Source: a virus. From it: a DNA stretch of 64,000 nt. The notes under the pieces are model-generated. The model was not told where the DNA came from. It did not search any database and worked only from the letters and a program-made list of their open reading frames with translations. Shown here one piece after another: positions 1-64,000 of this stretch (the stretch's first letter is position 1; each line of letters opens with the position of its first letter). Made by a program: the position numbers and the translations under genes. The stretch is from IMG/VR virus record IMGVR_UViG_3300028830_000319, positions 9,110-73,109 of that record; one strand, 5' to 3'.

Positions 1-23
1 GGCTGGACTCCAATCCCCATTGT

Positions 24-473
24 CTATTCCTCGCCCTCTCCGCTGATCACAAATGTGCTGTTTTGCGCAGGTGAGTTGAACCGGATGCCCAATCGCTCGC
101 CGCCCTTGATGTAAAGTTCACGCCCTGGCGGGAACACAAAGTCATAGCTGCTCTGCGGGTGGATCGCTTGAGCTGCCTTGATGTTTCCGGCCGTGGGCTC
201 CACGGTGAAGGTTTGCTGTGCGGTGACCAGCAGCGCCTCAGCATCAGAGTCGTTGGCCTTGAGTAGCGTCAGCGAACTGGCTGTGCCGGAACTGTTTTGC
301 TTCAGAATCTCCACCAATACCGGCTTGTCGGTATTCAAGATGCCTTGCCCAGATACGCGAATACGCTCGATGCGCACGCGAGGGCTGGAAGCTGCGACCA
401 ATTGCACGCCAGTGATCGTGCTCGTCAAAGTGTTCACAATCGTGGACGGAATCACAAATCGAACGCCTGCCAT
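24..473 (-). CDS. Hypothetical beta-rich virion protein
   Basis: 149-aa ORF continuing the structural operon (2-nt gap after 476..3070). Confidence 0.6.
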   Translation of the reverse strand: MAGVRFVIPSTIVNTLTSTITGVQLVAASSPRVRIERIRVSGQGILNTDKPVLVEILKQNSSGTASSLTLLKANDSDAEALLVTAQQTFTVEPTAGNIKAAQAIHPQSSYDFVFPPGRELYIKGGERLGIRFNSPAQNSTFVISGEGEE

Positions 474-475
474 GA

Positions 476-3070
476 TTAAGTGTCTCCGTAGTAGTAGGGC
501 GACGGGTCTCCCCCGCCGAAGTCAAACAAAGCAAACACCTGAGAAGTTTCGCCGGGTGAACCGTTGGGGTTTACAGGTGAGCGTTTCGCGCATTCCACCC
601 AGTCAGCACGATAGAGCCCAGTCGTTTCGTCGTATGCAGCCCGCGCGCAGCCGTTTATCTCTCCCTCGAATAGAAAGTTCTCCGTTCCATTCACTCCGCC
701 GATGCCGACGCCGCGGAGGTAGTTTTCGACAAGGACGGTCTGCCCTGGAGTCACATCGATCGTCACGCTGGTGCCTTGATAGGCTCGCGTGATTTGCATC
801 GGGAACCGCGCGTTTTGCTTGGCGAATGCCGAAAGAACAAACCCTTCAAGAACGCAGGCTTGCTGATTTACCGGTGGAGTCGATCCACCACCGCCGCTTT
901 TCCACAGGTACCAGCGGTTGTCGGTCAGGTCTTTGGCGACATAGCATTTGTCGTTGTATTCGATCCGCACAGTTAGCGAATGATTGTACGCCGTCACCGT
1001 TGCACCGGTGGGGAGCGTGATGGGGATATTGCCACCGGCATCGACGCCGGGGGCAATCATCGTCAGGTGATAGAAGAAGTTGTCTTCGATCCGAATCACA
1101 TAGACATCACGCTTGTTTTCCTCGCTGCCGATCGTGGCGATCCGACGGGCAAGATAGATTTCACCGACGGTCAACGTTGCCTTCGACACCGAGAACGATC
1201 CAATGTCAGAGTTCAAGACAACGATCTTGCAATCGGTGCCGTTCGTGAGCGGATTTGAGCAATAGCCGCTCGGATTTGCCGACAAATCTTGAATGACCTT
1301 GCCGGACCAAGTGCAATTGGTCTCGTCGTACCCTCCACTGTAAACGGAGACCAGCGCCATCGCCGAATCGCCCGGAGTTCCGCCGGATCCGAATAGCCAA
1401 TAGCTTGGACCGGTCAAATCCTCGAAGACGCCAGCTGAGTCTCCAGACGTAAAGGATCCAATCGCTGTGGCAGTCACCGTCCTTCCGTCTGGAAGGGTCA
1501 CGCCAGTGGTTCCTCCAGACGCCACGCCCGGCGCCGTTACATGCCAAATGTAATTGGCCACGAGCGCCACGCATGGCACGCCGTTGACGTAGCTGCATGG
1601 GATCAGCTCGTTCTTGTTGCCATAGACCGGTGCGTAGTTGTAGACCTTGATGTCTTCGCCTGAGTCAACCCATGACGTGCCATCGAAGACGTAGAGGTTG
1701 ACGGTGGCCGAACCTGGCGAAACGGTTGTCGTGCCTTCGGCCGGCGGGATATTGCCATCGCCCCGCACCATCAGCCCGGAGTTCGACCGCTTGGTGCCGC
1801 GGCCAATGTCAGGTGGCATCAGGTTTTCAGCGCTGCCAGTGTCCGGCGCACCGGATCCGCTGAGCAATTCATTTCGGTGAATCTCAGTGATCGCACCAAG
1901 GTTTCCGCCAAGGTCGTACCATGCAACCTCGCTGATCTGAGAGCCAGGCAATATCGATTGATGCCAGCCGTTCAAATGCAATCGGTAGCGCGTCTGCGCT
2001 TTGACGATCTGTGAGACGTAGGCGGTCGCCTGGTCGTTGGCTCGCGCGTTCAGCACTGACCTGTTTGAGCTAGATATCGTTCCGTCCGCATCGACCACGG
2101 CCGTCATGTCGTCCCAAATCGGCATCACGGTCCCGGAGATCGCCCCTGTAATGCCCGTCGAGATGTCCACCGAGAAATACGGGGTCATTGCGATATTGCC
2201 GATACGCGTAGAGTCTTTCGCGGCGCCGAAAACAGCGTCCGACCGCTGGAAGAAAACGCGGACCGTTTGTGGAAGCCGTGAAGCGTCTCCCTGCGTGGGG
2301 AAATAGTTGTAATTGCGATACTTGTCGAGCGACGTAATGGCCGCGGAGAGCCCTGTCTGATTGACCGTCAAGGAAACAAACGCAAATGCATCCGTCACCG
2401 GGTTGTACTGGATCGCGCAATTGAGCTTGGCCAGAACCTGCTGAATGGCATCCCAGGCTGAAACGCCGAGGAAGCGGAAATTCTCCGGCGGATCACTTGG
2501 TGTGCTTGGCAGAGTTGGGCATGTGCCCGCGATCGAGGAAGACAAACGCTGCCACAGGTCTTGCAGCATGGTCTGCCAGGTCCAAGGCGAACCAAGGAAG
2601 ATGCTCTCTGCATAATAGAGATTGGCACCCGTTGCGCTATTGTCCGCGTAGGGATAGCGCACGTTGTATTGACCGCAGCCAGCGTCGCTTGACCCTTCGA
2701 TCCGGCCGATCGTTGACATCCCCAAGATCGCCCGTTTGTCGACGAGGCGCACCAGCATTGGCTGGTCATCAAGCTCGCTGTCCATCGCGAACATCGACAT
2801 ACCGCGCGCCACCATCAGCGACGGCATGGTGATCGAGCGATCATATTCGTCGACGATCAGATCGAGCGAATAGAATTTGTCCTTGTCGAGGCTGCGCAGG
2901 TCGGACTGCGTCATGAGTATCCAGCCTTCGCCGGACTGGCCGCCGAGTGGGCACCGAAATCCATTCGCGCGCCCGACCCAATCGTTCGGCAATCCAGCCT
3001 CTCCGGCAAACTCCGCCAACGAAGCGGGATCCAGGCAATCCATTCCTGCAAATCTGACGCGGCTCGACAT
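476..3070 (-). CDS. Tail tip/baseplate-fibre protein with duplicated C-terminal module
   Basis: 864 aa, structural operon; Gly/Thr-rich C-terminal half with two APGVxxGG...TLPxGxTVTA repeats. Confidence 0.6.
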   Translation of the reverse strand: MSSRVRFAGMDCLDPASLAEFAGEAGLPNDWVGRANGFRCPLGGQSGEGWILMTQSDLRSLDKDKFYSLDLIVDEYDRSITMPSLMVARGMSMFAMDSELDDQPMLVRLVDKRAILGMSTIGRIEGSSDAGCGQYNVRYPYADNSATGANLYYAESIFLGSPWTWQTMLQDLWQRLSSSIAGTCPTLPSTPSDPPENFRFLGVSAWDAIQQVLAKLNCAIQYNPVTDAFAFVSLTVNQTGLSAAITSLDKYRNYNYFPTQGDASRLPQTVRVFFQRSDAVFGAAKDSTRIGNIAMTPYFSVDISTGITGAISGTVMPIWDDMTAVVDADGTISSSNRSVLNARANDQATAYVSQIVKAQTRYRLHLNGWHQSILPGSQISEVAWYDLGGNLGAITEIHRNELLSGSGAPDTGSAENLMPPDIGRGTKRSNSGLMVRGDGNIPPAEGTTTVSPGSATVNLYVFDGTSWVDSGEDIKVYNYAPVYGNKNELIPCSYVNGVPCVALVANYIWHVTAPGVASGGTTGVTLPDGRTVTATAIGSFTSGDSAGVFEDLTGPSYWLFGSGGTPGDSAMALVSVYSGGYDETNCTWSGKVIQDLSANPSGYCSNPLTNGTDCKIVVLNSDIGSFSVSKATLTVGEIYLARRIATIGSEENKRDVYVIRIEDNFFYHLTMIAPGVDAGGNIPITLPTGATVTAYNHSLTVRIEYNDKCYVAKDLTDNRWYLWKSGGGGSTPPVNQQACVLEGFVLSAFAKQNARFPMQITRAYQGTSVTIDVTPGQTVLVENYLRGVGIGGVNGTENFLFEGEINGCARAAYDETTGLYRADWVECAKRSPVNPNGSPGETSQVFALFDFGGGDPSPYYYGDT

Positions 3071-3071
3071 T

Positions 3072-4094
3072 TCAGGCTGCTCTCAGGCGAGGACGTGTGC
3101 TCCAGCGCGGGTCCGGCCTGAAAGGTATATAGGGAAGTCGAGACTCAAGCGAGGGCTGGATGCCGGTGCGAAGCCATTCCTGCGCTTCGCCAACCCCCTT
3201 GCGCGCGGCGGCTTCGGTCGTGAGAAGATTGCGGCCGCATCGGCAGTTGTAACTCCAGGGCGGAGAAAATACGTCCCAGAACGGATCATCGGTCCGGTAG
3301 ATGTTGCTTCCGCCGATCCCGTAATGCATCAGCGCCAAGTGCTCAGGCCGCACGCGGCCGTCGTCAATTGCCAGATAGGCCTGATAGGGAAAGAGGCGAT
3401 TGACGATCGGGTTCTGCGCGAGATCGTCGTGCCCTTGCGAATAGGCCGTTTGCACGTTGGTGCGATAGACGTTTTCCAGATGTCCGGGCCCAATCTGGCT
3501 GGTCTCCAAGTCGCTCGCGAGACGCGCCTTGAACTCGCGCAGCGAAGGCCCCTCGGTCACGAGATCGCTGAGAGTGTCGCGCAGCTTGGTCAACGTCTGG
3601 TCCGATGAGATGCCGGCCACCGTGAAGGCCTGGGCCTTGGCATCACTGGCCAGGCGATCGAAATCTTCGCGCGTGACGATCTTCTTCTCGGCCAGGCGTT
3701 TGGCGGCCGCCTCGATCAAGGGAAAACGCACGATCGGTTCACCGCCGCCGGGTGGGTGAAAGATTGTCGAGACGCCGCGCGGAGGCTTGCCGCCGCTACC
3801 ACCGCCGAGTTCGGCAATTTGCTTCTCTGCCCAGGCTGGCAGCCGCTTGGCCACGAAGTCGACGCCAGAGATCCAGGCGGCGACCTCGGTATCATAGAGC
3901 GACTGAGCCAACATCGGCTCGAATTCGGCCAGCACGTGCCGCGCGAGGTTCAACAGCTGGTACGAATTGAGATGCGCTCGCGAACTAGCCAGCTTGTTGA
4001 TCAGTCGGCTGCGCAGCTCGGCCGCGATCGTTTCGGCGGCGATCAGCCCACGGCCGATCAGGCGGTCGACGTTGCGCTTGGGAGAATCAGCCAT
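3072..4094 (-). CDS. MuF/SPP1 gp7-like minor head (head morphogenesis) protein
   Basis: Motifs VYRTNVQTAYSQG, DDGRVRPEH, DDPFW...PPWSYNCRC; follows the portal. Confidence 0.9.
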   Translation of the reverse strand: MADSPKRNVDRLIGRGLIAAETIAAELRSRLINKLASSRAHLNSYQLLNLARHVLAEFEPMLAQSLYDTEVAAWISGVDFVAKRLPAWAEKQIAELGGGSGGKPPRGVSTIFHPPGGGEPIVRFPLIEAAAKRLAEKKIVTREDFDRLASDAKAQAFTVAGISSDQTLTKLRDTLSDLVTEGPSLREFKARLASDLETSQIGPGHLENVYRTNVQTAYSQGHDDLAQNPIVNRLFPYQAYLAIDDGRVRPEHLALMHYGIGGSNIYRTDDPFWDVFSPPWSYNCRCGRNLLTTEAAARKGVGEAQEWLRTGIQPSLESRLPYIPFRPDPRWSTRPRLRAA

Positions 4095-6381
4095 TGCCGC
4101 CTCGTTGGCGGTTTGGGCTGATAATGGCGATTAACGGTCGGTTGAACGTACGTCGCGCATCGGTTCGTCGGCCCAATTGTGTAGATTTTTCGTCGGATGG
4201 TCTGAAATGTCGACGATCCGGGAATGCTTTTTCGTAGTCGTCGATGACCCGGCGATATTCGCGTTTGGCGTCGTCTCGCGATTGGTCGAAGCCGACTCCA
4301 ATGAATTCCCCGCGGCCGGCAATTCGTTCTGATTTGATGCCATAATGCTCGGTCACCTTATCAATTGAGTCAGCCAGAATGTCGTCGAGATCGACAACTA
4401 AGACCTGCGGTTTGCCACTCACGCCCACACCGATAGACCGCGAATCGATGCCATGCTTGGTTAGCGTTTCGCGGACGCCATTAATTGTATCGTTCGGCTG
4501 GAACAAATAGACAGAGCCCTTTTCGCCTTTTTTCTCTTCAAAAAGAAGTACCGCCTTCTGATCCGCCAGCAAGCCTTTCCAGGCCATAGCATAACGAATG
4601 TCTTCGTAATCTCCGCCCACATAATTCGTTACGACACTGTCCTCCGCACCGTCGCCCCAATCTCCGACAACGCTAAAACTGGCAAACGACAAGCCGAGAT
4701 CGTGGTCAATTGTGTCGAACTGGCGTTTGGCCTGGCGATGCTTTGGGCTGTCCATATTGTCCAAAGCTTGGTCAAAGCTCAGGTTTTCTTCCGTGTTCGG
4801 GCTGGCAAACCCTGACGCCCGCTTCGGCTTCGCGTCGCCGGCGGCTGCTTCGATTTCCGCCTTTTGATCGTCGGTTGCCTTGGCCAACTCTTCGCCCGGG
4901 ATAAACTGACCGCCTTTGTACTCTTTGCCGGCAATCGTCATATTGTGCGGCGCGCGGGCTTGGGCCATGCGCAGCCGTTGCCCCATTTCTCCGCGTACGG
5001 CCTCGACAAGCTTTGCCGCGCCGACAATACCCTCGCCGACCAGAGCCGCGGCGACCTGTTCACGCCGCAGACTCATTGCGACTGCGTCGGACTCACCATC
5101 GCCCTCGCTATAACCGATCCGCTGCTGGGCAGGGTAGTGGGATCCGCCGTCGCCACCCTGGTCTTGTTTCTGACCGGCATTGGCTTGCTCCATGGCCTGG
5201 AGAGCCAGCGGCTTGAAACTGATCTCGAATTCGTGGGCCTTCCCCCAGTTGAGCATGATGCCAGTCTCGATCGCCGAGCGCTGCACCGCGCCGACGATAG
5301 ACGTTCCCCAGCGGGTAAGGCCGCTGTAGAACGCCTGCATCGGCACGGCTTTTCCAGCCCAGGCTCCTGTTGCCTCGCTGGTCAGAACGTCATCGGGGAT
5401 TTCAATGCCGCGGAGCATTTCGACGTCTGAGTCTTTAGGGTAGGCCAGGATATGTCCTGGGTTTGAGGCTACCACTGCCCGCTCCAACGTCCACATGGGT
5501 TTGCCATTTTGGTCGTATTGGTTCGGCATCACGACTACGCCACCGGCCTTGATCTGCTCTGCCATCTGCCGGGCGATGTCTCTGTTTGGAACAGAAAGTA
5601 CCGTACCGTCGGGCTGCGCGATTTCCATCATGCCTGGGGGATATCCGACGGTAGCGCCGCCATAAGCGTCCTTGTGCATGAACAGTCGTCGCACGTCGAG
5701 GCCACCACCATCGAGCCACTTATCGGCCCAGGGGCTATAGGCGCCGCGCAGGATTCCATAACCGTAGTGGGAGCCGTCCTCGGGCATGAATGGGTGCCAA
5801 TAGGCCTTGCCCAAAGGCAAGTCAATATGCCCGACGCTGGTTTGTGGCACGCGCCGAAAGCGGACGCCAACAACCTGACCATTTTGTTCGAGCGCGCGCA
5901 CGTCGCTGGCATGTCGAGTCAGGATGCTTTTTACATCTAGTTTTCCTGATTCGTTCAGCCCCCAAACGATTTCACCGCCGCACCACCCCCAAACTTGATC
6001 GAGCATCATCCGCGGCAAATCCCTCATCCAAATCGCTCGCAATTGCTTCAAGATCCACGCGGCGACTTCTGGATCTTTGCACCGCACGCCCGGGATCCAG
6101 TCCTGCCCATCTTGATACGCCCACTCAAGGCCTTGGATCGGCGCCGCTCGCATGGCCAGACCGAGACGAATGGTCGGCTCCCACAACATCGCGCGGATCA
6201 TCATGAAAGTGAAGGGCGGCAGGTCACGCGGCGCGATCCCCCACAGGTCGATGGGATTGGGCGAATAACGCGCCGTGGCTGGCGTGGAATGAGCCACCTG
6301 CTGCGCGACGCGATCAGGCAACGCGGTTTCGTTTTGACCATGGCCCGCGTAGGCGACAAAGACATTACCCCAAGGCTGCAT
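4087..6381 (-). CDS. Portal protein (Mu gp29/DUF935-like) with C-terminal extension; start uncertain (longest ORF begins 6408)
   Basis: Portal-like segments (LTRHASDVR, YGYGILRGAYSPW); immediately upstream of MuF; about 280 aa extra after YKGGQFIPG. Confidence 0.8.
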   Translation of the reverse strand: MQPWGNVFVAYAGHGQNETALPDRVAQQVAHSTPATARYSPNPIDLWGIAPRDLPPFTFMMIRAMLWEPTIRLGLAMRAAPIQGLEWAYQDGQDWIPGVRCKDPEVAAWILKQLRAIWMRDLPRMMLDQVWGWCGGEIVWGLNESGKLDVKSILTRHASDVRALEQNGQVVGVRFRRVPQTSVGHIDLPLGKAYWHPFMPEDGSHYGYGILRGAYSPWADKWLDGGGLDVRRLFMHKDAYGGATVGYPPGMMEIAQPDGTVLSVPNRDIARQMAEQIKAGGVVVMPNQYDQNGKPMWTLERAVVASNPGHILAYPKDSDVEMLRGIEIPDDVLTSEATGAWAGKAVPMQAFYSGLTRWGTSIVGAVQRSAIETGIMLNWGKAHEFEISFKPLALQAMEQANAGQKQDQGGDGGSHYPAQQRIGYSEGDGESDAVAMSLRREQVAAALVGEGIVGAAKLVEAVRGEMGQRLRMAQARAPHNMTIAGKEYKGGQFIPGEELAKATDDQKAEIEAAAGDAKPKRASGFASPNTEENLSFDQALDNMDSPKHRQAKRQFDTIDHDLGLSFASFSVVGDWGDGAEDSVVTNYVGGDYEDIRYAMAWKGLLADQKAVLLFEEKKGEKGSVYLFQPNDTINGVRETLTKHGIDSRSIGVGVSGKPQVLVVDLDDILADSIDKVTEHYGIKSERIAGRGEFIGVGFDQSRDDAKREYRRVIDDYEKAFPDRRHFRPSDEKSTQLGRRTDARRTFNRPLIAIISPNRQRGGNG

Positions 6382-6954
6382 TGGTATCTCGCTTGATTTG
6401 GTTTTCAAGGAAGGCCGTTTGAGCGGCTAACGCCAGCTCCGGATCGCCAAACGCCGTGAGGTACAGGTGATAAACGCCTCTGTAATCCAGTCCGGCAAAG
6501 TCGCCACGTTCGATCTTGGCCTGCGCCTTGAGACGCGGAAGGTTGGCCATTAGTCCGATTTGCTGGCCACGCGAAAGTAAGCAGCCGTTAATGCCGAACT
6601 CCCAGCTTATTTGGGCAACTCGCTCATGTTTTTTTTTAGATCAGACCAGGCCTTCGTGACCTTGTGCCACAACTGGTAGGCCAGCGAGGCGGTGCATCCC
6701 TCAACACCTTCAGAGCGGAAAACGTCGGTCAGGTCTCGTAGGAACTCGGGCGTAGCTTTCCAGCCCTTTTCATACACTCCATGTCGTGTGGTGAGCGCTT
6801 CGCATGCCAAGCTGGCTGACATGACGTCGATTGCCACGACCTTGCCGTCGAGCTCGCCGCCGCGCACCCGCAGGCTGAGTGTCCCGTCGAGAATGTCTTG
6901 CGGTTCGTCGTGCGATGCAGCGGCTTTAGGTGTTCGGCTGGTCCGCTTGGCCAT
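6365..6954 (-). CDS. Tail assembly chaperone GT-like -1 frameshift product (about 196 aa)
   Basis: A9 run at 6629-6637; the -1 frame is open (KKHERVAQISWEFGINGCLLSRGQQIGL) straight into ORF 6365..6550. Confidence 0.75.
6607..6954 (-). CDS. Tail assembly chaperone (G-like)
   Basis: RBS GAGGGGA before ATG 6954; slippery CTA AAA AAA AAC near the 3' end. Confidence 0.7.
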   Translation of the reverse strand: MAKRTSRTPKAAASHDEPQDILDGTLSLRVRGGELDGKVVAIDVMSASLACEALTTRHGVYEKGWKATPEFLRDLTDVFRSEGVEGCTASLAYQLWHKVTKAWSDLKKNMSELPK

Positions 6955-8614
6955 TGTAGATCCCCTCTTGGACATCGTCGGGTAGATTCAAATTCGATGG
7001 GAGCGAGCCAAGTCGATACAAGATCTTCCAGGCCGCGCCATACACCGGAACGCCAAAATAATTGCCGATAAACCCGCTCGGGTAAATCGCAACCTCTTCG
7101 ACGGCCGGCACACCGCCGATCGAGTTCACCGCCGGACGCGGAACCTGGTATCCAGCGCGGATCGCGGCACCCTCGAAAATAACGTCGACGCCAGCCACGC
7201 CGCGCTGCAGAATCACGTCATCGTTGGCCGCGGACGTGCGGCCGGGAAAATTGAAAGGCGACTCAGAGCGCGGATTCCAATCGCTCGTCCAGTTTGAGTT
7301 CTCGTCTTTGGTCTGCCGCTTTTGCCGATAGGTTGGTGTGCGCTTGTATGGCGTGAGCCGTGCCTTGTAATGCAAATAGCTCTCTTCCGGTCGTGGCTTT
7401 GTGTTTTTGAAGGTCTGCGTTGTCGAGCTGCCTTCCTGGGACACCAGGTCGCCGTTCGTGCCAGTGCTGCTGGGCGATCCCCCACAAAGGTCAACGATGG
7501 CGTCCATGGAGGGATAGTTTTGCAGGCCGCTGACGCCGCGGCTGGAGACTGCGACCGAGGTCTGCCAGGTCTGCCAATCATTCCCCAGGGGCGTCCAGAG
7601 GCCCGAGTCGCCGAGCAGGTCTTTGATGGTCGAGAGGATCCGATAGGAAATCCGAAACGAGCAAGTCCGACCGAATAAGTCTTCGTTGGCAAACAGCTCA
7701 TCGATGAACCACTGGCGGCCGCGATCCTGAGTCGCGAGCAGCCGCTTGGAGACAATCTGCCCAAAGACGCTCCAGGCAAAGGAGCCGTTCAGCCCGAGCT
7801 TGGGTGTAATCTCCATCGAAATGGTGTTGCGGAACTCGGCGCCGTTGCGACGTGCCCAGTTCGCCGTGTGACTGCCGCGGATGTCCGTGACATAGGCTGG
7901 CCATGGGTTCGGCGAATCGACCTGTTCGTCGACGATTGTGTAATCGAGGCGGCTTTTGTCTTTGGAAACCCGACGCCGGCACACGGTTCGTCGATACCCA
8001 ATTGGAACGGTCGCCTGAATGGCGGTCCAATAGGTGTCGGCCGACTCCGGTACCGCTTTCGATCCAGGTATCCGAGTTTGAGCGATTTCCAGGTACCCAG
8101 TGATCGTGCGGGTGGTCAGGCCGTGCTGATCAACGTCGTATTCAGCTTCGTAGTTCGCGGCCATGATGCCGGTGAACATTTCCTGACCGCAGCAACAAAG
8201 CGGCAGGCAGAAGGTGACACGCCACACGATTTCGCAGGCATAGCTACTCCCGATTGGCTCCCAAGAAAGTTCCTGCGTTTTAGGGCCCCACTTCACGTCC
8301 TTCATTCCGCTGGCGCCATTGATCGTAACGGCGCCGCCAAACCCCTTGTTGCGAAACGTCAGGGCCTGCCCATCTTGCGAGAGTAGCCGACGGACCCGGT
8401 CCATATAGTCATCAGCAGACACCTGCGATCCTTCGCTGACCGGCGCGATAATGGATCTGACAGTCAGTTCGTGCTGAATGTAGACCGTCGTGCGATCGGC
8501 TTCATCGCGAACATTCGTGCTGCGCGCGGTAATCTTGGTCGCGCTGTCGAACGCGTAGCCGTTATAGTTCAGCTCACCGAGCTCGCCGAAAAAAGATGGT
8601 GAATTGTTGGGCAT
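6926..8614 (-). CDS. Tail/distal-tail structural protein
   Basis: 562 aa, downstream of the tape-measure-like gene. Confidence 0.55.
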   Translation of the reverse strand: MPNNSPSFFGELGELNYNGYAFDSATKITARSTNVRDEADRTTVYIQHELTVRSIIAPVSEGSQVSADDYMDRVRRLLSQDGQALTFRNKGFGGAVTINGASGMKDVKWGPKTQELSWEPIGSSYACEIVWRVTFCLPLCCCGQEMFTGIMAANYEAEYDVDQHGLTTRTITGYLEIAQTRIPGSKAVPESADTYWTAIQATVPIGYRRTVCRRRVSKDKSRLDYTIVDEQVDSPNPWPAYVTDIRGSHTANWARRNGAEFRNTISMEITPKLGLNGSFAWSVFGQIVSKRLLATQDRGRQWFIDELFANEDLFGRTCSFRISYRILSTIKDLLGDSGLWTPLGNDWQTWQTSVAVSSRGVSGLQNYPSMDAIVDLCGGSPSSTGTNGDLVSQEGSSTTQTFKNTKPRPEESYLHYKARLTPYKRTPTYRQKRQTKDENSNWTSDWNPRSESPFNFPGRTSAANDDVILQRGVAGVDVIFEGAAIRAGYQVPRPAVNSIGGVPAVEEVAIYPSGFIGNYFGVPVYGAAWKILYRLGSLPSNLNLPDDVQEGIYNGQADQPNT

Positions 8615-8621
8615 GGTTCAA

Positions 8622-9836
8622 TTACGGCGCGAGCGGCCGTGGATTCCAGGGGTGAGCCTTACGGATGTTTTCAATGGGCCCGGCGATCGCCTCGACAAAG
8701 TCGCGGTTGAACTGATCGAGTAGCGGATCGTCTCCATTTGCCTGCGCGCCCTGGATAATGTCCAAGATCTTTTGCAGCGACTTATCGATCGCCGCCCAGT
8801 CTTGACGAACCGCTCCGAACTGGCCGCTCAAGAGATGCACCAGCGACCGCAGTCCGTCGACCTGGATTTCAGTGCCAGCGGCCGTTACCTCCAGCAGCTT
8901 GATTCCCGTTTCAGCAAAGGGACGAACAATCTGATATGCCTCCAGCACCACCTTGAGCAGTTGCGTGCCAAGATCATAAAGAGCTGTCTGGCCACGGCTG
9001 TAATCGTTTTGGAAACTGGCCAGAAGTGGCCCGAGTTGGTTCGCGCGAGAAATCTCCGCCTGCTGCTGGCGAATGTCCGCCTGGGCGCTCGAGGCAGCCA
9101 GCGCGCCGGAGTATTTCGCGAGATAAAAAGCCTGCTCTTCCAGCACGTCGGACACTTTCTTGATCGCTGCAATAGCCAGTCCGCCGGCCGCCGCGACACC
9201 GGCAAATGCCAGAGCTACCGGACCGGCCGCTGCAGCCACGCCACCCAACGCACCCGCAACGCTTTCGGATTCAGCCAGCACAATTGCATCGGTTGGCACA
9301 TCCCCGGGGGTAACCTTCGGCGCTTTCGGCAGTGACACCGGCTTGGAAGGCTCGGGCGGCGGCAACGGTTCGTTAGGGATCGGCTCGGCCGGCTCATTTC
9401 TCCCGGGCCGCCGCCGCTTAGGTTTCCCTGGCGATGGGGCTTCGGCGGCTTGATCTTCGGGACCGGCGGCTTGTGGGACGGATGGCACCGACTCGGGCTG
9501 AGGCGCCGGCAATTCGGTCTTCACTCGCGAGGCAGCTGCCAATTCTCGAAAGGCGACGGTGAGGGTTTCCACGACCGAGACAAGGCCGCCATAACCGAGG
9601 GTTTGGGCCAGGGACTTCAATCCATCGGCTGCCGATGTGATATCCGGAAGCGATGGGGCATGGTCCGGAATCGGCTTCTCACGCGACCCTGGTTCGGGCA
9701 CAGTCGGCGCGGAAGGGGCAGGGGAGGGGGCGGTCGGCTGTTGGGGAGGAATGAAGGATGCTGGCTCAGGCGCTGGCTCGCCAACAGGCGACACGCCGTC
9801 GTCAATCACCGCGATTTCGAGCCGCGCGTCTGCCAC
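8622..9836 (-). CDS. Short tape-measure-like protein with Pro-rich N-terminus
   Basis: Ala/Gly-rich amphipathic helices (GVAAAAGPVALAFAGVAAAGGLAIAAI) after the tail tube gene. Confidence 0.55.
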   Translation of the reverse strand: MADARLEIAVIDDGVSPVGEPAPEPASFIPPQQPTAPSPAPSAPTVPEPGSREKPIPDHAPSLPDITSAADGLKSLAQTLGYGGLVSVVETLTVAFRELAAASRVKTELPAPQPESVPSVPQAAGPEDQAAEAPSPGKPKRRRPGRNEPAEPIPNEPLPPPEPSKPVSLPKAPKVTPGDVPTDAIVLAESESVAGALGGVAAAAGPVALAFAGVAAAGGLAIAAIKKVSDVLEEQAFYLAKYSGALAASSAQADIRQQQAEISRANQLGPLLASFQNDYSRGQTALYDLGTQLLKVVLEAYQIVRPFAETGIKLLEVTAAGTEIQVDGLRSLVHLLSGQFGAVRQDWAAIDKSLQKILDIIQGAQANGDDPLLDQFNRDFVEAIAGPIENIRKAHPWNPRPLAP

Positions 9837-9859
9837 ACATTCCCCCTGCGTTTATCGGT

Positions 9860-10342
9860 CTACGTTTGCGTGCCGAAGACGCCGGAGTTGTTACAGAACA
9901 GGCGTTGACGCATCGGCACGACGCGCAGGTCAGGCGCGTACAAGATCCCGACCGGGAATCCTTCCGCCAAAATCGCCTTGGGGTGCGTCTGCGAGGCCGG
10001 AGCGCTCGCTGCAGGGGTACCCGCGACGGCGGTCATCACCAGAGAGCCGGCCATGGCCGACAGCAGCCGGCCGACAACGCCTTGCGTCAGATACGAGCTA
10101 CCATAGGGCCACAACAGGCCAGCCGCGCCGGCCGCATTATGCTCGATCAGCGTGTAGCTGGCGAACATAGCCATGCCGCGGAAGATCCCGTCTTGGGGAG
10201 TGTCGGCGAACGTGTCGCCGGTCACGGGTTTGGCAAACACCTGGTGCTCGATGGTCAAGCCGGCCGCCGTCTGACCGATGGAGAGCGCGGAGCCAGCCGG
10301 CGCCGTGTACGTACCGGTGTACTGACCTGCAAGAAATCCCAT
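9860..10342 (-). CDS. Putative major tail tube protein
   Basis: 160 aa, beta-rich, lies between the tail-completion and tape-measure-like genes. Confidence 0.55.
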   Translation of the reverse strand: MGFLAGQYTGTYTAPAGSALSIGQTAAGLTIEHQVFAKPVTGDTFADTPQDGIFRGMAMFASYTLIEHNAAGAAGLLWPYGSSYLTQGVVGRLLSAMAGSLVMTAVAGTPAASAPASQTHPKAILAEGFPVGILYAPDLRVVPMRQRLFCNNSGVFGTQT

Positions 10343-10357
10343 GGTGTATCGACCTCA

Positions 10358-10807
10358 CTATTTAATGGGTACAGGCGTGGTGATGGGCTGACCAAGCACG
10401 CGAAACATCGGGATCCCAAGCTTTTCGGCCGCGTCCAGGCAGCCCGGGCAATTCGCCTGCGCTGGGCTATCCGTGGCGGCTTCACCGTTGGATGGCGTTG
10501 CCAAGTGATCGCGCGACTTGTCGCAGGCTAAGCGATAGCGAGCAAACTGGCCTGGGATCGGCCCCTTTGGGTCTGGAATTAGCAGATGCACAAGCACGCG
10601 CTTTTGCACATGCGGATAGCCGATAGATCCGCATTTCGGGCAGACCGGCCCATCGGCTGGGAACGCGAAGTCACGTCGCTTTGGCGGTCGGCAACCAGGG
10701 TTCAGGCAGACCCAAACCGTCGGCTGCTTGGTGGTCTGGTCAGGATGCACCACGATCTCGCCCATGTTGTCCGATGGCGGATTGTAGGGGTCGAATTCTT
10801 GGCTCAT
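10358..10807 (-). CDS. Cys-rich putative Zn-binding protein in the tail operon
   Basis: CLNPGC, CPKCG, ACD...H, CPGC. Confidence 0.55.
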   Translation of the reverse strand: MSQEFDPYNPPSDNMGEIVVHPDQTTKQPTVWVCLNPGCRPPKRRDFAFPADGPVCPKCGSIGYPHVQKRVLVHLLIPDPKGPIPGQFARYRLACDKSRDHLATPSNGEAATDSPAQANCPGCLDAAEKLGIPMFRVLGQPITTPVPIK

Positions 10808-11379
10808 GTCAATTTCAACCTTTCTGGGCCCTTGAACATCGTCTGGATCCGCCGCGCGCCGGAGTATCTGGCGATCCGCTTCAGCCCGGCGCGCTCTTCG
10901 CCGTGATGTCCGGCAAAATATTCCGCGCCAACCATGGCTGGAGTCGACAGTCCCGCGAACTTTGCTGGTTCGGAGAATCCTTGTCGAAACGGTCCGCTCA
11001 GGCTAGATGTTTCGTCGCAATAGAGACTCGCCGCGTTGATCAGGTCGTAGTCAAAATGGATCTCCGCGCGGATGAGTTTGTGGATCGTGTTTAAACCGGT
11101 GATCTCGTCGAGCATCAATCCGCGGCTGCGGTCACGTGGCAAGCGCGGCGCACGGTTCACCACCGCCACGGCAAATTCAACAATCTCGTCCAGCACTCCG
11201 CCGCTTTTCTGGTTGTGGGGACCTGGCGTCACGGGCCCGGGGATAATCGACACGTAAAAATGGCTAGCGATGGCCGGCGGAAGCTCGTCGTATTCGACCG
11301 CGCACTGCGTGGCCGTGTACCCCAGCGCCGTGCGGAGCCGGTCTTGTACAGCCAGCAATAGTGCCGATTGACTATCCAT
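10804..11379 (-). CDS. Putative tail completion/terminator protein
   Basis: ATG overlaps the upstream stop (TAATG); position after the neck gene. Confidence 0.55.
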   Translation of the reverse strand: MDSQSALLLAVQDRLRTALGYTATQCAVEYDELPPAIASHFYVSIIPGPVTPGPHNQKSGGVLDEIVEFAVAVVNRAPRLPRDRSRGLMLDEITGLNTIHKLIRAEIHFDYDLINAASLYCDETSSLSGPFRQGFSEPAKFAGLSTPAMVGAEYFAGHHGEERAGLKRIARYSGARRIQTMFKGPERLKLT

Positions 11380-12215
11380 TACGCCGCTCCGTCCCGGTAA
11401 ACGTCCTCGCTCGCAATCTTGAGCGCGGCCAAGCCGACCCCCAGCCAACGCTGCCACCAAACGGCCGGGATTTGAGCAGCGTTGTCCGGAAAGATCTGCC
11501 GCTTCGGCAGTCTGCCAGGCACGCCATTGTTGTGGGCCCCGGCCCGCGGGTCGTTGGTGCCAACAATAATGCGAGCGCCTTGAGCATCGAACACCTGCTT
11601 GTCGCCGCCTTCGCCCGACGGTTTGGAATAGGCCATTGCCGGCGGCGTGCCACTCAGCACACCCGGCGACAGGCTATTGAGCATGACTCCGGTGTCTCTC
11701 AAAATCTGGACCTTCCGCGATCCATAAACCTCCAGCTTCGTCTGGGCGCCTTCCCGCTTGATTACTGCCCAGGCGATCTGCGCTGCACGTGCCTTTGCCT
11801 CTTTGACTGGCAGTGACAGCGACAATCGATTGAAGTTGCGGGCGAAGATCTGCTTCCATCGCTCGAGCTGCGCCTTGGTGAGCAACCCGCGATTGCCCCC
11901 CGGGGCGAATGCATGCCCGCGCCCGAGGCCCGCGGCCTTTTTGAGCGTCGCCTGTTCTCGCGGTCCAAATCGTCGCGAATAGGCCTTGGTCTTGGGAGAC
12001 AAATCGGGCCACGAGACCCCCATTTCGTCCGTTCCACCGTCCGCCTTGGTCACATAGGCGTCTTTGATATCGCTCAAGGCCGCGAAGCCAAGCGACAATA
12101 AGAAGCCCTCGCGCACCTGGTGCGAATCCTGCTGACGGCCAACGAGGATATCGCGCAGCCGATAGGCCAGGCGAATCACGTCCCGTCGGCTGCCTTGGAA
12201 ATACACCGGTGCCAT
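11379..12215 (-). CDS. Virion morphogenesis/neck protein (Mu gpG-like)
   Basis: ILRDTGVMLNSL, IIVGTNDPRAGAHNNG, LPKRQIF motifs. Confidence 0.75.
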   Translation of the reverse strand: MAPVYFQGSRRDVIRLAYRLRDILVGRQQDSHQVREGFLLSLGFAALSDIKDAYVTKADGGTDEMGVSWPDLSPKTKAYSRRFGPREQATLKKAAGLGRGHAFAPGGNRGLLTKAQLERWKQIFARNFNRLSLSLPVKEAKARAAQIAWAVIKREGAQTKLEVYGSRKVQILRDTGVMLNSLSPGVLSGTPPAMAYSKPSGEGGDKQVFDAQGARIIVGTNDPRAGAHNNGVPGRLPKRQIFPDNAAQIPAVWWQRWLGVGLAALKIASEDVYRDGAA

Positions 12216-12225
12216 AGTTTCACGA

Positions 12226-12729
12226 TCACGGGTAAACGCCGCCCAGGTTTGTATCGAAGTTCTGGCCGCGGACGCTCGGCGCCGGGCTGCTGGTCGTTTG
12301 CTGCACGCGAATCTTGGACTGCACGTATCGTCGATCGACTCGCAGGTTGCTCATGGTCGGACTCAAATCTCCCGACATGGGCACGCCAGGCAGACGGAGC
12401 TGGCCGTCGAGAATCGCCTGGAGCTTGGCCATGATCCGATCGAACTCGATTTGCATCGCCTCGGGCGCGGGATTGCCCCGGGTAATGCAAAGGAAGTAGC
12501 CCGAGAGCTCGATCGCCCATCGCTTGATCAGGTCGGAGCCCGCCAGCGCAGCGCTGCTGTACCACTGTCGCGCATAGATGTCGATCTCGTCCGACCCCTG
12601 GTTGATTGCATCCGCCACGACGTTGTCATCGCCCGTGCCGTCATCGTCGTGGTCCGACCATTCCAGCACGGCGGCGGCGGAGTATTTCCGCTCCAGATCC
12701 GCCTTCGTGCAATAGGCCGTGACGGGCAT
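12226..12729 (-). CDS. Head-tail connector (Mu gp36/DUF1320-like)
   Basis: YCTKADLERKY, AINQGSDEIDIYARQWY, YFLCITRG. Confidence 0.8.
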   Translation of the reverse strand: MPVTAYCTKADLERKYSAAAVLEWSDHDDDGTGDDNVVADAINQGSDEIDIYARQWYSSAALAGSDLIKRWAIELSGYFLCITRGNPAPEAMQIEFDRIMAKLQAILDGQLRLPGVPMSGDLSPTMSNLRVDRRYVQSKIRVQQTTSSPAPSVRGQNFDTNLGGVYP

Positions 12730-12744
12730 GTTCGGTAGATCCAC

Positions 12745-12781
12745 AAAAAAAGGCTGACCGGCGATGGACTGCCGATCAGCC
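12745..12781 (-). terminator. Intrinsic terminator after the head genes
   Basis: 11-bp stem (GGCTGATCGGC/GCCGGTCAGCC, one G-U) followed by T7 on the minus strand. Confidence 0.8.
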
Positions 12782-12808
12782 GGGATTGTTTCGTTGGTTG
12801 GCGACGGA

Positions 12809-13225
12809 CTAGCTCAGCTTGCCATCGCTCGATAACGGCAGCCAGTAAGCCTCGAAATTGATCTGGCCGCCGGTAACAGCCGCCACGGCCACCGTACCCA
12901 CAATGTTCAGATTGCACACCCGGTTGACTAAGGCAGCGGCAACGCCCGTAGCCGGCGATGTCGAGGCCCAAATCAGGCCAGCCGTAATGCTGGTGCCGGT
13001 CGTGGCCGCGATGAGGCCACCCGTGTTGCCGGCACATCCGAGCGCCAGGGTCGCGCTAGCTCCGGTCAGAGTAGTGATGCAGCGAGCGGAGATAACCTGG
13101 AGCCAGATCAAGCCCGTGACAGTGAAGATGTTAAAGCTGCCGATGCCGCCCGTGGCCGAGCCATCAAACACGATGGACTTGTTCCAACGTCGCGGAACTC
13201 GGGTATAGGCTGCTGGATTGGGCAT
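12809..13225 (-). CDS. Minor head/structural protein
   Basis: 138 aa, beta-rich, directly after the capsid gene. Confidence 0.55.
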   Translation of the reverse strand: MPNPAAYTRVPRRWNKSIVFDGSATGGIGSFNIFTVTGLIWLQVISARCITTLTGASATLALGCAGNTGGLIAATTGTSITAGLIWASTSPATGVAAALVNRVCNLNIVGTVAVAAVTGGQINFEAYWLPLSSDGKLS

Positions 13226-13287
13226 GATTGGCGATCTCGCAAAAAGTGGTCAGGTAAAACCGTCCGCGCGACTGTTTCTCACCTTGC

Positions 13288-14448
13288 TTAGAAGCCAGTG
13301 ACGGTCGCGTAGGCGGTCGAAGCGGGGACGTAGTTCACGGCCAACGCATTGTCGAGCGTGAACATTTCCCAGCCGGTCGGGTTGCTGCTGGTCTTGGTCC
13401 ACGACGCCAGGCCCATCTTTTGTTGGATCGGACCGTTGTCATATTCGGCGATCGGCTCACTGCCCAGCAGCATGTTGAAGTTGTCCTCGGTCGGCGTACC
13501 CATGAAGAGCACCTTGCCGGCCTCAATGTGCGGCTGATAGGTTTCGGATCCTTCGGGCCCGAGCATCAAGCCATTATCGGTGATGTGCCAGGTGATCCAC
13601 GGTGCGCATCGCAGACGCCCCAGGAACGCATTGATGGGCGTGCCGTCGGGGCCTTGTCCAACCTCGCGGGTGAACTCGGAAAACGCCGTGTTCGCAATAC
13701 CGCCCTGTTGGGCAACGAAATCGTTGTTGCAGACATTCATCCATGTGTCAGCGTTGCAAACCGCATGCTCAAGGCGCCCGCCCCAAGCTCGCAAGAATCC
13801 AACGTTAATACGCGACAGATGCAGCGGAATATTGGCGCTCGGATTCTCCCACGGCATGTCGATGATCGACGAGCCATAGACGCTCGTGCCGCCCTGGTCA
13901 ACCATGTTGAGCTGGTTCTTGTTGCCGGCCGGCATTTGCGACGAAATTTGGTACAACGCACCGGTCGGCGAATAGGTGAAATACCAGTCATCACCGCTGG
14001 TGGCCACATAGAGGCGATCGGTCAGCATGCCGAACATCTGCGCGGTGCGCCAGTTGCCAGCACGTTGTCCGGGCGGAACCGATTGCCGGCGAATGAAGTC
14101 TTCGCCAGCCAGGTCGCGCACGGCGCTGGGGCCGCCGATCGAGCGGACATTGCTGATTTCCTCGTAGCTCAGGAACACTTCTTCGTGGAGCCGAGGAAAG
14201 GTGAACGGAACACGGCCAACCGGATTGCGGGCACGGCGAGCCGCGGCGGTTGCCGGAGCCCGGCCCTTACCGGTCGTGCGCACGTTGTTGAAGATGTCAT
14301 AGGCGGCATCACGGCCACCGACGGGACGCTCGAGGCGTCCGCCAGGTTGCATGCCCATGAACAGCAGGAATGGGTCGACAGCGGCCGCGATGCGGCTCAC
14401 GACCTTCGTGATCGTTACTGGACGCAGAATGTCTTGGAAGGCTGCCAC
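13288..14448 (-). CDS. Major capsid protein (lambda gpE-like); probable GTG start
   Basis: Position after protease and decoration genes; about 386 aa; FTFPRLHEEVFL segment. Confidence 0.8.
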   Translation of the reverse strand: MAAFQDILRPVTITKVVSRIAAAVDPFLLFMGMQPGGRLERPVGGRDAAYDIFNNVRTTGKGRAPATAAARRARNPVGRVPFTFPRLHEEVFLSYEEISNVRSIGGPSAVRDLAGEDFIRRQSVPPGQRAGNWRTAQMFGMLTDRLYVATSGDDWYFTYSPTGALYQISSQMPAGNKNQLNMVDQGGTSVYGSSIIDMPWENPSANIPLHLSRINVGFLRAWGGRLEHAVCNADTWMNVCNNDFVAQQGGIANTAFSEFTREVGQGPDGTPINAFLGRLRCAPWITWHITDNGLMLGPEGSETYQPHIEAGKVLFMGTPTEDNFNMLLGSEPIAEYDNGPIQQKMGLASWTKTSSNPTGWEMFTLDNALAVNYVPASTAYATVTGF

Positions 14449-14588
14449 AGCAGAATCTCCACGACCTTCCCCAGAGGCGCTGTCTCCCCCGTTATGCACT
14501 CGGCTTCACTCCCAGGGGGATGGGAGTCTTCAGGCTGCAGACCCTAGCCGAAATGTTTCGTTAAACGACGCCTGTTGGCGCCGACGGA

Positions 14589-15365
14589 TTACGCGATGGT
14601 GAGCGTGTTGGAGCAAGGAACTTGAGCGATCCACAGCGAGCCGGCCGGATTGCTGAAGATCTCGACAACCGCGCCTTTCTTCTGGCTCGAAGTCGAGAAC
14701 GTCAGGCTGGAGCCAGCGATCGTTCCGGCCGCGACAATGTTGCTGCCTTCGGCGGATGCGACGATCATGTTCTGATCGACGATGTTCACGAACCGGAAGT
14801 AAAGGCCCGGGCCAATCGCCGGCAGAGTGAAGGTCAACGCGCCGCTGCCGTTGGCCAAAAAGACCGTCCCCGTGTCGCCAGCCAAAACCGTATAGCTGTT
14901 GGTTTTGGTGACAACATTCGGCGGAACGAATTTGGCCGATACGTTGTCGTCGTCAAACAGGAATGCTCGGCTCATCTGCGAACGAGCCAAGGCATCCAGC
15001 CCGATCAACTGGCCGGCCATGACAGGACCGCCCACGATGATTGGAACCACGCGATCGGCGTTCACGCCCGCGAAGTCGACCGTCATGATTTCGTAGGGCA
15101 GTACGGCGCGAGCGATCTGGCTGCCATCGGTGGCCGACTTGGAATATGGGACATACTTGCCCGTCGCGGTGACTTTACCCAGCACCAAACCGGCGCGAAG
15201 CACGGTGGTCGGCGTGTTGGCTGCATCGGTCGACCCGCCGGCAATCAAGGCACTTGCGTACAGTACGTTGCCTTTGGCCGCGTCGCCGCCCCAGATCACA
15301 TTGCGTTCGACCGTGATGTCTTGCACACCCGATCCAGGAACGCCCCATCCACCAAGTCGAGTCAT
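14589..15365 (-). CDS. Head decoration protein (gpD-like) with extra C-terminal beta domain
   Basis: LRAGLVLGKVTATGKYVPY...DGSQIARAVL; C-terminal YTVLAGDTG...TFTLPA module. Confidence 0.8.
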   Translation of the reverse strand: MTRLGGWGVPGSGVQDITVERNVIWGGDAAKGNVLYASALIAGGSTDAANTPTTVLRAGLVLGKVTATGKYVPYSKSATDGSQIARAVLPYEIMTVDFAGVNADRVVPIIVGGPVMAGQLIGLDALARSQMSRAFLFDDDNVSAKFVPPNVVTKTNSYTVLAGDTGTVFLANGSGALTFTLPAIGPGLYFRFVNIVDQNMIVASAEGSNIVAAGTIAGSSLTFSTSSQKKGAVVEIFSNPAGSLWIAQVPCSNTLTIA

Positions 15366-15441
15366 GGCTATGCGCCTTGTGTTGTCGTGAGATTAAACGG
15401 TGTATTTGCCGCGTCGCGGCGTCATGCCGCGCTATCCAGCG

Positions 15442-16674
15442 CTAAGCCGCGCTACTGGCCGGCTTGTGTTTCTTGAAGATCCGGTCGACCAGTTGTTCGG
15501 CCTCGGCGTCGCTGATTTCGTCGCCCGTGAGCTCGCGCGGCGCGGTCGCTTCTTGCACGGATTGGCCCATGCGCGTAACTCGAGTCTGGGGGTCCCATGC
15601 TGCGCCGACGGGCAAGACCTCGCGTGATTCCATGAACTTCTCGACGCCGCTCTTGTTCGGCTCGCCGTCCTTGGACAGGCTCAATCGAACTGCGCCGAGC
15701 GCCGACTTGTGCTGCTCGTGCTCGGCCGGAGTGCACCGACCGCTCTTGAGCAGGTCATCGAGCCGACTTTGCAGGCTGCCGCGGTATTGCCGCTCGGCGA
15801 AAGCGTGTGCGGTATTGGCCCGCAGGCTCATCGCCTGGAAGGCCGGAGACGATTCGGTTGCTGAGGCCATGGGGTCTTCCTCGGTCTCTTGCTCGTCGTC
15901 TTTCTTGGCGCGGGCCGCTTCGGCGGTCAGGAGCGCGACCAAGAGTCGTTCGACGAAGTTTGTTTGATCGGTGTCGGCGGGAAGTGCCAGGCCGTGCGCC
16001 GGCAGGTGGGCCAGCACAGCTTTGAGCTGCTGGTCGTCTGCCTTCTCGCCGCCCTCCTTGGGGAGGTCCGGATTTTCGTCGGTTTCTTCGGTCTCGCTGG
16101 CCGTTTTGGTGTCTTCGACTTCTTCGTTCTCGTTGTCGGTGGCCATGCGATACACCTGTGGTTTGCCGATATCCAAGCCCGTCCGCAGCGAACAGGCGAT
16201 GACTTGTTGTTCTTCGACGCGTTCGAACGGCGCCTGTTTGCCTTCAACCGGATGCAGCACCAGGTCGACATGCGTGATCACGTCCTTCCAGACGTTGCCA
16301 CTGCCGTCCTTCCAGTTGCTGAAGATCACGGGCGACACTTCGACCAGGTCCTTCGAAGCCTTGTCGACCGCGGCGTCATCGCGAAGATCCAGCATCAGCT
16401 CGGCGCTTTTGCCGTCTTCAGCGACTTGAAAGCCAGCGAGCCAGCCGACGCCGTCTTGAGCCGACGGGTCTTTGCCCGGGTCGACCGTGACCGGCAGTGC
16501 GTCCTTCGGGTCGGTGGCGTGATTGAAGGCCGAAGGCATCCGCAGACCAGACGCCTGCATCGCGGCGAATTGGTCGGCCCAGTGTTTCAGCCTTTCGGGC
16601 GTGACACTGAGGGTGCCATCGGGACTTTGGTGGTCACCGACTTTGAGGATCGCTTTTTTCTTGAAGAGCGGCAT
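15442..16674 (-). CDS. Capsid maturation protease/scaffold (Mu gpI-like)
   Basis: N-terminal domain with AFNH, GWL, EVSPV, ITHVDLVLHP; acidic linker and helical scaffold C-terminus. Confidence 0.75.
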   Translation of the reverse strand: MPLFKKKAILKVGDHQSPDGTLSVTPERLKHWADQFAAMQASGLRMPSAFNHATDPKDALPVTVDPGKDPSAQDGVGWLAGFQVAEDGKSAELMLDLRDDAAVDKASKDLVEVSPVIFSNWKDGSGNVWKDVITHVDLVLHPVEGKQAPFERVEEQQVIACSLRTGLDIGKPQVYRMATDNENEEVEDTKTASETEETDENPDLPKEGGEKADDQQLKAVLAHLPAHGLALPADTDQTNFVERLLVALLTAEAARAKKDDEQETEEDPMASATESSPAFQAMSLRANTAHAFAERQYRGSLQSRLDDLLKSGRCTPAEHEQHKSALGAVRLSLSKDGEPNKSGVEKFMESREVLPVGAAWDPQTRVTRMGQSVQEATAPRELTGDEISDAEAEQLVDRIFKKHKPASSAA

Positions 16675-16841
16675 GCCCCGAAATTAGGCGAGGCTTGCGA
16701 AAGTGAGAAATCGTTTGCGCAACAAATGGTGCAGCGTGGTGCGCTTTGTGGCAAAAAGAGTTGAAAAAAACTTGCTCAGCGTCGGTGCGAGTGTGAAGAT
16801 AACGGCCCACCATCTCGCAACCCTCCTAGAAGACGAATGAA

Positions 16842-17525
16842 ATGTGCGGACGATTCAATCTGAAAACCAACCCGCGCATATTCGGCGACTTTTTTTCAGT
16901 CGCGGGCAATCTCGACATTGAGTGGCGTCCCTCTTACAACATCGCCCCGACCCAAAACGTCGTTTGCGTTCGCGACGCTGACCAGCGGGAATTCTTCAAG
17001 GCCCGTTGGGGCCTGATCCCAAGCTGGGCCAAAGACGCCAAGATTGGTGCAAGCTGCATCAATGCCAGGGTCGAAACCGTGGACACGAAGCCGGCCTTTC
17101 GATCAGCGTTCAAGAAACGGCGGTGCCTGGTCATGGCCGATGGCTTCTACGAGTGGCGGCGGAGCGACAAACAGCCGTTTTTCATTAGCCTGCAATCTGG
17201 CGAACAAATGGCATTCGCTGGCCTCTGGGAAACATGGAAATCTCCTGAAGGACTGGTCGAGAGCTGCACGATTTGCACCACCGACGCCAACGACATGATG
17301 GGCCGGCTTCACGATCGGATGCCAATCATCTTACCGCGGGCGATTGTGGATCACTGGCTGGATCCGAAGGTCAGTGACGCAGACGAATTGAAGCCGATGC
17401 TGCGGCAGTTCCCGGGCGAAGAGATGCAAGCATGGCCGGTAGCTAAGGCCGTGGGCAATGTCCGCAATCAGGGGCCCGAATTGATGGAGCCGATCGGACC
17501 GGCCGAGGATGTCGATTTTGCTTGA
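16842..17525 (+). CDS. SRAP/HMCES (YedK-like) abasic-site protecting protein
   Basis: Begins MCGRF; YNIAPTQ, INARVET, RCLVMADGFYEW, HDRMP. Confidence 0.95.
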   Translation: MCGRFNLKTNPRIFGDFFSVAGNLDIEWRPSYNIAPTQNVVCVRDADQREFFKARWGLIPSWAKDAKIGASCINARVETVDTKPAFRSAFKKRRCLVMADGFYEWRRSDKQPFFISLQSGEQMAFAGLWETWKSPEGLVESCTICTTDANDMMGRLHDRMPIILPRAIVDHWLDPKVSDADELKPMLRQFPGEEMQAWPVAKAVGNVRNQGPELMEPIGPAEDVDFA

Positions 17526-17759
17526 TTCCAATCCTCGGTCTCTAAGCGGCCGGTTCCTGCGTGTCTGTCCCAGCCGTCCCGCGCGTCGCAATTCTGACTG
17601 GCCTTTTATTCCCCATAACCGGAAAACCCAGATAACTGTGACGTTTGCTCTTGTGTCGGCATGTTTTTGCTGCTATTTCGCCATCTGTTCACTTGAATCT
17701 GTGATTTTATCTCCGATACTGGTGACGGGCCTCATTCACCCGCTCCGACGGATATCGCT

Positions 17760-19154
17760 ATGCTCATCTCATTTTCAGTTGCCAACTTCCGCTCTTTCGG
17801 AGAGGAAGTGACTCTAAATATGGTCGCGAGCAATAAGCTCTCAGATCACGAGAACCACTTGGTGCCAATTGGCGACACGGGAAGATCGGCCCTCAGGACG
17901 TCCATAGTCTATGGAGCCAACGCTGCCGGGAAATCCAACTTAGTGCGAGCAATAGAATTCGCACAGCGAATGGTATGCGGCGGAACTGACGGCCCGCGGT
18001 TCGCAACTCCATTTGGCTTTGGCGCGGAATGGAAAACCAAGCCAAGCTCTTTTGAATTCCGGTTCCTCGTCGACACCCATGTGTTCATTTACGGGTTTGA
18101 CATTATGGGTAATCGATTCGTTGGTGAATGGCTTAGCCTACTGACCCGGGGCGACAATGAGGTTGCGCTGTTTAACCGCAATGAGCAAGACAAGGTGACT
18201 ATTGAAGAAGTCAATGTTAAACGGTTTTTTGGCTCTGATGTAGTCATGCGCAATACGCTGGATATTCTTTCTCAGATCCCGTTGAGACCTGACCAGCTTT
18301 TCCTGAAAAGAGTACTGAGCCTTCCGGATGCAGCGCAAGGCAAAACGATGCTTTCGATTATCCGCTGGTTCACAAAGACCTTACTTGTACTGCCTGTTGA
18401 ATCTCGTTGGTCAGGGTTGTTTGATCGCTTGCAAAACGACGAAAGGTTCACGGACTTTTGCTCGCGGTTCCTGAGCAATGTGGGAACTGGAGTCGGGCGC
18501 TTGAACCTTTTAACCCAAGAGCGTGAAGGGCAAGAATGGGAAAAGCATGTGATTGAGCGCATGGCTACGATGGGCAGCCGCTACAAGGACCCATTCTTTG
18601 AAGCCGATTCCGATATTATCGAAGTCCCCGATAATCCCGGTATGGTCATAGAGCGCAAGCTGCTTTCTGAGCATCATATTTCTCCGAACAAATATCATCT
18701 ACCCTTCTCAGAGGAGTCTGATGGAACCCAATCCCTTCTCCATCTTATGCCTATTCTTGCTTCTCCTCCCGATGAGTCGCTTGTGGTTGTGATCGACGAG
18801 CTGGATCGCAGTCTGCATCCTCTTATCTGCTGGGAGTTTGTTCGGTTCTTCAGTGAATCATGCCTTGGAGCGCATCGTCAGCTTATTGTGACAACCCATG
18901 AAGCTCACTTGTTAAACCAGGAGTTGCTCCGGCGAGATGAGTACTGGTTTGCAGAGAAAGACGCTCGCCAACAGACACAGCTTACTTCTCTTATAGACTT
19001 TAAAATCCGGAGCGATCTCAAAGTCGACAAGGGGTACTTAAACGGTCGATTCGGGGCTATTCCTTTGATTGGTGGGATGCACGAACTCGAAAGGCTCCTT
19101 GAGTGCGGCAATGAAGGGGAGGCTGGCAATGCCACCGAAGCATCGTCCACTTGA
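17760..19154 (+). CDS. RloA-like AAA/ABC ATPase (AAA_21 family)
   Basis: YGANAAGKSN Walker A, EESDGT signature, VIDELDRSLHP, TTH. Confidence 0.85.
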   Translation: MLISFSVANFRSFGEEVTLNMVASNKLSDHENHLVPIGDTGRSALRTSIVYGANAAGKSNLVRAIEFAQRMVCGGTDGPRFATPFGFGAEWKTKPSSFEFRFLVDTHVFIYGFDIMGNRFVGEWLSLLTRGDNEVALFNRNEQDKVTIEEVNVKRFFGSDVVMRNTLDILSQIPLRPDQLFLKRVLSLPDAAQGKTMLSIIRWFTKTLLVLPVESRWSGLFDRLQNDERFTDFCSRFLSNVGTGVGRLNLLTQEREGQEWEKHVIERMATMGSRYKDPFFEADSDIIEVPDNPGMVIERKLLSEHHISPNKYHLPFSEESDGTQSLLHLMPILASPPDESLVVVIDELDRSLHPLICWEFVRFFSESCLGAHRQLIVTTHEAHLLNQELLRRDEYWFAEKDARQQTQLTSLIDFKIRSDLKVDKGYLNGRFGAIPLIGGMHELERLLECGNEGEAGNATEASST

Positions 19155-19746
19155 CAGAGAAAGCGGAATAGAACGTGACGCAAGTCTTGTCGTTATCGCA
19201 TCCGAGGACAGGTATGCCGCATCTCAATATTTCGGACGATTCAGAACACGCAAAGTCAAAATAATTGTCGACCATACCGCAGACAACAATTCATCTCCGT
19301 CGCATGTCCTGGAACGGTTGCGCAATAAGGTAAGGGAGCTAGAAACTGCTGAGGGAGACTCATTCTGGATTTGCATTGATCGCGATAGGTGGAAGACACA
19401 CACGATCGGAAAGGTGATTCACGAGTGCCGGAAGCGGAATTTCAAGCCTGCAATAAGTCATCCATGCTTTGAATTTTGGGTGCTGCTACATTTTCAAGAA
19501 CCTGCAGACATCAATCACACTTCATGCGAAAACGTCTGCCGATTATTGCGAGAACATCTTGGGGGAGGCTATGGGAAGGAGTGCTGTCGGACAGCATCCA
19601 TCACTAAAGAGATGGTAGCTGCGGCAATGGAACGAGCTCGTTCTATCGACCCGAACGATGACAATGTGCCGTCAGTCAACATGACACATGTCTATAAAAT
19701 CCTCGAAGAAATCGTGAACAAGGATGGAATAATTAACTTTTCCTAG
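19129..19746 (+). CDS. RloB-like (TOPRIM-fold) protein
   Basis: VIASED, WICIDRD, SHPCFEFWVLLHF; overlaps the ATPase gene; RBS GGGGAGG. Confidence 0.85.
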   Translation: MPPKHRPLDRESGIERDASLVVIASEDRYAASQYFGRFRTRKVKIIVDHTADNNSSPSHVLERLRNKVRELETAEGDSFWICIDRDRWKTHTIGKVIHECRKRNFKPAISHPCFEFWVLLHFQEPADINHTSCENVCRLLREHLGGGYGKECCRTASITKEMVAAAMERARSIDPNDDNVPSVNMTHVYKILEEIVNKDGIINFS

Positions 19747-19953
19747 CTGCCAACTAGAGAGGTCCATCTTGGTCAATCGGAGCCGCGCGACTTGATATCC
19801 CAATCGGCTTTCGATTGTTGGTTGCCAGAGCGGTTGGATAATTCCAAGCAAAGCCGAGCGACTTCAGCACTCCGCCGCGCTCTGACGCTCCGTGCTCGCT
19901 GCATCGCTTTGCGATCAAAGATTTGAATGGCCGGTTTCATTCCCGTTACCACT

Positions 19954-20301
19954 TTATTCGTAGTGGCGCATCTTAACCCGCTTCAGCGACAGCGCCGCGT
20001 CGTTCCTCACGTGCGGGTTAAACGCGGACCAGTCAAAGCAATGTCCGATCCGGAAGTGGCAAAGTCGGGCCGGGTGCTGACAGAGCGTGATCAGATTGTC
20101 TGGATCAAGCTCGAGCGCCGGTTCCAAGTGATATGGTCGCACATGATGGACCTGAAGACGATCCTTTCCACCGCATGCCGCACACGTCGGAAACGCCAGC
20201 AGGTGAGCCCGTTCGATGGCCGGCCAACGACCCGAGCGCCCGAAGATGAACGCTTGGACTGCGTCAGAGCAGACGCGGAGTGTCGGTATCAAGGGTGACA
20301 T
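19954..20301 (-). CDS. HNH endonuclease
   Basis: CAACG...VHHVRP...NLITLC...CH. Confidence 0.85.
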   Translation of the reverse strand: MSPLIPTLRVCSDAVQAFIFGRSGRWPAIERAHLLAFPTCAACGGKDRLQVHHVRPYHLEPALELDPDNLITLCQHPARLCHFRIGHCFDWSAFNPHVRNDAALSLKRVKMRHYE

Positions 20302-20309
20302 CGAACGTC

Positions 20310-21521
20310 CTACGCCGCGGTGAGCGTCTTAACTGTGCCACTGCGCGCGAGTGCCGTATGCGTGATCGACTGAGTTGGATCTTCGATCTTTCCACCCGGC
20401 CGCAGTGTCGTGCTGCTGGAAGTAAGCGGCCGATCGTCTTTGGTGCGAGATAAGGTCCCTGGCCCAACGTACAGCGCACCAATCGTGCCGGTCCCTTGGT
20501 GGTCAACCGTGCCGCCGCTAATGTCGAGCGTGCCAATCGCTCCGGATCCGCTGATCGAGCATTGCCCGTCGTTGTGCGTGTAGGTACCGCCAATCGCTGA
20601 GCGAATCGAGATATTGCCGCTCATATTGGAGACATTGCACCCGGCCGGAAACGTCACGCCATCGCCACACCGGACCGTGGCGCCCTGATTCAACACCGCG
20701 GCAAAGGTCGCAACGTCGCCTCCGCCGGTCGCGATTCCGACGATGGTTTGCGATCCCTTGGTTGTGATCGAATTGGAGGCATGCGTTCCCTTGATCTGCA
20801 CCACCTCCTGCCCTTGGTCGATCGCGTTACCGCATCCTTGAACCTCGATCGTCGCTTGCACGGCGCCATAATCCAGCTTGATGCGCCCGCTGCCAGTACC
20901 GCTTCCGATTCCCAGGATCGTGTTCGTCGCCGGCATCCGCAGGAAGTCGGGCAGATATTCCGGGTAGCCAGAGGCATTCGTCTTGGGCAGTCCGAAAGTC
21001 CCGGTATAGCTCTGATACTGCAGGAGCTTTCCAAGCGTGACCGCGGATCGATCGCCGTAGAGCAAGGGCACCGCCCCGCTATCGATCACCAAGATATCGT
21101 TGGCAACGGGCAAGGCGCCGACCGAGCCATCCGACAGCTTGCGATAGTTCGCGCCATTGTCGATCCAATTCGGGCCACTGGCGGCGGTACCCGTTGCGGC
21201 CGTGAAGGTAGGCGATCCCGTTCCACCATGCGAGACCGTGATGGTAAACGGTTCGCCCGTCGCCGGACCGGTGCAAGTGATCGTTGATCCGCCCGTGGCA
21301 AACGTGATCTTGGCGAACTCGGGAATCGTGCTTGCCGCCAAGAGAGCTTGCAGTCCATTGCAGGCATCAGTGACCGTGGCGGCCGCCGCCGTATAGGTGA
21401 TCGATTTGCCGTTAATCGTCGCCGTGAACGTGCTGCCGATCGAGACGGAGCCAGGCGTTAAGGTGGTGACCTGTGCCACGGCCACGGCGCCGCCGATCCA
21501 GCGATAGGTTTCAACTGACAT
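20310..21521 (-). CDS. Gly/Thr-rich virion protein, possibly beta-helical
   Basis: 403 aa with beta-helix-like periodicity in the C-terminal half. Confidence 0.5.
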   Translation of the reverse strand: MSVETYRWIGGAVAVAQVTTLTPGSVSIGSTFTATINGKSITYTAAAATVTDACNGLQALLAASTIPEFAKITFATGGSTITCTGPATGEPFTITVSHGGTGSPTFTAATGTAASGPNWIDNGANYRKLSDGSVGALPVANDILVIDSGAVPLLYGDRSAVTLGKLLQYQSYTGTFGLPKTNASGYPEYLPDFLRMPATNTILGIGSGTGSGRIKLDYGAVQATIEVQGCGNAIDQGQEVVQIKGTHASNSITTKGSQTIVGIATGGGDVATFAAVLNQGATVRCGDGVTFPAGCNVSNMSGNISIRSAIGGTYTHNDGQCSISGSGAIGTLDISGGTVDHQGTGTIGALYVGPGTLSRTKDDRPLTSSSTTLRPGGKIEDPTQSITHTALARSGTVKTLTAA

Positions 21522-21542
21522 AGCAATAGATTCCTTATCGAA

Positions 21543-21911
21543 TTATTGGCCGAAGCCGCAAACAGCCCAGGCGATCCAAATGGTCACCAGGTGCCAGGTG
21601 TTATCGACGACAATGATTGACCAGGGCGAAAGCGGGCCGTCGCGGAATGCAAGTTGGCCCGTATAGGCCATCGATCGCCATGCCAAGCGGTAGCGATCGA
21701 TCAAGAAGTGCGATACCAGAAGCCAAAAAGATACCGGACCGCCTTGCAGTAAATACCAGTGATCCCATTCGAGTAGCCTGACAGCTTCGGTCCAAAGGCC
21801 CGCATGGATAAGGCAAACTAGCGTGCTACTGGTCTTGTTCTTGGCCATCCAGTCGTTCTGGAGCAAGTAATCGCCCACTAGGTGGCCAATGATCATTCCG
21901 GAGAGATTCAT
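21543..21911 (-). CDS. DUF3307-like membrane protein
   Basis: GHLVGDYLLQNDWMA, H...SHFLID, DNTWH. Confidence 0.8.
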   Translation of the reverse strand: MNLSGMIIGHLVGDYLLQNDWMAKNKTSSTLVCLIHAGLWTEAVRLLEWDHWYLLQGGPVSFWLLVSHFLIDRYRLAWRSMAYTGQLAFRDGPLSPWSIIVVDNTWHLVTIWIAWAVCGFGQ

Positions 21912-22231
21912 TATTTGACCTGCTTGGTGAGTGCTGATCCGCCCAGGAACTTGTTGATCTGGCTCTTGCGCACGGAGACCAATTCGCTCGGGCGTTTGAC
22001 CGCTTCCAACAGGCCATCGTTAATCCAGCGATGAACCGTATTGCGATGGACGCCGAGTTGCCGCGCGACTTCGCCAATCGGCACAAATGGATCTTCTTCG
22101 TGCGTGGGCGGATTGTCCTGCGCCTTCTTTAGGTCTTCGTTCTCGAGGTCCGACGAATCACCGCCGTCGGTGTTCTGGCCGGATCCCTGGCTCGTCGTGG
22201 TCATGTTTTCCTTCCTTTTGCGTCGGCTCAT
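21911..22231 (-). CDS. HTH DNA-binding protein (excisionase/MerR-like)
   Basis: IGEVARQLGVHRNTVHRWINDGLL. Confidence 0.8.
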   Translation of the reverse strand: MSRRKRKENMTTTSQGSGQNTDGGDSSDLENEDLKKAQDNPPTHEEDPFVPIGEVARQLGVHRNTVHRWINDGLLEAVKRPSELVSVRKSQINKFLGGSALTKQVK

Positions 22232-22241
22232 TTGTGCTTGC

Positions 22242-23888
22242 TCACCATCTGATCATGCGATCCGGTCTTTGATTACCCCCGAAGCCTGAATACGTGCTCG
22301 CCGGCCGTGGCACTGTTCCAGGCTGAACCATTCCCCCCCACGCTTGTCCGGCCGTGGTTCCATCGACGATCGCGGCATAGGCCGACATGTCGACTTGGTC
22401 GTTTACTTCGTTGTCCTTGCCGGTCCAGGTCAGCAGCTCGGAAATGTACTCAGGCTGCCACGAGTTGTTATCCGCGGGCAGAAAGACTTCCCCGCGCTCC
22501 ATTCGGTTTTGCAGTTCGGCCGAGCGTTCGACCTTCGCGCTGTCTCCATCGCGGCCGCTGACATACGCCGAGACCAGGCGAATGTCGATGTTCTCCTTCG
22601 ATAGCAGACTTTGCACCGCCGGCCCGAAGTGCTTGTTCTCCACCCACTGCGTACAGCGATAGCGTTTCCAGTTCTGCCGAAAGCCATCGCAAAGATCGGT
22701 AAACTCGGCCTGCTTGCGCCACACGTCCAACAGGATCAAGAACTTGCCGTACTTTGGCGGAGGAACGCACCAGGTACCAATAACGGACCAGGACCGTTGC
22801 CCCTTCTCTTCTTTGGCCTTGTCGCGGCTGGTGCCGGCGGTGTCTGCCGTCGTGAAGAATCTGGCTTCGCGCCGGTCGAACAACAGCAAGACGTCGCTGT
22901 CCGCCCTGAGCAGCACGATATGCTCCCCCAGGGAGCGATAAAACCGGAGCCAGGTCGGCTGGAAAATGCCGTTCTCGATGATTGACCAGTCGCCGTTGCG
23001 CAGCCGCGCGCGGGTGACAGGTGGCAGGTGAGACAGAGCCGTGTTGACGTAGGCCTCGGCGTCCAGCGCTGGGTTGTCCACGATCGCCGCCGGCACGAAG
23101 GCCCGCGTTTGCTCGGGATCCGCATAGAACACGCGCGGCGTGGAGTCGCTGATCGCCTTCAATGCCTCGTCCGTGATGAACCGACCCTTGCAGAAGCGGT
23201 GACCGATGTTGCCCGGGTTGGTGGCAGCGCGCACCCGCAAGGGAACTGGCATCGACAAAGACTTGCGCAGCCGGCTCATCATGAACAGATACGGGTTGTT
23301 TTCGCCCTCCAGTGGCAGAATGAACTCCGACAACTCGTCCCAGCCGATGAACTGGAACTCGGCCGACGCATAGCGAAAGCGATCGTCCGGCGAATCGATG
23401 TAGCCGAACTGCAGCACCGCGCCAGAGGGAAAGCGAAACGACTTCTCCTGACTGTTCCACCGGGCATCCGTCCCGGTAAGCCACTGCTTTGCCCGGTCCA
23501 TAATCGAGCCGGGCAAGCTCAAGCGAGGAAAATCCCGCCGCAGAATCAACGCCGAATAGCCTGGCACGTCCACGTATTGGAGTGCAGCCATAAGCAGCGC
23601 ATCGGTCTTGCCCGGGCCCGCGGCGCCGCCGTACAGCGCTTCGTGGCAGGTCAAATCCAAAAATAGCTGCTGCTTGGGCCATGGCTTATGAGGGCAGTAC
23701 CTTTCCAGAGCCGTTTTGGTGGACTCCTGCGTCTCGGCTGGATCCGTCAACAACCATTCGATCTGCTGAAGCTGGCTCTCCAACTCCGCTGTTTCTCGCG
23801 CGCTCGCGTAGGGTAGCAAGCTTCTGATCGAGGCCACCTTGGATCGCAAGGACTCGACTTCTTCGCTCGTCAATGGAGAGGCTGACAT
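22242..23888 (-). CDS. terL: Terminase large subunit (true start may be downstream)
   Basis: YGGAAGPGKT, IGWDELSEF, RAATNPG, nuclease DTAG and NDQVD motifs. Confidence 0.95.
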   Translation of the reverse strand: MSASPLTSEEVESLRSKVASIRSLLPYASARETAELESQLQQIEWLLTDPAETQESTKTALERYCPHKPWPKQQLFLDLTCHEALYGGAAGPGKTDALLMAALQYVDVPGYSALILRRDFPRLSLPGSIMDRAKQWLTGTDARWNSQEKSFRFPSGAVLQFGYIDSPDDRFRYASAEFQFIGWDELSEFILPLEGENNPYLFMMSRLRKSLSMPVPLRVRAATNPGNIGHRFCKGRFITDEALKAISDSTPRVFYADPEQTRAFVPAAIVDNPALDAEAYVNTALSHLPPVTRARLRNGDWSIIENGIFQPTWLRFYRSLGEHIVLLRADSDVLLLFDRREARFFTTADTAGTSRDKAKEEKGQRSWSVIGTWCVPPPKYGKFLILLDVWRKQAEFTDLCDGFRQNWKRYRCTQWVENKHFGPAVQSLLSKENIDIRLVSAYVSGRDGDSAKVERSAELQNRMERGEVFLPADNNSWQPEYISELLTWTGKDNEVNDQVDMSAYAAIVDGTTAGQAWGGMVQPGTVPRPASTYSGFGGNQRPDRMIRW

Positions 23889-24243
23889 CGCCGTTGATCA
23901 CAACTCCCGGGGATGCTTGTCGTCGGGCACGCTTCGATTCAACCAGCTTTTCGCCATCAAGGTTCAGTTTGTCGGCCGCAATGACCACGCGACTGGCCGC
24001 AATCTTGTCCCGATGCGTGGCCGTTGGCTTGTCCGGATCCGTGGGCGACTCCGCGCTGCCTACGATCTGCCCCATCTGCTCCATGATCCTGGCGCGAATC
24101 TCCGGCGAGACCGGCCAGCCCTCGCGAATCGCCCGCCGCACAAGCCGCATGTTCCCCTTGCCAGCATGCAGCGCTCCATCCCCCAGAACCCCCCGCGATT
24201 CTGGTGCTTCAGGCGCGAGCTTGTTCCCCTGTGGCGCGTCCAA
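23686..24243 (-). CDS. Putative terminase small subunit (probable TTG start)
   Basis: Helical ORF overlapping the 5' end of terL; G-rich RBS before TTG. Confidence 0.55.
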   Translation of the reverse strand: MDAPQGNKLAPEAPESRGVLGDGALHAGKGNMRLVRRAIREGWPVSPEIRARIMEQMGQIVGSAESPTDPDKPTATHRDKIAASRVVIAADKLNLDGEKLVESKRARRQASPGVVINGDVSLSIDERRSRVLAIQGGLDQKLATLRERARNSGVGEPASADRMVVDGSSRDAGVHQNGSGKVLPS

Positions 24244-24281
24244 GAGTTTCCCCCGTTCAGTACCCCGCTGGAGAGCGGAGG

Positions 24282-24788
24282 CTACATCTGCTGCAGCATG
24301 ATCGCCGGCAAGGTTCCGGTCGTTCCGCCGCCGACCAGAGCCGTGACAATGCCAATTTGAACGTAACTGTTGTTCTTGACGTCGACCTCGACCGGCGAGG
24401 TGTAGGCGTTGTTGTTGGCGTCTTGCTTGTCCGATCCCGTCGAGGCGGAAAGCGTCCAGCTGGTGTTGCCATTCGCATCCGCCAGAGCCGTTGGAACTCC
24501 GTTTTGATCGATCCCAATCAGTTGGATGACCGGAGCGGTGGTCACCGCTTGCCCCACCTGATACCGCAGGCACGCCCGAACGGTGGTTCCACCATGGTTC
24601 ATTTTGGCGGCGACATTACCAACGCGATTCAGGCCGCTAGGCTGTAGCAAATTCGCGCTGGTATCGACGGTTTTTGGATCGGTGCAGACCGCAACCCACG
24701 GCGTTTCGTCCGCTGTCGGCACCACCACTCCGCGCGGGGGTGCCGCTGAACGATTGAGCGACACCGCATTTGAAGGGTAAACCGACAT
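24282..24788 (-). CDS. Hypothetical beta-rich protein
   Basis: 168-aa ORF in the late operon. Confidence 0.55.
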   Translation of the reverse strand: MSVYPSNAVSLNRSAAPPRGVVVPTADETPWVAVCTDPKTVDTSANLLQPSGLNRVGNVAAKMNHGGTTVRACLRYQVGQAVTTAPVIQLIGIDQNGVPTALADANGNTSWTLSASTGSDKQDANNNAYTSPVEVDVKNNSYVQIGIVTALVGGGTTGTLPAIMLQQM

Positions 24789-24827
24789 GTGTTACTCCCT
24801 GGATCGTCGCCGCGGCCATCCGCTGCG

Positions 24828-25088
24828 CTACTGGCACGCGGCGATGCAGGCCTGCGCGATTTCCTTGGCTTTGGCGGCGATGTCTTCCGGTGAGGCGTTT
24901 AGTGTTTCCTGGCCCGAGACCATGGCGGCCGCGATTTGCAGCGTTCCGCATAGTTCGTGGCTCATACCGCCGGCAGCGATCAGCGCCGGTCCTTGCGGTC
25001 CCATAATCGCAAAGCCGACCGCGTTGGAAATTTCCATGGCGGCGTGCTGGATCGGGATTTGATTCGGTTGGATGATGCCGTTGGACAT
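24828..25088 (-). CDS. Hypothetical protein (86 aa)
   Basis: 3' part of ORF 24828..25493 from ATG 25088. Confidence 0.45.
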   Translation of the reverse strand: MSNGIIQPNQIPIQHAAMEISNAVGFAIMGPQGPALIAAGGMSHELCGTLQIAAAMVSGQETLNASPEDIAAKAKEIAQACIAACQ

Positions 25089-25238
25089 TGAAAGCCTGCT
25101 TAACTTGCCGAGTCTTCGTAGCGTTCGGCGTGTGGTTCTAGCGCATTCGGCATACTGAGAAAAGAGATACTTTCCGCAGTGGGCCATGTCGGTTATGGTT
25201 TCGCCGAGACAACTCCGCGCCATCATCGGAGGACCGCC

Positions 25239-25733
25239 ATGTGTGACGAAGCCGACGAAAGGCCAGAATATGACCGCGCGACTCAGCGACTGGGCGAATC
25301 GATCAAGAATACGATCCGCTACCACATGACAGAGTATTCGATGACCATGGAAACGATCGTCGGTACGCTGGTGATGACGGCAATTGAGGGGGCGGTCGCG
25401 GCGATCGTAGACGACAGTTCCTGGGAGGACGATGACACGGACGTCGTTCTTGAAAGCGAAGACGAGGACGATGCAGGACTCCCCAAGTCGCACTTAGAGC
25501 CGGTAATTCGGAGTGCGGCACAGCAGTTGCGCGGGCTGGCAACGAATTTCTACGTTGCGATGGGGCGACCGCCGGTCACATGCCACCTGCATCCATCGGT
25601 ACGCTTACTGTTGGATGCCGATCGACCACTCGGCACGTCGCCTGCGAGCGTCTGGGGCGCTTTGCAGTTTATCGAGGTACCACGGATGGAAAGCCAGCCG
25701 GTCAACGGTGCATATGTCTTTGTACTGGCGTGA
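25239..25733 (+). CDS. Hypothetical acidic protein, lone plus-strand gene
   Basis: RBS GGAGGA before ATG 25239. Confidence 0.6.
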   Translation: MCDEADERPEYDRATQRLGESIKNTIRYHMTEYSMTMETIVGTLVMTAIEGAVAAIVDDSSWEDDDTDVVLESEDEDDAGLPKSHLEPVIRSAAQQLRGLATNFYVAMGRPPVTCHLHPSVRLLLDADRPLGTSPASVWGALQFIEVPRMESQPVNGAYVFVLA

Positions 25734-25748
25734 TTTACCTGTCGCACT

Positions 25749-25787
25749 AAAAGCAAAAACCCGGCCGCCCAATAGGCAGTCGGGTTT
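25749..25787 (-). terminator. Intrinsic terminator after the sialidase gene (possibly bidirectional)
   Basis: ACCCGACTGCC/GGCGGCCGGGT stem (one mismatch) followed by TTTTTGCTTTT on the minus strand. Confidence 0.65.
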
Positions 25788-25937
25788 CGCAAGTCATTGG
25801 TGGTCATGATTGCGCAGATACAAAGCCTCCGCACAGGCACGATCGTGTAGCTCCCTCGGCGCTGAAACAAAGCCCCAACGCAGGCATAGGCTGATTACGA
25901 TACCTGCTGGCCGAGAATTGTCAATCAAATTGCTCTC

Positions 25938-28793
25938 TCAACGACCGATCAAGTCCTTTGCCAGCCTTCGGATAGTTCCATTCCGTAGGCGGTTCCGGCC
26001 GCGCTTGCTCGGCTGGTACACGGCCTGGGCCGCGGCTTGCTGGTGCTGCGCCGCCGTCCAAGCCACATTGGCCAGCAAAATCTGCTTGGATCTCAGATCG
26101 GCCGCGTTCTGCCCGTCCGGCCGCTGGGCAATCGAAGGCACTTTCGTGCTTGCGAAATTTCCATTGGAGCGCGCGACGCTGTTGGTGCTTTGGAAGTGCG
26201 TGAGAACCGGCGGCTGCAGCAGGCCTGGGAAAGGCCCCACATAGCCGTCGATCTTGCCCGATCCAGCACAATTGAGACCCACGTAATACCAGCCGGCATC
26301 CGACATGGCTGGCGCGTTGGCAATCGGCTGTTCGCTGAACCGTGGCCCCGTCCCGTCGCCAGCCAGGACCGAGATTTTACGCGTGGTCTGGTCCCGCACG
26401 ATGTCGATTCCGGGATTGCCGCTGGTCGAATTGTTGTTGGAAAACAACGTCTGGCCGTGGGATGGGTTGCTGGAAAAATAGAAGCACCCAGAAAACGTCC
26501 AGGTCATGTTGTTTTGGATGAAATCGTAGAGGGTCGTCAGAAGACCTTCCGCAGCGCCGGCGGCGCCGGAGACCGTGCTGTAGCTATGCCGCACGTGCCA
26601 GCCAATGACCGAATCGTAATCGAACCAGCAGCCGGTAAATCGCGTGCCGCCATGGGATGCGAACCGCGCGCCAGACACTCGGCAGCGCTGGCCATTGACG
26701 GCCCGGCCGCGGGCCAGCCCGGCGGGCGGAATACCGCCGCCGGTCTCGTCGACCGCGAAATGGAGGCCGCCATCGTTCGGATCGCACAATCGAAGCACCA
26801 GCCCGGGAAGGGTGCCAACGTCATTCGCGGGAACTGAGGCATAGATCCCGTTCTGCGCGGACCACGGCCGCTGTCCCCCGACCGTCAGGAAACCGCTCGT
26901 CGAGATCTGCATCGTCAGTCTGGCATTTTGAATGTCGAACGTTGAACAAGTAGTGCCGTCCGAGAATGAACCGAGGACAATATCCGCCGAGACGGTCAGG
27001 GCATTGGTTTCAAATGTTCCCGTCAGCACCGCTGAGGCGTCGAGAACGCCATCGACATAAACTCGCAGGGTTTGCGCGACGATGTCTCGCTCGAATCGGA
27101 AGCTGTGCCAGGCGCCATCGTCCCACCGCGCGGAAGTAGTGACTTCGTAATGCGCTGTGCCGATGGTCCGCCGAATGGCGAAAACCAGCTTGCCACTGGC
27201 TACCGTGACACCATATCCCAACGCCAAGGCAGTTGTGAGCCGCGAAGTCATAATCGGTCCATCGGCAATGCCGTTGGCCATGCGGATCACGAACTCGATC
27301 GTCATGGAGGTCGAGAGCAGCATCGTGGGGGGCGATTTTCCCGCGCTGGGGTTTTTTCGCCAGAGCAGGGGGCCTTTGGTCGCGCCGCCCAGCGAAAGGT
27401 AATTCCCCTTCGACACGGCCGAGGCCGACCCATATCCATAGCTGTCACAGTGCCAATTGCGCTCCATGATCCGATCGGTCGTGGCCAGCGTGTAATTGTT
27501 GGCCCACTGATTGAAATCCCACACGAAGTCCGGGGGCGTGGTGTCCGTAATCCATTCATTGCCTGCGCCGATCGGGATCCGCACCAGCCGAATCGCCGCG
27601 GTCGAGGCGAACGTTCCTTGGTCCCCAACCGGATCGTCGGTGCATTCAAACGCGACCAGAAGTTGGTTGTTACTTACAGCCGTGATCGCGCTGTAAGCCG
27701 AATAGCCATAGTAGATCGTCTTGATCACCCAAGACTGACCATTGTTCGTCGATTTGGCCAACGCCAGGCCACCCCGAATCGATGAATCGTTGGGGAAGAC
27801 CATGTACATATCGCCGTTGGGCATCACGATACCACTGCCCTGGCAATCGTTGGCGACAAGCGCCGTCTGGCTGCCGCCTGTGCCGTTTTCGACGATCATC
27901 GTTGATAGTGTGTCGCCTTGATTGGTCGACCGCGAGCTGGCGCGGAATCCGGAATTGAGCTTGCGAATTCCGAAGTAGATGTCACCATTGCCACACTCGA
28001 GCGCGAAGCTCTCATTCGAGTCGTCATTGGCGGAAACTGTAACATCCAGGCCGCCCCCCAGCGCCCAGGTCGGCGTGGCGGCATTCGGGTTGTCGCAAAC
28101 GATGGTGCCCATGTGGCTCGTGGCGCTGCCCGACAGGCCAATCCGATAGACGAATGGCACGATAATGCGTCCGGCCTTTGCTCCTTGCGCGAGCTGCAGC
28201 CCAGCTCCCGGACCGAATCGAAACCAGCCCCATGCACCCACGACCGACGGGTTGTAGCATGCGGGCTGAGAAGCCGGGTGGGTCGCATCGACGTGCATGC
28301 AAGTGCTGGTCAGATCAACGGGCGTAGACCAGGTCTTACATTCATCGTCGCTATAGGTGTACCAAGGGACGCTGGCGGCCGTGGTATTGCCTGCGCCATC
28401 GCCGAGCGTCGTGGTGTAATGCAAATGGACGCGTCCTTGGGTATCGACCGTCAATTCGCCCAAACTTTGCCAGTTTGCGCCCTGCGCATAGCTCGCATTG
28501 ACGAAGATTTCCTTGGGCTGCGTCCACACATTCCCGTCGAAAGATTCCATGTACCAGAAGGCCGCCGTCGCAAAGTCCGCGATCGAATCGCGACGCAGTT
28601 CGGCAATCTTGATGAACTTACCGCTTTTGCAGCGGCGCTTGAGCGGGATGCGGGCGCCATAATTTGCGGCGGCGGCTTGGCCAGCCGCGGAAGTGACATC
28701 CGTTTCGTGCGGTTGCAGGAGGTTGGCATAGGGACTGTAACCAGCCGATCCAGGTCCGGCGCCACCATGCCCGAATTGCAATTGCAGTCCCAT
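25938..28793 (-). CDS. GH33-like sialidase (Asp-box beta-propeller) fused to two LamG-like domains
   Basis: RIP motif; Asp boxes SFDGNVW, SDDECKTW, STNQGDT, STNNGQSW; AYS; two concanavalin-like C-terminal domains; RBS GGAGG. Confidence 0.8.
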   Translation of the reverse strand: MGLQLQFGHGGAGPGSAGYSPYANLLQPHETDVTSAAGQAAAANYGARIPLKRRCKSGKFIKIAELRRDSIADFATAAFWYMESFDGNVWTQPKEIFVNASYAQGANWQSLGELTVDTQGRVHLHYTTTLGDGAGNTTAASVPWYTYSDDECKTWSTPVDLTSTCMHVDATHPASQPACYNPSVVGAWGWFRFGPGAGLQLAQGAKAGRIIVPFVYRIGLSGSATSHMGTIVCDNPNAATPTWALGGGLDVTVSANDDSNESFALECGNGDIYFGIRKLNSGFRASSRSTNQGDTLSTMIVENGTGGSQTALVANDCQGSGIVMPNGDMYMVFPNDSSIRGGLALAKSTNNGQSWVIKTIYYGYSAYSAITAVSNNQLLVAFECTDDPVGDQGTFASTAAIRLVRIPIGAGNEWITDTTPPDFVWDFNQWANNYTLATTDRIMERNWHCDSYGYGSASAVSKGNYLSLGGATKGPLLWRKNPSAGKSPPTMLLSTSMTIEFVIRMANGIADGPIMTSRLTTALALGYGVTVASGKLVFAIRRTIGTAHYEVTTSARWDDGAWHSFRFERDIVAQTLRVYVDGVLDASAVLTGTFETNALTVSADIVLGSFSDGTTCSTFDIQNARLTMQISTSGFLTVGGQRPWSAQNGIYASVPANDVGTLPGLVLRLCDPNDGGLHFAVDETGGGIPPAGLARGRAVNGQRCRVSGARFASHGGTRFTGCWFDYDSVIGWHVRHSYSTVSGAAGAAEGLLTTLYDFIQNNMTWTFSGCFYFSSNPSHGQTLFSNNNSTSGNPGIDIVRDQTTRKISVLAGDGTGPRFSEQPIANAPAMSDAGWYYVGLNCAGSGKIDGYVGPFPGLLQPPVLTHFQSTNSVARSNGNFASTKVPSIAQRPDGQNAADLRSKQILLANVAWTAAQHQQAAAQAVYQPSKRGRNRLRNGTIRRLAKDLIGR

Positions 28794-28909
28794 GCTTGTT
28801 TTCGCCTCCGCGATTAGAAAGAGCGGTTCAAAGAGCGCCGAGAATCTAGCCAGCGCGCGGCGCTCAGTCCATGCAAATGTGTTTTTCTCTCTTTTTTTAT
28901 GGCCTGCTA

Positions 28910-28937
28910 TTGCAAACTTACTCGGCGTAGGTATATT
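28910..28937 (+). promoter_or_regulatory. Putative sigma70-type promoter of the plus-strand early operon
   Basis: TTGCAA-16 nt-TATATT preceded by a T-rich tract, in the divergent intergenic region. Confidence 0.5.
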
Positions 28938-29138
28938 TGTGGTCGTTGGGTGTGAGTGCTGCCTGAAAACAGCCTCCCACCTGTGACTAAGTAAGCGTTC
29001 TTGGCCATTTGCTAGGCCACTGACGCACACTTGCGTGCGAGAGTCTCCGTCGCCGATCAGCGTCAGCCTGTCGTGCTGCGCTGCTCGTTAGAACAGGGAA
29101 CTCCGCGCGCTGTCTTTAGCGCATGGGGGAATCTAGTC

Positions 29139-29927
29139 ATGTCGAGCAAGTTGTATTTGCACTGTGGTGGATTTTCGGTGGACCGCGAAATCGTGGAATG
29201 CGTGGCAACTCCCGAACGAACCGACTCGTTCGTGCCGATCCCGCACAAAGAAGCCATTGAGTTGGTCACTTCCTCGTTGCGGGATCACGGCTATGGAATA
29301 GCCAGCGAAGCGCATGCACTAGCTGCCGAAGGCCAGCGTTACTTTGGCCTGCTGGAGCTGGCCGGCGGCGACGGCGCGGCGGCCAATGACCACTCACTGA
29401 TCGTGGGCCTGCGCAATTCGCATGACCACTCGTTTTGCTTGGGTTTGAGCCTGGGGAGCCGGGTATTCGTGTGTGACAACCTGGCTTTTAGCGGCGAAGT
29501 CCGCGTCGCCCGCAAGCACACCGCACAAATTGCCCGCGATTTGCCGCGGCTCGTGAGTGGTGCCGTCGGATTGCTGGGTGACCTGCGACGGACCCAAGAA
29601 TCGCGATTCGCGCGATACAAAGAGGTCGAGATCGCTAACGCCACCGCGAATGACCTGCTGGTGCGGACCATTGAAGCAGGTGTGTTGCCCGTGACCAAGT
29701 TGCGGCTGGCAATCCAGGAATGGAAGGCACCGCGGCATGAGGAATTTCGCTCGGCCGGTCCAACCCTCTGGCGTTTATATAACGCGATTACCGAGGCCAT
29801 CAAGGGACGCGTCGAGCCGTTGCGGCTGGCGACTCCAGCGATTCACGGCCTGTTCGATTCCGCGGCCGGTCTTGATGCGAACCGCCTGTCCCTCGAATCG
29901 ATTTCTGACGCAACGGTTGCCGCTTGA
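29139..29927 (+). CDS. DUF932-family protein
   Basis: PIPH, GLRNSHD, RVFVCDNLAF, TLWRLYNAITE. Confidence 0.85.
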   Translation: MSSKLYLHCGGFSVDREIVECVATPERTDSFVPIPHKEAIELVTSSLRDHGYGIASEAHALAAEGQRYFGLLELAGGDGAAANDHSLIVGLRNSHDHSFCLGLSLGSRVFVCDNLAFSGEVRVARKHTAQIARDLPRLVSGAVGLLGDLRRTQESRFARYKEVEIANATANDLLVRTIEAGVLPVTKLRLAIQEWKAPRHEEFRSAGPTLWRLYNAITEAIKGRVEPLRLATPAIHGLFDSAAGLDANRLSLESISDATVAA

Positions 29928-29944
29928 TCTGGACGGTGGCCCCT

Positions 29945-29972
29945 CCGCCTTACGCCCCAATGCGTAGGGCGG
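29945..29972 (+). other. Stable intergenic hairpin
   Basis: CCGCCTTACGC-CCCAAT-GCGTAGGGCGG; no U-tail. Confidence 0.5.
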
Positions 29973-30009
29973 GGATGGCTATCGTTCAACACACCCCAGG
30001 GATATTGCC

Positions 30010-30240
30010 ATGATCCTCACGAAAGTTACTGCTGACACTGACCTGGCCGGCAAGACCGTCTTGCTTCATCAGTCGTACTTCAAACCAGGGTTTAATGCTG
30101 CGGATCATCCGTTTCTGTGCCGCGATGGGTTTGGATGTTTTGCTGCTTGCTCGGGCCAAAAGATCATCGGAGATTTCGTCAGCAACGGCGAGACGGCAGT
30201 GATCCTGCGTGAACACGTGGATTCGATCGTTGAAGGGTGA
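30010..30240 (+). CDS. Hypothetical protein
   Basis: 76 aa, RBS-like purine run. Confidence 0.55.
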   Translation: MILTKVTADTDLAGKTVLLHQSYFKPGFNAADHPFLCRDGFGCFAACSGQKIIGDFVSNGETAVILREHVDSIVEG

Positions 30241-30483
30241 GGCGGCGGTTTTGCAAAACATTTTGATCCGGTTCGGAGGGGGCCAACTGCTGTAGCTAGA
30301 GACGTGTCGCAGCAGCCTCTCCATAAAACGCGTAGCAGCTGCTTGGAAGTGCGTGAGTATTGAGTGGCCAGCGCACGGCATACCGGTCAAGCGGCTTACG
30401 CGGCAAGGGGTGGCAGCTTCGGTTGCGGATTACCCCAAACAACCCGGCCTCCGTGGTGACGACTGCGGAAGTGCCGGGGGCTC

Positions 30484-30557
30484 GCGGCGGTAGCTCAGTT
30501 GGATAGAGCAGCGTGGTTCTAACACGATGGTCGCAGGTTCGAGTCCTGCCCGCCGCA
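30484..30557 (+). tRNA. tRNA-Arg(UCU), no encoded CCA
   Basis: Acceptor GCGGCGG/CCGCCGC; D-arm GCTC-AGTTGGATA-GAGC; anticodon loop GT-TCT-AA; T-arm GCAGG-TTCGAGT-CCTGC. Confidence 0.93.
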
Positions 30558-30614
30558 TTGAATGGCGTTTTGGTGGATGGTTGTCGTTCTGGTATTTCAG
30601 CAGGGATTCATCAG

Positions 30615-30920
30615 ATGGCACAGCACACTCCAGGCCCGTGGCACTTTGATCTCGCTGATGGAAGCCACATTACGGCTGAAGGCGGAACGATCATCATTGC
30701 CGACGCATGGTCGATCGAGTTTGACGAAGAGTTCGACAATCCTGATTCGGTGCCTGCTGCCAATGCTCGCCTGATTGCCGCCGCGCCTGACCTGCTCGAT
30801 GCGTGCGAATTCTTCCTCAAATTCGCAGATATGAGAGCCAAGAAAGGCGATGAGCTTCCTTCGCAACTCACTGGTGCCGTTCGTGCAGCCATTGCCAAGG
30901 CGAAAGGGGGTGCCGCTTGA
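30615..30920 (+). CDS. Conserved phage protein (HTPGPW...ANARLIAAAPDLL family)
   Basis: Recognisable motif. Confidence 0.75.
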   Translation: MAQHTPGPWHFDLADGSHITAEGGTIIIADAWSIEFDEEFDNPDSVPAANARLIAAAPDLLDACEFFLKFADMRAKKGDELPSQLTGAVRAAIAKAKGGAA

Positions 30921-31117
30921 ACAGCCCAATTGCTTTGCCAGAGCTTCACCTCGTCCGCCTGGAGAATGCTCCACTGAACGTGGCATTAATCCGCGTCAGC
31001 GAACGTAAGGGCGTGACTATATGGAGCGACTCAGACCTTCGGCTTTACTTCCAGGACACGCGAGTGACGCCACACGCGTGGTACGCCATGTCGAGAAAGG
31101 GGAGGCCGGAATGCTAG
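30917..31117 (+). CDS. Hypothetical protein
   Basis: Start overlaps the previous stop. Confidence 0.45.
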   Translation: MNSPIALPELHLVRLENAPLNVALIRVSERKGVTIWSDSDLRLYFQDTRVTPHAWYAMSRKGRPEC

Positions 31118-31563
31118 CCAGCGCGATCAAACGTCATGTCGCGATGCGTCCAGCGAATTCCGAGCGCGGCGAACGCTGCGTCAATCTCACCGCGCGCCAA
31201 AAGGCCAATATGAGGGATGGACATAACCTGGTCCGCGGACCTTTGCGCGAGATCGCGATAGGTCAAAAGTCCCGCCCCTTCCAGGGTATTGATGGTCCGG
31301 AGATTGAGATTGCCCGCTTGGGCCAACGGCAAGTCGTAGCGGTCGTCCACGGAGAGTGCCAAAGGATCAAACGCGCTCTCTGGATCTTCTGTCTTGGCGC
31401 TTTCCAGCACTGCAGCCGCTTCGGAGAAGTTGCCATGTTCCAAGGCCAGTTGAAAGCGACGCGAGAAGAGGTCCGCCCATTGGCGGCGCGCCGGAGAAAC
31501 TTCCACGTGCCTGAGCGGTTGTGTTCCGAGACCGGATCCAAAGGCGGTGTTCTTTTTCCTCAT
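31114..31563 (-). CDS. Protein with RNA polymerase alpha-CTD-like domain
   Basis: LNLRTINTLEGAGLLTYRDLAQRSADQVMSIPHIGLLARGEI matches the alpha-CTD/HhH pattern. Confidence 0.7.
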   Translation of the reverse strand: MRKKNTAFGSGLGTQPLRHVEVSPARRQWADLFSRRFQLALEHGNFSEAAAVLESAKTEDPESAFDPLALSVDDRYDLPLAQAGNLNLRTINTLEGAGLLTYRDLAQRSADQVMSIPHIGLLARGEIDAAFAALGIRWTHRDMTFDRAG

Positions 31564-31608
31564 ACTTTCGTTTTAACCGCGATCCGACTTGTTGCAAGGA
31601 GCTAGCAG

Positions 31609-31947
31609 ATGGCAAGTGCGTTTGGCGAGTGGCGCGACGGAATTCCCGGTGACGCGATCGTGACCGATTTTGAATTCTCAGCGAACCGAGAACACGAACC
31701 AGAGACCGTTGCCTATTACGGCGGCTACCTCGTTGCCGAGAGCGTGTCGTCGAAGTTCAAGCCGCTCATCAAGGCAGCTCCGAAGTTACTGGCCGCATGC
31801 GAAAAGTGCCTTGATATCGGAATGAACATCTGCCCCAAAGATTTGGTGGATCAACTTGAAGCTTATTGGCCCGAACTTCGACAGCTCGTGGCGGAAGCCA
31901 AAGGACAGTTGAACGCAAATGGTCAAGGCGGAATGGAGCGACAATGA
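31609..31947 (+). CDS. Conserved phage protein (YYGGYLVAES...AAPKLL)
   Basis: Motif related to the 30615 family. Confidence 0.6.
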   Translation: MASAFGEWRDGIPGDAIVTDFEFSANREHEPETVAYYGGYLVAESVSSKFKPLIKAAPKLLAACEKCLDIGMNICPKDLVDQLEAYWPELRQLVAEAKGQLNANGQGGMERQ

Positions 31948-32222
31948 CCAAGCCTAATACCCTCGCACAATATGGCGTGACGATGGCGCCAAAAGAGTTC
32001 GGCGAATACGTTTTCAATCGCTTGAAGGTGTGGGACCCGACCATCAAGTCGAGCGATGACCTGCTGGTGAACCCTGAAGTCGCCATGCACTTTTGCCGTC
32101 ACATCAACAGCGTGTTCTGCGGGCCCGGTGTCACTCTCATGCCTGACAATGTGATCCTTCGCGCTTTGATCGCTTTCCGTAAGAGCGGCAAGGCCAAGGG
32201 ACGCTTAGGGAGATTGGAATGA
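31944..32222 (+). CDS. Hypothetical protein
   Basis: ATGA overlap on both sides. Confidence 0.55.
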   Translation: MTKPNTLAQYGVTMAPKEFGEYVFNRLKVWDPTIKSSDDLLVNPEVAMHFCRHINSVFCGPGVTLMPDNVILRALIAFRKSGKAKGRLGRLE

Positions 32223-33217
32223 GGCCGGAAGCGCAGAAAATCGGCGGATACTACGCCTGCCCGCCCGAGGCGATTTCCGCGGCGGCGAAGTGGCTCGTTC
32301 CACCCGCTGCCGGGGATGCCTTCTTACTCGATCCTTGCGCTGGGGAAGGAGACGCGATCAAACACCTTGGGGAATTGCTGGGACTCCGGCCGGATTCTCT
32401 CTTCGCGATCGAACTAGAAGATCTGCGCGGCGATCGTTTGCGTGAGACGTTGCCTGGCTCCAAGGTGCTGGCACCTGCCAGCTTTTTTGGAACCGACATT
32501 CGGCACGGATCGTTCTCCCTAATCTGGAACAATCCGCCTTTTGACGACTCCCTGGGCGGTGGCCGGCGTGTCGAGCTCGACTTCCTGGGACGCGGAATGG
32601 ACCTGCTGGTGAATGGCGGGCTGATGTTGCTAGTGTGCCCGGAGCGGGTGGCCAAGAGCGGCGCCGTCCAGCGCGTATTCATGACGTGGTGTAACCGCGT
32701 CCGCGTATGGCCATTTCCTGCTGAATGCCGCAAGTATGGCGAAGTGATCATCTTTGGCATAAAGCGTGACAAAGCTCGTCCAGAGTCGAAGCACGCTTGG
32801 GTTGGAGCGCCCCCGACCGAGCCCTATCAAATTCCAACGGCTCGCGGCCCTGGCAACCGCTTTACAAAAACCAAGCTGACCGATGCCGAGTTGATACGGC
32901 TCCTTGCTGCCAGCCCATTGCGTCGCCGGCTGGAGCCGCCGGCCGATCGTGAATTACCACGGCCACCGTTGGCGCTTGGCGCTGGGCATTTGGCTTTGTT
33001 GCTGGCCAGCGGGCATTTGGACGGATTGGTCAAGCCGGAAGATGACGTACCGCATGTTGTTCGTGGCACTGCGGTCAAGGTGGCCGAAGAGACCGACAAG
33101 CAGACGGAAGAGACCAAGGGGACCGTCACGACTGTGACCACGATGAGCGAACGAATCCTGCTCACCGTTCGAGTCGCTACTTCCGATGGGCGAATTGTCA
33201 CCCTGACTCAACAGTGA
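32219..33217 (+). CDS. SAM-dependent DNA adenine methyltransferase-like protein (DUF6094-like)
   Basis: LDPCAGEG motif I, IEL, NPPF motif IV. Confidence 0.8.
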   Translation: MRPEAQKIGGYYACPPEAISAAAKWLVPPAAGDAFLLDPCAGEGDAIKHLGELLGLRPDSLFAIELEDLRGDRLRETLPGSKVLAPASFFGTDIRHGSFSLIWNNPPFDDSLGGGRRVELDFLGRGMDLLVNGGLMLLVCPERVAKSGAVQRVFMTWCNRVRVWPFPAECRKYGEVIIFGIKRDKARPESKHAWVGAPPTEPYQIPTARGPGNRFTKTKLTDAELIRLLAASPLRRRLEPPADRELPRPPLALGAGHLALLLASGHLDGLVKPEDDVPHVVRGTAVKVAEETDKQTEETKGTVTTVTTMSERILLTVRVATSDGRIVTLTQQ

Positions 33218-33241
33218 TCCTTATTCAAACGGAGTGGAGCA

Positions 33242-33424
33242 ATGGAACGCGAGGAAGCCAGGCAGCTCTTGGTGGTTCATCGAAGTGAATTGCGAGACAA
33301 GGCGAGCGAAGCGAAGGCCGCCGGCGATATGGCAACGTGGCTCTCATGGCTCGCCATTTGCGACGCGATCGACGTAGCAACATCTGACTTGGAAGACTTG
33401 ATTGCTGCCGACAGCGAGGCGTAA
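33242..33424 (+). CDS. Hypothetical protein
   Basis: RBS GGAG, 60 aa. Confidence 0.5.
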   Translation: MEREEARQLLVVHRSELRDKASEAKAAGDMATWLSWLAICDAIDVATSDLEDLIAADSEA

Positions 33425-33426
33425 CG

Positions 33427-33666
33427 ATGGCCAAGCACAGCCTACCGCCGATGACGCCCGGGGACGGCCCGCTATTTGGCCGCCGCGTGAAGTCGTGGAC
33501 GGTTGGTTCGTCGCCGACGGCCCTGGCGCCGGCCTACGTGGCGCTGATGGCCGAGCTGCTGAACGGTGACACGCTGGTTTGCAAGATTGAGAGTCCGCAG
33601 AAAGTTGACGAACTTGTTCAATCCCTTCTTCGCCACAAGCGCGACGTGTGGCCGGAAGCACCATGA
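33427..33666 (+). CDS. Hypothetical protein
   Basis: Operonic, 79 aa. Confidence 0.5.
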   Translation: MAKHSLPPMTPGDGPLFGRRVKSWTVGSSPTALAPAYVALMAELLNGDTLVCKIESPQKVDELVQSLLRHKRDVWPEAP

Positions 33667-33827
33667 AATCTTGCACCCGCTGCCCCATCGAACATGTGCG
33701 TGAACGGACGATCCCTGATCGGCCAGGTTGGATGCGCGGCGAGTGCGGCGTTTGCGGAAGGTTCCTTGGCTACCGAGAAATACCTGGCGACCCAAAAAGG
33801 AAACCATCACCCAGGGGCAAAACATGA
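33663..33827 (+). CDS. Small Zn-ribbon protein (54 aa; not in the ORF track)
   Basis: MKSCTRC...CGVCGRFLGY; ATGA overlaps at both ends. Confidence 0.6.
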   Translation: MKSCTRCPIEHVRERTIPDRPGWMRGECGVCGRFLGYREIPGDPKRKPSPRGKT

Positions 33828-34093
33828 GACTCCCGCGATTTATAGTTGCAAAGTCCAGCGAGACCGCGATCGTCCTGCGCGATCTGGGCCCGTGGGATGT
33901 TTACCCAACGATCTCCAATGCTGCCGAGGCCGTGGTGGATCAACTCTGGTCCAAGCTGCATATCGCCGACATGCGGCTGTTTTACTTCGACAGCGAGGGC
34001 GACCTGGGAGAACTACTTCACGATGGAGCGCGGTTCACTGACTTTGGCTATGCCACGACAGCGGACCTAGAAGCGGAAGGGATCTCGCTATGA
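33824..34093 (+). CDS. Hypothetical protein
   Basis: ATGA-coupled. Confidence 0.55.
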   Translation: MRLPRFIVAKSSETAIVLRDLGPWDVYPTISNAAEAVVDQLWSKLHIADMRLFYFDSEGDLGELLHDGARFTDFGYATTADLEAEGISL

Positions 34094-34644
34094 GCCATAC
34101 GGCGATGGAGCAACTTGGACGCTGCAACATTTCCAGCGAGCGGCTTTCCTGGTCGATGGACGTGGATGCCTTGGCCGTGGACCAGACGATCCCTGATTAT
34201 TCGCACGTGATGATCCTGTCGGCAGTAGGGCCAGGTACCACGACCAAGGCTGTGACCGCGATCATCAAGGGCAAAGAGCCGCATTATCTGAACGTTGATT
34301 TGCCGGGATGCGGCCGCGAGTCCCACATGCTTTCAGGACCGTACAACGTCTATCGACACCGGCTTGGGTTTGATTCGTGGCACCTGTTGGCGATCGCCGC
34401 GGATGAGACCTTGGTTCCAAACTTCTCGCAAAGGTCGTTGTGGAACCAGTTTTCCGGACCGCGTTACAACACACCGATGCTACGCGAATGGACGGCGCCC
34501 GTTGCTCAATCGCTGTTGGCTAAGAAATTGCTTCGCAAGCTGGTCTGCTTTCGATGCGACGCGGCCGTCCTCTCCGCTTGGAACCACCATTTGGATGCGG
34601 CGGTGATTGAGGGCATCAAATCAGGAACTTTGAAATTCGAGTGA
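34090..34644 (+). CDS. Hypothetical protein
   Basis: 184 aa, coupled to the previous gene. Confidence 0.6.
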   Translation: MSHTAMEQLGRCNISSERLSWSMDVDALAVDQTIPDYSHVMILSAVGPGTTTKAVTAIIKGKEPHYLNVDLPGCGRESHMLSGPYNVYRHRLGFDSWHLLAIAADETLVPNFSQRSLWNQFSGPRYNTPMLREWTAPVAQSLLAKKLLRKLVCFRCDAAVLSAWNHHLDAAVIEGIKSGTLKFE

Positions 34645-34647
34645 CCT

Positions 34648-35076
34648 ATGGAATGCACTCCCGTCACGGATGACCAACTGAATCAACTGTTATGGACCTC
34701 GCGACAGGCAGAGGCCGCGGCAGGATGGCCGGCAGGTACGGTCGAATCCTTGGTGATGGAGCTGCGGAGTAGGAGAAAGGCGGCCGAGTCGGAATCGAAC
34801 GCGAAAGCAACGAAAGCGGAAAGAGATGCTGCCTTTGAGACTGCTTGGCCGGCGGCCGTGACCGTCGCTCAGCGTGGCGGTGAATTTACTTCGGAACATA
34901 TCTGGAGAGAGATCAAAGCCCGGGGAATCTCAATCGAGAAGACCAAGGCCGTCATGCTCCGGATCGTCAATAAGCTCGTGAGGGACGGATATGCACGGTC
35001 TGTGAATGGCAAGCGCACCAAGGGCGGACCTGAATCGAGACGTGGGACAGTGAATGTTTATCGAGGGATTTCGTAA
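34648..35076 (+). CDS. Hypothetical protein, possible winged helix at the C-terminus
   Basis: FTSEHIW...RIVNKLVRDGY. Confidence 0.55.
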   Translation: MECTPVTDDQLNQLLWTSRQAEAAAGWPAGTVESLVMELRSRRKAAESESNAKATKAERDAAFETAWPAAVTVAQRGGEFTSEHIWREIKARGISIEKTKAVMLRIVNKLVRDGYARSVNGKRTKGGPESRRGTVNVYRGIS

Positions 35077-35261
35077 TGGCACCGAAGATCAACCGTCAAG
35101 CCGGCTTGATGACCCATGTCGAACTAGCAAAGCATCTGGGCGTCTCGAAATGCCGTGTTCAGCAGCTCGAGCGCCGGGCTTTGGCGAAAGTGCGCAGCGC
35201 TATCGAACGCGAGGCGCGACTTTCCAAACAGACTCCGCTTGAGTGGCTGATGGGCGAATAG
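35076..35261 (+). CDS. Stand-alone sigma-70 region 4-like HTH
   Basis: MTHVELAKHLGVSKCRVQQLERRALAKVR. Confidence 0.8.
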   Translation: MAPKINRQAGLMTHVELAKHLGVSKCRVQQLERRALAKVRSAIEREARLSKQTPLEWLMGE

Positions 35262-35287
35262 CGCGAAGATGCACCTAGAACAATTGA

Positions 35288-37462
35288 ATGGAGTCCGACG
35301 TGAAAGCTGAAACGCTTGAAGAATATCTCGATCTGTATGGCAGCCTGCTTGGCAAGCAAGCCAGTGCCGCCATCGATCCGCTGCACGTGCCAGGCCGAGA
35401 CAAGCCGTTGGACCTGGACATTCTCCGGCCGGCGTACCCGGCGCAGGCTCACGTCATCACGGCCTGCGTCAAAGCGTGGCGCCGGCAGAAACCGCTGATC
35501 CTAGTTGGCGATTGTGGCGTCGGAAAAACGCTCTGCTCGCAAGCCATCGTTCACGCGCACAGCGTTGGACGGAGCTACCGCGCCTTGGCCTTCGTGCCAC
35601 CACACTTGGTCGCCAAATGGAAGCGCGAAATTCTGGAAACGATACCCGCCGCCAATGTCCAAGTGCTTGAAAGCTATGCAGCGGCCGTCCGCCTGACATT
35701 TCTCCGCCGGTACCCACCGAACGTTCCGACGTGGTTCATCGTCAGCCAGAGCGTGGCCAAACTGGGAACTGGCTGGCGCAGCGTGTGGCGCGAGCAAACC
35801 CATGCCAAGGGAATCCCATGCTGCATCCGCTGCTCGGAACCCATCATGGTCAAGGACCACGAGCAACAATGCTTTGTTCCGATCAAGGTGGAAGATTTGC
35901 AGAAGCGGCAATTGTATTGCGAGGCATGCGGCGATGCGCTGTGGACCTACACCGCTCAATACGATCGCTGGCCGCTCGCCAAAATCGCACACAAGAAGCT
36001 CAGGGGTTTCTTTGACTACTTAGTGATCGATGAGGCGCACCAGGAGAAGGGGAGCGATACGGCTCAGGCCAATGCCGCCGGTGCTTTGATCGCAGCAGCA
36101 CCCAAGGTCATTGCGATGACCGGAACGCTCATCGGCGGAATGGCGGAACATTTGCGTCCGTTGCTGTTTCGGCTTGCCCCGACGAGCCTGGTGGCAGATG
36201 GCTATGGATGGTCGGACAAAATGCCGTTCAACGAGAAGTATGGACGGATCGAGAAAAAGATCACGACCAAAGAGACCAAAGGCACCCGCAATAGCCACAG
36301 CCGCGGTTCGTCGACCCGCACCGCCAAGTATCTGCGGCCTGGCGTCGTTCCGACGCTCTTCGGCGACCATCTGATAGGCACCGCGGTATTCTTGGGCCTT
36401 GAGGAAATGAGCGATTGCCTGCCGCCGCTCAATGAGCAAGTCATTCCGGTCGAAATGGATGGGGAACTGTCCTCGCAATACCGGACGATTGAAGACGCTT
36501 TGACCATCGCACTGAAACCGATGGTTGCCAAAGGCGACAAGCGCCTGCTCGGGAAAATGGTGTGGGCACTCCTGGGATACCCTGATCGCCCTTACGGCTG
36601 GGGCGAGATCGGCTATTACGAAAGGGCCGACGATTCTGACGCCCAGATCTGGGTGCCGGTGGTCACACCCAAGGATTTGGCGACCGATGTCATTCGTCCC
36701 AAGGAACAGGCGCTGATCGATTGCGTCCTGCGCGAGCATTCGGAAGGCCGGCAGTGCTGGGTATTTTCGCCCATGTCGGACAAGCGCGATGTTCTCGGTC
36801 GACTGGCTCGCCTGTTATCAGAACGTGGCCTGCGCGTGGGGGTGCTTCGATCGAACGAAGTCCCCACCAAAGATCGCGAAGCGTGGGTCCTTCGCCACGG
36901 CCGCCAGAACGATGTGATCCTATCGCATCCGCAATTGGTCGAAACCGGCTTGGACCTGTTCGACAAGGGCGGCTCGCACAACTTCTGTTCGCTGATCTTT
37001 TACCAGACCGGATACAGCCTCTTTACACTCTGGCAAGCATCGCTGCGGCATTGGCGGCTAGCTCAGACCAAAGAGTGCCGCACGTTCTTTTTCTATTACG
37101 CCGAGACAATGCAGGCCCGAGCGATGGCGCTCATGGGTAAGAAGATGGCGGCCGCCAAAGCGTTGCAGGGCAAGTTCTCGGCCGAGGGCCTGGCAGCACT
37201 TGCCGATGACGGCGAGTCGATGGCCATGGCGCTGGCCAAGAGCCTGGTGAACAAGATTGACGATCTCGATGCCAAGCGGCAATGGGACAAGATCGTGCAT
37301 TCCGCACCAGCGCCGGTGGCAGCGCCTTCAGCGATTTGCGCCGAGCCCACCGCGCCGCCGATCGTGATAAAGCCGATGAAGCCGCGTCCGCCGGTACCAT
37401 CTCCGGCCCCTGCGGCGGTTCAATTATCCCTATTTGAGCAATTCATGGGAGCAAAACGATGA
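35288..37462 (+). CDS. SNF2-like/superfamily 2 helicase
   Basis: GDCGVGKT, IDEAH, MTGT, ETGLDL, RHWRLAQ. Confidence 0.85.
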   Translation: MESDVKAETLEEYLDLYGSLLGKQASAAIDPLHVPGRDKPLDLDILRPAYPAQAHVITACVKAWRRQKPLILVGDCGVGKTLCSQAIVHAHSVGRSYRALAFVPPHLVAKWKREILETIPAANVQVLESYAAAVRLTFLRRYPPNVPTWFIVSQSVAKLGTGWRSVWREQTHAKGIPCCIRCSEPIMVKDHEQQCFVPIKVEDLQKRQLYCEACGDALWTYTAQYDRWPLAKIAHKKLRGFFDYLVIDEAHQEKGSDTAQANAAGALIAAAPKVIAMTGTLIGGMAEHLRPLLFRLAPTSLVADGYGWSDKMPFNEKYGRIEKKITTKETKGTRNSHSRGSSTRTAKYLRPGVVPTLFGDHLIGTAVFLGLEEMSDCLPPLNEQVIPVEMDGELSSQYRTIEDALTIALKPMVAKGDKRLLGKMVWALLGYPDRPYGWGEIGYYERADDSDAQIWVPVVTPKDLATDVIRPKEQALIDCVLREHSEGRQCWVFSPMSDKRDVLGRLARLLSERGLRVGVLRSNEVPTKDREAWVLRHGRQNDVILSHPQLVETGLDLFDKGGSHNFCSLIFYQTGYSLFTLWQASLRHWRLAQTKECRTFFFYYAETMQARAMALMGKKMAAAKALQGKFSAEGLAALADDGESMAMALAKSLVNKIDDLDAKRQWDKIVHSAPAPVAAPSAICAEPTAPPIVIKPMKPRPPVPSPAPAAVQLSLFEQFMGAKR

Positions 37463-37794
37463 GTGGCGAAAGCAATGCGTTCGAGAATTGGTGTGTGATC
37501 GAAATCATGGGGCACCAGCGTTTGGCCGGCTTTGTCACGGAGCAGGCTCTTGGTGGTGCGAACATGCTTCGCGTCGACGTGCCCGAGAACAATGGGATTG
37601 CTGCGTTCACAACGTTCCTTGGCGCATCCTCGATCTACCGCATGACGGTTGTCACCGAAGAGATCGCGCGTGGCGTGGCGGCGTCGATCCAAGTGCGGCC
37701 GGTATCAGCTTATGAAATGCCGAAGACCCAGCCCGCACTGCCAAGACCATTACTCGACGCCGACGACATGGATGACGACGGGCCAGGCTTTTGA
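37459..37794 (+). CDS. Conserved phage protein
   Basis: WCVIEIMGHQRLAG...RVDVP. Confidence 0.65.
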   Translation: MSGESNAFENWCVIEIMGHQRLAGFVTEQALGGANMLRVDVPENNGIAAFTTFLGASSIYRMTVVTEEIARGVAASIQVRPVSAYEMPKTQPALPRPLLDADDMDDDGPGF

Positions 37795-37842
37795 GTTGGC
37801 CTAAGCATTCGGCACTGACTTCTAGCCCAAAGGAAACAATCG

Positions 37843-38160
37843 ATGGCATCTACAAACGACGGCGGTCCGGCGTTCCCAGCGAAATCTTCCATCGTCGCGC
37901 AGATCGATGGCGGCCTTATGAATTTGCAAGACTATGGCGCAGGGCCACATCCAGGCATGTCGCTTCGTCAGTATTACGCGGCGCAGGTCTTGCCGCAGTT
38001 AGTGATGCTGTGGGGCGACGAGGACTCCCAAGGCGTTGTGCTCGCTGATCTGGAAAAACAAATCAAGCTGGACCGTTTTCGTCTTCGTGTGTGCAAGGAG
38101 GCTTTGAAATGGGCGGACGCCATGATTGCGGCTGAATTGTCAGCAAAGGAATCGGAATGA
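37843..38160 (+). CDS. Conserved phage protein (GGPAFP...GMSLRxYxAA family)
   Basis: Recognisable motif. Confidence 0.7.
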   Translation: MASTNDGGPAFPAKSSIVAQIDGGLMNLQDYGAGPHPGMSLRQYYAAQVLPQLVMLWGDEDSQGVVLADLEKQIKLDRFRLRVCKEALKWADAMIAAELSAKESE

Positions 38161-38492
38161 CCAAGTACACAGAACCTCAACTCGACACGCTTATCGCTGC
38201 GCTCAGCCTTTATGCGGAATCCCTCGAAGAATATATCGCAACTCAAAAGGATGTCCCGGCATACCGTCGCGCGCCTGATGAATTGCTGGTCTTGTTCTCT
38301 GGTCGGATCGAATTCTGTAAATCGCAGATTCGCAAATTCGGCGACCAAAGCATTTCTTTGATTATCGATGCTGCGTTCGATACGCCGGCCAAGCCTACTC
38401 CGATCAACCCCGAGCTTGCAGGCGAGATTGGCGATAACGAGCTCGTGCAACCATCTGCAAAGAAATCTCGCCGCGCCAGGAAACCATCATGA
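38157..38492 (+). CDS. Hypothetical protein
   Basis: ATGA-coupled. Confidence 0.55.
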   Translation: MTKYTEPQLDTLIAALSLYAESLEEYIATQKDVPAYRRAPDELLVLFSGRIEFCKSQIRKFGDQSISLIIDAAFDTPAKPTPINPELAGEIGDNELVQPSAKKSRRARKPS

Positions 38493-38728
38493 CCGTGCCA
38501 TTTGACGATTTGATGACGTTCCGGACCTACGAGGTTCACTACGCTCCAGAGGGAGCGGCGGATCCGGCTGCATTTAAGGGGCAGTTCTTTGGCTTCGTGT
38601 CTCCGCACCCGGGAAGCAATGTCCGGTTCATGATCTTCAAGATCGATAACGGTAGGTACTGGAGAATTCCCACTACCTCCATCACGGCAATTTATACCGT
38701 CGATCGATTCGGCGTGACCCAAGAATAA
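38489..38728 (+). CDS. Hypothetical protein
   Basis: ATGA-coupled. Confidence 0.55.
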   Translation: MTVPFDDLMTFRTYEVHYAPEGAADPAAFKGQFFGFVSPHPGSNVRFMIFKIDNGRYWRIPTTSITAIYTVDRFGVTQE

Positions 38729-38753
38729 CCATCCCCTGAAGGAAACCGTTGAT

Positions 38754-39863
38754 ATGAAAGTGACCTGTAAACGCGAGCCATTGCTGGCCGCATTTCACGC
38801 AGCCGCGGCCGTAGTGCCACATCGCAGCAGCAAGCCCGTGCTTCTCAGCGTCAAGCTGGAAGTCTCAGACGACAAAGCCGTGATGATGGCCACGGACATG
38901 GAACTCAGTATCCGCATTGAAGTCGATGGCGTTGATTGCCACGGTCACGGCGCGGCGCTGCTATCGTCTGCTCGGTTTGGCGCCATTTTGCGCGAAAGCA
39001 GCGACGAGATGCTGACCATTGAAACCGGCAAAAAGGGCGGCATCGTGATCTGCGGCGAACGCAGCGAGTTCAAGCTTCCCAGCGAGGATCCGCAAGACTA
39101 TCCCACCGTACCTGAGTTTCCCGAGAAGAAGGCGCTGACTGTGCCTGCTCGACGGCTGCGTGAAGTGATCCGCCGCACGCTCTTTGCGACGGACACCGAG
39201 AGCAGTCGCTACGCTCTGGGCGGAATCCTCTTGGAATGCGACAAGGGGGCGCTGATTGGAGTCGGCACCGATGGCCGGCGCTTGGCAAAGATGACCGTGC
39301 CGGCAACCGGCGAAGTAACTGAAGAGCCGATCCTTGGCATCGTTCCGGCGAAGGCCATGCAATTGATTGGCAGGGCATTGGCCGACGATGATGCCGACGT
39401 TCAATTGACAGCGACACTGAACAGCGTCTTATTGCACAGCCCCAAGGTCACCATCTCATCTCGCTTGGTCGAAGGTCGATTTCCAAAATGGCGGGACGTC
39501 TTTCCTAAGCGTCAGGCCATAACGATCGACCTGGCAATCGGTCCGTTTCATGCCGCCATTCGGCAGGCCGCGATTGTCACCAGCGAGGAAAGCCGCGGCA
39601 TCGACTTCAAGTTCGGCGGCGGTGTCCTGCTTCTCGCGGGCCAAGCGCCCGAGCTAGGACAGGCTCGCGTCGAACTGCCGATCGTCTACGACGGTCCGCC
39701 TCTGTCAATCTCGCTCGATCCTCGTTACCTGGCAGATTTTCTCAAGGTACTGGATCCGCAAAAGATGGTGGCCTTGGAATTGAAAGACTCAGACAGCGCC
39801 GCGGTGCTGACGACGGATGACGGGTACGGCTATGTCGTGATGCCGCTGGCCCGTGACAAATGA
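38754..39863 (+). CDS. dnaN: DNA polymerase III beta sliding clamp (phage-borne)
   Basis: ATDME, SRYALGG, GTDGRRL, RLVEGRFPKWRDV, YVVMP; 369 aa. Confidence 0.95.
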   Translation: MKVTCKREPLLAAFHAAAAVVPHRSSKPVLLSVKLEVSDDKAVMMATDMELSIRIEVDGVDCHGHGAALLSSARFGAILRESSDEMLTIETGKKGGIVICGERSEFKLPSEDPQDYPTVPEFPEKKALTVPARRLREVIRRTLFATDTESSRYALGGILLECDKGALIGVGTDGRRLAKMTVPATGEVTEEPILGIVPAKAMQLIGRALADDDADVQLTATLNSVLLHSPKVTISSRLVEGRFPKWRDVFPKRQAITIDLAIGPFHAAIRQAAIVTSEESRGIDFKFGGGVLLLAGQAPELGQARVELPIVYDGPPLSISLDPRYLADFLKVLDPQKMVALELKDSDSAAVLTTDDGYGYVVMPLARDK

Positions 39864-39904
39864 TTCGAGAAGTAGTTGTAACTCTAACCGGAAGGAATCC
39901 TGCC

Positions 39905-40279
39905 ATGCGAAAGCTGACCGAACACAAACTGAGTGGTCTCAATGAAGCGCTCAACATCACAGTGCTGGATCGTCGCGGCCCGGGGAATGCCAATCATCTT
40001 TACGAGATCGGCTGGGGGGATAACGAACATCTGGGTGAGCATAACCCCACCGTGATCAAGTTCCAGGAGGGTCCGATTCAAGAGGTCGGCGTCAACGGCA
40101 TCTCGAATGAAGCTTTGTTGGCGATCGTGTCGGATCGCTTGAACGGTTTTCAGGCCGGTGAGTTCGCCACTCCAGAGAACGAGATGGCATGGCGCCACGT
40201 CCAGGCGGCGATCCACTGGCTGCATCATCGCACGCGCGAGCGCTTGGCCCGAGGCGTCGAGGGGACCAGTCAGAAGTAG
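39905..40279 (+). CDS. tad1: Tad1-family nucleotide-signal sponge (anti-Thoeris/anti-CBASS)
   Basis: GPGNANHLY...IKFQEGP...GISNEALLAIVSDRLNGFQAGEFATPENEMA...HWLHHRTRERLARGVEGT follows Tad1 along its length as recalled. Confidence 0.85.
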   Translation: MRKLTEHKLSGLNEALNITVLDRRGPGNANHLYEIGWGDNEHLGEHNPTVIKFQEGPIQEVGVNGISNEALLAIVSDRLNGFQAGEFATPENEMAWRHVQAAIHWLHHRTRERLARGVEGTSQK

Positions 40280-40313
40280 TCAGTCCCAGAAATCGATCGA
40301 TGGAGCGCGGATC

Positions 40314-40547
40314 ATGCGGGTCAACAAGAGGTACTACGCCGTAAAGTTCGCCAACGGCACCTTTGCCGAGGTTATTCAGTCGCCGAACGTGCCGCGGCTA
40401 TTTGTGGGGCGATACGAGGCCGTTGAATGGATCAATAAGAACCGATCGAACTTCCTGCCCCAGGCCAGGCCCCGGGCGGTTCCGATTCAGTTATGCGAAC
40501 TCGTTATCCGTGCCTCTAAGAAGAAACGACCACACCATGCAACCTAA
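40314..40547 (+). CDS. Hypothetical basic protein
   Basis: RBS GGAG, 77 aa. Confidence 0.5.
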   Translation: MRVNKRYYAVKFANGTFAEVIQSPNVPRLFVGRYEAVEWINKNRSNFLPQARPRAVPIQLCELVIRASKKKRPHHAT

Positions 40548-40863
40548 AAACAGTATCGGCAAAGAGCAGGCGATCGCCCTGCATGATTCGGAGTTTTGGA
40601 AAGACATGACGTATCGGCAGCGGGCAGAGTTTCAATTGAACACTGTTGAGATGTGCATGCCTTTCGGCGTGTTTTTGGAGGCGGTTAGAGAAGCCCTAGG
40701 TCGGCCAGTGTTCGATTTCGAATTAGTCAAAAACTATGACGGCCTGATTGCTGAACTTCATGGTGTTGGCGGGCCACCGACATTGCAGCAGGTCATTGAA
40801 ATGATTCCGGCGGAAAAGCGGATCGTGATGTTTATGAAGCCGGTTGATCCGCGACGCAACTAA
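40537..40863 (+). CDS. Conserved phage protein
   Basis: AIALHDSEFW...MPFGVFLEAVREALGRPVF. Confidence 0.6.
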   Translation: MQPKNSIGKEQAIALHDSEFWKDMTYRQRAEFQLNTVEMCMPFGVFLEAVREALGRPVFDFELVKNYDGLIAELHGVGGPPTLQQVIEMIPAEKRIVMFMKPVDPRRN

Positions 40864-40909
40864 CCCCGCCACCGTCCGCGTGGCAATAACTGATGAAGGA
40901 GAGAACGAC

Positions 40910-41272
40910 ATGGCATCTACGTCACAACTTTCGTTCGGTGAATTACGCTCTGCGAACCTCCGCAGGCTACCGGAATTCAAAAACTCCCAAGGCGCAACAG
41001 CACACACGAAAAAAGATGGATCTGACTGGTCTCCGTCGCAATGGTTTCAGGCGATGGCCGGCGAAGTCGGTGAATACGCGAACATCCGAAAAAAGTTTGA
41101 GCGCGGCGACATCGACTTACAGGAGTTCCATCGTTTGGCGCGACGCGAGCTGGCTGACATCGCGACATATCTTGACCTTCTCGCGTTTCAGATCGGCGTT
41201 GATCTTGGAGAGGCCGTTGTCGAGAAGTTCAACGAAGTGAGCGACCGCGTCGGTAGCTCCGTAAAACTTTAG
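40910..41272 (+). CDS. MazG-like nucleotide pyrophosphohydrolase
   Basis: GEVGEYANIRKK...ELADIATYLDLLA...LGEAVVEKFN. Confidence 0.85.
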   Translation: MASTSQLSFGELRSANLRRLPEFKNSQGATAHTKKDGSDWSPSQWFQAMAGEVGEYANIRKKFERGDIDLQEFHRLARRELADIATYLDLLAFQIGVDLGEAVVEKFNEVSDRVGSSVKL

Positions 41273-41336
41273 ACCAGCAATCCCACCACTTGTAGACCGA
41301 GGCCTGGGGGAATATCCAAACAAAGGAGAAAACGAC

Positions 41337-41660
41337 ATGGCACGATTTAGAACAAAGCCCTGCGAGATTGGGGCAATCACGTTTGATGAGCTTGTCCAGT
41401 ATGGGCGAGACCACGGAGCGAACATTGTCAACGGGATGCCGTGGTCATTCGATTACGCCACCGTCCACGTTGATGACAAAGGAAATGCTAACCACCACAT
41501 TTGGTCGATCACGCACGAGAACGACGATTGCTACCTGATACCGACGCTAGAAGGCATCATGAAGATGGGCCGTGACGACCTGCTTATCACTGGTCTGAAA
41601 GGAGAGATTTACCCCTGCAAGCGCGAAATCTTTTCCATGAAATACGAGGCCGTGAACTAA
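41337..41660 (+). CDS. Conserved phage protein (KPxxIxA...IPTLEG...GxKGEIYPCK family)
   Basis: Motif recognition; function uncertain. Confidence 0.75.
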   Translation: MARFRTKPCEIGAITFDELVQYGRDHGANIVNGMPWSFDYATVHVDDKGNANHHIWSITHENDDCYLIPTLEGIMKMGRDDLLITGLKGEIYPCKREIFSMKYEAVN

Positions 41661-41720
41661 CCCCGCAACCCCGCCCCGCGTGAACCGAGGCGGGTGAAAT
41701 GGCACGAAGGAGAAAACTAC

Positions 41721-42026
41721 ATGGCACGATTTAAGCGAGTCACGAATTTTTACGACTGCAATGATCCTGGCGACGGCTTGTGGTCTGGTACTGCCAGCAA
41801 TCCTGATGGGCCAACTGCATATCTAACTTTTCGATGCCCATGTGGATGCGGCATTCGTGCTGGGATTCGCGTCGCAAGAGACCCGGCTGCACCAGAAAAG
41901 GAACCGTGGTCGTGGAACGGCGACCTTGAAAAACCAACAACAACACCGAGCATCAGAATCTTTGACGTAGACGGCAAAGAACATTGGCACGGCTACCTTA
42001 CGGATGGCGTTTTTAAAAGCTGTTAA
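41721..42026 (+). CDS. DUF6527-like metal-binding protein
   Basis: CPCGCG, WSWNGDLEKPTTTPSI, HWHGYLTDG. Confidence 0.75.
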   Translation: MARFKRVTNFYDCNDPGDGLWSGTASNPDGPTAYLTFRCPCGCGIRAGIRVARDPAAPEKEPWSWNGDLEKPTTTPSIRIFDVDGKEHWHGYLTDGVFKSC

Positions 42027-42044
42027 TCGAATAAAGGACTAAGT

Positions 42045-42245
42045 ATGGCCTGCAAGGTGCGATGCATCATCAGTATCTGGTCGGGTGCAACAAGGCACGG
42101 ATGGTCGATTAGGGCGCGGAATATCAATGGCCGTTGTCTCGCGATTTGCATTCCGCCAGGAGGGAGAGATTACGCTAGTCGCCGTGGTGCAATTCGTGCC
42201 GCCCGCAAGGTCGTCCAGGAAATGGGATGGAAGTGCGTGCATTAA
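42045..42245 (+). CDS. Hypothetical basic protein
   Basis: RBS AAGGA; stop is the start of a spacer repeat. Confidence 0.45.
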   Translation: MACKVRCIISIWSGATRHGWSIRARNINGRCLAICIPPGGRDYASRRGAIRAARKVVQEMGWKCVH

Positions 42246-42287
42246 CAGCAACCCACAACGCCCGGCGAACCGGGGGAGGGAGAGGCG

Positions 42288-42455
42288 ATGGCCATCACGC
42301 CGAAGGAACGCGACCAGCTTGCAGAGTTGAATCGAGCTATCGAATTGGCCAAGCAGGACATCTGTCCAAAGTGTGGCGGCGAATTAGATACCGGCTGGGA
42401 ATGCAATAAGTGCGGCTTCGATGCGATGGTGCTGGTCAATCCTAGAGATAACTGA
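42288..42455 (+). CDS. Small Zn-ribbon protein (55 aa; not in the ORF track)
   Basis: CPKCGGELDTGWECNKCG; RBS GGAGGGAG. Confidence 0.65.
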   Translation: MAITPKERDQLAELNRAIELAKQDICPKCGGELDTGWECNKCGFDAMVLVNPRDN

Positions 42456-42481
42456 CGCCCGACGAACCGGAAGGGGAAAGC

Positions 42482-42739
42482 ATGGCAAGCCCAGCAGAAA
42501 AAATAGCCGCCAAGAAAAAGCCACGATCTCTCAAGGCTGCGAGGTCTACCGTCCATCGGTGTGAGATTCGCAAGCTGCGGCATGGCCTTCGGCTGACGAT
42601 CAAGGACATCGCGGACCATACCGGTCTGTCGTGCGCCGGATTGCATGCGATCGAAAACGGTGCCGAAGTCACGCTGTCGTCTATGCGGAAGATACAGAAG
42701 TTCTTTGAATTGCCGCTGGATCAAATCTGGCCGCAGTAG
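42482..42739 (+). CDS. XRE-family HTH protein
   Basis: LTIKDIADHTGLSCAGLHAIENG. Confidence 0.85.
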   Translation: MASPAEKIAAKKKPRSLKAARSTVHRCEIRKLRHGLRLTIKDIADHTGLSCAGLHAIENGAEVTLSSMRKIQKFFELPLDQIWPQ

Positions 42740-42749
42740 GAGCTACAAA

Positions 42750-43028
42750 ATGTCCGTCACAACGATCAACATGCAGTCGCATCCGGCCACCTGCTTTGGC
42801 TGTGGCGGAGATGCGACTGGCCTGAATCACGGAATCCCCGTGTATGAGGACTTGGTATTGCACAACGACTATCAAGGCGAATTGGGCGGCGCTCCGGCCT
42901 GTCAGGATTGCTTTGACGTGCAATCGAAGATGGCCAAGCCGATGACGCGAGCTGCGTTCCTGCGTGACGTTCGCTGGCATCGCAAGCGGAAACGAGTGGA
43001 ACACGTCAACAACATCTGGAACGGATAA
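42750..43028 (+). CDS. Cys-containing hypothetical protein
   Basis: CFGC...CQDC; RBS AGGAG. Confidence 0.55.
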   Translation: MSVTTINMQSHPATCFGCGGDATGLNHGIPVYEDLVLHNDYQGELGGAPACQDCFDVQSKMAKPMTRAAFLRDVRWHRKRKRVEHVNNIWNG

Positions 43029-43070
43029 CAGCAAACCCACAACGCCCGGCGAACCTGGAAGGGAGAGACG

Positions 43071-43421
43071 ATGCTATCTGAAGAAGATCGCATAAGGATG
43101 AAGCGGATACTCAGCGACAACCGAGGTCCTGGCATCCACGTGAGAAAGCGTGACATTTATTGGCTGTTGAATCGTCTTGAACAGTGCTCGCACTCAATCG
43201 CGTCGGCCAATTGTGGGTTTGCGCCATTGGATGATCTTGTGAATGCCGGTTGGGTCGTGCGAGTCCAGCAATCATCTATCGGCGGTATTTTTAGCTGTGT
43301 TGCCGAGAATAATTCGGCATTTTACCCAAGGTGGGCGCGACTTGAGCAATCCGGGCCTACAGCGTCTATGGCCGTGGAGCTGGCAAGCCAAAAAGCAAAA
43401 GACTTCGTTCTTGATAAATAA
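43071..43421 (+). CDS. Hypothetical protein
   Basis: Flanked by spacer repeats. Confidence 0.55.
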   Translation: MLSEEDRIRMKRILSDNRGPGIHVRKRDIYWLLNRLEQCSHSIASANCGFAPLDDLVNAGWVVRVQQSSIGGIFSCVAENNSAFYPRWARLEQSGPTASMAVELASQKAKDFVLDK

Positions 43422-43532
43422 CTTGATCAACGCCCGGCGAACCGCTTTTTGCACTCAACTCCAAGAGCAATTGAGGCTCTTGCACCAAAATGCCGTCCTA
43501 GTGCAATTACCCCGCGACCCTGAAAGGAATGG

Positions 43533-43760
43533 ATGATGGACGACGAACGGTTTATCTCCGAGCAAGAGCGGGTCTTGATCGAAAAGCTGTATCGCTGCCG
43601 ATTCGCGCCGGGCGGATACGACAAGCGGTTCGTGCGAGACATGCACGCCAAGCAGGGCAAAGGATCGCTAACCGAAAAGCAGCGTGGCTACCTGTCGCGA
43701 CTGGCGGTTCGGTATCGCAAGCAGTTGCAAGAATTACGCGACTTCAAAGATTGCCGCTGA
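43533..43760 (+). CDS. Hypothetical protein
   Basis: LTEKQRGYL...RYRKQL. Confidence 0.6.
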   Translation: MMDDERFISEQERVLIEKLYRCRFAPGGYDKRFVRDMHAKQGKGSLTEKQRGYLSRLAVRYRKQLQELRDFKDCR

Positions 43761-43790
43761 CGACTCGCGCTCATAGCGGCGGCCCATGAA

Positions 43791-44072
43791 ATGGAGGATG
43801 GATTAATGTTGACGCGACAGATCATCGAATGGAGAGATCCGAGAAATTCGGTCCCGCCGCCGGTTGGTCTCGTTTGCTTGATGGTCGTGTCGCTCGGAAG
43901 GCCATTCGACCAGCCGCACGAGTGCGTTATCGCTGCACTTGGGAAAAGCGGGGCGATCTATTTGGCTGGAAAAGATTATCCGTCTCACTACGAATGGGGC
44001 GACGTTCTGCGCTGGGTGCCATGCCGTGACTTACTGGCAGAAATTGGGCCACCTGGCGAACCATTTCGTTGA
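43791..44072 (+). CDS. Hypothetical protein
   Basis: IEWRDP...PP...VLRW. Confidence 0.55.
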   Translation: MEDGLMLTRQIIEWRDPRNSVPPPVGLVCLMVVSLGRPFDQPHECVIAALGKSGAIYLAGKDYPSHYEWGDVLRWVPCRDLLAEIGPPGEPFR

Positions 44073-44094
44073 CCTCAACAAAATGGTCGAACAC

Positions 44095-44240
44095 GACAGG
44101 CGCGGCGTGGACAGTGACACGCACCGGCCGCCAAAGCCGGGCACAGCCAGCGGGAAAAATGGACCGACTTAGAGGGCCGGGGACGCCCGGACTGAACTGA
44201 GGCTGTGCAAGAGTAGCAGGTGCAATTCCTGCCGCCTGAC
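44095..44240 (+). ncRNA. tRNA-like cloverleaf RNA (CCA at the anticodon position) with a 75-nt structured variable region
   Basis: Acceptor CAGGCG/CGCCTG; D-arm GCGT(G)/(C)ACGC; CCGGC-CGCCAAA-GCCGG; GCACAGCC/GGCTGTGC closing stem; T-arm GCAGG-TGCAATT-CCTGC. Confidence 0.7.
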
Positions 44241-44257
44241 TTTTTAAGGAGCTTGTT

Positions 44258-44764
44258 ATGAAACCTGTCGAAATCATCCCGATCCCCGAGCCTGTCTTGC
44301 GGGCCGCGCTCGAGTCGGTCGACCCGGGCAACGTGCTGTTGGCTTCGGACATCGATTGGGACCTCAAGTCGCCCTGTAACGATTGCCCGTTTTTGCGCAC
44401 GTCGCCGTTCCACGAGGGCGTTGCCGCTCATCTGCCGGACTATGCCGAGGCGATCGCGGATCACACTTTCGCCCATACCTGTCACAAGACCGACCGCCGG
44501 CCGAAGTGCGACGGGCCGCGCAACTGGGACGGACGGACTAAGGCCTGCGCGGGCGCCGTGATGATGCTGCTCAAGACCGGCAATGGCGTTGATCTGCAAA
44601 TACCCCTGCTCAATGCAATGCAAGCCGGCAAGCTGGACGCCGCGGACATGACCCGCCGGGCCAAGGCCGACAAACGTGTTTTCAAGTTTCGAGAAATGCT
44701 GCTGTTCTACGCGAAAGAAATGACCCGCCAGTTGGGCAAACGCCGGAAGGCAAGGAAGCGTTAG
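44258..44764 (+). CDS. Cys/His-rich conserved phage protein
   Basis: SPCNDCPF...HTCHKT...ACAG; RBS AAGGAG. Confidence 0.65.
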   Translation: MKPVEIIPIPEPVLRAALESVDPGNVLLASDIDWDLKSPCNDCPFLRTSPFHEGVAAHLPDYAEAIADHTFAHTCHKTDRRPKCDGPRNWDGRTKACAGAVMMLLKTGNGVDLQIPLLNAMQAGKLDAADMTRRAKADKRVFKFREMLLFYAKEMTRQLGKRRKARKR

Positions 44765-46015
44765 ATGATCCAAAAAGACCCCAAGTTCAAATTCGCCGAT
44801 CTGTTCTGTGGCGCTGGCGGTTTTACCAGCGGCGCGGAGAAGTCCGGCTATGCCCGCGGCGTGGTGGCCATAAATCATTGGCGGCCGGCCGTGGCCACCC
44901 ATCGAGAGAATCATCCTCACGTGCGGCATGTGTGCGCTTCAGTGGATCATGTCAATCCGAGCGACTTCGACGACTTTGGTATCAACATGGTTCTTGCCAG
45001 CCCTGAATGCGTCGGGCATTCGATTGCCCGCGGCGGACGGCCAATTTTGGATCAACGCCGCGCGACCGCGTGGTGCGTCGTGCGCTGGGCAGAAGCCAAT
45101 CGACCGAAATGGATCGTGATCGAGAACGTCAAGGAATTCGAGGCATGGGGGCCGGTCGATCGGAATGGCCGCAAGATCAAAGAGCGGGAGGGAGAAATAT
45201 TTCAAGCATGGATCCAGGCGTTGCGGGCGTGCGGCTACCACGTCGAGTGGCAAAAGCTGAACGCTGCGAACTTTGGCGAAGCTCAGAGCCGTATCAGACT
45301 GTTCGTGATTGCACGCCGTGGGAAGACGACAAAGCCCATCAACTGGCCGCGACCATCGCACTTGCCGAGCGAATGGGTTGCAGCCGCCACGATCATCGAT
45401 TGGTCACTGCCGTTGCCTTCGATCTTCGGCCGTAAACGGCCGCTGGTGTCCAACTCGATCGACCGCATCGTATATGGCGTGCGCAAATTCTGCCGGCCTG
45501 AATGGGTAGAACCTTTCCTTGTGAAGCTGCGTGGCACGGGCAAAGCGAATTCGATTCACAAACCTGCCCCAACGATCACGGCTGGTGGAAATCATCTTGG
45601 TTTGTGCGTTCCCTTCATCGTTCCCAACTTCGGCGAGCGCGATGGACAAATACCAAGAACGCATGACGTCATGGCGCCATTCCCCACCGTGACGCCACGC
45701 GGCGCGGGCCATCTATGCGTTCCGTTCATCACGAAATACTACGGCACTGGCAAGGCCCGATCGGTCCTCGAGCCGTTGGACACTGTGACCACGCGAGACC
45801 GCTATGGCCTGGCGCTGGTCCGCGCCATGGATGATCTCGGGATATTCGACATCGGCTATCGCATGTTTTCCGTGCGAGAACTGGCGGCGGCCCAGGGGTT
45901 TGAGGCGGACTATTACCTGCACGGCACGGAGACCGAGCAGAAAAAGCAGATCGGCAATGCAGTCTCTCAGAAGACCGCCACGGCCATCATCAAAGCACTT
46001 GCGGAGGACAATTGA
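44765..46015 (+). CDS. DNA cytosine-5 methyltransferase
   Basis: DLFCGAGG, ASPEC, ENVKEF, QSRIRLF, QIGNAV. Confidence 0.92.
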   Translation: MIQKDPKFKFADLFCGAGGFTSGAEKSGYARGVVAINHWRPAVATHRENHPHVRHVCASVDHVNPSDFDDFGINMVLASPECVGHSIARGGRPILDQRRATAWCVVRWAEANRPKWIVIENVKEFEAWGPVDRNGRKIKEREGEIFQAWIQALRACGYHVEWQKLNAANFGEAQSRIRLFVIARRGKTTKPINWPRPSHLPSEWVAAATIIDWSLPLPSIFGRKRPLVSNSIDRIVYGVRKFCRPEWVEPFLVKLRGTGKANSIHKPAPTITAGGNHLGLCVPFIVPNFGERDGQIPRTHDVMAPFPTVTPRGAGHLCVPFITKYYGTGKARSVLEPLDTVTTRDRYGLALVRAMDDLGIFDIGYRMFSVRELAAAQGFEADYYLHGTETEQKKQIGNAVSQKTATAIIKALAEDN

Positions 46016-47787
46016 CCATGAACAAATTCAAGATCAGCAAAGACCTATCACTGCCTGTGGAGACCATCACCCAGGCCATTTCCATCCTTGGCCGCCGCGG
46101 CTCGGGCAAGACAAACACTGCCGTCGTGCTAGCCGAACGCATGCTGGAATGCGGCTATCCGATCGTGGTGCTGGATCCGCTGGGCGTGTGGTGGGGGCTG
46201 CGCTCGAGCTCCGACGGCAAGGGCCCTGGTTACCCAGTGATCATCTTTGGCGGCGAGCATGCGGACGTGCCGCTCCAGCCGACCGGCGGCAAGCTCGTGG
46301 CCGATTTCGTGGTCCGAGAACGGCAGCCAGTCATTCTGGACCTGTTTGGCTTCGGCGAAAACGACATGCGGCGGTTCGTAGCCGATTTCGCGACCCAGTT
46401 TTACAAGACCAATCGCGAGGCGATCCACTGGTTCGTGGACGAGGCCGACGAGTTCGCGCCGCAATCGCCCAGCGGTGGGCCCGGGGCTGCCTGCTTGGGC
46501 GCCATGCAAAACATCGTCCGCCGCGGCCGTGCCAAGGGGATCGGTGTCACGCTCATTACGCAGCGGTCCGCCGTCCTGAATAAATCGGTGCTGACCCAGA
46601 CCGAATGCTTAGTCGCGATGCAGACGACGGGCCCGCACGACCTCAAGGCGATCGACGAATGGATCAAATACCACGGCACGCCAGAGGAACGCGAGGCGAT
46701 CATGAAGTCGCTGACCAGCCTCGAGCGCGGCGACGCGTGGTTCTATAGCCCCTCGTGGCTCAAACTGCTCAAAAAGGTGCATGTCTCGGCTCGATCGACC
46801 TTTGATAGCAGCCAGACCCCCAAGGCCGGCGAAGCCCGCCGGGAGCCCAAGCGGCTGGCCGACGTCGATCTGGTACGCGTGGCCAAACAAATGGCCGCCA
46901 CTGTGGAAGAGGCCAAGGCCAACGACCCCAAGGAATTGCGCAAGCAGATTGCCGAGCTTCAGAAGCAGCTGAAAGGGCAGGGGAGCGACCCCAAAGCGCT
47001 CGAGTCGGCCGAGAGCCGCGGCGAGCAGCGCGGCCGCCAGGCGGCTCAAGCCGAGATCAAGCAATTGCGCGAGGCCGTGTGTGACCGTGAGAGCCGGCTT
47101 GCCAAGGTAGATGATCTGCTGATCAAAGCGGCAAAGCTCGCGCATCTGAACGGCGAAGCCCTTGGCCCAGTTTCGGTCAGTCCGCCCAAAGTCGTCCAGT
47201 CCGCGCGGCAAGCCCCGGCAATTACGCGGCCGGCCGCGCGGCCTATTACTGAGCCTGCTGCAGCAATTCGCCCAGACGGGTTTAATCTCAATAAGGCCCA
47301 GCAGCGCATCGTCGATTCGTTGGCTTGGCTGGAATCGATCGAGATCCGCGAGCCGTCGAACATTCAGCTTGGCGCGGTGGCACTTATCGATACCACCGGT
47401 GGCTATTTTTCGAATCTCGTTGGGCCGCTATCGACCAATGGTCTCGTGACCCGGAGCCGCGGATGTCTCTGCCTGACCGACGCCGGACGCGCGCTGGCTC
47501 AGCCAATGGAAGACGTCGCCACGCTAGACGACTATCACGAAATGCTGCGCGGCCGCCTGCGCAAGCTCAAATCAGCGGCGGGAAAATCGGTCGAGATACT
47601 GAACGTGATGATTGCGCATGCCGGCGAGGAAATGACGACCGAACAGATTGGCGCGGAAATTGGCGTTGACCATACGGGCGGATACTTCTCCAACTTGATC
47701 GGGCCGCTTTCGACTCTTGGGCTGATCAAGCGCGATCGTGGAAATGTGGCACCGACTTCGATTCTCTTCCCCGACAATCTGGCATAG
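46012..47787 (+). CDS. HerA/FtsK-like (DUF87) ATPase with coiled coil and tandem C-terminal winged helices
   Basis: GRRGSGKT, VDEADEF, RRGRAKGIG, ITQR; duplicated GGYFSNLxGPLST. Confidence 0.8.
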   Translation: MTMNKFKISKDLSLPVETITQAISILGRRGSGKTNTAVVLAERMLECGYPIVVLDPLGVWWGLRSSSDGKGPGYPVIIFGGEHADVPLQPTGGKLVADFVVRERQPVILDLFGFGENDMRRFVADFATQFYKTNREAIHWFVDEADEFAPQSPSGGPGAACLGAMQNIVRRGRAKGIGVTLITQRSAVLNKSVLTQTECLVAMQTTGPHDLKAIDEWIKYHGTPEEREAIMKSLTSLERGDAWFYSPSWLKLLKKVHVSARSTFDSSQTPKAGEARREPKRLADVDLVRVAKQMAATVEEAKANDPKELRKQIAELQKQLKGQGSDPKALESAESRGEQRGRQAAQAEIKQLREAVCDRESRLAKVDDLLIKAAKLAHLNGEALGPVSVSPPKVVQSARQAPAITRPAARPITEPAAAIRPDGFNLNKAQQRIVDSLAWLESIEIREPSNIQLGAVALIDTTGGYFSNLVGPLSTNGLVTRSRGCLCLTDAGRALAQPMEDVATLDDYHEMLRGRLRKLKSAAGKSVEILNVMIAHAGEEMTTEQIGAEIGVDHTGGYFSNLIGPLSTLGLIKRDRGNVAPTSILFPDNLA

Positions 47788-47857
47788 AGAAAGTCAACCT
47801 TGAAGCCATGAAGGCCCAGCGGTAGCAAGAGCCAAACATTCCACGGAGGGTTTTCCC

Positions 47858-48130
47858 ATGAGACGACGATGCACACGACTCAGCGAGCATTTGCACCTGA
47901 TCCCGCAGCTCAGCCCAGCGCAGATACGTCTGACGCTGTTGGAAGAGTTGACCGAGGAACAAGAGGACGAATTGGACGCGGCCATAACCGAAATCACGCG
48001 AATCATGCGGCAGTATGCTCCGCGCGACAAGGTTGGTCCAATCCACAGTTCGGAGCCGTGGACGGTTCCAGTCATCTTTTTCGGTGACGCGCCCGAACTC
48101 GACGTGGCGATCGCTGGCTGGGAAGTGTGA
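47858..48130 (+). CDS. Hypothetical protein
   Basis: RBS GGAGGG. Confidence 0.55.
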   Translation: MRRRCTRLSEHLHLIPQLSPAQIRLTLLEELTEEQEDELDAAITEITRIMRQYAPRDKVGPIHSSEPWTVPVIFFGDAPELDVAIAGWEV

Positions 48131-48134
48131 CCGA

Positions 48135-48305
48135 ATGGCCGACGATAAACTTTACCGCTGGCGCGTGCGAACCAAGCTGCCAGAGCGATTTGGTCAGACG
48201 TGCCATGTGCTGGCGCGGGGCAAGATGAACTCAGCGCTCGTTCAATTTGAAGATGGCTTCCGAGTGATCACCAGCCGAAACTTTGTCCGAAGGATTCAAC
48301 CATGA
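48135..48305 (+). CDS. Hypothetical protein (56 aa)
   Basis: GQTCHVLARGKMNSALVQFEDG, SH3/KOW-like. Confidence 0.55.
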   Translation: MADDKLYRWRVRTKLPERFGQTCHVLARGKMNSALVQFEDGFRVITSRNFVRRIQP

Positions 48306-48466
48306 CCCACGACGATTTCATCAAGCTCGTGTTCGACATGCGGTACACGCAAAAGCTCTATTTCCAGACCAGGAACAAGACCACCTTGGTCGAATCGAAG
48401 CGGCTGGAAAAGAAGGTCGACGATGAACTCCGCCGGCTGCTGGAGCTTGAAGCACAGGCGGGCTAG
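48302..48466 (+). CDS. Hypothetical protein (54 aa; not in the ORF track)
   Basis: MTHDDFIKLVFDMRYTQKLYF...KRLEKKVDD; ATGA-coupled. Confidence 0.6.
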   Translation: MTHDDFIKLVFDMRYTQKLYFQTRNKTTLVESKRLEKKVDDELRRLLELEAQAG

Positions 48467-48492
48467 GGTAATGGAGATGGTTCGGCATGTAG

Positions 48493-49377
48493 TTAAACTT
48501 GGAGATTCCAAAAACGGCATTCCTGCTTGACGCCCAGGCTATTTGCGGCACGCTCGATGATTTCTTTAAGATTTCGCTGGTCCCACCCGGAGTAGAGCGA
48601 CATATTCCATAATGGCTTTGACATCGACGTAAATGCGGTGGCAGCAATATTGTGAGCGTGCATCGCATTGAATGTCTTAATTATTGCGATTGCCTCATTT
48701 CCGCCGATCGCGATCTCGAGTTCATCAACTCGTTGGTAGCAGAGCTTGTGAATTGCCCAGGAATGTCCGTGAGCAACTGCTGACAGATTTCGATACTCCA
48801 GCGCTTCGCCTAATTCATCGCCAATTACGGATGTTGCTGAGTATTGCGGAACGCCAATTGCTTTAATCACCCCTTTTTTATCTCTCGTGATCTGGCACCC
48901 AAACGATTGTGCAACAGTGGCAAGTTGTTCTTGTTTGGCGACGATAAACTCAGACTGATCCGTAGGATTGTTCTTTGCTTCTGAATACTTAAGAAACTCG
49001 ACTAGCCCATTGAACCTTACCGCAAGGTAGCGTTTGATTCGCTTCTCGATAGCAATGGAAGGATCGACGAGCCATGAGGCCAAAGCACATGACTCGAGCA
49101 TTGATCGCGCGATCGTGGCATACGCCAATCCATCTATTGGTGGAGTCAACACTTTAGAGATTGCTGATAGATGGTCGGCGCTCAGCTCAATTTGAAATCG
49201 CGCAACGGCTATAGCAGAAACAATGAGATCTCCGCGCTCTGAAGCGAGGTCAGTTGCATGAATTGAGCCGTTTGTTGGCTGCATGCCGTGCTCTTGAACA
49301 AAGTCCTTGACGTCGCTCCAGAAGCGAACAAGGGCCTGACATACCATTGACATTCTATCTGAATCAGTCATCGGCAT
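48493..49377 (-). CDS. HEPN-like (DUF5677-like) helical protein
   Basis: IARSMLES...WL; YRNLSAVAHG (Rx6H); AT-richer than flanks. Confidence 0.55.
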   Translation of the reverse strand: MPMTDSDRMSMVCQALVRFWSDVKDFVQEHGMQPTNGSIHATDLASERGDLIVSAIAVARFQIELSADHLSAISKVLTPPIDGLAYATIARSMLESCALASWLVDPSIAIEKRIKRYLAVRFNGLVEFLKYSEAKNNPTDQSEFIVAKQEQLATVAQSFGCQITRDKKGVIKAIGVPQYSATSVIGDELGEALEYRNLSAVAHGHSWAIHKLCYQRVDELEIAIGGNEAIAIIKTFNAMHAHNIAATAFTSMSKPLWNMSLYSGWDQRNLKEIIERAANSLGVKQECRFWNLQV

Positions 49378-49448
49378 CTGTTACTGTCCTTTTTAAATCA
49401 CGGGAGGCTATGTTCTTGGCAAGGCATGATCATTTAAGAGATGGCCAC

Positions 49449-50306
49449 TCAGGGATCATCTCCTCTCCACGGCCGGCAGTCTGGATCGAATCCCAACGCG
49501 TCGGCGAGCCGATCAAATGCCGCAATGGCCTGGGCCGTTTCGTGGCCGCCATACACCAAGAAGCGTTTTATTACTGTCGATATTGCCATGACTGCGGTGA
49601 TCACTAGAAGGCAATGGTTTCCTGCGTCATCCTTTTGTTCGATAACTCCCGACAGCATTCCATCATGATCAACCACTTGGCCTGTCTCTTTGTAAACGAC
49701 AGCAAGCGTTGCCCAGATTTGCCCGTGGGCAACGCCTGAGAGCAGGCGATAGTCCAGCTCGCTTCCAAACACTTCGTTGCTAATTGCGGTAAACGGCATT
49801 CTTTTCTTGGGAATGCTACAGCCTATTGCGGTCGCTTCCGCTTGAAGTTCTACGAGTTTATTCTTGACCCAATTCGGGTTATGGTTTGGATCCTTGGCTG
49901 AAACCGCAAATTTGTTATGCTCCACCAGCGCGTCATTCCTTATCGAGAAGACGAGGCTTGCTCGTGCCATTGCCGACAGTGCTGGATTCATGATCCACGC
50001 GCCAAGTGCTGATGACTCTACAACGCCCCTGGCGCACGTCCAGCATGCCATCTGAAGCGGTGGTTCGTTTGCGGTGCGACAGAACGCAGTCAGGTGATCA
50101 ATTGCGGAATGGATCAATGTCGACGCGATAGAAATCCCTGCCATCACCTGGGACATGCCTACAGAAGCCTGGGCTTCGGTTTGCGCCGTCGATCCGGCAA
50201 TGGGCTTGCCGTTCGTTGCAGTAAGAACTTGTTCGATGTCAGCGACGAGTCGAGGAATGGACTCCCGAATCAACGCCAGCTTGTGCCGGTCATCCGTAGA
50301 AAGCAT
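49449..50306 (-). CDS. HEPN-like (DUF5677-like) helical protein, distant paralog
   Basis: CARGVVES...WI; YRLLSGVAHG (Rx6H). Confidence 0.55.
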   Translation of the reverse strand: MLSTDDRHKLALIRESIPRLVADIEQVLTATNGKPIAGSTAQTEAQASVGMSQVMAGISIASTLIHSAIDHLTAFCRTANEPPLQMACWTCARGVVESSALGAWIMNPALSAMARASLVFSIRNDALVEHNKFAVSAKDPNHNPNWVKNKLVELQAEATAIGCSIPKKRMPFTAISNEVFGSELDYRLLSGVAHGQIWATLAVVYKETGQVVDHDGMLSGVIEQKDDAGNHCLLVITAVMAISTVIKRFLVYGGHETAQAIAAFDRLADALGFDPDCRPWRGDDP

Positions 50307-50435
50307 GTGCGGTACCTTGCCTAGAAAGTAAAGCTATAGGCATATTCTCCCGCGCAAGCCGCAGCGGCGGCAAGATAAGATGCGCAGGATCAGTCTGCCA
50401 AAGAGGCGGCAGAATGGACGGGATCCAGGGGGCGA

Positions 50436-50759
50436 TTATGCCTCGCCCTGGCCTCGCCTCGCTGGGCAGGGCTGTTTGACCCGCTCCTGTAGCACGGCGA
50501 TCTCGCGGGACTGTTCATGCACCTTCTTATCCAGCTCGCCGTGATGGTTCCACAGCTTGTCGATCTGCGCGAGCATTTTGTCGTTGCCGTCTTCGATGCG
50601 GACCAGCGTCTTATTGACGGCCTCTAATTGGCTCTCGTTAGAGCCTTTCCACTCGCCAATGCGATTGGAGACCTTGATGGCTGCTGTGAACACCGTGACG
50701 GCAAGGCCGGCGATCGTGAGGACGATAGCCAAGACGGGAAGGACCGATGACGTTTCCAT
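50436..50759 (-). CDS. Membrane-anchored coiled-coil protein (XhlA/holin-like)
   Basis: One N-terminal TM helix, then a heptad coiled coil. Confidence 0.55.
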   Translation of the reverse strand: METSSVLPVLAIVLTIAGLAVTVFTAAIKVSNRIGEWKGSNESQLEAVNKTLVRIEDGNDKMLAQIDKLWNHHGELDKKVHEQSREIAVLQERVKQPCPARRGQGEA

Positions 50760-50778
50760 GTCGCCCTCGATGGTTATG

Positions 50779-50818
50779 AAAACGCCCGGCGCCGCGATCT
50801 TCCAACACGGCGCCGGGC
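50779..50818 (-). terminator. Probable terminator
   Basis: GCCCGGCGCCG/CGGCGCCGGGC 11-bp stem followed by GTTTT on the minus strand. Confidence 0.5.
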
Positions 50819-50860
50819 TGCGTTACCTGGCGTATCACTCGCCACGCACTCCGGAGAATC

Positions 50861-51202
50861 CTAAGCGTTCCCTGCCGGCAGGTCTTGCGGCGTGCCAAGC
50901 GGCGCGTCGCCGAAGCTGGCAACTGCGCCAGCCACGACCTCGACCGTGAACGCACCGGTGGCCTTGCCATCGCTCACCGTGATCGTGACGGCCCCGAGCT
51001 TCGGTGGTTGAGCCGCGGCACAGCGCACGGCCAGCGGAATGGCCGCGCCGCCGGCGTCGAGAGCGTTGCCGACCGTCACAATCGACGGGTCACTCGACGT
51101 GAAGGTCAAGGCGTTCGGTTCGGTTGTCGGCAGCCCTGCCGCATCCAAGGGGGTCAGCCCCACGTCCTGATACTGATTGTCGCCGATCGTATATTTGCCC
51201 AT
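50861..51202 (-). CDS. Small Ig-like (Big_2-type) domain protein; ORF could start at 51451
   Basis: LTFTSSDPSIVTV...GAVTITVS; RBS GGAG before ATG 51202. Confidence 0.65.
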   Translation of the reverse strand: MGKYTIGDNQYQDVGLTPLDAAGLPTTEPNALTFTSSDPSIVTVGNALDAGGAAIPLAVRCAAAQPPKLGAVTITVSDGKATGAFTVEVVAGAVASFGDAPLGTPQDLPAGNA

Positions 51203-51221
51203 GTTGATTTGCTCCAACGGT

Positions 51222-51252
51222 AAAAAAGAAAACCGGGCTACGGGGCCCGGTT
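51222..51252 (-). terminator. Terminator-like hairpin
   Basis: AACCGGGC/GCCCGGTT stem followed by TTCTTTTTT on the minus strand. Confidence 0.5.
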
Positions 51253-51507
51253 GTTGGGGTTTGGAAACGCGAAGTTGATTGCGCAGGACCTGAGCGAAAA
51301 TGACCGTGACGCCGTCCTGCGTTGCGCCCGACTGCATCGCGTTGCGGTACAGCGGATAGAGATCAGCATCGAAATACCCAGCAGGTAGCTGCAGCGGAAG
51401 GCTTTTGGACCCGAACGCTAAAGCCAGGTGCTGGGGTATTTCGTGCTGCATGGTGATTGCCCTAATTCGGCGTCTGGGGACTACCGACGCTTACCGACAG
51501 CAGTTTG

Positions 51508-52029
51508 CTAGTTGGTACGGATAACTTGCCGACTGCGGATCGTTTGCCGCTGTGGGGCCAATACGGCCGTAGGAACGGCCACGGGAGCCGCGGCAGTGAC
51601 GACGGCCGCCGACGTGACAGCCGCTGCGCAATTTCGCCGTCCAAACAGATGCGGTCGACAACTCACCGGGGTAGCGGCCAGGACGGGCGTGGCAGCAAAG
51701 GTGGTTACCGCGGGCAAGGCAGCAGCAACAGGGACAGCGGACGTGACGGTCGCAGTCTGGAAGACCGGAACGGCCTGAGTCACCTGCATGAAGCTGGTCA
51801 CCGGTACAGCGGCTGCTTGCACGGCCTGGAACTGGGATACCACCGGCGCGAAAGCCTGGGGACCAGGAACCACGCACGGATCGACCGCGGGCACCGCGGG
51901 CTGAATCACGGGCTTTTGAACGACTTGCCCGTCACAGGCGATTGCGAAGGTCGGCGCTAAGGCCATGAACAGCATCGCGACGGCCACGAGGGCGAACAAC
52001 ACATTGAGGCGTTTCTTTTCATTTCCCAT
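51508..52029 (-). CDS. Exported Ala/Val/Pro/Thr-rich low-complexity protein
   Basis: Basic-hydrophobic signal peptide ending AIAC; contains CRPHLFGRRNC. Confidence 0.65.
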   Translation of the reverse strand: MGNEKKRLNVLFALVAVAMLFMALAPTFAIACDGQVVQKPVIQPAVPAVDPCVVPGPQAFAPVVSQFQAVQAAAVPVTSFMQVTQAVPVFQTATVTSAVPVAAALPAVTTFAATPVLAATPVSCRPHLFGRRNCAAAVTSAAVVTAAAPVAVPTAVLAPQRQTIRSRQVIRTN

Positions 52030-52143
52030 GATGGGGAACTCTCCTAAATAGTTGGCGGCGGACAGGTAACGAACAATGCCCACGGCGACCTTTTTGAGAG
52101 ATCGCCGTGGGCGCGCAACAAGGGTTTGTACGAGCGTTTGAGC

Positions 52144-52455
52144 TTACTTCGCGGCGACGTTGCTCAGCGCCGGAGTATTGGCCTGGATCGCCAGCAGCGC
52201 TTTCAGGCTGACGCCGGTTTTGGTGCGCTTGGCGATTTGCATCTGCGGCACGTCAGCCGTGGCCGGCAGGGGCGAATACGTTCGCGCGGCGAGGGTCGGC
52301 GTCAAGTTCTGCGCGGTGGCTTGCACCGGCGCGGCTTGGTTGACGTTGCAGTTCATCATCGGAGCCCGGCGGCCGAACAAAGCGGCTTCCGCGGGGGCCG
52401 AGAATCCCAGGCTGACGATTGCCACAGCACAAAGATCCATCAACAGACCACGCAT
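52144..52455 (-). CDS. Small exported protein
   Basis: Signal peptide ending AEA, then ALFGRRAPMMNC. Confidence 0.6.
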   Translation of the reverse strand: MRGLLMDLCAVAIVSLGFSAPAEAALFGRRAPMMNCNVNQAAPVQATAQNLTPTLAARTYSPLPATADVPQMQIAKRTKTGVSLKALLAIQANTPALSNVAAK

Positions 52456-52489
52456 GAGATCACCGTCCTTTCGAGATAGAGTTGACCGG

Positions 52490-53290
52490 TCACTTGTTGC
52501 CCTGGAGGACACTGGCGACGTGTTCTAGTAAAGCCGCCTCACTCGGTCCACCCCTAGATTCTCCGCCGGCCGTGGCCGCATCCGCGAACAAGTCGCGACA
52601 GTTTTGGAAAAACGATTTTCCATTGGTCACGCCGAGCCATGGCGCCAGCGCCGGGCCGAGTTTGAAAGAGGCAGCGACCGACCAATCGTCAACGGCTCGC
52701 GCGGGCGATTTTCTTCCCTCGCGGATCGCCTTGGCGACCTCGAGCGCCGCTTCCGCGATCGAAGTTTGCTCCACCTGACGGTTCGCACTGGGCACGCATT
52801 CGGCCCAACGCCGTATCAGTGTGGCCGGATCGGAGGCTGACTCTGCGGGCGCGTGGTCGGTAACCATGCGCGGCTTTTCGACGATCCCGACCCAGATTTC
52901 TTGGCGCGAGAAACCCTTTGCTACCCCTGTGGCCATCACCCGGATCGTGTAAACACCCGGCGCGCCAGTGAATCGCACGCGATGATGCTCCCCGTCGAGG
53001 ATCGTGTTATTTTCCCCTGGGTCGGGGGATACCATCACATCCCAATCGCGCACCGGTCCGCCCGCATTTTCAATTTCGACCGTGACGATGTTGTGCTCTT
53101 CAACGGCCTTCGGCGCTTTGAGCCTGATCGCTGGGGCTGCAGTCTGATTTCTGACCGGCAGCACGGGCGCCAAAGGCGGAGCATTTCCTTTGGTAGTTTC
53201 CGGCTGTAGATCAGCCACATCGGCCCCGGCGCCAATCGCGAGGCAAATGCACAGTCCGGCCGTGAGGTACATCGCAGCACGTTTTTTCAT
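52490..53290 (-). CDS. Exported protein (beta-sandwich plus helical domain)
   Basis: N-terminal signal peptide; coupled to the cytochrome gene. Confidence 0.65.
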   Translation of the reverse strand: MKKRAAMYLTAGLCICLAIGAGADVADLQPETTKGNAPPLAPVLPVRNQTAAPAIRLKAPKAVEEHNIVTVEIENAGGPVRDWDVMVSPDPGENNTILDGEHHRVRFTGAPGVYTIRVMATGVAKGFSRQEIWVGIVEKPRMVTDHAPAESASDPATLIRRWAECVPSANRQVEQTSIAEAALEVAKAIREGRKSPARAVDDWSVAASFKLGPALAPWLGVTNGKSFFQNCRDLFADAATAGGESRGGPSEAALLEHVASVLQGNK

Positions 53291-54402
53291 GGTCTTGCCT
53301 CGTGCGGGTTAGGGCGAAAGGGGTATTTGTCAGGCGAGTTTTGGAAACCGAGCGTCAGGAAATCAACCAGGTCGGCGGCCTCAGCGTTGGTGAAAGTGAT
53401 CTTGGCCACCGATGGATCAATGCCGTTAGCGCGAAAGACCTGGCCGTTCACGGAGAACCGGCCGCCAAATTGAAAGTAGCCAACGACTTCCTCGATCGTC
53501 TTGAGCGATCCGTCGTGCATGTACGGCGGCGTGCGTGGGAATTCGATCAGGCTCGGCGTCCGGAACTTGAAGTTGTCGCGTGGGTCCTGGGTTACCGCGC
53601 CACGCCCTGTGTCGGTCGACCTCGAGCGCGCGGAGATCCCGAGATTGTGGAATTTGTCGTTTTGCCAGGCATTTTCAGGATCGTGGCATTCGATGCAGTG
53701 GATTTGAAACACCTGCCAGCCGCGGATGGCGCTGTCCGGCAGGCCGGTCTCTTCGCCCCGGTAGAGCTTGTCCGCCGGCAAGTCGCGGCTGTCGATCGAT
53801 GAGACGAAGGCCACCAAGCATTCGCGCAGCTGTGCCTCAGTGATTCCCAGCGTGCCATAGGCGATCGAGGCCAGATACCGATATCGCGGCCGCAAGTTGA
53901 TCCGTTCCACCACGGCCGCGACGCTTGGCATGCCGCACACCAGCGGATCGGTTACCGCTTGAAGAGTCTGCGCATAGAGTGACCGGGCCCGGCCATCGCG
54001 ATCTTGGAGTTTGTCCTTACGCCGGCCGGCGCCGATTATCGACGGCGTGTTGCGCACGCCGACCAGCCCGAGCCTCGCTCCGGACGTGTTGCGGGCACCA
54101 ACCGCCACCTTTAAGCCATCGGACCAGCCTTTGAGCGGATCCGGATTATGGCACGTCGCGCAGCTTACCGTCCCTTGGAGCGATAGCACGCCAGCATCAA
54201 AGAACAGTTCATAGCCAAGTTGTTCCTTGGCGGCCTCGCGAGAGATGGCCACCTGCTGGCCTCGCGCAAATGAACAGAGCCATGCCAGCAAAAGGAGTAG
54301 CAATAGAAACACGACGCGCCAGGGGGACCATCGGGACGGATAGACAACACGACGGCCACCAAATTCGGTTCCGATCAATCCGCGAAAGTCTTCCCTGGGC
54401 AT
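53287..54402 (-). CDS. Di-haem cytochrome c of the bCcP/MauG superfamily (divergent)
   Basis: LGYELFFD, SCATCH, RNTPSI, CIECH, FRTPSL, PYMHDGS; signal/TM segment. Confidence 0.9.
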   Translation of the reverse strand: MPREDFRGLIGTEFGGRRVVYPSRWSPWRVVFLLLLLLLAWLCSFARGQQVAISREAAKEQLGYELFFDAGVLSLQGTVSCATCHNPDPLKGWSDGLKVAVGARNTSGARLGLVGVRNTPSIIGAGRRKDKLQDRDGRARSLYAQTLQAVTDPLVCGMPSVAAVVERINLRPRYRYLASIAYGTLGITEAQLRECLVAFVSSIDSRDLPADKLYRGEETGLPDSAIRGWQVFQIHCIECHDPENAWQNDKFHNLGISARSRSTDTGRGAVTQDPRDNFKFRTPSLIEFPRTPPYMHDGSLKTIEEVVGYFQFGGRFSVNGQVFRANGIDPSVAKITFTNAEAADLVDFLTLGFQNSPDKYPFRPNPHEARP

Positions 54403-54416
54403 CGTTGATATCTCCG

Positions 54417-55232
54417 TTACTGAGACATAGCGTCCAGCACACGCTGGCGCCGCGAAAACTTGGGAACGTCCGTTTGCGTCGTGTTGTTGGCCAGCAGCAC
54501 GTGCGCGCTACGAGAGGGCAACAGCTGGTCGACGATCTGGCAAAAATGCTCGACGCCCGGATCCATGGCAGCGTTCACCGTGGTCCAACCGCCGGCCGCG
54601 CGGAACTGGCGAATGCCGATATAACCGCCGGTCAAAAGCCCGCTGACCTGCCCGCGGCGATCGATCGCGAACGCTTCCTTGAGCGCGCCGGTAAACGAGT
54701 ATTTGCCTTCGGATCCGGTGGGCACTTCGCCGCCAAACCACCACGGCAAGACGAAATCGGAGACTTTGACGCCGTTGATGTCATAGCCGAATTGATCGGC
54801 TTCGCAGGCGTCGCAGACTTCCTGCGCGATGATCGCGGTGATCGATCCGCGAAACCCGCCCATTTGAGTGTCGATCACCACGACGCTAGTGACGTAGGGA
54901 TCGTAAAGCATCTCCAGCAGCTCGTGACTGAGGGTGACCGAGACCGATCCACCGGCCGCCATGTCGTCTTTGACTCCCACGATTCCCCAGGGCTTGCCCT
55001 GCTTGGTCATGTGGTACCCGAGCGCGCCGGGTTGATCGGCCGAATCCGACAACACGAGCGGCCAGGCAGCAGCGGGGGACTGCGCGCCGCGCGGCACAAA
55101 CAGCAGGTCCGGAGCAATGCCGTACCACGGGGCGAAGTCTCGCGTAACTTGGATTTGGAGAGCCGGGACGATGGCCTGGACGTCGTTGTCCGACAACACG
55201 GACGTATCGTTGATGATTGCAACTTGAGGCAT
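54417..55232 (-). CDS. Zincin-like metallopeptidase (HExxE variant)
   Basis: GALGYH, TLSHELLEMLYDP, EVCDACE, VSDFVLPWWF. Confidence 0.65.
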   Translation of the reverse strand: MPQVAIINDTSVLSDNDVQAIVPALQIQVTRDFAPWYGIAPDLLFVPRGAQSPAAAWPLVLSDSADQPGALGYHMTKQGKPWGIVGVKDDMAAGGSVSVTLSHELLEMLYDPYVTSVVVIDTQMGGFRGSITAIIAQEVCDACEADQFGYDINGVKVSDFVLPWWFGGEVPTGSEGKYSFTGALKEAFAIDRRGQVSGLLTGGYIGIRQFRAAGGWTTVNAAMDPGVEHFCQIVDQLLPSRSAHVLLANNTTQTDVPKFSRRQRVLDAMSQ

Positions 55233-55421
55233 CGAGCAAGATCCTTTGAACTTGGATCACTCACGCGGATTTATTAGGTCCCCACACTTCTCGCGTGACG
55301 AAGAAGTGACCTCGCGTCCCCACCGTACATGTCAGACGAAAAGCAGCCTGCCCGGCGCCGTCATGGCGCCGAGCAGGAAAAAAGACTGGCTGGGCAATCC
55401 ATTCGTCCGTTCGCCCGTCCG

Positions 55422-55913
55422 CTAAGCGGCTTGATGTCCCTTCAGCCAGTCTTGGAATTCTCCGCGAATGATTGGACCGATCTGATCCAATGCGGACTGC
55501 ACCGCTGCCACCAAGGCATGCTGCAGCGCAGCAAGCAATGCCGGTGGAATCGGCGGCAGCGCGAAATCGGTCGGCATCGCGCTCTCGTTCACGCGAGCAG
55601 TCGGCGCGCTAGACGCCGCGGGGAATGCCTTCATGATCTCCATGACGATGGCGATTAGCTGCGGAAGATTCTGCACAAGCAGTTTCAGCAGCGTGCCGTC
55701 TCCCAGCTTTGCGGTGGTTGCTGATTGTCCGGACGACGCTTCGTCGATCGCTTCGCCAACGATCTGCAAGCCTTGGCGGCTAGAGATGATCGTGTCGAGA
55801 TTTGCGCGTTCCTCCGATGTCAGATTCGTACGCCTCCCGGCTTGCTTTAGAATAAATCGCAGGACTAATGGATTCCGGCTTGCTGTGCCCGGACCTTGAG
55901 TTCCCGTTGACAT
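55422..55913 (-). CDS. Amphipathic/membrane-associated hypothetical protein
   Basis: GDGTLLKLLVQNLPQLIAIVMEIM. Confidence 0.55.
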   Translation of the reverse strand: MSTGTQGPGTASRNPLVLRFILKQAGRRTNLTSEERANLDTIISSRQGLQIVGEAIDEASSGQSATTAKLGDGTLLKLLVQNLPQLIAIVMEIMKAFPAASSAPTARVNESAMPTDFALPPIPPALLAALQHALVAAVQSALDQIGPIIRGEFQDWLKGHQAA

Positions 55914-55963
55914 AGTAAAAACTCCTTCGTGAAACGTTTGGGAAATGGTTCGGAAAACGGGGG

Positions 55964-56167
55964 TCAGCGTTTGGCCTGTCGAAAAGGATCGCCTTTGGCT
56001 CGCACGATCGCGTTGTAAACCTCCTCGCGATGTACTGCGACGTTTGAACTTCCAGTGATTCCGAGGCGGACTTTGTCGCCGCGAATGTCGACGATCGTCA
56101 CATCGATAAGCTCATTACCTACGACGATCTTGATACGCTCTTCGACGGCTCGTGATAACACCAACAT
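55964..56167 (-). CDS. csrA: Carbon storage regulator (RNA-binding) homolog
   Basis: MLVLSR...I.VTIVDIRGDKVRLGI...VHREEVY. Confidence 0.93.
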   Translation of the reverse strand: MLVLSRAVEERIKIVVGNELIDVTIVDIRGDKVRLGITGSSNVAVHREEVYNAIVRAKGDPFRQAKR

Positions 56168-56218
56168 GGTTTTGACCTCCCTGTCGTGAAATGAATCCTG
56201 TTTAGTAAATGCCGAGCG

Positions 56219-56608
56219 TTACGAATCGCTCGGGGAACTTTCCTGTGAGCCCTGCGCGGCATCCTCAGAGTCGGCCAGTGTGCCTTCATGCACGACCTGG
56301 CCCCATGTGCCTTCCTTGGGAGCGGCGGCCGCCTGTTCGGCCTTGGCGGCTTGGCCGAGTTGAAACGGCATCCAGTAGCACGCGCGCGGCGCCGGGATCT
56401 CGCCCGGCTGGGGATAGACGAGTGGCACATCGGTCAGCGGATGTACGGTGCCATCCGATCCATGCACCGTCAGGTTCACCACATCGTCGCCAATCACAGC
56501 CGTGATCGTGGCTGCCAGCGGCTGGCCGGGCAGGGCGGGGATGTCGGAATTTAAGGCGGGTTGATACCACACGACGCGGCCAACCGTTGGGGGAATCTTC
56601 GTCATCAA
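56219..56608 (-). CDS. Conserved phage protein
   Basis: PTVGRVVWY...AATITAV...VNLTV. Confidence 0.65.
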   Translation of the reverse strand: MMTKIPPTVGRVVWYQPALNSDIPALPGQPLAATITAVIGDDVVNLTVHGSDGTVHPLTDVPLVYPQPGEIPAPRACYWMPFQLGQAAKAEQAAAAPKEGTWGQVVHEGTLADSEDAAQGSQESSPSDS

Positions 56609-56678
56609 AATAGTCTCCAGTCACCAGCGCTAGAATCAAATCAGGTTCAAGGATGCGAGCGCACAAGGGCGTCGCGGT

Positions 56679-57086
56679 TTAGTCCTCGTCGTCATCGTCA
56701 TCGACTTCAAGTTCGGCCACGGCGTCGACCGTGAGCCATCCAGCGCGTTTTGAAAAGTGCGCGAGTTCCTCCATGGGGATCTCCGACAGCGCGAACGTCA
56801 GGCCGGCGGAGATATCCTTGGGTGAGACGCCGATACGCTTCACGTCGAACACGCTTTTGATTTCGTGCTGTGTGTCGCCCATGCCATTTAAGGGCTTCTG
56901 AGTGGGATCCTCGTTCGTCTTGGCGGTCTTGACGCTGCCGGTTAGCCGGCGACCGCACAGGATCTCTTCAGCTTCGGAAAGTTCAATATCTTCGCGGTCG
57001 ATCTTGATCCCTATTCGCGCAGTATTCTCTCCGATCGAGACACCACCGAATCTCACGGCGATTCTCTTTTTCTTCGTAGCAACCAT
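56679..57086 (-). CDS. Hypothetical protein
   Basis: RBS GGAG, acidic tail. Confidence 0.6.
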   Translation of the reverse strand: MVATKKKRIAVRFGGVSIGENTARIGIKIDREDIELSEAEEILCGRRLTGSVKTAKTNEDPTQKPLNGMGDTQHEIKSVFDVKRIGVSPKDISAGLTFALSEIPMEELAHFSKRAGWLTVDAVAELEVDDDDDED

Positions 57087-57115
57087 GGGTCACACTCCTT
57101 TGGGATAAAAGCCAA

Positions 57116-57334
57116 CTAACGCACGTCATCACGTTCAATGACGATCGAAAACAATTGCTTCACCGTCTTGCCGTTGGGCAGGATGTACTTTTGCGGGGTA
57201 TGGATATCCGCCGCGATCTCCATCGTGGTTGCGAACATCGTGTTGGGAACGACTCGCCAGGAATCCATCAGCAGCGCGTTGAGTTCTTCGTAGAACTGCC
57301 GCTGGTAGTTGCTGACCACGACCTGTTGCATCAC
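57116..57334 (-). CDS. Small hypothetical protein
   Basis: Coupled to the resolvase gene. Confidence 0.5.
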   Translation of the reverse strand: MMQQVVVSNYQRQFYEELNALLMDSWRVVPNTMFATTMEIAADIHTPQKYILPNGKTVKQLFSIVIERDDVR

Positions 57335-57837
57335 GACGCTCTCCGCCGCCGAGCAAACTCAGCGATCAAAAGCGCATCAGCTCGGCCGTGATGTTTCTTC
57401 AGGTTCAAGTGCGGCGCAGCCAGAGGAAACAATCTCCGCGCAACGGTCCGCGATGCATCTTTGTCCTTGGGAGAATCCGCCATGATCTTGGACTTCCAGG
57501 ACACTGGCGCCACGAGCTCGTAAGGCACGCCGAGCGTTTCGAGCATCCCAATCAACATGCCGTAGCCCATCCCGGTGCGAAACGTCGAGACGCCGCCTTG
57601 CTGGCGACCATTGAGAGTGGCTGGCATCGCCTGTTGTCGCTCAATGGCGATGCAGATTTGCTGGCCTTCAGATGACCATCCTTTGATGGCGGCGATGATC
57701 TGGTGCAGGTCCAGTTCGCGGTGGCTCTTCTTCGCGCCTTGGAGCGTGATCGTTGGCATATCCACGAAGTCGACGGCATCGCCATCGATTAGCGCCAAAG
57801 CGCCATCCAAACCCGGGTCAATTCCAATCCATCGCAT
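57331..57837 (-). CDS. RuvC-like Holliday junction resolvase
   Basis: IGIDPG, IAIE, FRTGMGYG, GRADALLIA. Confidence 0.88.
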   Translation of the reverse strand: MRWIGIDPGLDGALALIDGDAVDFVDMPTITLQGAKKSHRELDLHQIIAAIKGWSSEGQQICIAIERQQAMPATLNGRQQGGVSTFRTGMGYGMLIGMLETLGVPYELVAPVSWKSKIMADSPKDKDASRTVARRLFPLAAPHLNLKKHHGRADALLIAEFARRRRAS

Positions 57838-57840
57838 GAT

Positions 57841-58473
57841 TCAGGTGCTCCCAATGGTTTTTAGAGTCACGCCCAGTTTGGCGCTGATGCTCTCGGTGGT
57901 TTGCTTCCGGCTGGTAATGCGCGTTCGCGGCGCCGGCAGGCCAGTGATTACCTTGATTGGATTCGAAGGCTGGTGGCCGTTCAGGCGATTTTGTTTTTCG
58001 TTGTGCCCGATGAGCGGCGCGGCGGCCTCGGCGGTGATTCCCGCTTCAAGTAGCCGGACATAGATGCGTTCAAAGTCCTTTCGCAACCACGTTTCGAATT
58101 CCTCACGGCCTTCGATCGTCGAGACCCGTTCCCAGCCGCCCAGATTTCGAATCGTGGCGTTGATGATCGGATCGTCGAAGTCAACGCTCGCGTAGTACCC
58201 GTGCTGGTCATTCGCCTTCGAGAAGGCTTCCCAGGCAAAAGCGGCGCGGGCGGCCGGCGAAAGAACGCCAGCGAGCTCGCGCAGTTCGACTGGCTTGGGG
58301 AAAAACTTCATCTCCAAGGCCGCGCGCTTGCAGGCCCGCATCACGTCGCCAATCGGCAGGTCCTCTAGCGCCATCTGGTAAACGCGCACCGTCACGTCGG
58401 TGATCTTGCGGCCAAAGGCTTCGCCCAGGCAGGTTAGCGCATCGATGAGTTGCTTTTTATCCGAAGAGTTCAC
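57841..58473 (-). CDS. Helicase loader/inhibitor-like protein (DUF6475-like); GTG start
   Basis: FFPKPVEL, AWEAF, VDFDDPIINATIRNLGGW; follows the initiator. Confidence 0.7.
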   Translation of the reverse strand: MNSSDKKQLIDALTCLGEAFGRKITDVTVRVYQMALEDLPIGDVMRACKRAALEMKFFPKPVELRELAGVLSPAARAAFAWEAFSKANDQHGYYASVDFDDPIINATIRNLGGWERVSTIEGREEFETWLRKDFERIYVRLLEAGITAEAAAPLIGHNEKQNRLNGHQPSNPIKVITGLPAPRTRITSRKQTTESISAKLGVTLKTIGST

Positions 58474-59290
58474 TTGGCGAGTCTCCTTCCTTGTCGATCT
58501 GACGGTGCAGGCGTTCGCGCGTGGCCAGGTTTCCAAGTGGATCGTTCGGATCATGCTTGGGCTTCTTGTCGTCCCAGACCGGCGCCGCCCAGCCTTGCCG
58601 AATGGCTTCGTCAAGTAGCTCAATCGCGTTGCCTACGTCACGCTTGGAAAGTTCGGCAAGCTGGCGCATGAGCGTGGCCTGCGTCGGATGACGATGGTTC
58701 CGCTCAATGAGGTATTCCAGCCAGGTCGACCAGGCCTTGAGAAACTCGGGCGTGTTCAGGCCATCTGGAATCGGAATCAGCGGCGGAGCGCCTGACACTG
58801 AAAACGGAGGTGGAGACGGCAACGGAAGAGAAGAAGAAGACGGAGAAGAAGACGGAGACGGAGAGTTCACAAATGCTTCGATTGGTGGTTCGTTTATTGG
58901 TTTAAACGGTGGTTTGTCATTTGGTTTGAGTTTGCCTGACTTGCGCCTCGATTCGACCGACTTCCTACCACCCAAACTACTTTTCTCCCTCCATTCCTCC
59001 CTCTCTTTCCTAAGTTCAAATAATTTCGTGTTGGTGATAAAACCGGTTTTGGTTGGATGATTCGTGAAGCATTCGCGAATCAAACGTGAACCACCGTCGA
59101 ACCATTTTTCACCCATCAGGGAGAGCCTGGCCAAGAGCTGGTCGTCATCCGGAAGTGAACAATCTTTGTCCGCCCAGAGGTGGCATAGGAGGCGCAAGTA
59201 GCCCCTCTCCTGATGGGCGTCCATCATGGCTATGCGCGTGCTACCCAACCAATCGGAGTAGTACAGCGGGAATGCGGGATCCTTCGCCAT
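58457..59290 (-). CDS. Replication initiator (DUF1376/YdaU-like)
   Basis: PAFPLYYSDWL...GYLRLLCHLW; SPSPS linker; C-terminal W..W..Y domain. Confidence 0.85.
   Translation of the reverse strand: MAKDPAFPLYYSDWLGSTRIAMMDAHQERGYLRLLCHLWADKDCSLPDDDQLLARLSLMGEKWFDGGSRLIRECFTNHPTKTGFITNTKLFELRKEREEWREKSSLGGRKSVESRRKSGKLKPNDKPPFKPINEPPIEAFVNSPSPSSSPSSSSLPLPSPPPFSVSGAPPLIPIPDGLNTPEFLKAWSTWLEYLIERNHRHPTQATLMRQLAELSKRDVGNAIELLDEAIRQGWAAPVWDDKKPKHDPNDPLGNLATRERLHRQIDKEGDSPSELFG
58880..58927. repeat. Four 12-bp iteron-like repeats in the initiator gene (putative ori)
   Basis: GATTGGTGGTTC/GTTTATTGGTTT/AAACGGTGGTTT/GTCATTTGGTTT. Confidence 0.55.
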
Positions 59291-59292
59291 GT

Positions 59293-59520
59293 TCACTTCC
59301 GGGTGCAGATGGTTTCGAGCGCGTGTTCCCACTCGGCGGCCGTCCAGCCGCCCTTGGCCGTTTCGGGCGTCGAGCGTGCGCAGAGCCGCGCCACATCCGC
59401 CCAGGTGGCCTTAAATCGCTTCCGGCGTTTGTAGCCGCGTAGAGAGATCCCGTCCCGGGATATTTCCACCACGAGAGCGCCAAAGCGTCTCACGACCGGT
59501 TTGGCTGGTTCAGTGACCAA
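59293..59520 (-). CDS. Hypothetical basic protein
   Basis: 75 aa, operonic. Confidence 0.5.
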   Translation of the reverse strand: MVTEPAKPVVRRFGALVVEISRDGISLRGYKRRKRFKATWADVARLCARSTPETAKGGWTAAEWEHALETICTRK

Positions 59521-59626
59521 GCTGTGCCTCCATGCGCAGTTCGAGTTGTGGGGTCAGTGAAAGCGTGGTGAACTGGAAAGTCAGAAGTCGCATTGTCAAC
59601 GTCCGTGTCGCGTGAAAGGTGGTTGT

Positions 59627-59788
59627 CTACCCGAGCTTTTTCAGGAGCGCGTCATACGCCTCCGCTTCGATGCGCATGGCATCAGACTTGTTTTTGTCCG
59701 CACGTCCGCTGGCGAGCTGGAAAAGCGAATTCCGCTTCTCCGTGCATGCGGATTTCAATCGCTTTTTGTCCTGGTCCGTGAGTTCCAT
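59627..59788 (-). CDS. Hypothetical protein (53 aa; not in the ORF track)
   Basis: MELTDQDKKRLKSAC...; RBS AAGGA. Confidence 0.5.
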   Translation of the reverse strand: MELTDQDKKRLKSACTEKRNSLFQLASGRADKNKSDAMRIEAEAYDALLKKLG

Positions 59789-59881
59789 CGGTGATTCCTT
59801 TCAGGTCTTGTGAGCCCGGGCCGCCGTTATCCAGACACTGCCCAGCGACGGACCGGGCTCTCTCACAAAAAGGTTGAATTG

Positions 59882-60097
59882 CTATCGGCGCCTGTGCATA
59901 CGATCGTTTTCGCGCCGGGCCTTTTGCAGCTCTTCCTGGTTCTCGATCCGGCGGGTTGGATCGGTTGAATACGATCCACCTTCGTCCGGTTCATCGTCGT
60001 GAAGACCACAGCCGTAGGTGCAGCGATACAGGTTCGTTCCGATCAACTTGCTCGGTCGACCGCACCGCGGGCATTTTGGTTGCTTGGGTTTCTTCAT
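59882..60097 (-). CDS. Zn-finger protein
   Basis: CPRCG...CTYGCG. Confidence 0.55.
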   Translation of the reverse strand: MKKPKQPKCPRCGRPSKLIGTNLYRCTYGCGLHDDEPDEGGSYSTDPTRRIENQEELQKARRENDRMHRRR

Positions 60098-60101
60098 GGG
60101 G

Positions 60102-60695
60102 TTACCTGCTGATGACGCTATCGAGGCGAATGGACGCATCTGTGATGCCATCGCCGTATTTACCGAGCGCGCGGGAGAAGTCGGATCCTAATTGCTTCGC
60201 TAAGCAATCGAGCGCGTCGAGAATTAAGATCACGTCAGAGGCCTGCACCTGGACCAAGGAAGGCTCTGGGGGCACGTCTTCAAACGTGCCATCGGGACGC
60301 ATGGAAGGCATGTTCAATACGTCGTGCGGATCAGTCGATCCGTCGTGGCGAAGTCCGCTGAGTTGAACATACGCGACGACTTCCGCGCCTTCAGCGTCTG
60401 GGACCGCGATGACAACTTCGGTGCGTCCTCCAATGGCGATGATGGCACCAAGAATCCTCGCTCGATTCCTGCATCGCAGTTTCAGCGGGTACTTTTTAGG
60501 TTCGAGCTGAGGCATTAAATCGAACTCAGATTCAACCCCATCCTTGGAATGAACGCCGTTCATTTGGTTGAAGCAAAGCGTCTCTCCGCCGTCGCTTCTT
60601 GGGATGCCCAAGATCATGGAACCTGGCCATTGGTAACCGATAATGCGAACCGCATCGCCGCGTCTAATCGTCCGGTTGTAAACTGGCTTGTCCAT
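60102..60695 (-). CDS. Hypothetical protein
   Basis: 197 aa, RBS GAG. Confidence 0.55.
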   Translation of the reverse strand: MDKPVYNRTIRRGDAVRIIGYQWPGSMILGIPRSDGGETLCFNQMNGVHSKDGVESEFDLMPQLEPKKYPLKLRCRNRARILGAIIAIGGRTEVVIAVPDAEGAEVVAYVQLSGLRHDGSTDPHDVLNMPSMRPDGTFEDVPPEPSLVQVQASDVILILDALDCLAKQLGSDFSRALGKYGDGITDASIRLDSVISR

Positions 60696-60790
60696 CTCGG
60701 CGGCTCGCTCAAAAAGTGACTTGGTTCAAAAATCGCCTCTGCCTGCCACCAGCGACGAGCCAGCGGCAGACAGAGACGACGCGCTGGGGT

Positions 60791-62356
60791 TCAAGAGGCG
60801 GAATCAGTCGATTCCGCCGGTGTGTCGTCGGGCTCGTAGTCCTCGCACCGCAACGGCCCGCGGCTCACTTCGGCGGCCAGGATGTGGATCTGGTGCTTCT
60901 TCGCGTGCGCATGGATCTGATTGCGTGCATCTGGCGATAGCCCTTCGTATGCCGCCTGATCCAACACAAGGCAGCCCCACGGTGGCAACGTACCCATCGC
61001 AAGATCGATCGCGAGGATATAACGCTCACCTTCAGACAGGTCCGAAAAGTATTCGTCGCCACGGTCGGTGGTCAGAACCAGGCGTCCCGCTTTGACGCGC
61101 AGCGGCGGCGCGTTCAGTTGCTGGGCCAAAACATCGTCGACCTGTTTGCCACTACTGCGCAATCGCTCTGCAGTAGCTGCGTGCTTAGTGGCCGCCGCGC
61201 GATATTCCTTGGCGTCCTCCAGGGCTTTCTTCGCCGCGCGAACCGTGGCTCCATACTCGATGGCCGCAGACGCGTCTTGCACCGCTTTGTCGGCGGCTGC
61301 CAGTTCTTCGGGAGACGGGCCAGGGACGGCGCCAGCGTCGATCGTGCGCTGCCAACCTGCCAGCATTTCATGGTGATTCCTGGCCGCGATCAACTTGGCG
61401 GAAGCTAACTCTCGATCGGCTGCCAGCTTCTCGCTGAGCTTGATGCCAGCGTCCAGCGTAGTTTGCAAGGCTTTGATCTGGTCAACCAGTTCCTGGCATT
61501 TGAGATCGCAATTTGCCTTCTCAAGCACGATCGCGTCGAGGTCGATTTGCAGATCATCAATTGACGGTGTGTCGGCTGCCTTGGCCCTGGCAGCTTCCAG
61601 GTCACGTTGCGCAGCCGCCACGCGATCGAGGGACGAAGCGGCGTCGCGGGCGTTTTCTTGCAATGCAGCTCGTCGCTCGATCGTACGCTCATGTGCCTCG
61701 CGCAGTTCAACGGCGTCGCATGGCGCATCCAGGTTCAGGTCTTCGGCCTGATCCGTCAGGCCCTTGGCATGGCCTTTGGCATGCTCGGCGGCCGCTTCCT
61801 CTGTGCGGGCAGCAGTGTCCAGGTCGCGTTTGATCTTTGCGGCCATCTCGACGATATCGGTGACTTTCAGAGTCTCCGGCTTGCAATGCTTTTCCAGGTC
61901 CTCCCAAGACCCAACGACGCCAGCAAACAGGGCAGGGGTAGGTTCGACCTTGCGCAGGCGGAGCAGTTCCTTGATGCGCGCCGCGTCGGCCCGGGCCTGG
62001 TCATCGATCTCGGGGTCCACCAGGGCGGAGAGATCAAAGTTTCCTTCGATCGATTGGATTTCAACCTCTCCGGACTGCGTCGACCGAGAAGATATTGAGA
62101 TATGAAGCGTGCCGGTATCGATCGTTCCTCGCGCGGCGGCATCGCGCACGGGCACCTTGACTTTGGCGCCAAGGGCACGGCGAGCGGCCTTGAGCGCCGT
62201 ACTTTTACCCACGCCATTGGAACCTTTCAGTACGGTGATACCGCCGCCTTCCCGAAGTCGAATGTCAATGTCGCTGGGCCCGAGATCGCGGACGGAGATA
62301 ATGCGCTCCGGAACGGTAGGCGTTGACGAAGTTGGCTTGATCATTGATTTACCCAT
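60791..62356 (-). CDS. SMC/Rad50-like ABC ATPase with long coiled coil
   Basis: GSNGVGKST, central coiled coil, LSEGE signature, LVLDQ Walker B variant. Confidence 0.8.
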   Translation of the reverse strand: MGKSMIKPTSSTPTVPERIISVRDLGPSDIDIRLREGGGITVLKGSNGVGKSTALKAARRALGAKVKVPVRDAAARGTIDTGTLHISISSRSTQSGEVEIQSIEGNFDLSALVDPEIDDQARADAARIKELLRLRKVEPTPALFAGVVGSWEDLEKHCKPETLKVTDIVEMAAKIKRDLDTAARTEEAAAEHAKGHAKGLTDQAEDLNLDAPCDAVELREAHERTIERRAALQENARDAASSLDRVAAAQRDLEAARAKAADTPSIDDLQIDLDAIVLEKANCDLKCQELVDQIKALQTTLDAGIKLSEKLAADRELASAKLIAARNHHEMLAGWQRTIDAGAVPGPSPEELAAADKAVQDASAAIEYGATVRAAKKALEDAKEYRAAATKHAATAERLRSSGKQVDDVLAQQLNAPPLRVKAGRLVLTTDRGDEYFSDLSEGERYILAIDLAMGTLPPWGCLVLDQAAYEGLSPDARNQIHAHAKKHQIHILAAEVSRGPLRCEDYEPDDTPAESTDSAS

Positions 62357-62388
62357 TGCGCTAAATACCAGAGAACGAAGTGTGGGAA

Positions 62389-62892
62389 TTACGGTTGAAA
62401 CTGCTGCGTCCAATAAATCGTGCCGGCCGTGTTGTGATACGCGCCGATGCCGATCTTGCGCCAGCGTGGATTGAGGATGTTCGCGCGGTGACCGCTGGAC
62501 GTCATCCACGAATGCATCACGTGGGCGGGGGAAGTCTGCCCCATCGCAATGTTTTCGCTGGGATTCTGACCGTGCGTCATGCTGCTGTTGGTCGCCATCC
62601 ACCACGTTTGATAGCGCGCGGTGTAAAGCAACTGCCGATCGATCGCGACCGGTGCCAGGCCGTAGTGCGTTCGCTCGGCATTGACCAAGGCAAGCACTGC
62701 TTGTTCAGCGGGCGTTTCACCCTCGGCTTTGATCTGGTCAACCAGCCACTGCGGCGCGGACAACAGCGCCACCGCCGCGTTGGGCCCGCCAGCACCGCCG
62801 CCGCCGCCGCCCCAGCCACGCCGCCCGCGGGCCTCAGCGCTCGAGACGAACGAGGCACAGATCAACAACGCGATCACGATTCGAACCATCAT
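62389..62892 (-). CDS. Exported CAP/SCP-domain protein
   Basis: Signal peptide; VNAER, ENIAMG, WMTSSGHRANIL, YWTQQF. Confidence 0.9.
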   Translation of the reverse strand: MMVRIVIALLICASFVSSAEARGRRGWGGGGGGAGGPNAAVALLSAPQWLVDQIKAEGETPAEQAVLALVNAERTHYGLAPVAIDRQLLYTARYQTWWMATNSSMTHGQNPSENIAMGQTSPAHVMHSWMTSSGHRANILNPRWRKIGIGAYHNTAGTIYWTQQFQP

Positions 62893-63067
62893 GGTTTAGC
62901 TCTCCTGAGATTGGGACGAACATCGAAATTCAAAACTGTCGGTTCCACACACAGGGACACTTCGGCCGTCCACAATCGGCCTACTGCTTAATCCCTCGTC
63001 GCAGCATTCGCTCCTTACAGAGGTGGGGTGCTTTTTTCACGGCTGCCCGACAGGACGCACGAGGACA

Positions 63068-64000
63068 CTACATGCCGGCTTCGGTCGCCGACTGATCTTT
63101 GGGGAACATTTGCCCGCGCAACTCAGCAACACGAACTTCGTAAAGCTCGCGCGACCGTACGCGGTGGGCATCTTCAACAACCCATCCCGCAGGTCCGGAC
63201 TGCATGTCGTAAACGTTTCTGGCATCATCCGGCGTTTTTGCCGCTTGTAGTTCGGCCTTGATGCGAGCCTCGATATCTGTCGACTGCTTTTTGCTGTCGA
63301 GCGCAGCGGCCGTTTGGTTGCCCTTCGTGGTTCCGTTCGCGGCGGCCGTCTGCGGGCCTTCGTTCATCGAAGGGAACAAGACGTTTGCAAACTCCTGGCC
63401 GTTTTGAATCGCGGTCAGGTCACCCTTGAGAATCACAAGGTTTTCAACGGTCAGGCCCTGAAGCGTCGCCACACCGCATTTGTCGAGGATGTGCGGCTCA
63501 GTGACGCCAACCTTGGCCAGCGACGAGACAAGCACATCGATCGCAGCCGACATGCCCTTGCTCTTGATATACGCCTCGATCTTCGCGCGAACGCCAGCTT
63601 TAGCGGCGGCCAATGCCTTGTCGACCAGCCATTCGGGCACCGCTTTGAGGATCACATTGCGAGTGGCCTTGCTCTGGCCGATCTGAAAGCGCATGTCGTC
63701 TTTGCGCTCGGCATCGTGCTTGCCATGCACCGTCCATTTCTTCGACTGCCGAAACTGACGTGTGATCGTAAATCCAGTCTCCAGGTCGACGAATGCGGCC
63801 GTGAAAACCCACGACGTGGGCGTGTCCTGCATGGGCAGTAGTTCAATGGCACAGTTGCCCCAGCAGCGTGCCGCGGCCACAGCCAGGCCGATGCTCGGGC
63901 CTTCGATGCGATCTTTGCCAGCTCCCCAGCCGTAGTAGAAGGATTCGCCAGCAAGTTGCGACTCTTGCTCCAGTGCGCGTGTGACGGAATGCAGGTCACG
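63068..64000 (-). CDS. Putative phage recombination/annealing protein (5' end outside the window)
   Basis: Frame open to the window edge; YY.W...IEGPSIGLA...WGN, RNVIL. Confidence 0.6.
   Translation of the reverse strand, partial: RDLHSVTRALEQESQLAGESFYYGWGAGKDRIEGPSIGLAVAAARCWGNCAIELLPMQDTPTSWVFTAAFVDLETGFTITRQFRQSKKWTVHGKHDAERKDDMRFQIGQSKATRNVILKAVPEWLVDKALAAAKAGVRAKIEAYIKSKGMSAAIDVLVSSLAKVGVTEPHILDKCGVATLQGLTVENLVILKGDLTAIQNGQEFANVLFPSMNEGPQTAAANGTTKGNQTAAALDSKKQSTDIEARIKAELQAAKTPDDARNVYDMQSGPAGWVVEDAHRVRSRELYEVRVAELRGQMFPKDQSATEAGM

Follow-up and report, generated by a model that had tools for sequence, protein, structure and literature searches.

The accessory-gene array

The window analysed here, a stretch of 64,000 nucleotides, belongs to a record that is the provirus, about 74 kb long, of a temperate planctomycete phage whose host is probably one of the Pirellulales. 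In the early/replication operon of this phage we found a stretch of accessory genes, every one of them on the + strand and in one orientation, with seven repeated linkers that all lie inside 2.6 kb, measure 33-67 nt and consist largely of Shine-Dalgarno (SD) sequence. Three linkers (s40861, s41270 and s41658) form family 1 and four (c1 to c4) form family 2. GC3 varies from 0.44 to 0.71 across the array as compared with 0.65-0.78 in the flanking backbone genes (e.g. those for an SNF2 helicase, DnaN and a MTase and a HerA-like gene).

The array is headed by a gene of the Tad1 family (Thoeris anti-defence 1; 39905..40279; phrog_2428), whose product matches PDB Tad1 chains with an E value of 6e-17 and which the repeated linkers do not flank. 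Between s40861 and s41270 lies a 120-aa gene (40910..41272) with a weak MazG/dCTP-pyrophosphatase-like match, and between s41270 and s41658 a 107-aa gene (41337..41660) of a widespread, phrog_419-like phage family with the native N-terminus MARFRKKP. The gene that follows (41721..42026; 101 aa, DUF6527/BubE domain) also starts with MARF and has the lowest GC3 of the operon, 0.44; behind it an unrelated 18-nt spacer leads to a 66-aa gene (42045..42245). A 55-aa zinc-ribbon gene (42288..42455) is found between c1 and c2. The unit between c2 and c3 consists of two genes, an 85-aa XRE-type HTH gene (42482..42739; HTH_3) with the c2 copy in front of it, whose product is a candidate local regulator, and a 92-aa Cys-rich gene (42750..43028) behind an unrelated 10-nt spacer. 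The last unit is a 116-aa ORFan (43071..43421) with a low GC3 of 0.50 and the cores of c3 and c4 as flanking direct repeats; a search of 5.8 billion proteins returned no homologue of its product but itself. We detected no paralogy among the proteins on either side of the linkers, and the earlier note had rightly called the genes so separated unrelated. Its further proposal that they are counter-defence genes is established for the Tad1 homologue only, which stands outside the repeat-flanked units, with the DUF6527/BubE-like gene as a second candidate.

Structure and repetition of the linkers

The linkers, all on the + strand, have a common layout in which a post-stop block, TAAC..GCAACCC..CGCCCnGCG..GAACCG, starts at the stop codon of the upstream gene and a pre-start block brings a strong SD site at fixed spacing, followed by ATGGCn. 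The family-1 linker s40861 (40861..40909) extends from the TAA of the gene at 40537-40863 to the base before the ATG of the gene at 40910 and contains the post-stop block TAACCCCGCCACC..CCGCGTG and the pre-start block AAGGAGAGAACGAC, with an SD pairing of -9.2 kcal/mol. Linker s41270 (41270..41336) lies upstream of the gene at 41337 and has the SD block AACAAAGGAGAA; the same 12-mer stands upstream of a 70%-identical homologue in L103, and on this comparison the block is native to the 41337 gene family. In family 2, c1 (42243..42287) reads TAA, CAGCAACCCA, the core CAACGCCCGGCGAACCG and then the SD sequence GGGGGAGGGAGAGG, with an SD pairing of -11.5 kcal/mol. Its near-identity to c3 (43026..43070), which lies upstream of the ORFan, was correctly noticed before: 44 of 49 columns match (90%) and the homology has its limits exactly at TAA and ATG. 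The shortened c2 (42449..42481), upstream of the HTH gene, carries the core with one mismatch, overlapping the true stop codon TGA (42453-42455), and its TAAC at 42449 is in-frame coding sequence (GAT AAC). Linker c4 (43419..43532) has only TAAC and the 17-nt core (43428-43444) in common with its family; its core and the start codon are about 90 nt apart, and the unrelated sequence between them includes a 7-bp hairpin (43462-43482) and a weak SD. The extent from stop codon through ribosome-binding site to start that the earlier note had given to most copies is seen at the junctions, with corrections for c2, where the TAAC is coding and the stop is the TGA, and for c4, whose start lies 90 nt further on.

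The near-identical spacers are real. The word AAGGAGARAACNACATGGCA occurs three times (40896, 41323 and 41707) against 0.01 expected, and within-family alignment scores exceed those of random phage segments (p <= 0.003). The strongest repeated word of the window is the family-2 core, 14-17 nt long, on which three copies agree fully and the other is one base off; around the core, c2 and c4 have flanks that are different. ACGCCCGGCGAACC is exact at 42258, 43042 and 43430 and has one mismatch at 42455. Both family motifs are absent from the rest of the 74-kb record outside the array (40.8-43.5 kb). A make-up of two blocks had been proposed for family 1, and AAGGAGARAACNACATGGCA is indeed present in all three copies, but the copy at 41323 lacks TAACCCCGC, which taken alone is no more frequent than expected by chance; as a whole that spacer aligns weakly with the 41658 spacer (72%). 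The separation into two families also needs to be qualified. Both repeat sets are significant, but their collinear blocks agree in 37 of 56 columns, and the cross-family alignment reaches p = 0.003-0.04 in 4 of 12 pairs, which is only marginally significant; these alignments make it probable that both families are a single linker family that has diverged. The family-2 SD block stops 3-4 nt 5' of the ATG, and the family-1 block AAGGAGAnAACnAC directly adjoins it, the conserved family-1 block reaching from about -16 to +13 relative to the start codon, which is roughly the size of a ribosome footprint.

Copying, translation and possible roles

A clear sign of copying at the DNA level is found at the genes at 41337 and 41721, which have 29 of 30 nt in common around the start, codons 1-4 included (ATGGCACGATTTA), so that the identity does run into the first codons of two different genes as described earlier. 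None of the 12 nearest DUF6527 homologues has the MARF start, and judging by these comparisons the MARF start and initiation region of 41721 appear to have been copied from 41337 onto an unrelated gene. The linker in between, s41658 (41658..41720), resembles both s40861 and the family-2 post-stop block in its 5' half and s41270 in its 3' half, the identity with s41270 running on through ATGGCACGATTTA into gene 41721; by repeat and alignment comparison it is a mosaic of s40861 and s41270. In addition, a contig piece of the soil run X6 matches only 43036-43073 (38 nt of the c3 spacer), and its flanks on either side are unlike this phage and absent from this record. The sequence evidence supports the view that the spacers were copied as DNA beside unrelated genes and hence mark sites of single-gene addition or swap. 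No close or spacer-bearing relatives were found in the collections searched, and the spacers occur in this phage lineage only. The earlier note had held that such confinement together with one recent duplication would speak against exchange units; the confinement is observed, but one duplication cannot account for seven copies that resemble each other to differing degrees and lie next to unrelated genes. For the units of gain, loss or shuffling that it proposed, the DNA copying beside unrelated genes is in favour, but ongoing gain or loss is not seen. In contigs of four public runs from two studies, whose low depth hides rare variants, we found no deletions or other joints at the linkers, and gene order was unchanged wherever a contig bridges one.

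Among the 33 genes of the operon, anti-SD pairing is strongest at the six linkers directly adjoining a start codon (median -9.05 vs -6.1 kcal/mol; one-sided Mann-Whitney p = 0.0005), as calculated with a generic bacterial anti-SD and not that of this host. All seven spacers fold no better than shuffled sequence (z -1.2 to +1.25), and such low structure is as expected for initiation regions. The stem that had been named as a spacer feature is not conserved: a perfect 5-bp hairpin exists in c1 only and is broken in c2, c3 and c4. No linker contains a terminator-like site or matches an Rfam family, and between 38500 and 45000 there are no sigma-70-like promoters (3.5 expected) by an E. coli-type consensus, from which planctomycete promoters may differ.

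The family-2 core ACGCCCGGCGAACC could be a DNA operator through which a repressor or local regulator, with the XRE-type HTH protein of the array as candidate, silences or tunes accessory genes, in parallel to the stoperators of cluster A mycobacteriophages and the Aca operators of anti-defence operons. That the core is kept to within one base while the flanks of c2 and c4 change would suit an operator, and the c4 core beside unrelated flanks could equally mean a protein-binding site; the copies are asymmetric and all lie in the same orientation on the transcribed strand just past a stop codon, the core sequence holds a small dyad, CGCC-C-GGCG, and the HTH_3 gene is inside the array behind the c2 copy. 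We nevertheless regard this reading as unlikely: the whole 74-kb record has no more than four copies, packed into 1.2 kb, the dyad arms are just 4 bp, searches of relatives and of 401 genomes from the presumed host order gave no repeated core, and family 1 and the copying of whole spacers plus codons are left unexplained. Selection alone for an optimal initiation or start-associated sequence, of the kind put forward for the SAS motifs of cluster K mycobacteriophages and with no part for the spacers in recombination, is quite unlikely in our judgement. It would fit the footprint-sized family-1 block, the SD pairing and the low structure of the linkers, and start-associated repeats are seen in other phages such as L028; what it does not explain is the conservation of a post-stop block lying 20-45 nt 5' of the SD, 90% identity across a 49-column spacer or a c4 core with no adjacent start, and the motif is limited to local, adjacent genes, unlike the genome-wide start-associated sequences discussed below (PMC3203893).

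It is distinctly improbable that the linkers act as phage-specific promoters, served by a phage-modified or phage-encoded polymerase or a sigma-like factor, or as RNA processing or CsrA sites, giving separate small transcripts. A conserved block of about 20 nt before a G-rich SD leader does resemble the generally known layout of phage-specific promoters, the phage encodes a CsrA homologue and a 61-aa protein that is sigma-70 region 4 and nothing else, and the family-2 SD blocks are GGA-rich. However, the 17-19 nt from core to ATG could not accommodate a -10 element together with a start site and an SD, no gene of the size of a single-subunit RNA polymerase was recognised among the annotated large ORFs, and the want of sigma-70-like sites, Rfam matches and fold signal counts against such elements. 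Very improbable too is a more specific role in which the 17-nt core CAACGCCCGGCGAACCG would be the site for a phage factor, e.g. the array HTH protein, that guides the exchange of single-gene cassettes in a sequence-specific manner, no integron integrase being needed, the array serving as a platform for accessory and counter-defence genes. The earlier note had proposed an integron-like array with no integrase. A reading of this kind, in which the spacers would be attC-like sites and a site-specific recombinase would excise and insert circular cassettes, is disfavoured and in our view exceedingly improbable. Both arrangements have small, promoter-less, unrelated genes of the same orientation between repeated sites, and the record does encode a tyrosine recombinase, but this sole PF00589 match of the 74-kb record (G000:C1:4111-4587) is about 46 kb distant from the array and sits at the end of the provirus, the expected place for a prophage integrase; there is no adjacent IntI/attI/Pc platform. 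The core and inverse-core motifs (RYYYAAC / GTTRRRY; regular-expression search, +/-10 nt, both strands) are absent from six of the seven spacers, with one chance-level pair in c4, and the imperfect-palindrome fold of attC is lacking in spacers of 33-67 nt that are mostly SD sequence. Nor were excision joints, or other signs of site-specific exchange, seen in the run contigs.

The reading that we favour, to which we give about an even chance, is that these are translation-initiation linkers, diverged copies of one, which ordinary recombination spread as genes were gained. The pre-start module would provide the next gene on the polycistronic mRNA with a strong and weakly structured initiation region, and we infer that the linkers were multiplied by DNA copying as one small gene after another joined the operon. 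Repeated junction motifs of their own are also seen in the phages L028, L030, L045 and L106. Short homologous or microhomology-mediated recombination within linkers may have put a new gene between two copies and also yielded mosaic linkers, and the linker homology could afterwards serve to delete or swap genes. This would be general recombination at conserved regulatory spacers and not site-specific cassette capture; the early region gave no recognisable phage recombinase. Stop-to-start linkers of this kind suggest how phages could add or swap small accessory genes, anti-defence ones such as the Tad1 homologue included, without breaking the expression of the operon, and the initiation region with four codons that appears grafted onto an unrelated gene provides a clear example. 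Since the linkers mark unit boundaries, they could also guide searches for new counter-defence genes.

Comparison with known systems

In cluster A mycobacteriophages the phage repressor binds stoperators at tens of sites throughout the genome. Like the family-2 core these are asymmetric, about 13-14 bp long, placed at gene junctions and oriented with transcription, but the four local copies seen here do not fit a copy number of tens. Stoperators have been contrasted with the start-associated sequences (SAS/ESAS) of cluster K mycobacteriophages, a 13-bp motif in 11-19 copies genome-wide that is conserved across subclusters (Pope et al. 2011, PMC3203893). SAS are asymmetric, lie 3-8 bp upstream of start codons and overlap the ribosome-binding site (PMC3203893). 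The linkers resemble them as asymmetric repeats that include the ribosome-binding region before unrelated gene families, and both suggest a role in translation initiation; they differ in that here 3 + 4 copies are limited to adjacent spacers with no motif-bearing relatives found, and that whole spacers are homologous and have an additional post-stop block.

The closest pattern is that of the PeSLs (promoter-early stem-loops) of T4-type phages (Arbiol et al. 2010, PMC2839356; Comeau et al. 2014, PMC4122927). Each PeSL repeat, of about 100 nt and present in about 50 copies, combines a strong sigma-70-like early promoter with a stable terminator/attenuator stem-loop; where close relatives differ by indels and replacements, these fall at the repeats, and mini-circles form (PMC2839356, PMC4122927). 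PeSLs and the present linkers alike extend from a gene's stop codon as far as the SD and start codon of its downstream neighbour. Both cluster in variable stretches of small ORFan or accessory genes, with a preference for positions ahead of ORFans (here the ORFan at 43071, amid mixed GC3), and both are proposed as homologous-recombination substrates to insert, delete or swap single genes. The linkers described here differ in having neither a sigma-70-like promoter (E. coli-type consensus) nor a terminator stem-loop, in their length of 33-67 nt and seven local copies as opposed to about 100 nt and about 50 copies, and in belonging to a temperate planctomycete phage. The mechanism itself is not new, PeSL-type shuffling having been known since 2010. 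In our analysis the best reading of the array is a promoter-less variant with a PeSL-like pattern but without promoter or terminator, which would extend this pattern to a planctomycete prophage, in a minimal form with a ribosome-binding linker alone.

The provirus, its host and the early operon

The window is part of an IMG/VR provirus record of 74.4 kb that is estimated to be 71% complete. The sliding clamp DnaN encoded at 38754-39863 (+) is ~63% identical to the chromosomal DnaN of Pirellulales and Planctomycetia and distant Tad1-like homologues are found mostly in genomes of Planctomycetaceae and Pirellulaceae, suggesting that the host is probably a planctomycete. The phage appears to have gained this beta clamp of DNA polymerase III from the host lineage.

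An early/replication operon of plus-strand genes extends from ~31 kb to 48.5 kb and its products include a DUF6094 methyltransferase, an SNF2 helicase, DnaN, a C5 methylase and a HerA-like ATPase. Fourteen small genes (39905-44764) lie between DnaN and the methylase and it is here that the repeated linkers occur. GC3 is lower and uneven in the repeat-bearing part (0.44-0.71 versus 0.65-0.78 in the flanking backbone genes). We looked for a recombinase among the early genes and recognised none; the sole tyrosine recombinase of the record (PF00589), at 4111-4587 in the coordinates of the whole record (G000:C1), left of the window and near the record's left end, is probably the prophage integrase. 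Just 5' of the SNF2 helicase gene a sigma-70 region-4-type HTH stands alone as a protein of 61 aa (35076-35261, +; PF04545, E 8e-8) that may be an early transcription factor. The phage also encodes a CsrA homologue at 56006-56167 (- strand; G000:C1:65115-65276; PF02599, E 6e-17). The 185-nt intergenic spacer at 44070-44257 gave no tRNA with ARAGORN and no RNA family with Rfam.

The earlier note had described the stretch from 39905 to 43760 as a cassette-like array of small genes and inferred that these are counter-defence genes. Judged by its matches, the gene at 39905-40279 (+) is a clear homologue of Tad1 (Thoeris anti-defence 1; E 6e-17 to PDB 8kbb and 7uav; phrog_2428), and at 41721-42026 (+) there is a stand-alone DUF6527/BubE-domain gene (Pfam E 1.7e-15). 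In bacterial Bub operons BubE (DUF6527) is a serine protease removing ubiquitin-like conjugates (bioRxiv 10.1101/2024.11.21.623953), and the phage protein could counteract Ubl-conjugating defences. Gene 40910 is weakly MazG-like and an XRE-type HTH gene is also located inside the array; the others lack an assigned function. The counter-defence label is plausible for part of the region and only putative for the repeat-flanked units.

Two families of linkers with a common scaffold

Every junction of the array was re-derived from the sequence. Family 1 (spacers s40861, s41270 and s41658, named by position) is marked by the word AAGGAGARAACNACATGGCA, present three times against 0.01 expected, and family 2 (c1 at 42243, c2 at 42449, c3 at 43026 and c4 at 43419) by ACGCCCGGCGAACC, with three exact copies and one carrying a single mismatch. 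The motifs of both families are absent from the rest of the whole record, and the family-2 core, a conserved word following the stop codon, is the most prominent repeated word of the 64-kb window. Spacers c1 and c3 are identical in 44 of 49 columns, their homology being bounded by TAA and ATG, and all within-family pairs score above random phage segments (p <= 0.003). A simple segmental duplication was rejected since the flanking proteins show no paralogy. The claim of repeated spacers between unrelated genes is thus borne out, with counts far above expectation.

Four details of the initial description did not survive. The stem is not conserved, as the CCCGG/CCGGG hairpin is present in c1 only and none of the spacers has a stronger fold than its own shuffled versions. 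TAACCCCGC is by itself no more frequent than expected by chance. The TAAC at 42449 is in-frame coding sequence and the gene ends with the TGA at 42453. Spacer c4 shares only TAAC and the 17-nt core with its family and the ATG lies 90 nt downstream. Apart from the stem, the observation is real.

Multiple and pairwise alignment showed a scaffold common to all seven spacers, consisting of TAAC, GCAACCC, CGCCCnGCG, (T)GAACCG, a Shine-Dalgarno (SD) block and ATGGCn. Spacers s41658 and c1, which belong to different families, match in 37 of 56 columns arranged in collinear blocks, and of 12 comparisons across the families 4 have p < 0.05, against an expectation of ~0.6. Common descent of the two families is therefore probable on alignment grounds. 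The post-stop module is common to both, and the pre-start module is either AAGGAGAAAACnAC or GGGAGAGnCG.

Evidence for DNA copying and the search for variants

Could such likeness have arisen by convergence on good initiation sites? Four results speak instead for the copying of DNA. The likeness covers whole spacers and goes beyond the SD, which favours copying over convergence. Spacer s41658 is a mosaic, resembling s40861 in its 5' part (p = 0.0007) and s41270 in its 3' part, and we count this as further support. The genes starting at 41337 and 41721 are identical in 29 of 30 nt from the SD through ATGGCACGATTTA. MARFRKKP is the native N-terminus of the 41337 family, whose nearest homologue (70% identity) has AACAAAGGAGAA in its upstream sequence as well; none of the twelve DUF6527 homologues nearest to 41721 starts with MARF and their alignment begins at KRV. 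By this comparison 41721 appears to have received its initiation region and first four codons as a graft from 41337. Lastly the ORFan at 43071-43421 (GC3 0.50), for which no homologue was found among 5.8 billion proteins, has the direct core repeats of c3 and c4 on either side, the arrangement expected for gene entry via recombination within a linker. A second contig carrying this ORFan is 100% identical. The earlier suggestion of a recombinational origin of the units thus gains internal evidence; its integron analogy fails, as described below.

None of the collections searched yielded a relative close enough to reveal genes gained or lost at the linkers. The route through DnaN was abandoned as its matches are host chromosomal clamps (~63% identity). 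The SNF2 helicase and the HerA-like ATPase led to homologues of just 28-55% identity, the protein encoded at 44258 returned none, and loci reached via Tad1 have only the Tad1 gene in common with the array. A 16-mer of the spacer core gave 16 singleton matches in IMG/VR, at chance level and with no repeat. An 18-mer gave 36 single matches in JGI metagenomes, without extended similarity or repeat; the recurring groups among them proved to be other organisms, and one match (L067) is a glycosyltransferase coding region. The core was likewise at chance level and unrepeated in the loci of distant relatives, and 401 genomes from the order in which the host is presumed to belong yielded 19 singletons versus 10 for the reversed control, with no extended similarity.

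Essentially 100% identical phage sequence in the region 37000-47000 was recovered from runs of two studies (X1, X4-X6), one of a bioreactor and the other an independent 2024 soil study. Contigs of these runs bridge s41270, s41658, c2, c3 and c4 with unchanged gene order and show no joints at the linkers, at a low depth where rare variants are invisible. Contigs of X1 end at 42285/42287, within linker c1. For one contig piece of soil run X6 the match is confined to 43036-43073, which is linker c3 up to and including its ATG, with 204 unlike letters before and 123 after it. These flanks have no match in the 74-kb record or in IMG/VR, so that the c3 linker also occurs between other sequences. They could come from a relative that occurs alongside this phage or from an unsampled part of its genome, and this foreign context is the one positive hint of the comparative search.

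Junction repeats also exist in other phages. In a distantly related phage (L028:1950-12260; SNF2 helicase 55% identical) a ~20-nt start-associated motif, CACCACnnnAGGAGTCTCAC, occurs five times over 10 kb directly 5' of start codons; we used this contig for motif positions only, as greedy ORF calling proved unreliable on its high-GC sequence. In the Tad1-bearing phages L030 (1260-2300 and 7990-8400) and L045 (7980-8420) other SD-containing motifs, particular to each, recur at junctions: GAGGCGGCGAAGGGG..AGCGATG occurs three times in L030, and Tad1 is flanked on either side by GGAGCGAC in L030 and by TCCGAAGGAGA in L045. At L106:90-500 a homologue of 41337 lies between two copies of the 12-nt direct repeat CGGGGCGGATTC, again one small gene bounded by repeated spacer pieces. 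In L030, L045 and L106 short repeats thus bracket single genes.

Possible roles and comparison with known systems

With a generic anti-SD, predicted pairing among 33 operon genes is strongest at the six linkers directly adjoining a start codon (median -9.05 versus -6.1 kcal/mol; one-sided Mann-Whitney p = 0.0005), and their structure is average or weak compared with shuffled sequence. Together these predictions suggest that the pre-start module is most simply a strong translation-initiation region. No sigma-70-type promoters were found against 3.5 expected, no intrinsic terminator lies within any linker and an Rfam search of the linkers returned no known RNA family. The core lies 17-19 nt from the ATG, a gap that a conventional promoter cannot fit. 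The post-stop core could be a protein-binding site, for which the XRE-type HTH gene inside the array would be in favour, or an RNA site, given the CsrA homologue of the phage and the GGA-rich SD blocks of family 2, which are conceivable CsrA targets. One further possibility is that the core could merely be the most recently shared homology.

The integron-like reading was rejected. The attC core and inverse-core motifs are absent in six of seven spacers, with one chance-level pair in c4, none of the spacers has an imperfect-palindrome fold, and the sole tyrosine recombinase of the record lies ~46 kb from the array at the provirus end. The start-associated sequences (SAS) of cluster K mycobacteriophages (PMC3203893) resemble the linkers in position but differ in copy number and distribution. 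Among described systems the PeSLs of T4-type phages come closest, stop-to-start repeats in hyperplastic ORFan regions whose recombination leads to insertion, deletion and circularisation of single genes (PMC2839356). Our linkers carry neither promoter nor terminator stem-loop, both defining parts of a PeSL, which places them outside that family. Recombining stop-to-start repeats are already known from PeSLs (PMC2839356), and the present linkers, without promoter or terminator, plausibly function like PeSLs as recombination substrates.

Follow-up and report, generated by a model that had tools for sequence, protein, structure and literature searches.

A phage lineage of MauG/bCcP-fold di-haem proteins with replaced active-site residues and conserved exported partners

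A provirus in IMG/VR carries a gene (P0001; 53287..54402) for a 371-amino-acid exported di-haem protein of the CCP_MauG fold, a descendant of MauG-type peroxidases. By alignment, the residues for peroxide activation and hole hopping are replaced in this protein and its phage relatives, while the haem sites and the fold have stayed under purifying selection. For this reason we favour, at about even chances, the reading that it is a non-peroxidatic, Sec-exported redox subunit of a phage-encoded periplasmic or envelope module, and that it represents a phage-specific lineage of the MauG/bCcP fold. Coordinates refer to the 64,000-nucleotide stretch of viral DNA that was analysed (the window), and all features given below lie on its minus strand.

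The protein matches Pfam CCP_MauG (PF03150) with 100.9 bits against a cut-off of 25.6 (E 1.4e-28), and its AF2 model (pLDDT 92.4) was matched in Foldseek by MauG, YhjA, BccP and MbnH at E about 1e-17. The best PDB sequence matches found with HMMER were bCcPs, MbnH (6e1c) and MauG. The two haem-binding motifs, CATCH (C81-H85; 54148..54162) and CIECH (C236-H240; 53683..53697), are both invariant in 85 of 85 aligned relatives. The domain score, the two c-type haem motifs and the two-domain fold place the protein in the CCP_MauG superfamily, in agreement with the first-pass annotation of this DNA, which had recognised both CxxCH sites and the bCcP/MauG scaffold. The protein is Sec-exported; its signal region (residues 1-47; 54262..54402), read from the sequence, has a hydrophobic helix at residues 27-46 followed by SFA-RGQQ, and the AF2 model also has a helix at 27-46, preceded by residues of low pLDDT. 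A GGAG ribosome-binding site for the gene lies 14 nt past the stop of the upstream gene.

Residues were mapped by HMMER alignment to PDB chains (MbnH, bCcP), in an 85-sequence MAFFT alignment, and against a bona fide MauG from a mau cluster. Haem ligands were assigned solely from alignment columns. Arg135 (LQDRDGR; 53998..54000) falls in the column of the inter-haem Trp (MauG Trp93, in QFWDGR). This position is R, A, G, S, C or T within a 17-member clade that includes P0001, and W in most of the outgroup. The column of the sixth ligand of haem 2, which is Tyr in MauG and MbnH and Met in bCcP, holds Phe310 (VVGYFQFGG; 53473..53475), with Tyr309 one residue earlier; the clade has Phe (12 members) or Lys (5) here. 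Both replacements had been read by eye in the first-pass annotation, and neither the HMMER nor the MAFFT alignment restored Trp or Met. The distal pocket is also remodelled, from Ala149 (MauG Pro107) to Val155 (MauG Glu113; 53938..53958), followed by Cys156. Position 149 is Ala in 17/17 clade members versus Pro in 99% of the outgroup, and position 155 is Val in 16/17 (Val or Thr across the clade) versus Glu in 100% of the outgroup. These pocket replacements had been missed in the first-pass annotation, and the whole set is common to the 17-member clade.

Within the Gln/Pro/Glu triad, Gln145 (MauG Gln103) is kept and the Pro and Glu are replaced. Asp152 is invariant in the clade, Asn being found in most relatives, and it might stand in for the Glu as acid-base residue. 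As Asp152 is invariant and Gln145 is kept in P0001, residual peroxide chemistry may persist. Asn118, Thr282 and Pro283 are present in their alignment columns; we take the Asn118 column (RN.P motif) to be that of the Ca2+-site Asn, and those of Thr282 and Pro283 likewise to be Ca2+-ligand columns. In bCcP and MauG this site lies between the haems and also draws on backbone carbonyls. A further pocket residue, Cys146, was found in 15/17 clade members, 4/4 sister sequences and 2/64 other relatives. P0001 has Thr146 and Cys156 in place of the clade's Cys146, the Cys being relocated to 156, and because Cys146 is absent the idea of a Cys-bearing pocket is weaker for this copy.

The 17 cluster representatives of the clade, including P0001, are monophyletic (SH-aLRT 100) on a stem of 0.8 substitutions per site. 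The clade is marked by Ala149, Val/Thr155, Asp152, Trp246, a residue other than Trp at 135 and Phe/Lys310, and its loci by a small Cys protein and an Ig/helical partner encoded downstream; P0001 fits this definition, with Thr146/Cys156 instead of Cys146 as its exception. Both CxxCH motifs are strictly kept across relatives at about 40% identity. In the closest pairs dN/dS was 0.12-0.24 for the di-haem gene, 0.13-0.31 for the partner gene and 0.23 for the small gene. The di-haem gene is under purifying selection and its frame is intact; in the clade the haem sites, the fold and the Asn118 column are held by purifying selection. Peroxidase chemistry, judged from the aligned residues, appears to have been lost.

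Among cellular proteins, the closest homologues come from Planctomycetota; they carry the annotation cytochrome c peroxidase and are 34-38% identical. Scanning 185,579 species genomes with a clade profile and residue pattern returned no clade members, only canonical MauG-type enzymes of at most 35% identity (L016 among them). Of the four matches in an IMG/VR scan, three are canonical W/Q/P/E/Y enzymes and one, L010, is an additional member of the clade. A tblastn search of 50,697 deposited phage records (INPHARED) produced five weak matches, mostly host contigs or fragments, and no clade member; a PHROGs search with the di-haem protein matched no family. The protein is therefore unusual cargo for a phage, as had been supposed, and its close relatives did not turn out to be ordinary host peroxidases.

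The nearest relatives of the clade are a sister group of four sequences (P0134, P0137, P0141 and P0145; loci L025 and L027; SH-aLRT 98), which are also phage-borne. This lineage retains Gln, Pro, Glu and Tyr, has the pocket Cys146 and is without the inter-haem Trp. With Glu and Tyr kept, H2O2-driven MauG-like chemistry is plausible in the sister lineage. The sister loci resemble those of the clade in their upstream protein of 250-280 amino acids, overlapping Ig/helical partner and small basic Cys protein, but both add an exported CxxC thioredoxin; when a thioredoxin was sought in the clade loci none was found. Since the same neighbours stand beside the sister's intact pocket, the shared role may be independent of the residues missing from the clade.

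The stop codon of the di-haem gene overlaps the ATG of the partner gene (ATGA; 52490..53290). The 266-amino-acid partner is exported, with a signal peptide, an Ig-like beta-sandwich at about residues 53-138 and a helical bundle at about 155-262. Homologues of 266-391 amino acids lie directly downstream in 9/9 clade loci, with an overlapping start in seven, and also in both sister loci, so that the coupling to an exported protein described in the first-pass annotation is conserved among loci. The partner has conserved Trp residues, for example Trp203 and Trp218. Fold and Atlas searches with it gave nothing more specific than generic Ig/PKD/BIG2 folds and two-domain proteins that are uncharacterised, apart from a low-TM match to He_PIG-CCP_MauG fusion proteins, which is treated as a lead only. 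Predicted complexes of the di-haem protein, two haems and the partner had a median score of 0.01, with one run at 0.45, and were given no weight for or against a complex.

The third gene (52144..52455) encodes a 103-amino-acid exported protein, probably disordered. Its signal peptide is followed by a basic stretch and by the invariant motif M-x-x-C-N (MMNCN in this copy), which contains its one invariant Cys; an Atlas search with it was uninformative. A small exported protein of about 100 amino acids is present in 8/9 clade loci, and the ninth contig stops short of its position. The trio of di-haem, partner and small-protein genes is kept across independent contigs. Gene order and overlap suggest a physical partnership of the di-haem protein with both neighbours, and from the constant company of two exported proteins we conclude that the gene probably marks a periplasmic redox module that is specific to phages and has not been described before.

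Upstream of the di-haem gene lies a gene (54417..55232) for a 271-amino-acid protein without a signal peptide, whose invariant residues include H74, the S102-H103-E104..E107 motif, D111, E138, D141 and E144. It is probably co-transcribed with the di-haem gene, and homologues are found in the same place in L005, L010, L014, L015, L025 and L027. Terminator-like stem-loops lie upstream of the four-gene unit (55347..55377; 13 bp, 11 GC) and just past the small gene (52078..52112; 14 bp), both being consensus matches only, in a region whose total was not above that of shuffles; a promoter scan of the region was at chance level. Three further exported or membrane genes of the module follow (50436..52083). 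They encode a low-complexity Cys-bearing exported protein that contains LFGRRNC (51508..52083), a 196-amino-acid protein with a C-terminal half that resembles BIG2 by eye (50861..51451), and a 107-amino-acid protein with, by eye, an N-terminal membrane segment and a coiled coil (50436..50759). Only the 196-amino-acid protein has a BLAST-detectable homologue, in L014, the other two having only positional analogues in other loci. PHROGs, Pfam and NCBIfam searches with the partner, the small protein and the remaining genes of the module gave no match.

The source record is listed in IMG/VR as a provirus of 71% completeness, and the prophage host is probably a planctomycete. The data sets listed for it were DNA metagenomes from bioreactors and soil, none being of RNA. 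The window contains a Mu-like portal, MuF and Gp36, and the cassette lies between two groups of phage genes, one encoding a RuvC-like protein, DUF1376 and a RecT-like protein, the other DnaN, a methylase and a helicase. Hallmarks near the cassette in other contigs are TerL and ParB (L010), RecT and resolvase (L014), and RuvC and DUF5131 (L027). All of the clade loci examined are phage-like, and the original assignment of the di-haem protein to a phage is upheld. In L010 HNH and TerL directly follow a run of exported and membrane proteins, which puts that run where lysis genes typically lie. The position of the cassette relative to the packaging genes varies between phages, and no endolysin domain was found in the window ORFs scanned.

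Among known systems, MauG (PDB 3L4M) shares the two-domain di-haem c fold (Foldseek E about 1e-17, TM about 0.7), the two CxxCH sites, the PYMHDG motif and an exported neighbour as potential substrate. It is the best NCBIfam match, at 131.8 bits, below the TIGR03791 cut-off of 443.85. The phage protein differs in Trp93 to Arg, Pro107 to Ala, Glu113 to Val and Tyr294 to Phe, in being phage-borne, and in having an Ig/helical partner rather than the MADH beta subunit; no mau genes were found in the window. MbnH of methanobactin operons (PDB 6E1C) is the second-best PDB sequence match (E 5.7e-21) and has the best TM by query (0.70); an extended loop after the GGR motif is common to both proteins, and MbnH is paired with a periplasmic partner, MbnP. 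The score against MbnH (TIGR04039) was 118.5 bits, below the cut-off of 362.85. MbnH retains Glu (DPIEMG), Tyr (DIYSEGG) and a Trp beside the inter-haem position, whereas the phage protein is without the Glu and Tyr. The phage partner matched no MbnP model, Pfam or NCBIfam family, and it is not MauA.

Canonical bCcPs (Shewanella BccP, 3O5C; Nitrosomonas, 1IQC) have the same fold and keep the Asn118 column, 3O5C being the best PDB match (E 8e-22). Unlike them, the phage protein has no inter-haem Trp or catalytic Glu and, with Phe310, would have no His/Met-ligated haem; it is also set apart by its phage setting and dedicated partner genes. The HXS-associated MauG-like family (TIGR03981) was matched at 82.4 bits, below its cut-off of 340, and a search of the surroundings showed no radical-SAM genes. 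Chemistry other than that of peroxidases is possible on the CCP/MauG fold, as the non-peroxidase members hydrazine synthase gamma (HZS-gamma) and RoxA, a dioxygenase, illustrate. The match to HZS-gamma (NF052341) was marginal, at 23.8 bits and below the cut-off of 625, and alpha and beta subunits are absent. Haem gamma-I of HZS-gamma has a third Cys link and reduces NO (PMC12607021); no evidence of a Cys-haem cross-link was found here. Burkholderia BthA (PDB 6NX0), a di-haem peroxidase that is structurally less similar (Foldseek E about 1e-11), is a precedent for the missing inter-haem Trp, having Ser257. However, BthA is still able to reduce H2O2 and to form bis-Fe(IV), and has both Tyr-His ligation and the full Gln/Pro/Glu triad, whereas the phage clade is without the Pro, Glu and Tyr. 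The triad is conserved across bCcP, MauG and BthA; in BthA, E277Q abolishes both peroxidase activity and bis-Fe(IV) formation, and mutation of Glu or Tyr alone abolishes bis-Fe(IV) formation (PMC6405878).

These comparisons bear on the possibility that the protein is still a MauG/MbnH-like maturase, which would modify a residue in the partner (such as Trp203 or Trp218) or in the small peptide by means of H2O2 or O2, with Asp152, Gln145 and Cys156 as an alternative pocket. Coupling to an exported partner is tight and conserved, in parallel with the MauG-preMADH and MbnH-MbnP pairs, the top NCBIfam scores are those of MauG and MbnH, and the partner offers conserved Trp residues. In the sister lineage Glu and Tyr are retained, and its thioredoxin has a counterpart in MauD, the thioredoxin-like accessory protein of the mau cluster. 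The inter-haem Trp, moreover, is dispensable in BthA (PMC6405878). On the other hand, Glu113 to Val, Pro107 to Ala and Tyr294 to Phe/Lys are fixed in the clade, loss of Glu or Tyr alone ends bis-Fe(IV) formation in BthA (PMC6405878), and the partner is neither MbnP nor MauA and belongs to no Pfam or NCBIfam family. As the acid-base Glu and peroxide-pocket Pro are gone, and E277Q already inactivates BthA, H2O2-driven MauG-like chemistry is unlikely for the clade; the analogy to partner modification drawn in the first-pass annotation is not supported in that form, and we consider a maturase decidedly unlikely. Loss of every classical catalytic residue would suit instead a pseudo-enzyme, a structural part of an envelope, lysis or superinfection-exclusion module in which the haems serve as scaffold or as redox or gas sensor, for binding rather than catalysis. 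The location of the gene within a run of exported and membrane proteins, which in L010 directly precedes HNH and TerL, and the absence of an endolysin domain from the scanned ORFs also point this way. We nevertheless regard such a role as unlikely, given the strict conservation of the CxxCH pairs, the low dN/dS, the expense of a c-type di-haem protein as a mere scaffold, and the variable placement relative to packaging genes.

Capture from the host of an ordinary periplasmic cytochrome c peroxidase, to serve as an auxiliary peroxide-detoxifying enzyme, would account for the Pfam family, the fold and the annotation of the nearest cellular homologues. It is very improbable, and we rejected it: the catalytic Glu, Pro, Trp and sixth ligand are all absent, a long stem parts the clade from cellular enzymes, no clade member was detected in the pattern scan of species genomes, and bCcP loci are without such conserved, dedicated partner genes. 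That the gene is a host gene or decaying passenger in a wrongly delimited provirus is suggested by the incomplete provirus record, but phage genes flank both sides, synteny of the cassette holds across independent viral contigs, and the intact frame is under purifying selection. We therefore rejected this explanation also, as extremely improbable.

We place the replacements (distal Pro to Ala, acid-base Glu to Val, Trp to small or charged residues, Tyr/Met to Phe or Lys) in the clade stem. If the protein is a non-peroxidatic redox subunit, it would be matured in the periplasm by host cytochrome c machinery and would act as one envelope module with the Ig/helical protein that is co-translated with it and with the small exported Cys protein. 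Its likeliest activity would be electron transfer to or from these two proteins. As one candidate, the haem-1 pocket, hydrophobic and bearing a Cys, may oxidise thiols (Cys), while haem 2 would be five-coordinate (Phe) or have His/Lys ligation; the pocket Cys, the lone invariant Cys of the small protein and the CxxC thioredoxin of the sister loci are hints of thiol chemistry. We infer redox or thiol chemistry for the di-haem protein, and a role in the envelope. A broader proposal, which we offer tentatively and with some doubt, is that tailed phages of Planctomycetota-like hosts own a periplasmic redox system. Its MauG-derived enzyme, with a hydrophobic Cys-bearing pocket, would perform chemistry new to the fold (oxidative Cys/S-S coupling or gas-ligand chemistry) on the two co-encoded exported proteins. 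Its purpose would be a host envelope altered to serve lysis, the exclusion of superinfecting phages or escape from defence.

Long-range transfer of electrons and radicals has a model in the bCcP/MauG superfamily, whose Trp93, Gln/Pro/Glu and Tyr or Met have been held near-universal. Here a natural, selected lineage has retained both haems and discarded nearly all of the mechanistic residues. Its sister, with those residues kept in the same gene neighbourhood, provides a ready evolutionary experiment in how the scaffold performs once they are gone, and the di-haem, partner and small proteins are of a size that suits direct heterologous testing. Phages can thus carry c-type cytochromes with dedicated exported partners, which points to a periplasmic redox biology in infection or lysogeny that is essentially unexplored.

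The di-haem gene (53287..54402, minus strand) encodes a 371-aa protein, P0001, which matches Pfam CCP_MauG at 100.9 bits (E 1.4e-28). Searches of PDB chains with phmmer returned bacterial cytochrome c peroxidases (3O5C, E 8e-22), MbnH (6E1C, 5.7e-21) and MauG (about 1e-15). An AlphaFold2 model, made with an alignment of 85 relatives as input, had a mean pLDDT of 92.4 and retrieved MauG, YhjA, BccP and MbnH in Foldseek with E about 1e-17 and TM 0.65-0.70. The N-terminus consists of a basic stretch, a Leu-rich helix (27-46) and an SFA/RGQQ site, which together indicate a Sec signal. Both haem motifs, C81-A-T-C-H85 and C236-I-E-C-H240, are unchanged across all 85 relatives. P0001 belongs to the CCP_MauG superfamily, and its gene is real, with the identity and the two CxxCH sites ascribed to it in the first-pass annotation.

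HMMER alignments to 3O5C, 1IQC and YhjA place Arg135 (LQDRDGR) on the Trp of QFWDGR, and alignment to MbnH places Phe310 (VVGYFQFGGR) on the Tyr of DIYSEGGR; in an ungapped reading the bCcP Met (ETMG) falls in the same column as Phe310. The reference MauG was taken from a Methylobacterium plasmid, where it is annotated inside a mauE-D-A-amicyanin-J-G cluster. When P0001 was aligned with it, W corresponded to R135, P to A149, E to V155 and Y to F310, and the Gln of the distal pocket was kept as Q145. The first-pass annotation had noted by eye that the inter-haem Trp was missing and that Phe occupied the position of the second-haem ligand (Met in bCcP, Tyr in MauG). Proper alignment bears out both readings, and restores neither Trp nor Met to P0001. 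Beyond these two changes, P0001 has lost the Pro of the distal pocket and the acid-base Glu. bCcP, MauG and BthA share a conserved Gln/Pro/Glu triad (Rizzolo et al., PMC6405878). In BthA, E277Q eliminates peroxidase activity as well as the formation of bis-Fe(IV), and Y463H eliminates bis-Fe(IV) (PMC6405878). BthA naturally carries Ser257 in place of the inter-haem Trp (PMC6405878); loss of Trp alone therefore has precedent, unlike the combined loss, which has none. Compared with bCcP, MauG, MbnH, the HXS-associated MauG-like proteins and HZS-gamma, P0001 fails both the curated thresholds and the defining residues.

A word-index search found five relatives of P0001 at 43-55% identity, the next matches being at 38% or less. 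Planctomycetota entries with a cytochrome c peroxidase annotation are among the named proteins below this drop. The six sequences were made into a profile, which was run against 1.84 billion cluster representatives and yielded a graded list, and 85 sequences were aligned. In a quick IQ-TREE analysis (LG+C20 PMSF) seventeen representatives (P0001-6 and P0121-131) group together as a clade, supported by SH-aLRT 100, whose long stem measures 0.8 substitutions per site; the tree is unrooted, and SH-aLRT was the sole support measure computed. The sister of the clade is a lineage of four proteins, P0134, P0137, P0141 and P0145 (support 98), which retain Gln, Pro, Glu and Tyr and already lack Trp. 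Alignment and tree set P0001 in a group marked by residue replacements. Position 135 is R, A, G, S, C or T in the 17 members, never Trp. Ala149 is present in 17/17 (outgroup Pro in 99%), Val155 in 16/17 (outgroup Glu in 100%), Asp152 in 17/17 (outgroup Asn in 81%) and Trp246 in 16/17 (outgroup Phe), and position 310 is Phe (12) or Lys (5), the outgroup having Tyr nearly throughout. Parsimony from the outgroup states would place the losses on the stem of the clade. Cys146, which adjoins the Gln103 position, occurs in 15 of the 17 members and all four sisters, and in only 2 of 64 other relatives; one member has the pocket Cys at position 145 instead. P0001 itself has Thr146, but carries Cys156 beside the former Glu position. 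In the closest gene pairs dN/dS was 0.12-0.24, indicating that the di-haem gene is selected and not decaying; in more distant pairs dS is saturated.

Nine loci carrying clade members were inspected. In all nine, the gene after the di-haem gene encodes a homologue (266-391 aa) of the partner protein (52490..53290, minus strand). Its start overlaps the di-haem stop in seven loci, as ATGA in the window; in contig L014 a gap of 14 nt separates the two genes, and in contig L015 there is a 73-aa ORF call between them. The arrangement behind the proposed coupling to an exported protein recurs beyond the window. In the partner a signal peptide and a Pro/Ala linker precede an Ig-like sandwich and a helical bundle (AlphaFold2 domain pLDDT 80-98), and Foldseek and Atlas searches matched it to nothing beyond generic Ig/PKD folds and two-domain proteins that are uncharacterised. 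Invariant residues in a seven-member alignment include Trp203, Trp218 and an S-F-F motif. After addition of the L014, L015 and sister partners, S-F-F was still nearly invariant and the two Trp were not; their alignment is uncertain in the two sister partners.

A small exported protein of about 100 aa (52144..52455, minus strand) follows the partner in eight of the nine loci, the ninth contig ending there. Its gene in the window starts with ATG at 52455, preceded by an AAGGA ribosome-binding site, and its mature N-terminus reads G-R-x-R-R-G-x-M-M-x-C-N, with M33, C36 and N37 invariant. Partner and small protein are outside every described family. In contig L003 an HNH endonuclease gene (5813-6331) is inserted between these two genes, and an S8 peptidase with an intein (LAGLIDADG domain; 866-3085) lies upstream of the cassette. 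The gene upstream of the di-haem gene (54417-55232, minus strand) encodes 271 aa without a signal peptide, and has homologues of 250-280 aa, also without one, in six further loci (L005, L010, L014, L015, L025 and L027). Among its invariant residues are H74, S102-H103-E104..E107 (S-H-E-x-x-E), D111, E138, D141 and E144, and ESM Atlas features assign it to a large family that has no name and includes many Uroviricota proteins. It resembles a metal-dependent phage enzyme of an undescribed kind. In the window, two long GC-rich stem-loops enclose exactly the upstream, di-haem, partner and small-protein genes; as terminators of a four-gene unit they are only suggestive, the terminator count of the region not being above chance. 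Downstream, 51508-52083 (minus strand) encodes a low-complexity, Cys-bearing exported protein, rich in Ala/Val/Pro/Thr, that repeats an LFGRRNC motif. A similar motif, LFGRR..MMNC, is found in the small protein encoded one gene upstream, at its mature N-terminus, and the positional analogues of the low-complexity protein in other loci are also low-complexity and Cys-bearing. Two further exported or membrane proteins lie downstream, one of 196 aa with a BIG2-like C-terminal half and one with a membrane segment plus coiled coil, both judged by eye.

Besides homologues of the upstream protein (E 5e-4) and the partner (1.6e-15), the sister cassettes encode two exported proteins, one small, basic and multi-Cys (GRLIGRRGGGDC...), the other a thioredoxin with WCPHC or WCEVC. 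The clade loci lack a thioredoxin. In sister contig L025 the gene call for the thioredoxin (6138-6939) gives 239 aa and is probably too long, as it overlaps another frame (6490-6939), in which a signal peptide precedes AIGFRRRCGGGCG..., the counterpart of the small protein in the sister lineage.

The window covers bases 9110-73109 of a 74.4-kb IMG/VR provirus record. At 3-15 kb it encodes a Mu-like portal, MuF, Gp36 and a decoration protein; DnaN, helicases and a C5 methylase follow at 32-48 kb, and the 57-64 kb stretch has, on the cassette's strand, genes for RuvC-like, phrog_10105/DUF6475, DUF1376 and RecT-like proteins. Four clade loci are long enough for context: the window, L010, L014 and L015. 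L010 is a 42.5-kb IMG/VR contig with ParB, HNH, a LamG protein and TerL; L014 (68.7 kb) shows synteny with the window across RecT, an AAA protein, DUF1376, DUF6475, RuvC-like and CsrA. The sister lineage is also phage-borne, L027 carrying DUF5131, DUF6475 and RuvC. A CsrA homologue (55964-56167, minus strand; NCBIfam CsrA E about 1e-15, under the equivalog cut-off) is kept upstream of the cassette in L010 and L014, and suggests post-transcriptional manipulation of the host. A tRNA-Arg(TCT) gene (30484-30557, plus strand) lies where the two divergent gene blocks of the provirus meet. On the opposite strand, within the structural-gene region, an SRAP (SOS-response-associated peptidase) gene (16842-17525, plus; E 3e-75) adjoins an AAA_21 ATPase plus RloB-like pair (17760-19746, plus). 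Two ORFs of similar size (48493-49377 and 49449-50306, both minus; 294 and 285 aa), without a Pfam, PHROG or NCBIfam match, occupy the most AT-rich stretch of that window half (GC 0.51 versus about 0.59) and may be a moron or defence pair.

The di-haem domain matched no PHROG family, and no clade member was found among 50,697 deposited phage records, in keeping with the view that this is unusual phage cargo; a literature search on phage-borne CCP_MauG proteins found no paper. Nor were clade members found in 185,579 species (one genome each), within the limits of the pattern scan, whose matches were canonical MauG-type enzymes at 35% identity or less, as checked for L016. Near-identical host chromosomal peroxidases, which would have made the gene ordinary, were thus not seen, the Planctomycetota matches reaching at most 38% identity. 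The observation is solid: P0001 represents a known enzyme superfamily in a new, phage-specific variant, and its partner set is conserved and undescribed.

Selection has kept the scaffold, both haems and the Asn118 column, which we take to be the Ca2+-site Asn. Of the residues for peroxide binding and heterolysis (Pro, Glu), for hole relay (Trp) and for tuning of haem 2 (Tyr/Met), most are replaced, and only Gln is retained in P0001. These replacements make peroxidase or MauG/MbnH-type bis-Fe(IV) chemistry unlikely, and the suggested echo of MauG/MbnH-type enzymes that modify a partner is not supported in that form. As Phe310 is unable to ligate iron and the Lys310 of five of the 17 members is able to, haem 2 is predicted to be five-coordinate or His/Lys ligated. 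The CCP/MauG fold is known to host other chemistry, RoxA being a dioxygenase. Another such case is the hydrazine synthase gamma subunit, in which a haem with a third Cys link reduces NO (PMC12607021).

We propose that P0001 would be the redox subunit of a periplasmic module, specific to phages, that it would form together with its two exported neighbours. The most concrete proposal for its activity is thiol-directed electron transfer, which is suggested by the pocket Cys, by the one invariant Cys in the small protein, by Cys in exported proteins encoded nearby, by the thioredoxin of the sister cassette and by the example of SoxAX and TsdA, His/Cys haem-c enzymes that form S-S bonds. In L010 the module immediately precedes HNH and TerL, a typical lysis position, and in L014 it lies elsewhere; none of the window ORFs scanned showed an endolysin domain. 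Lysis, superinfection exclusion and envelope remodelling in the lysogen are candidate purposes of the module.
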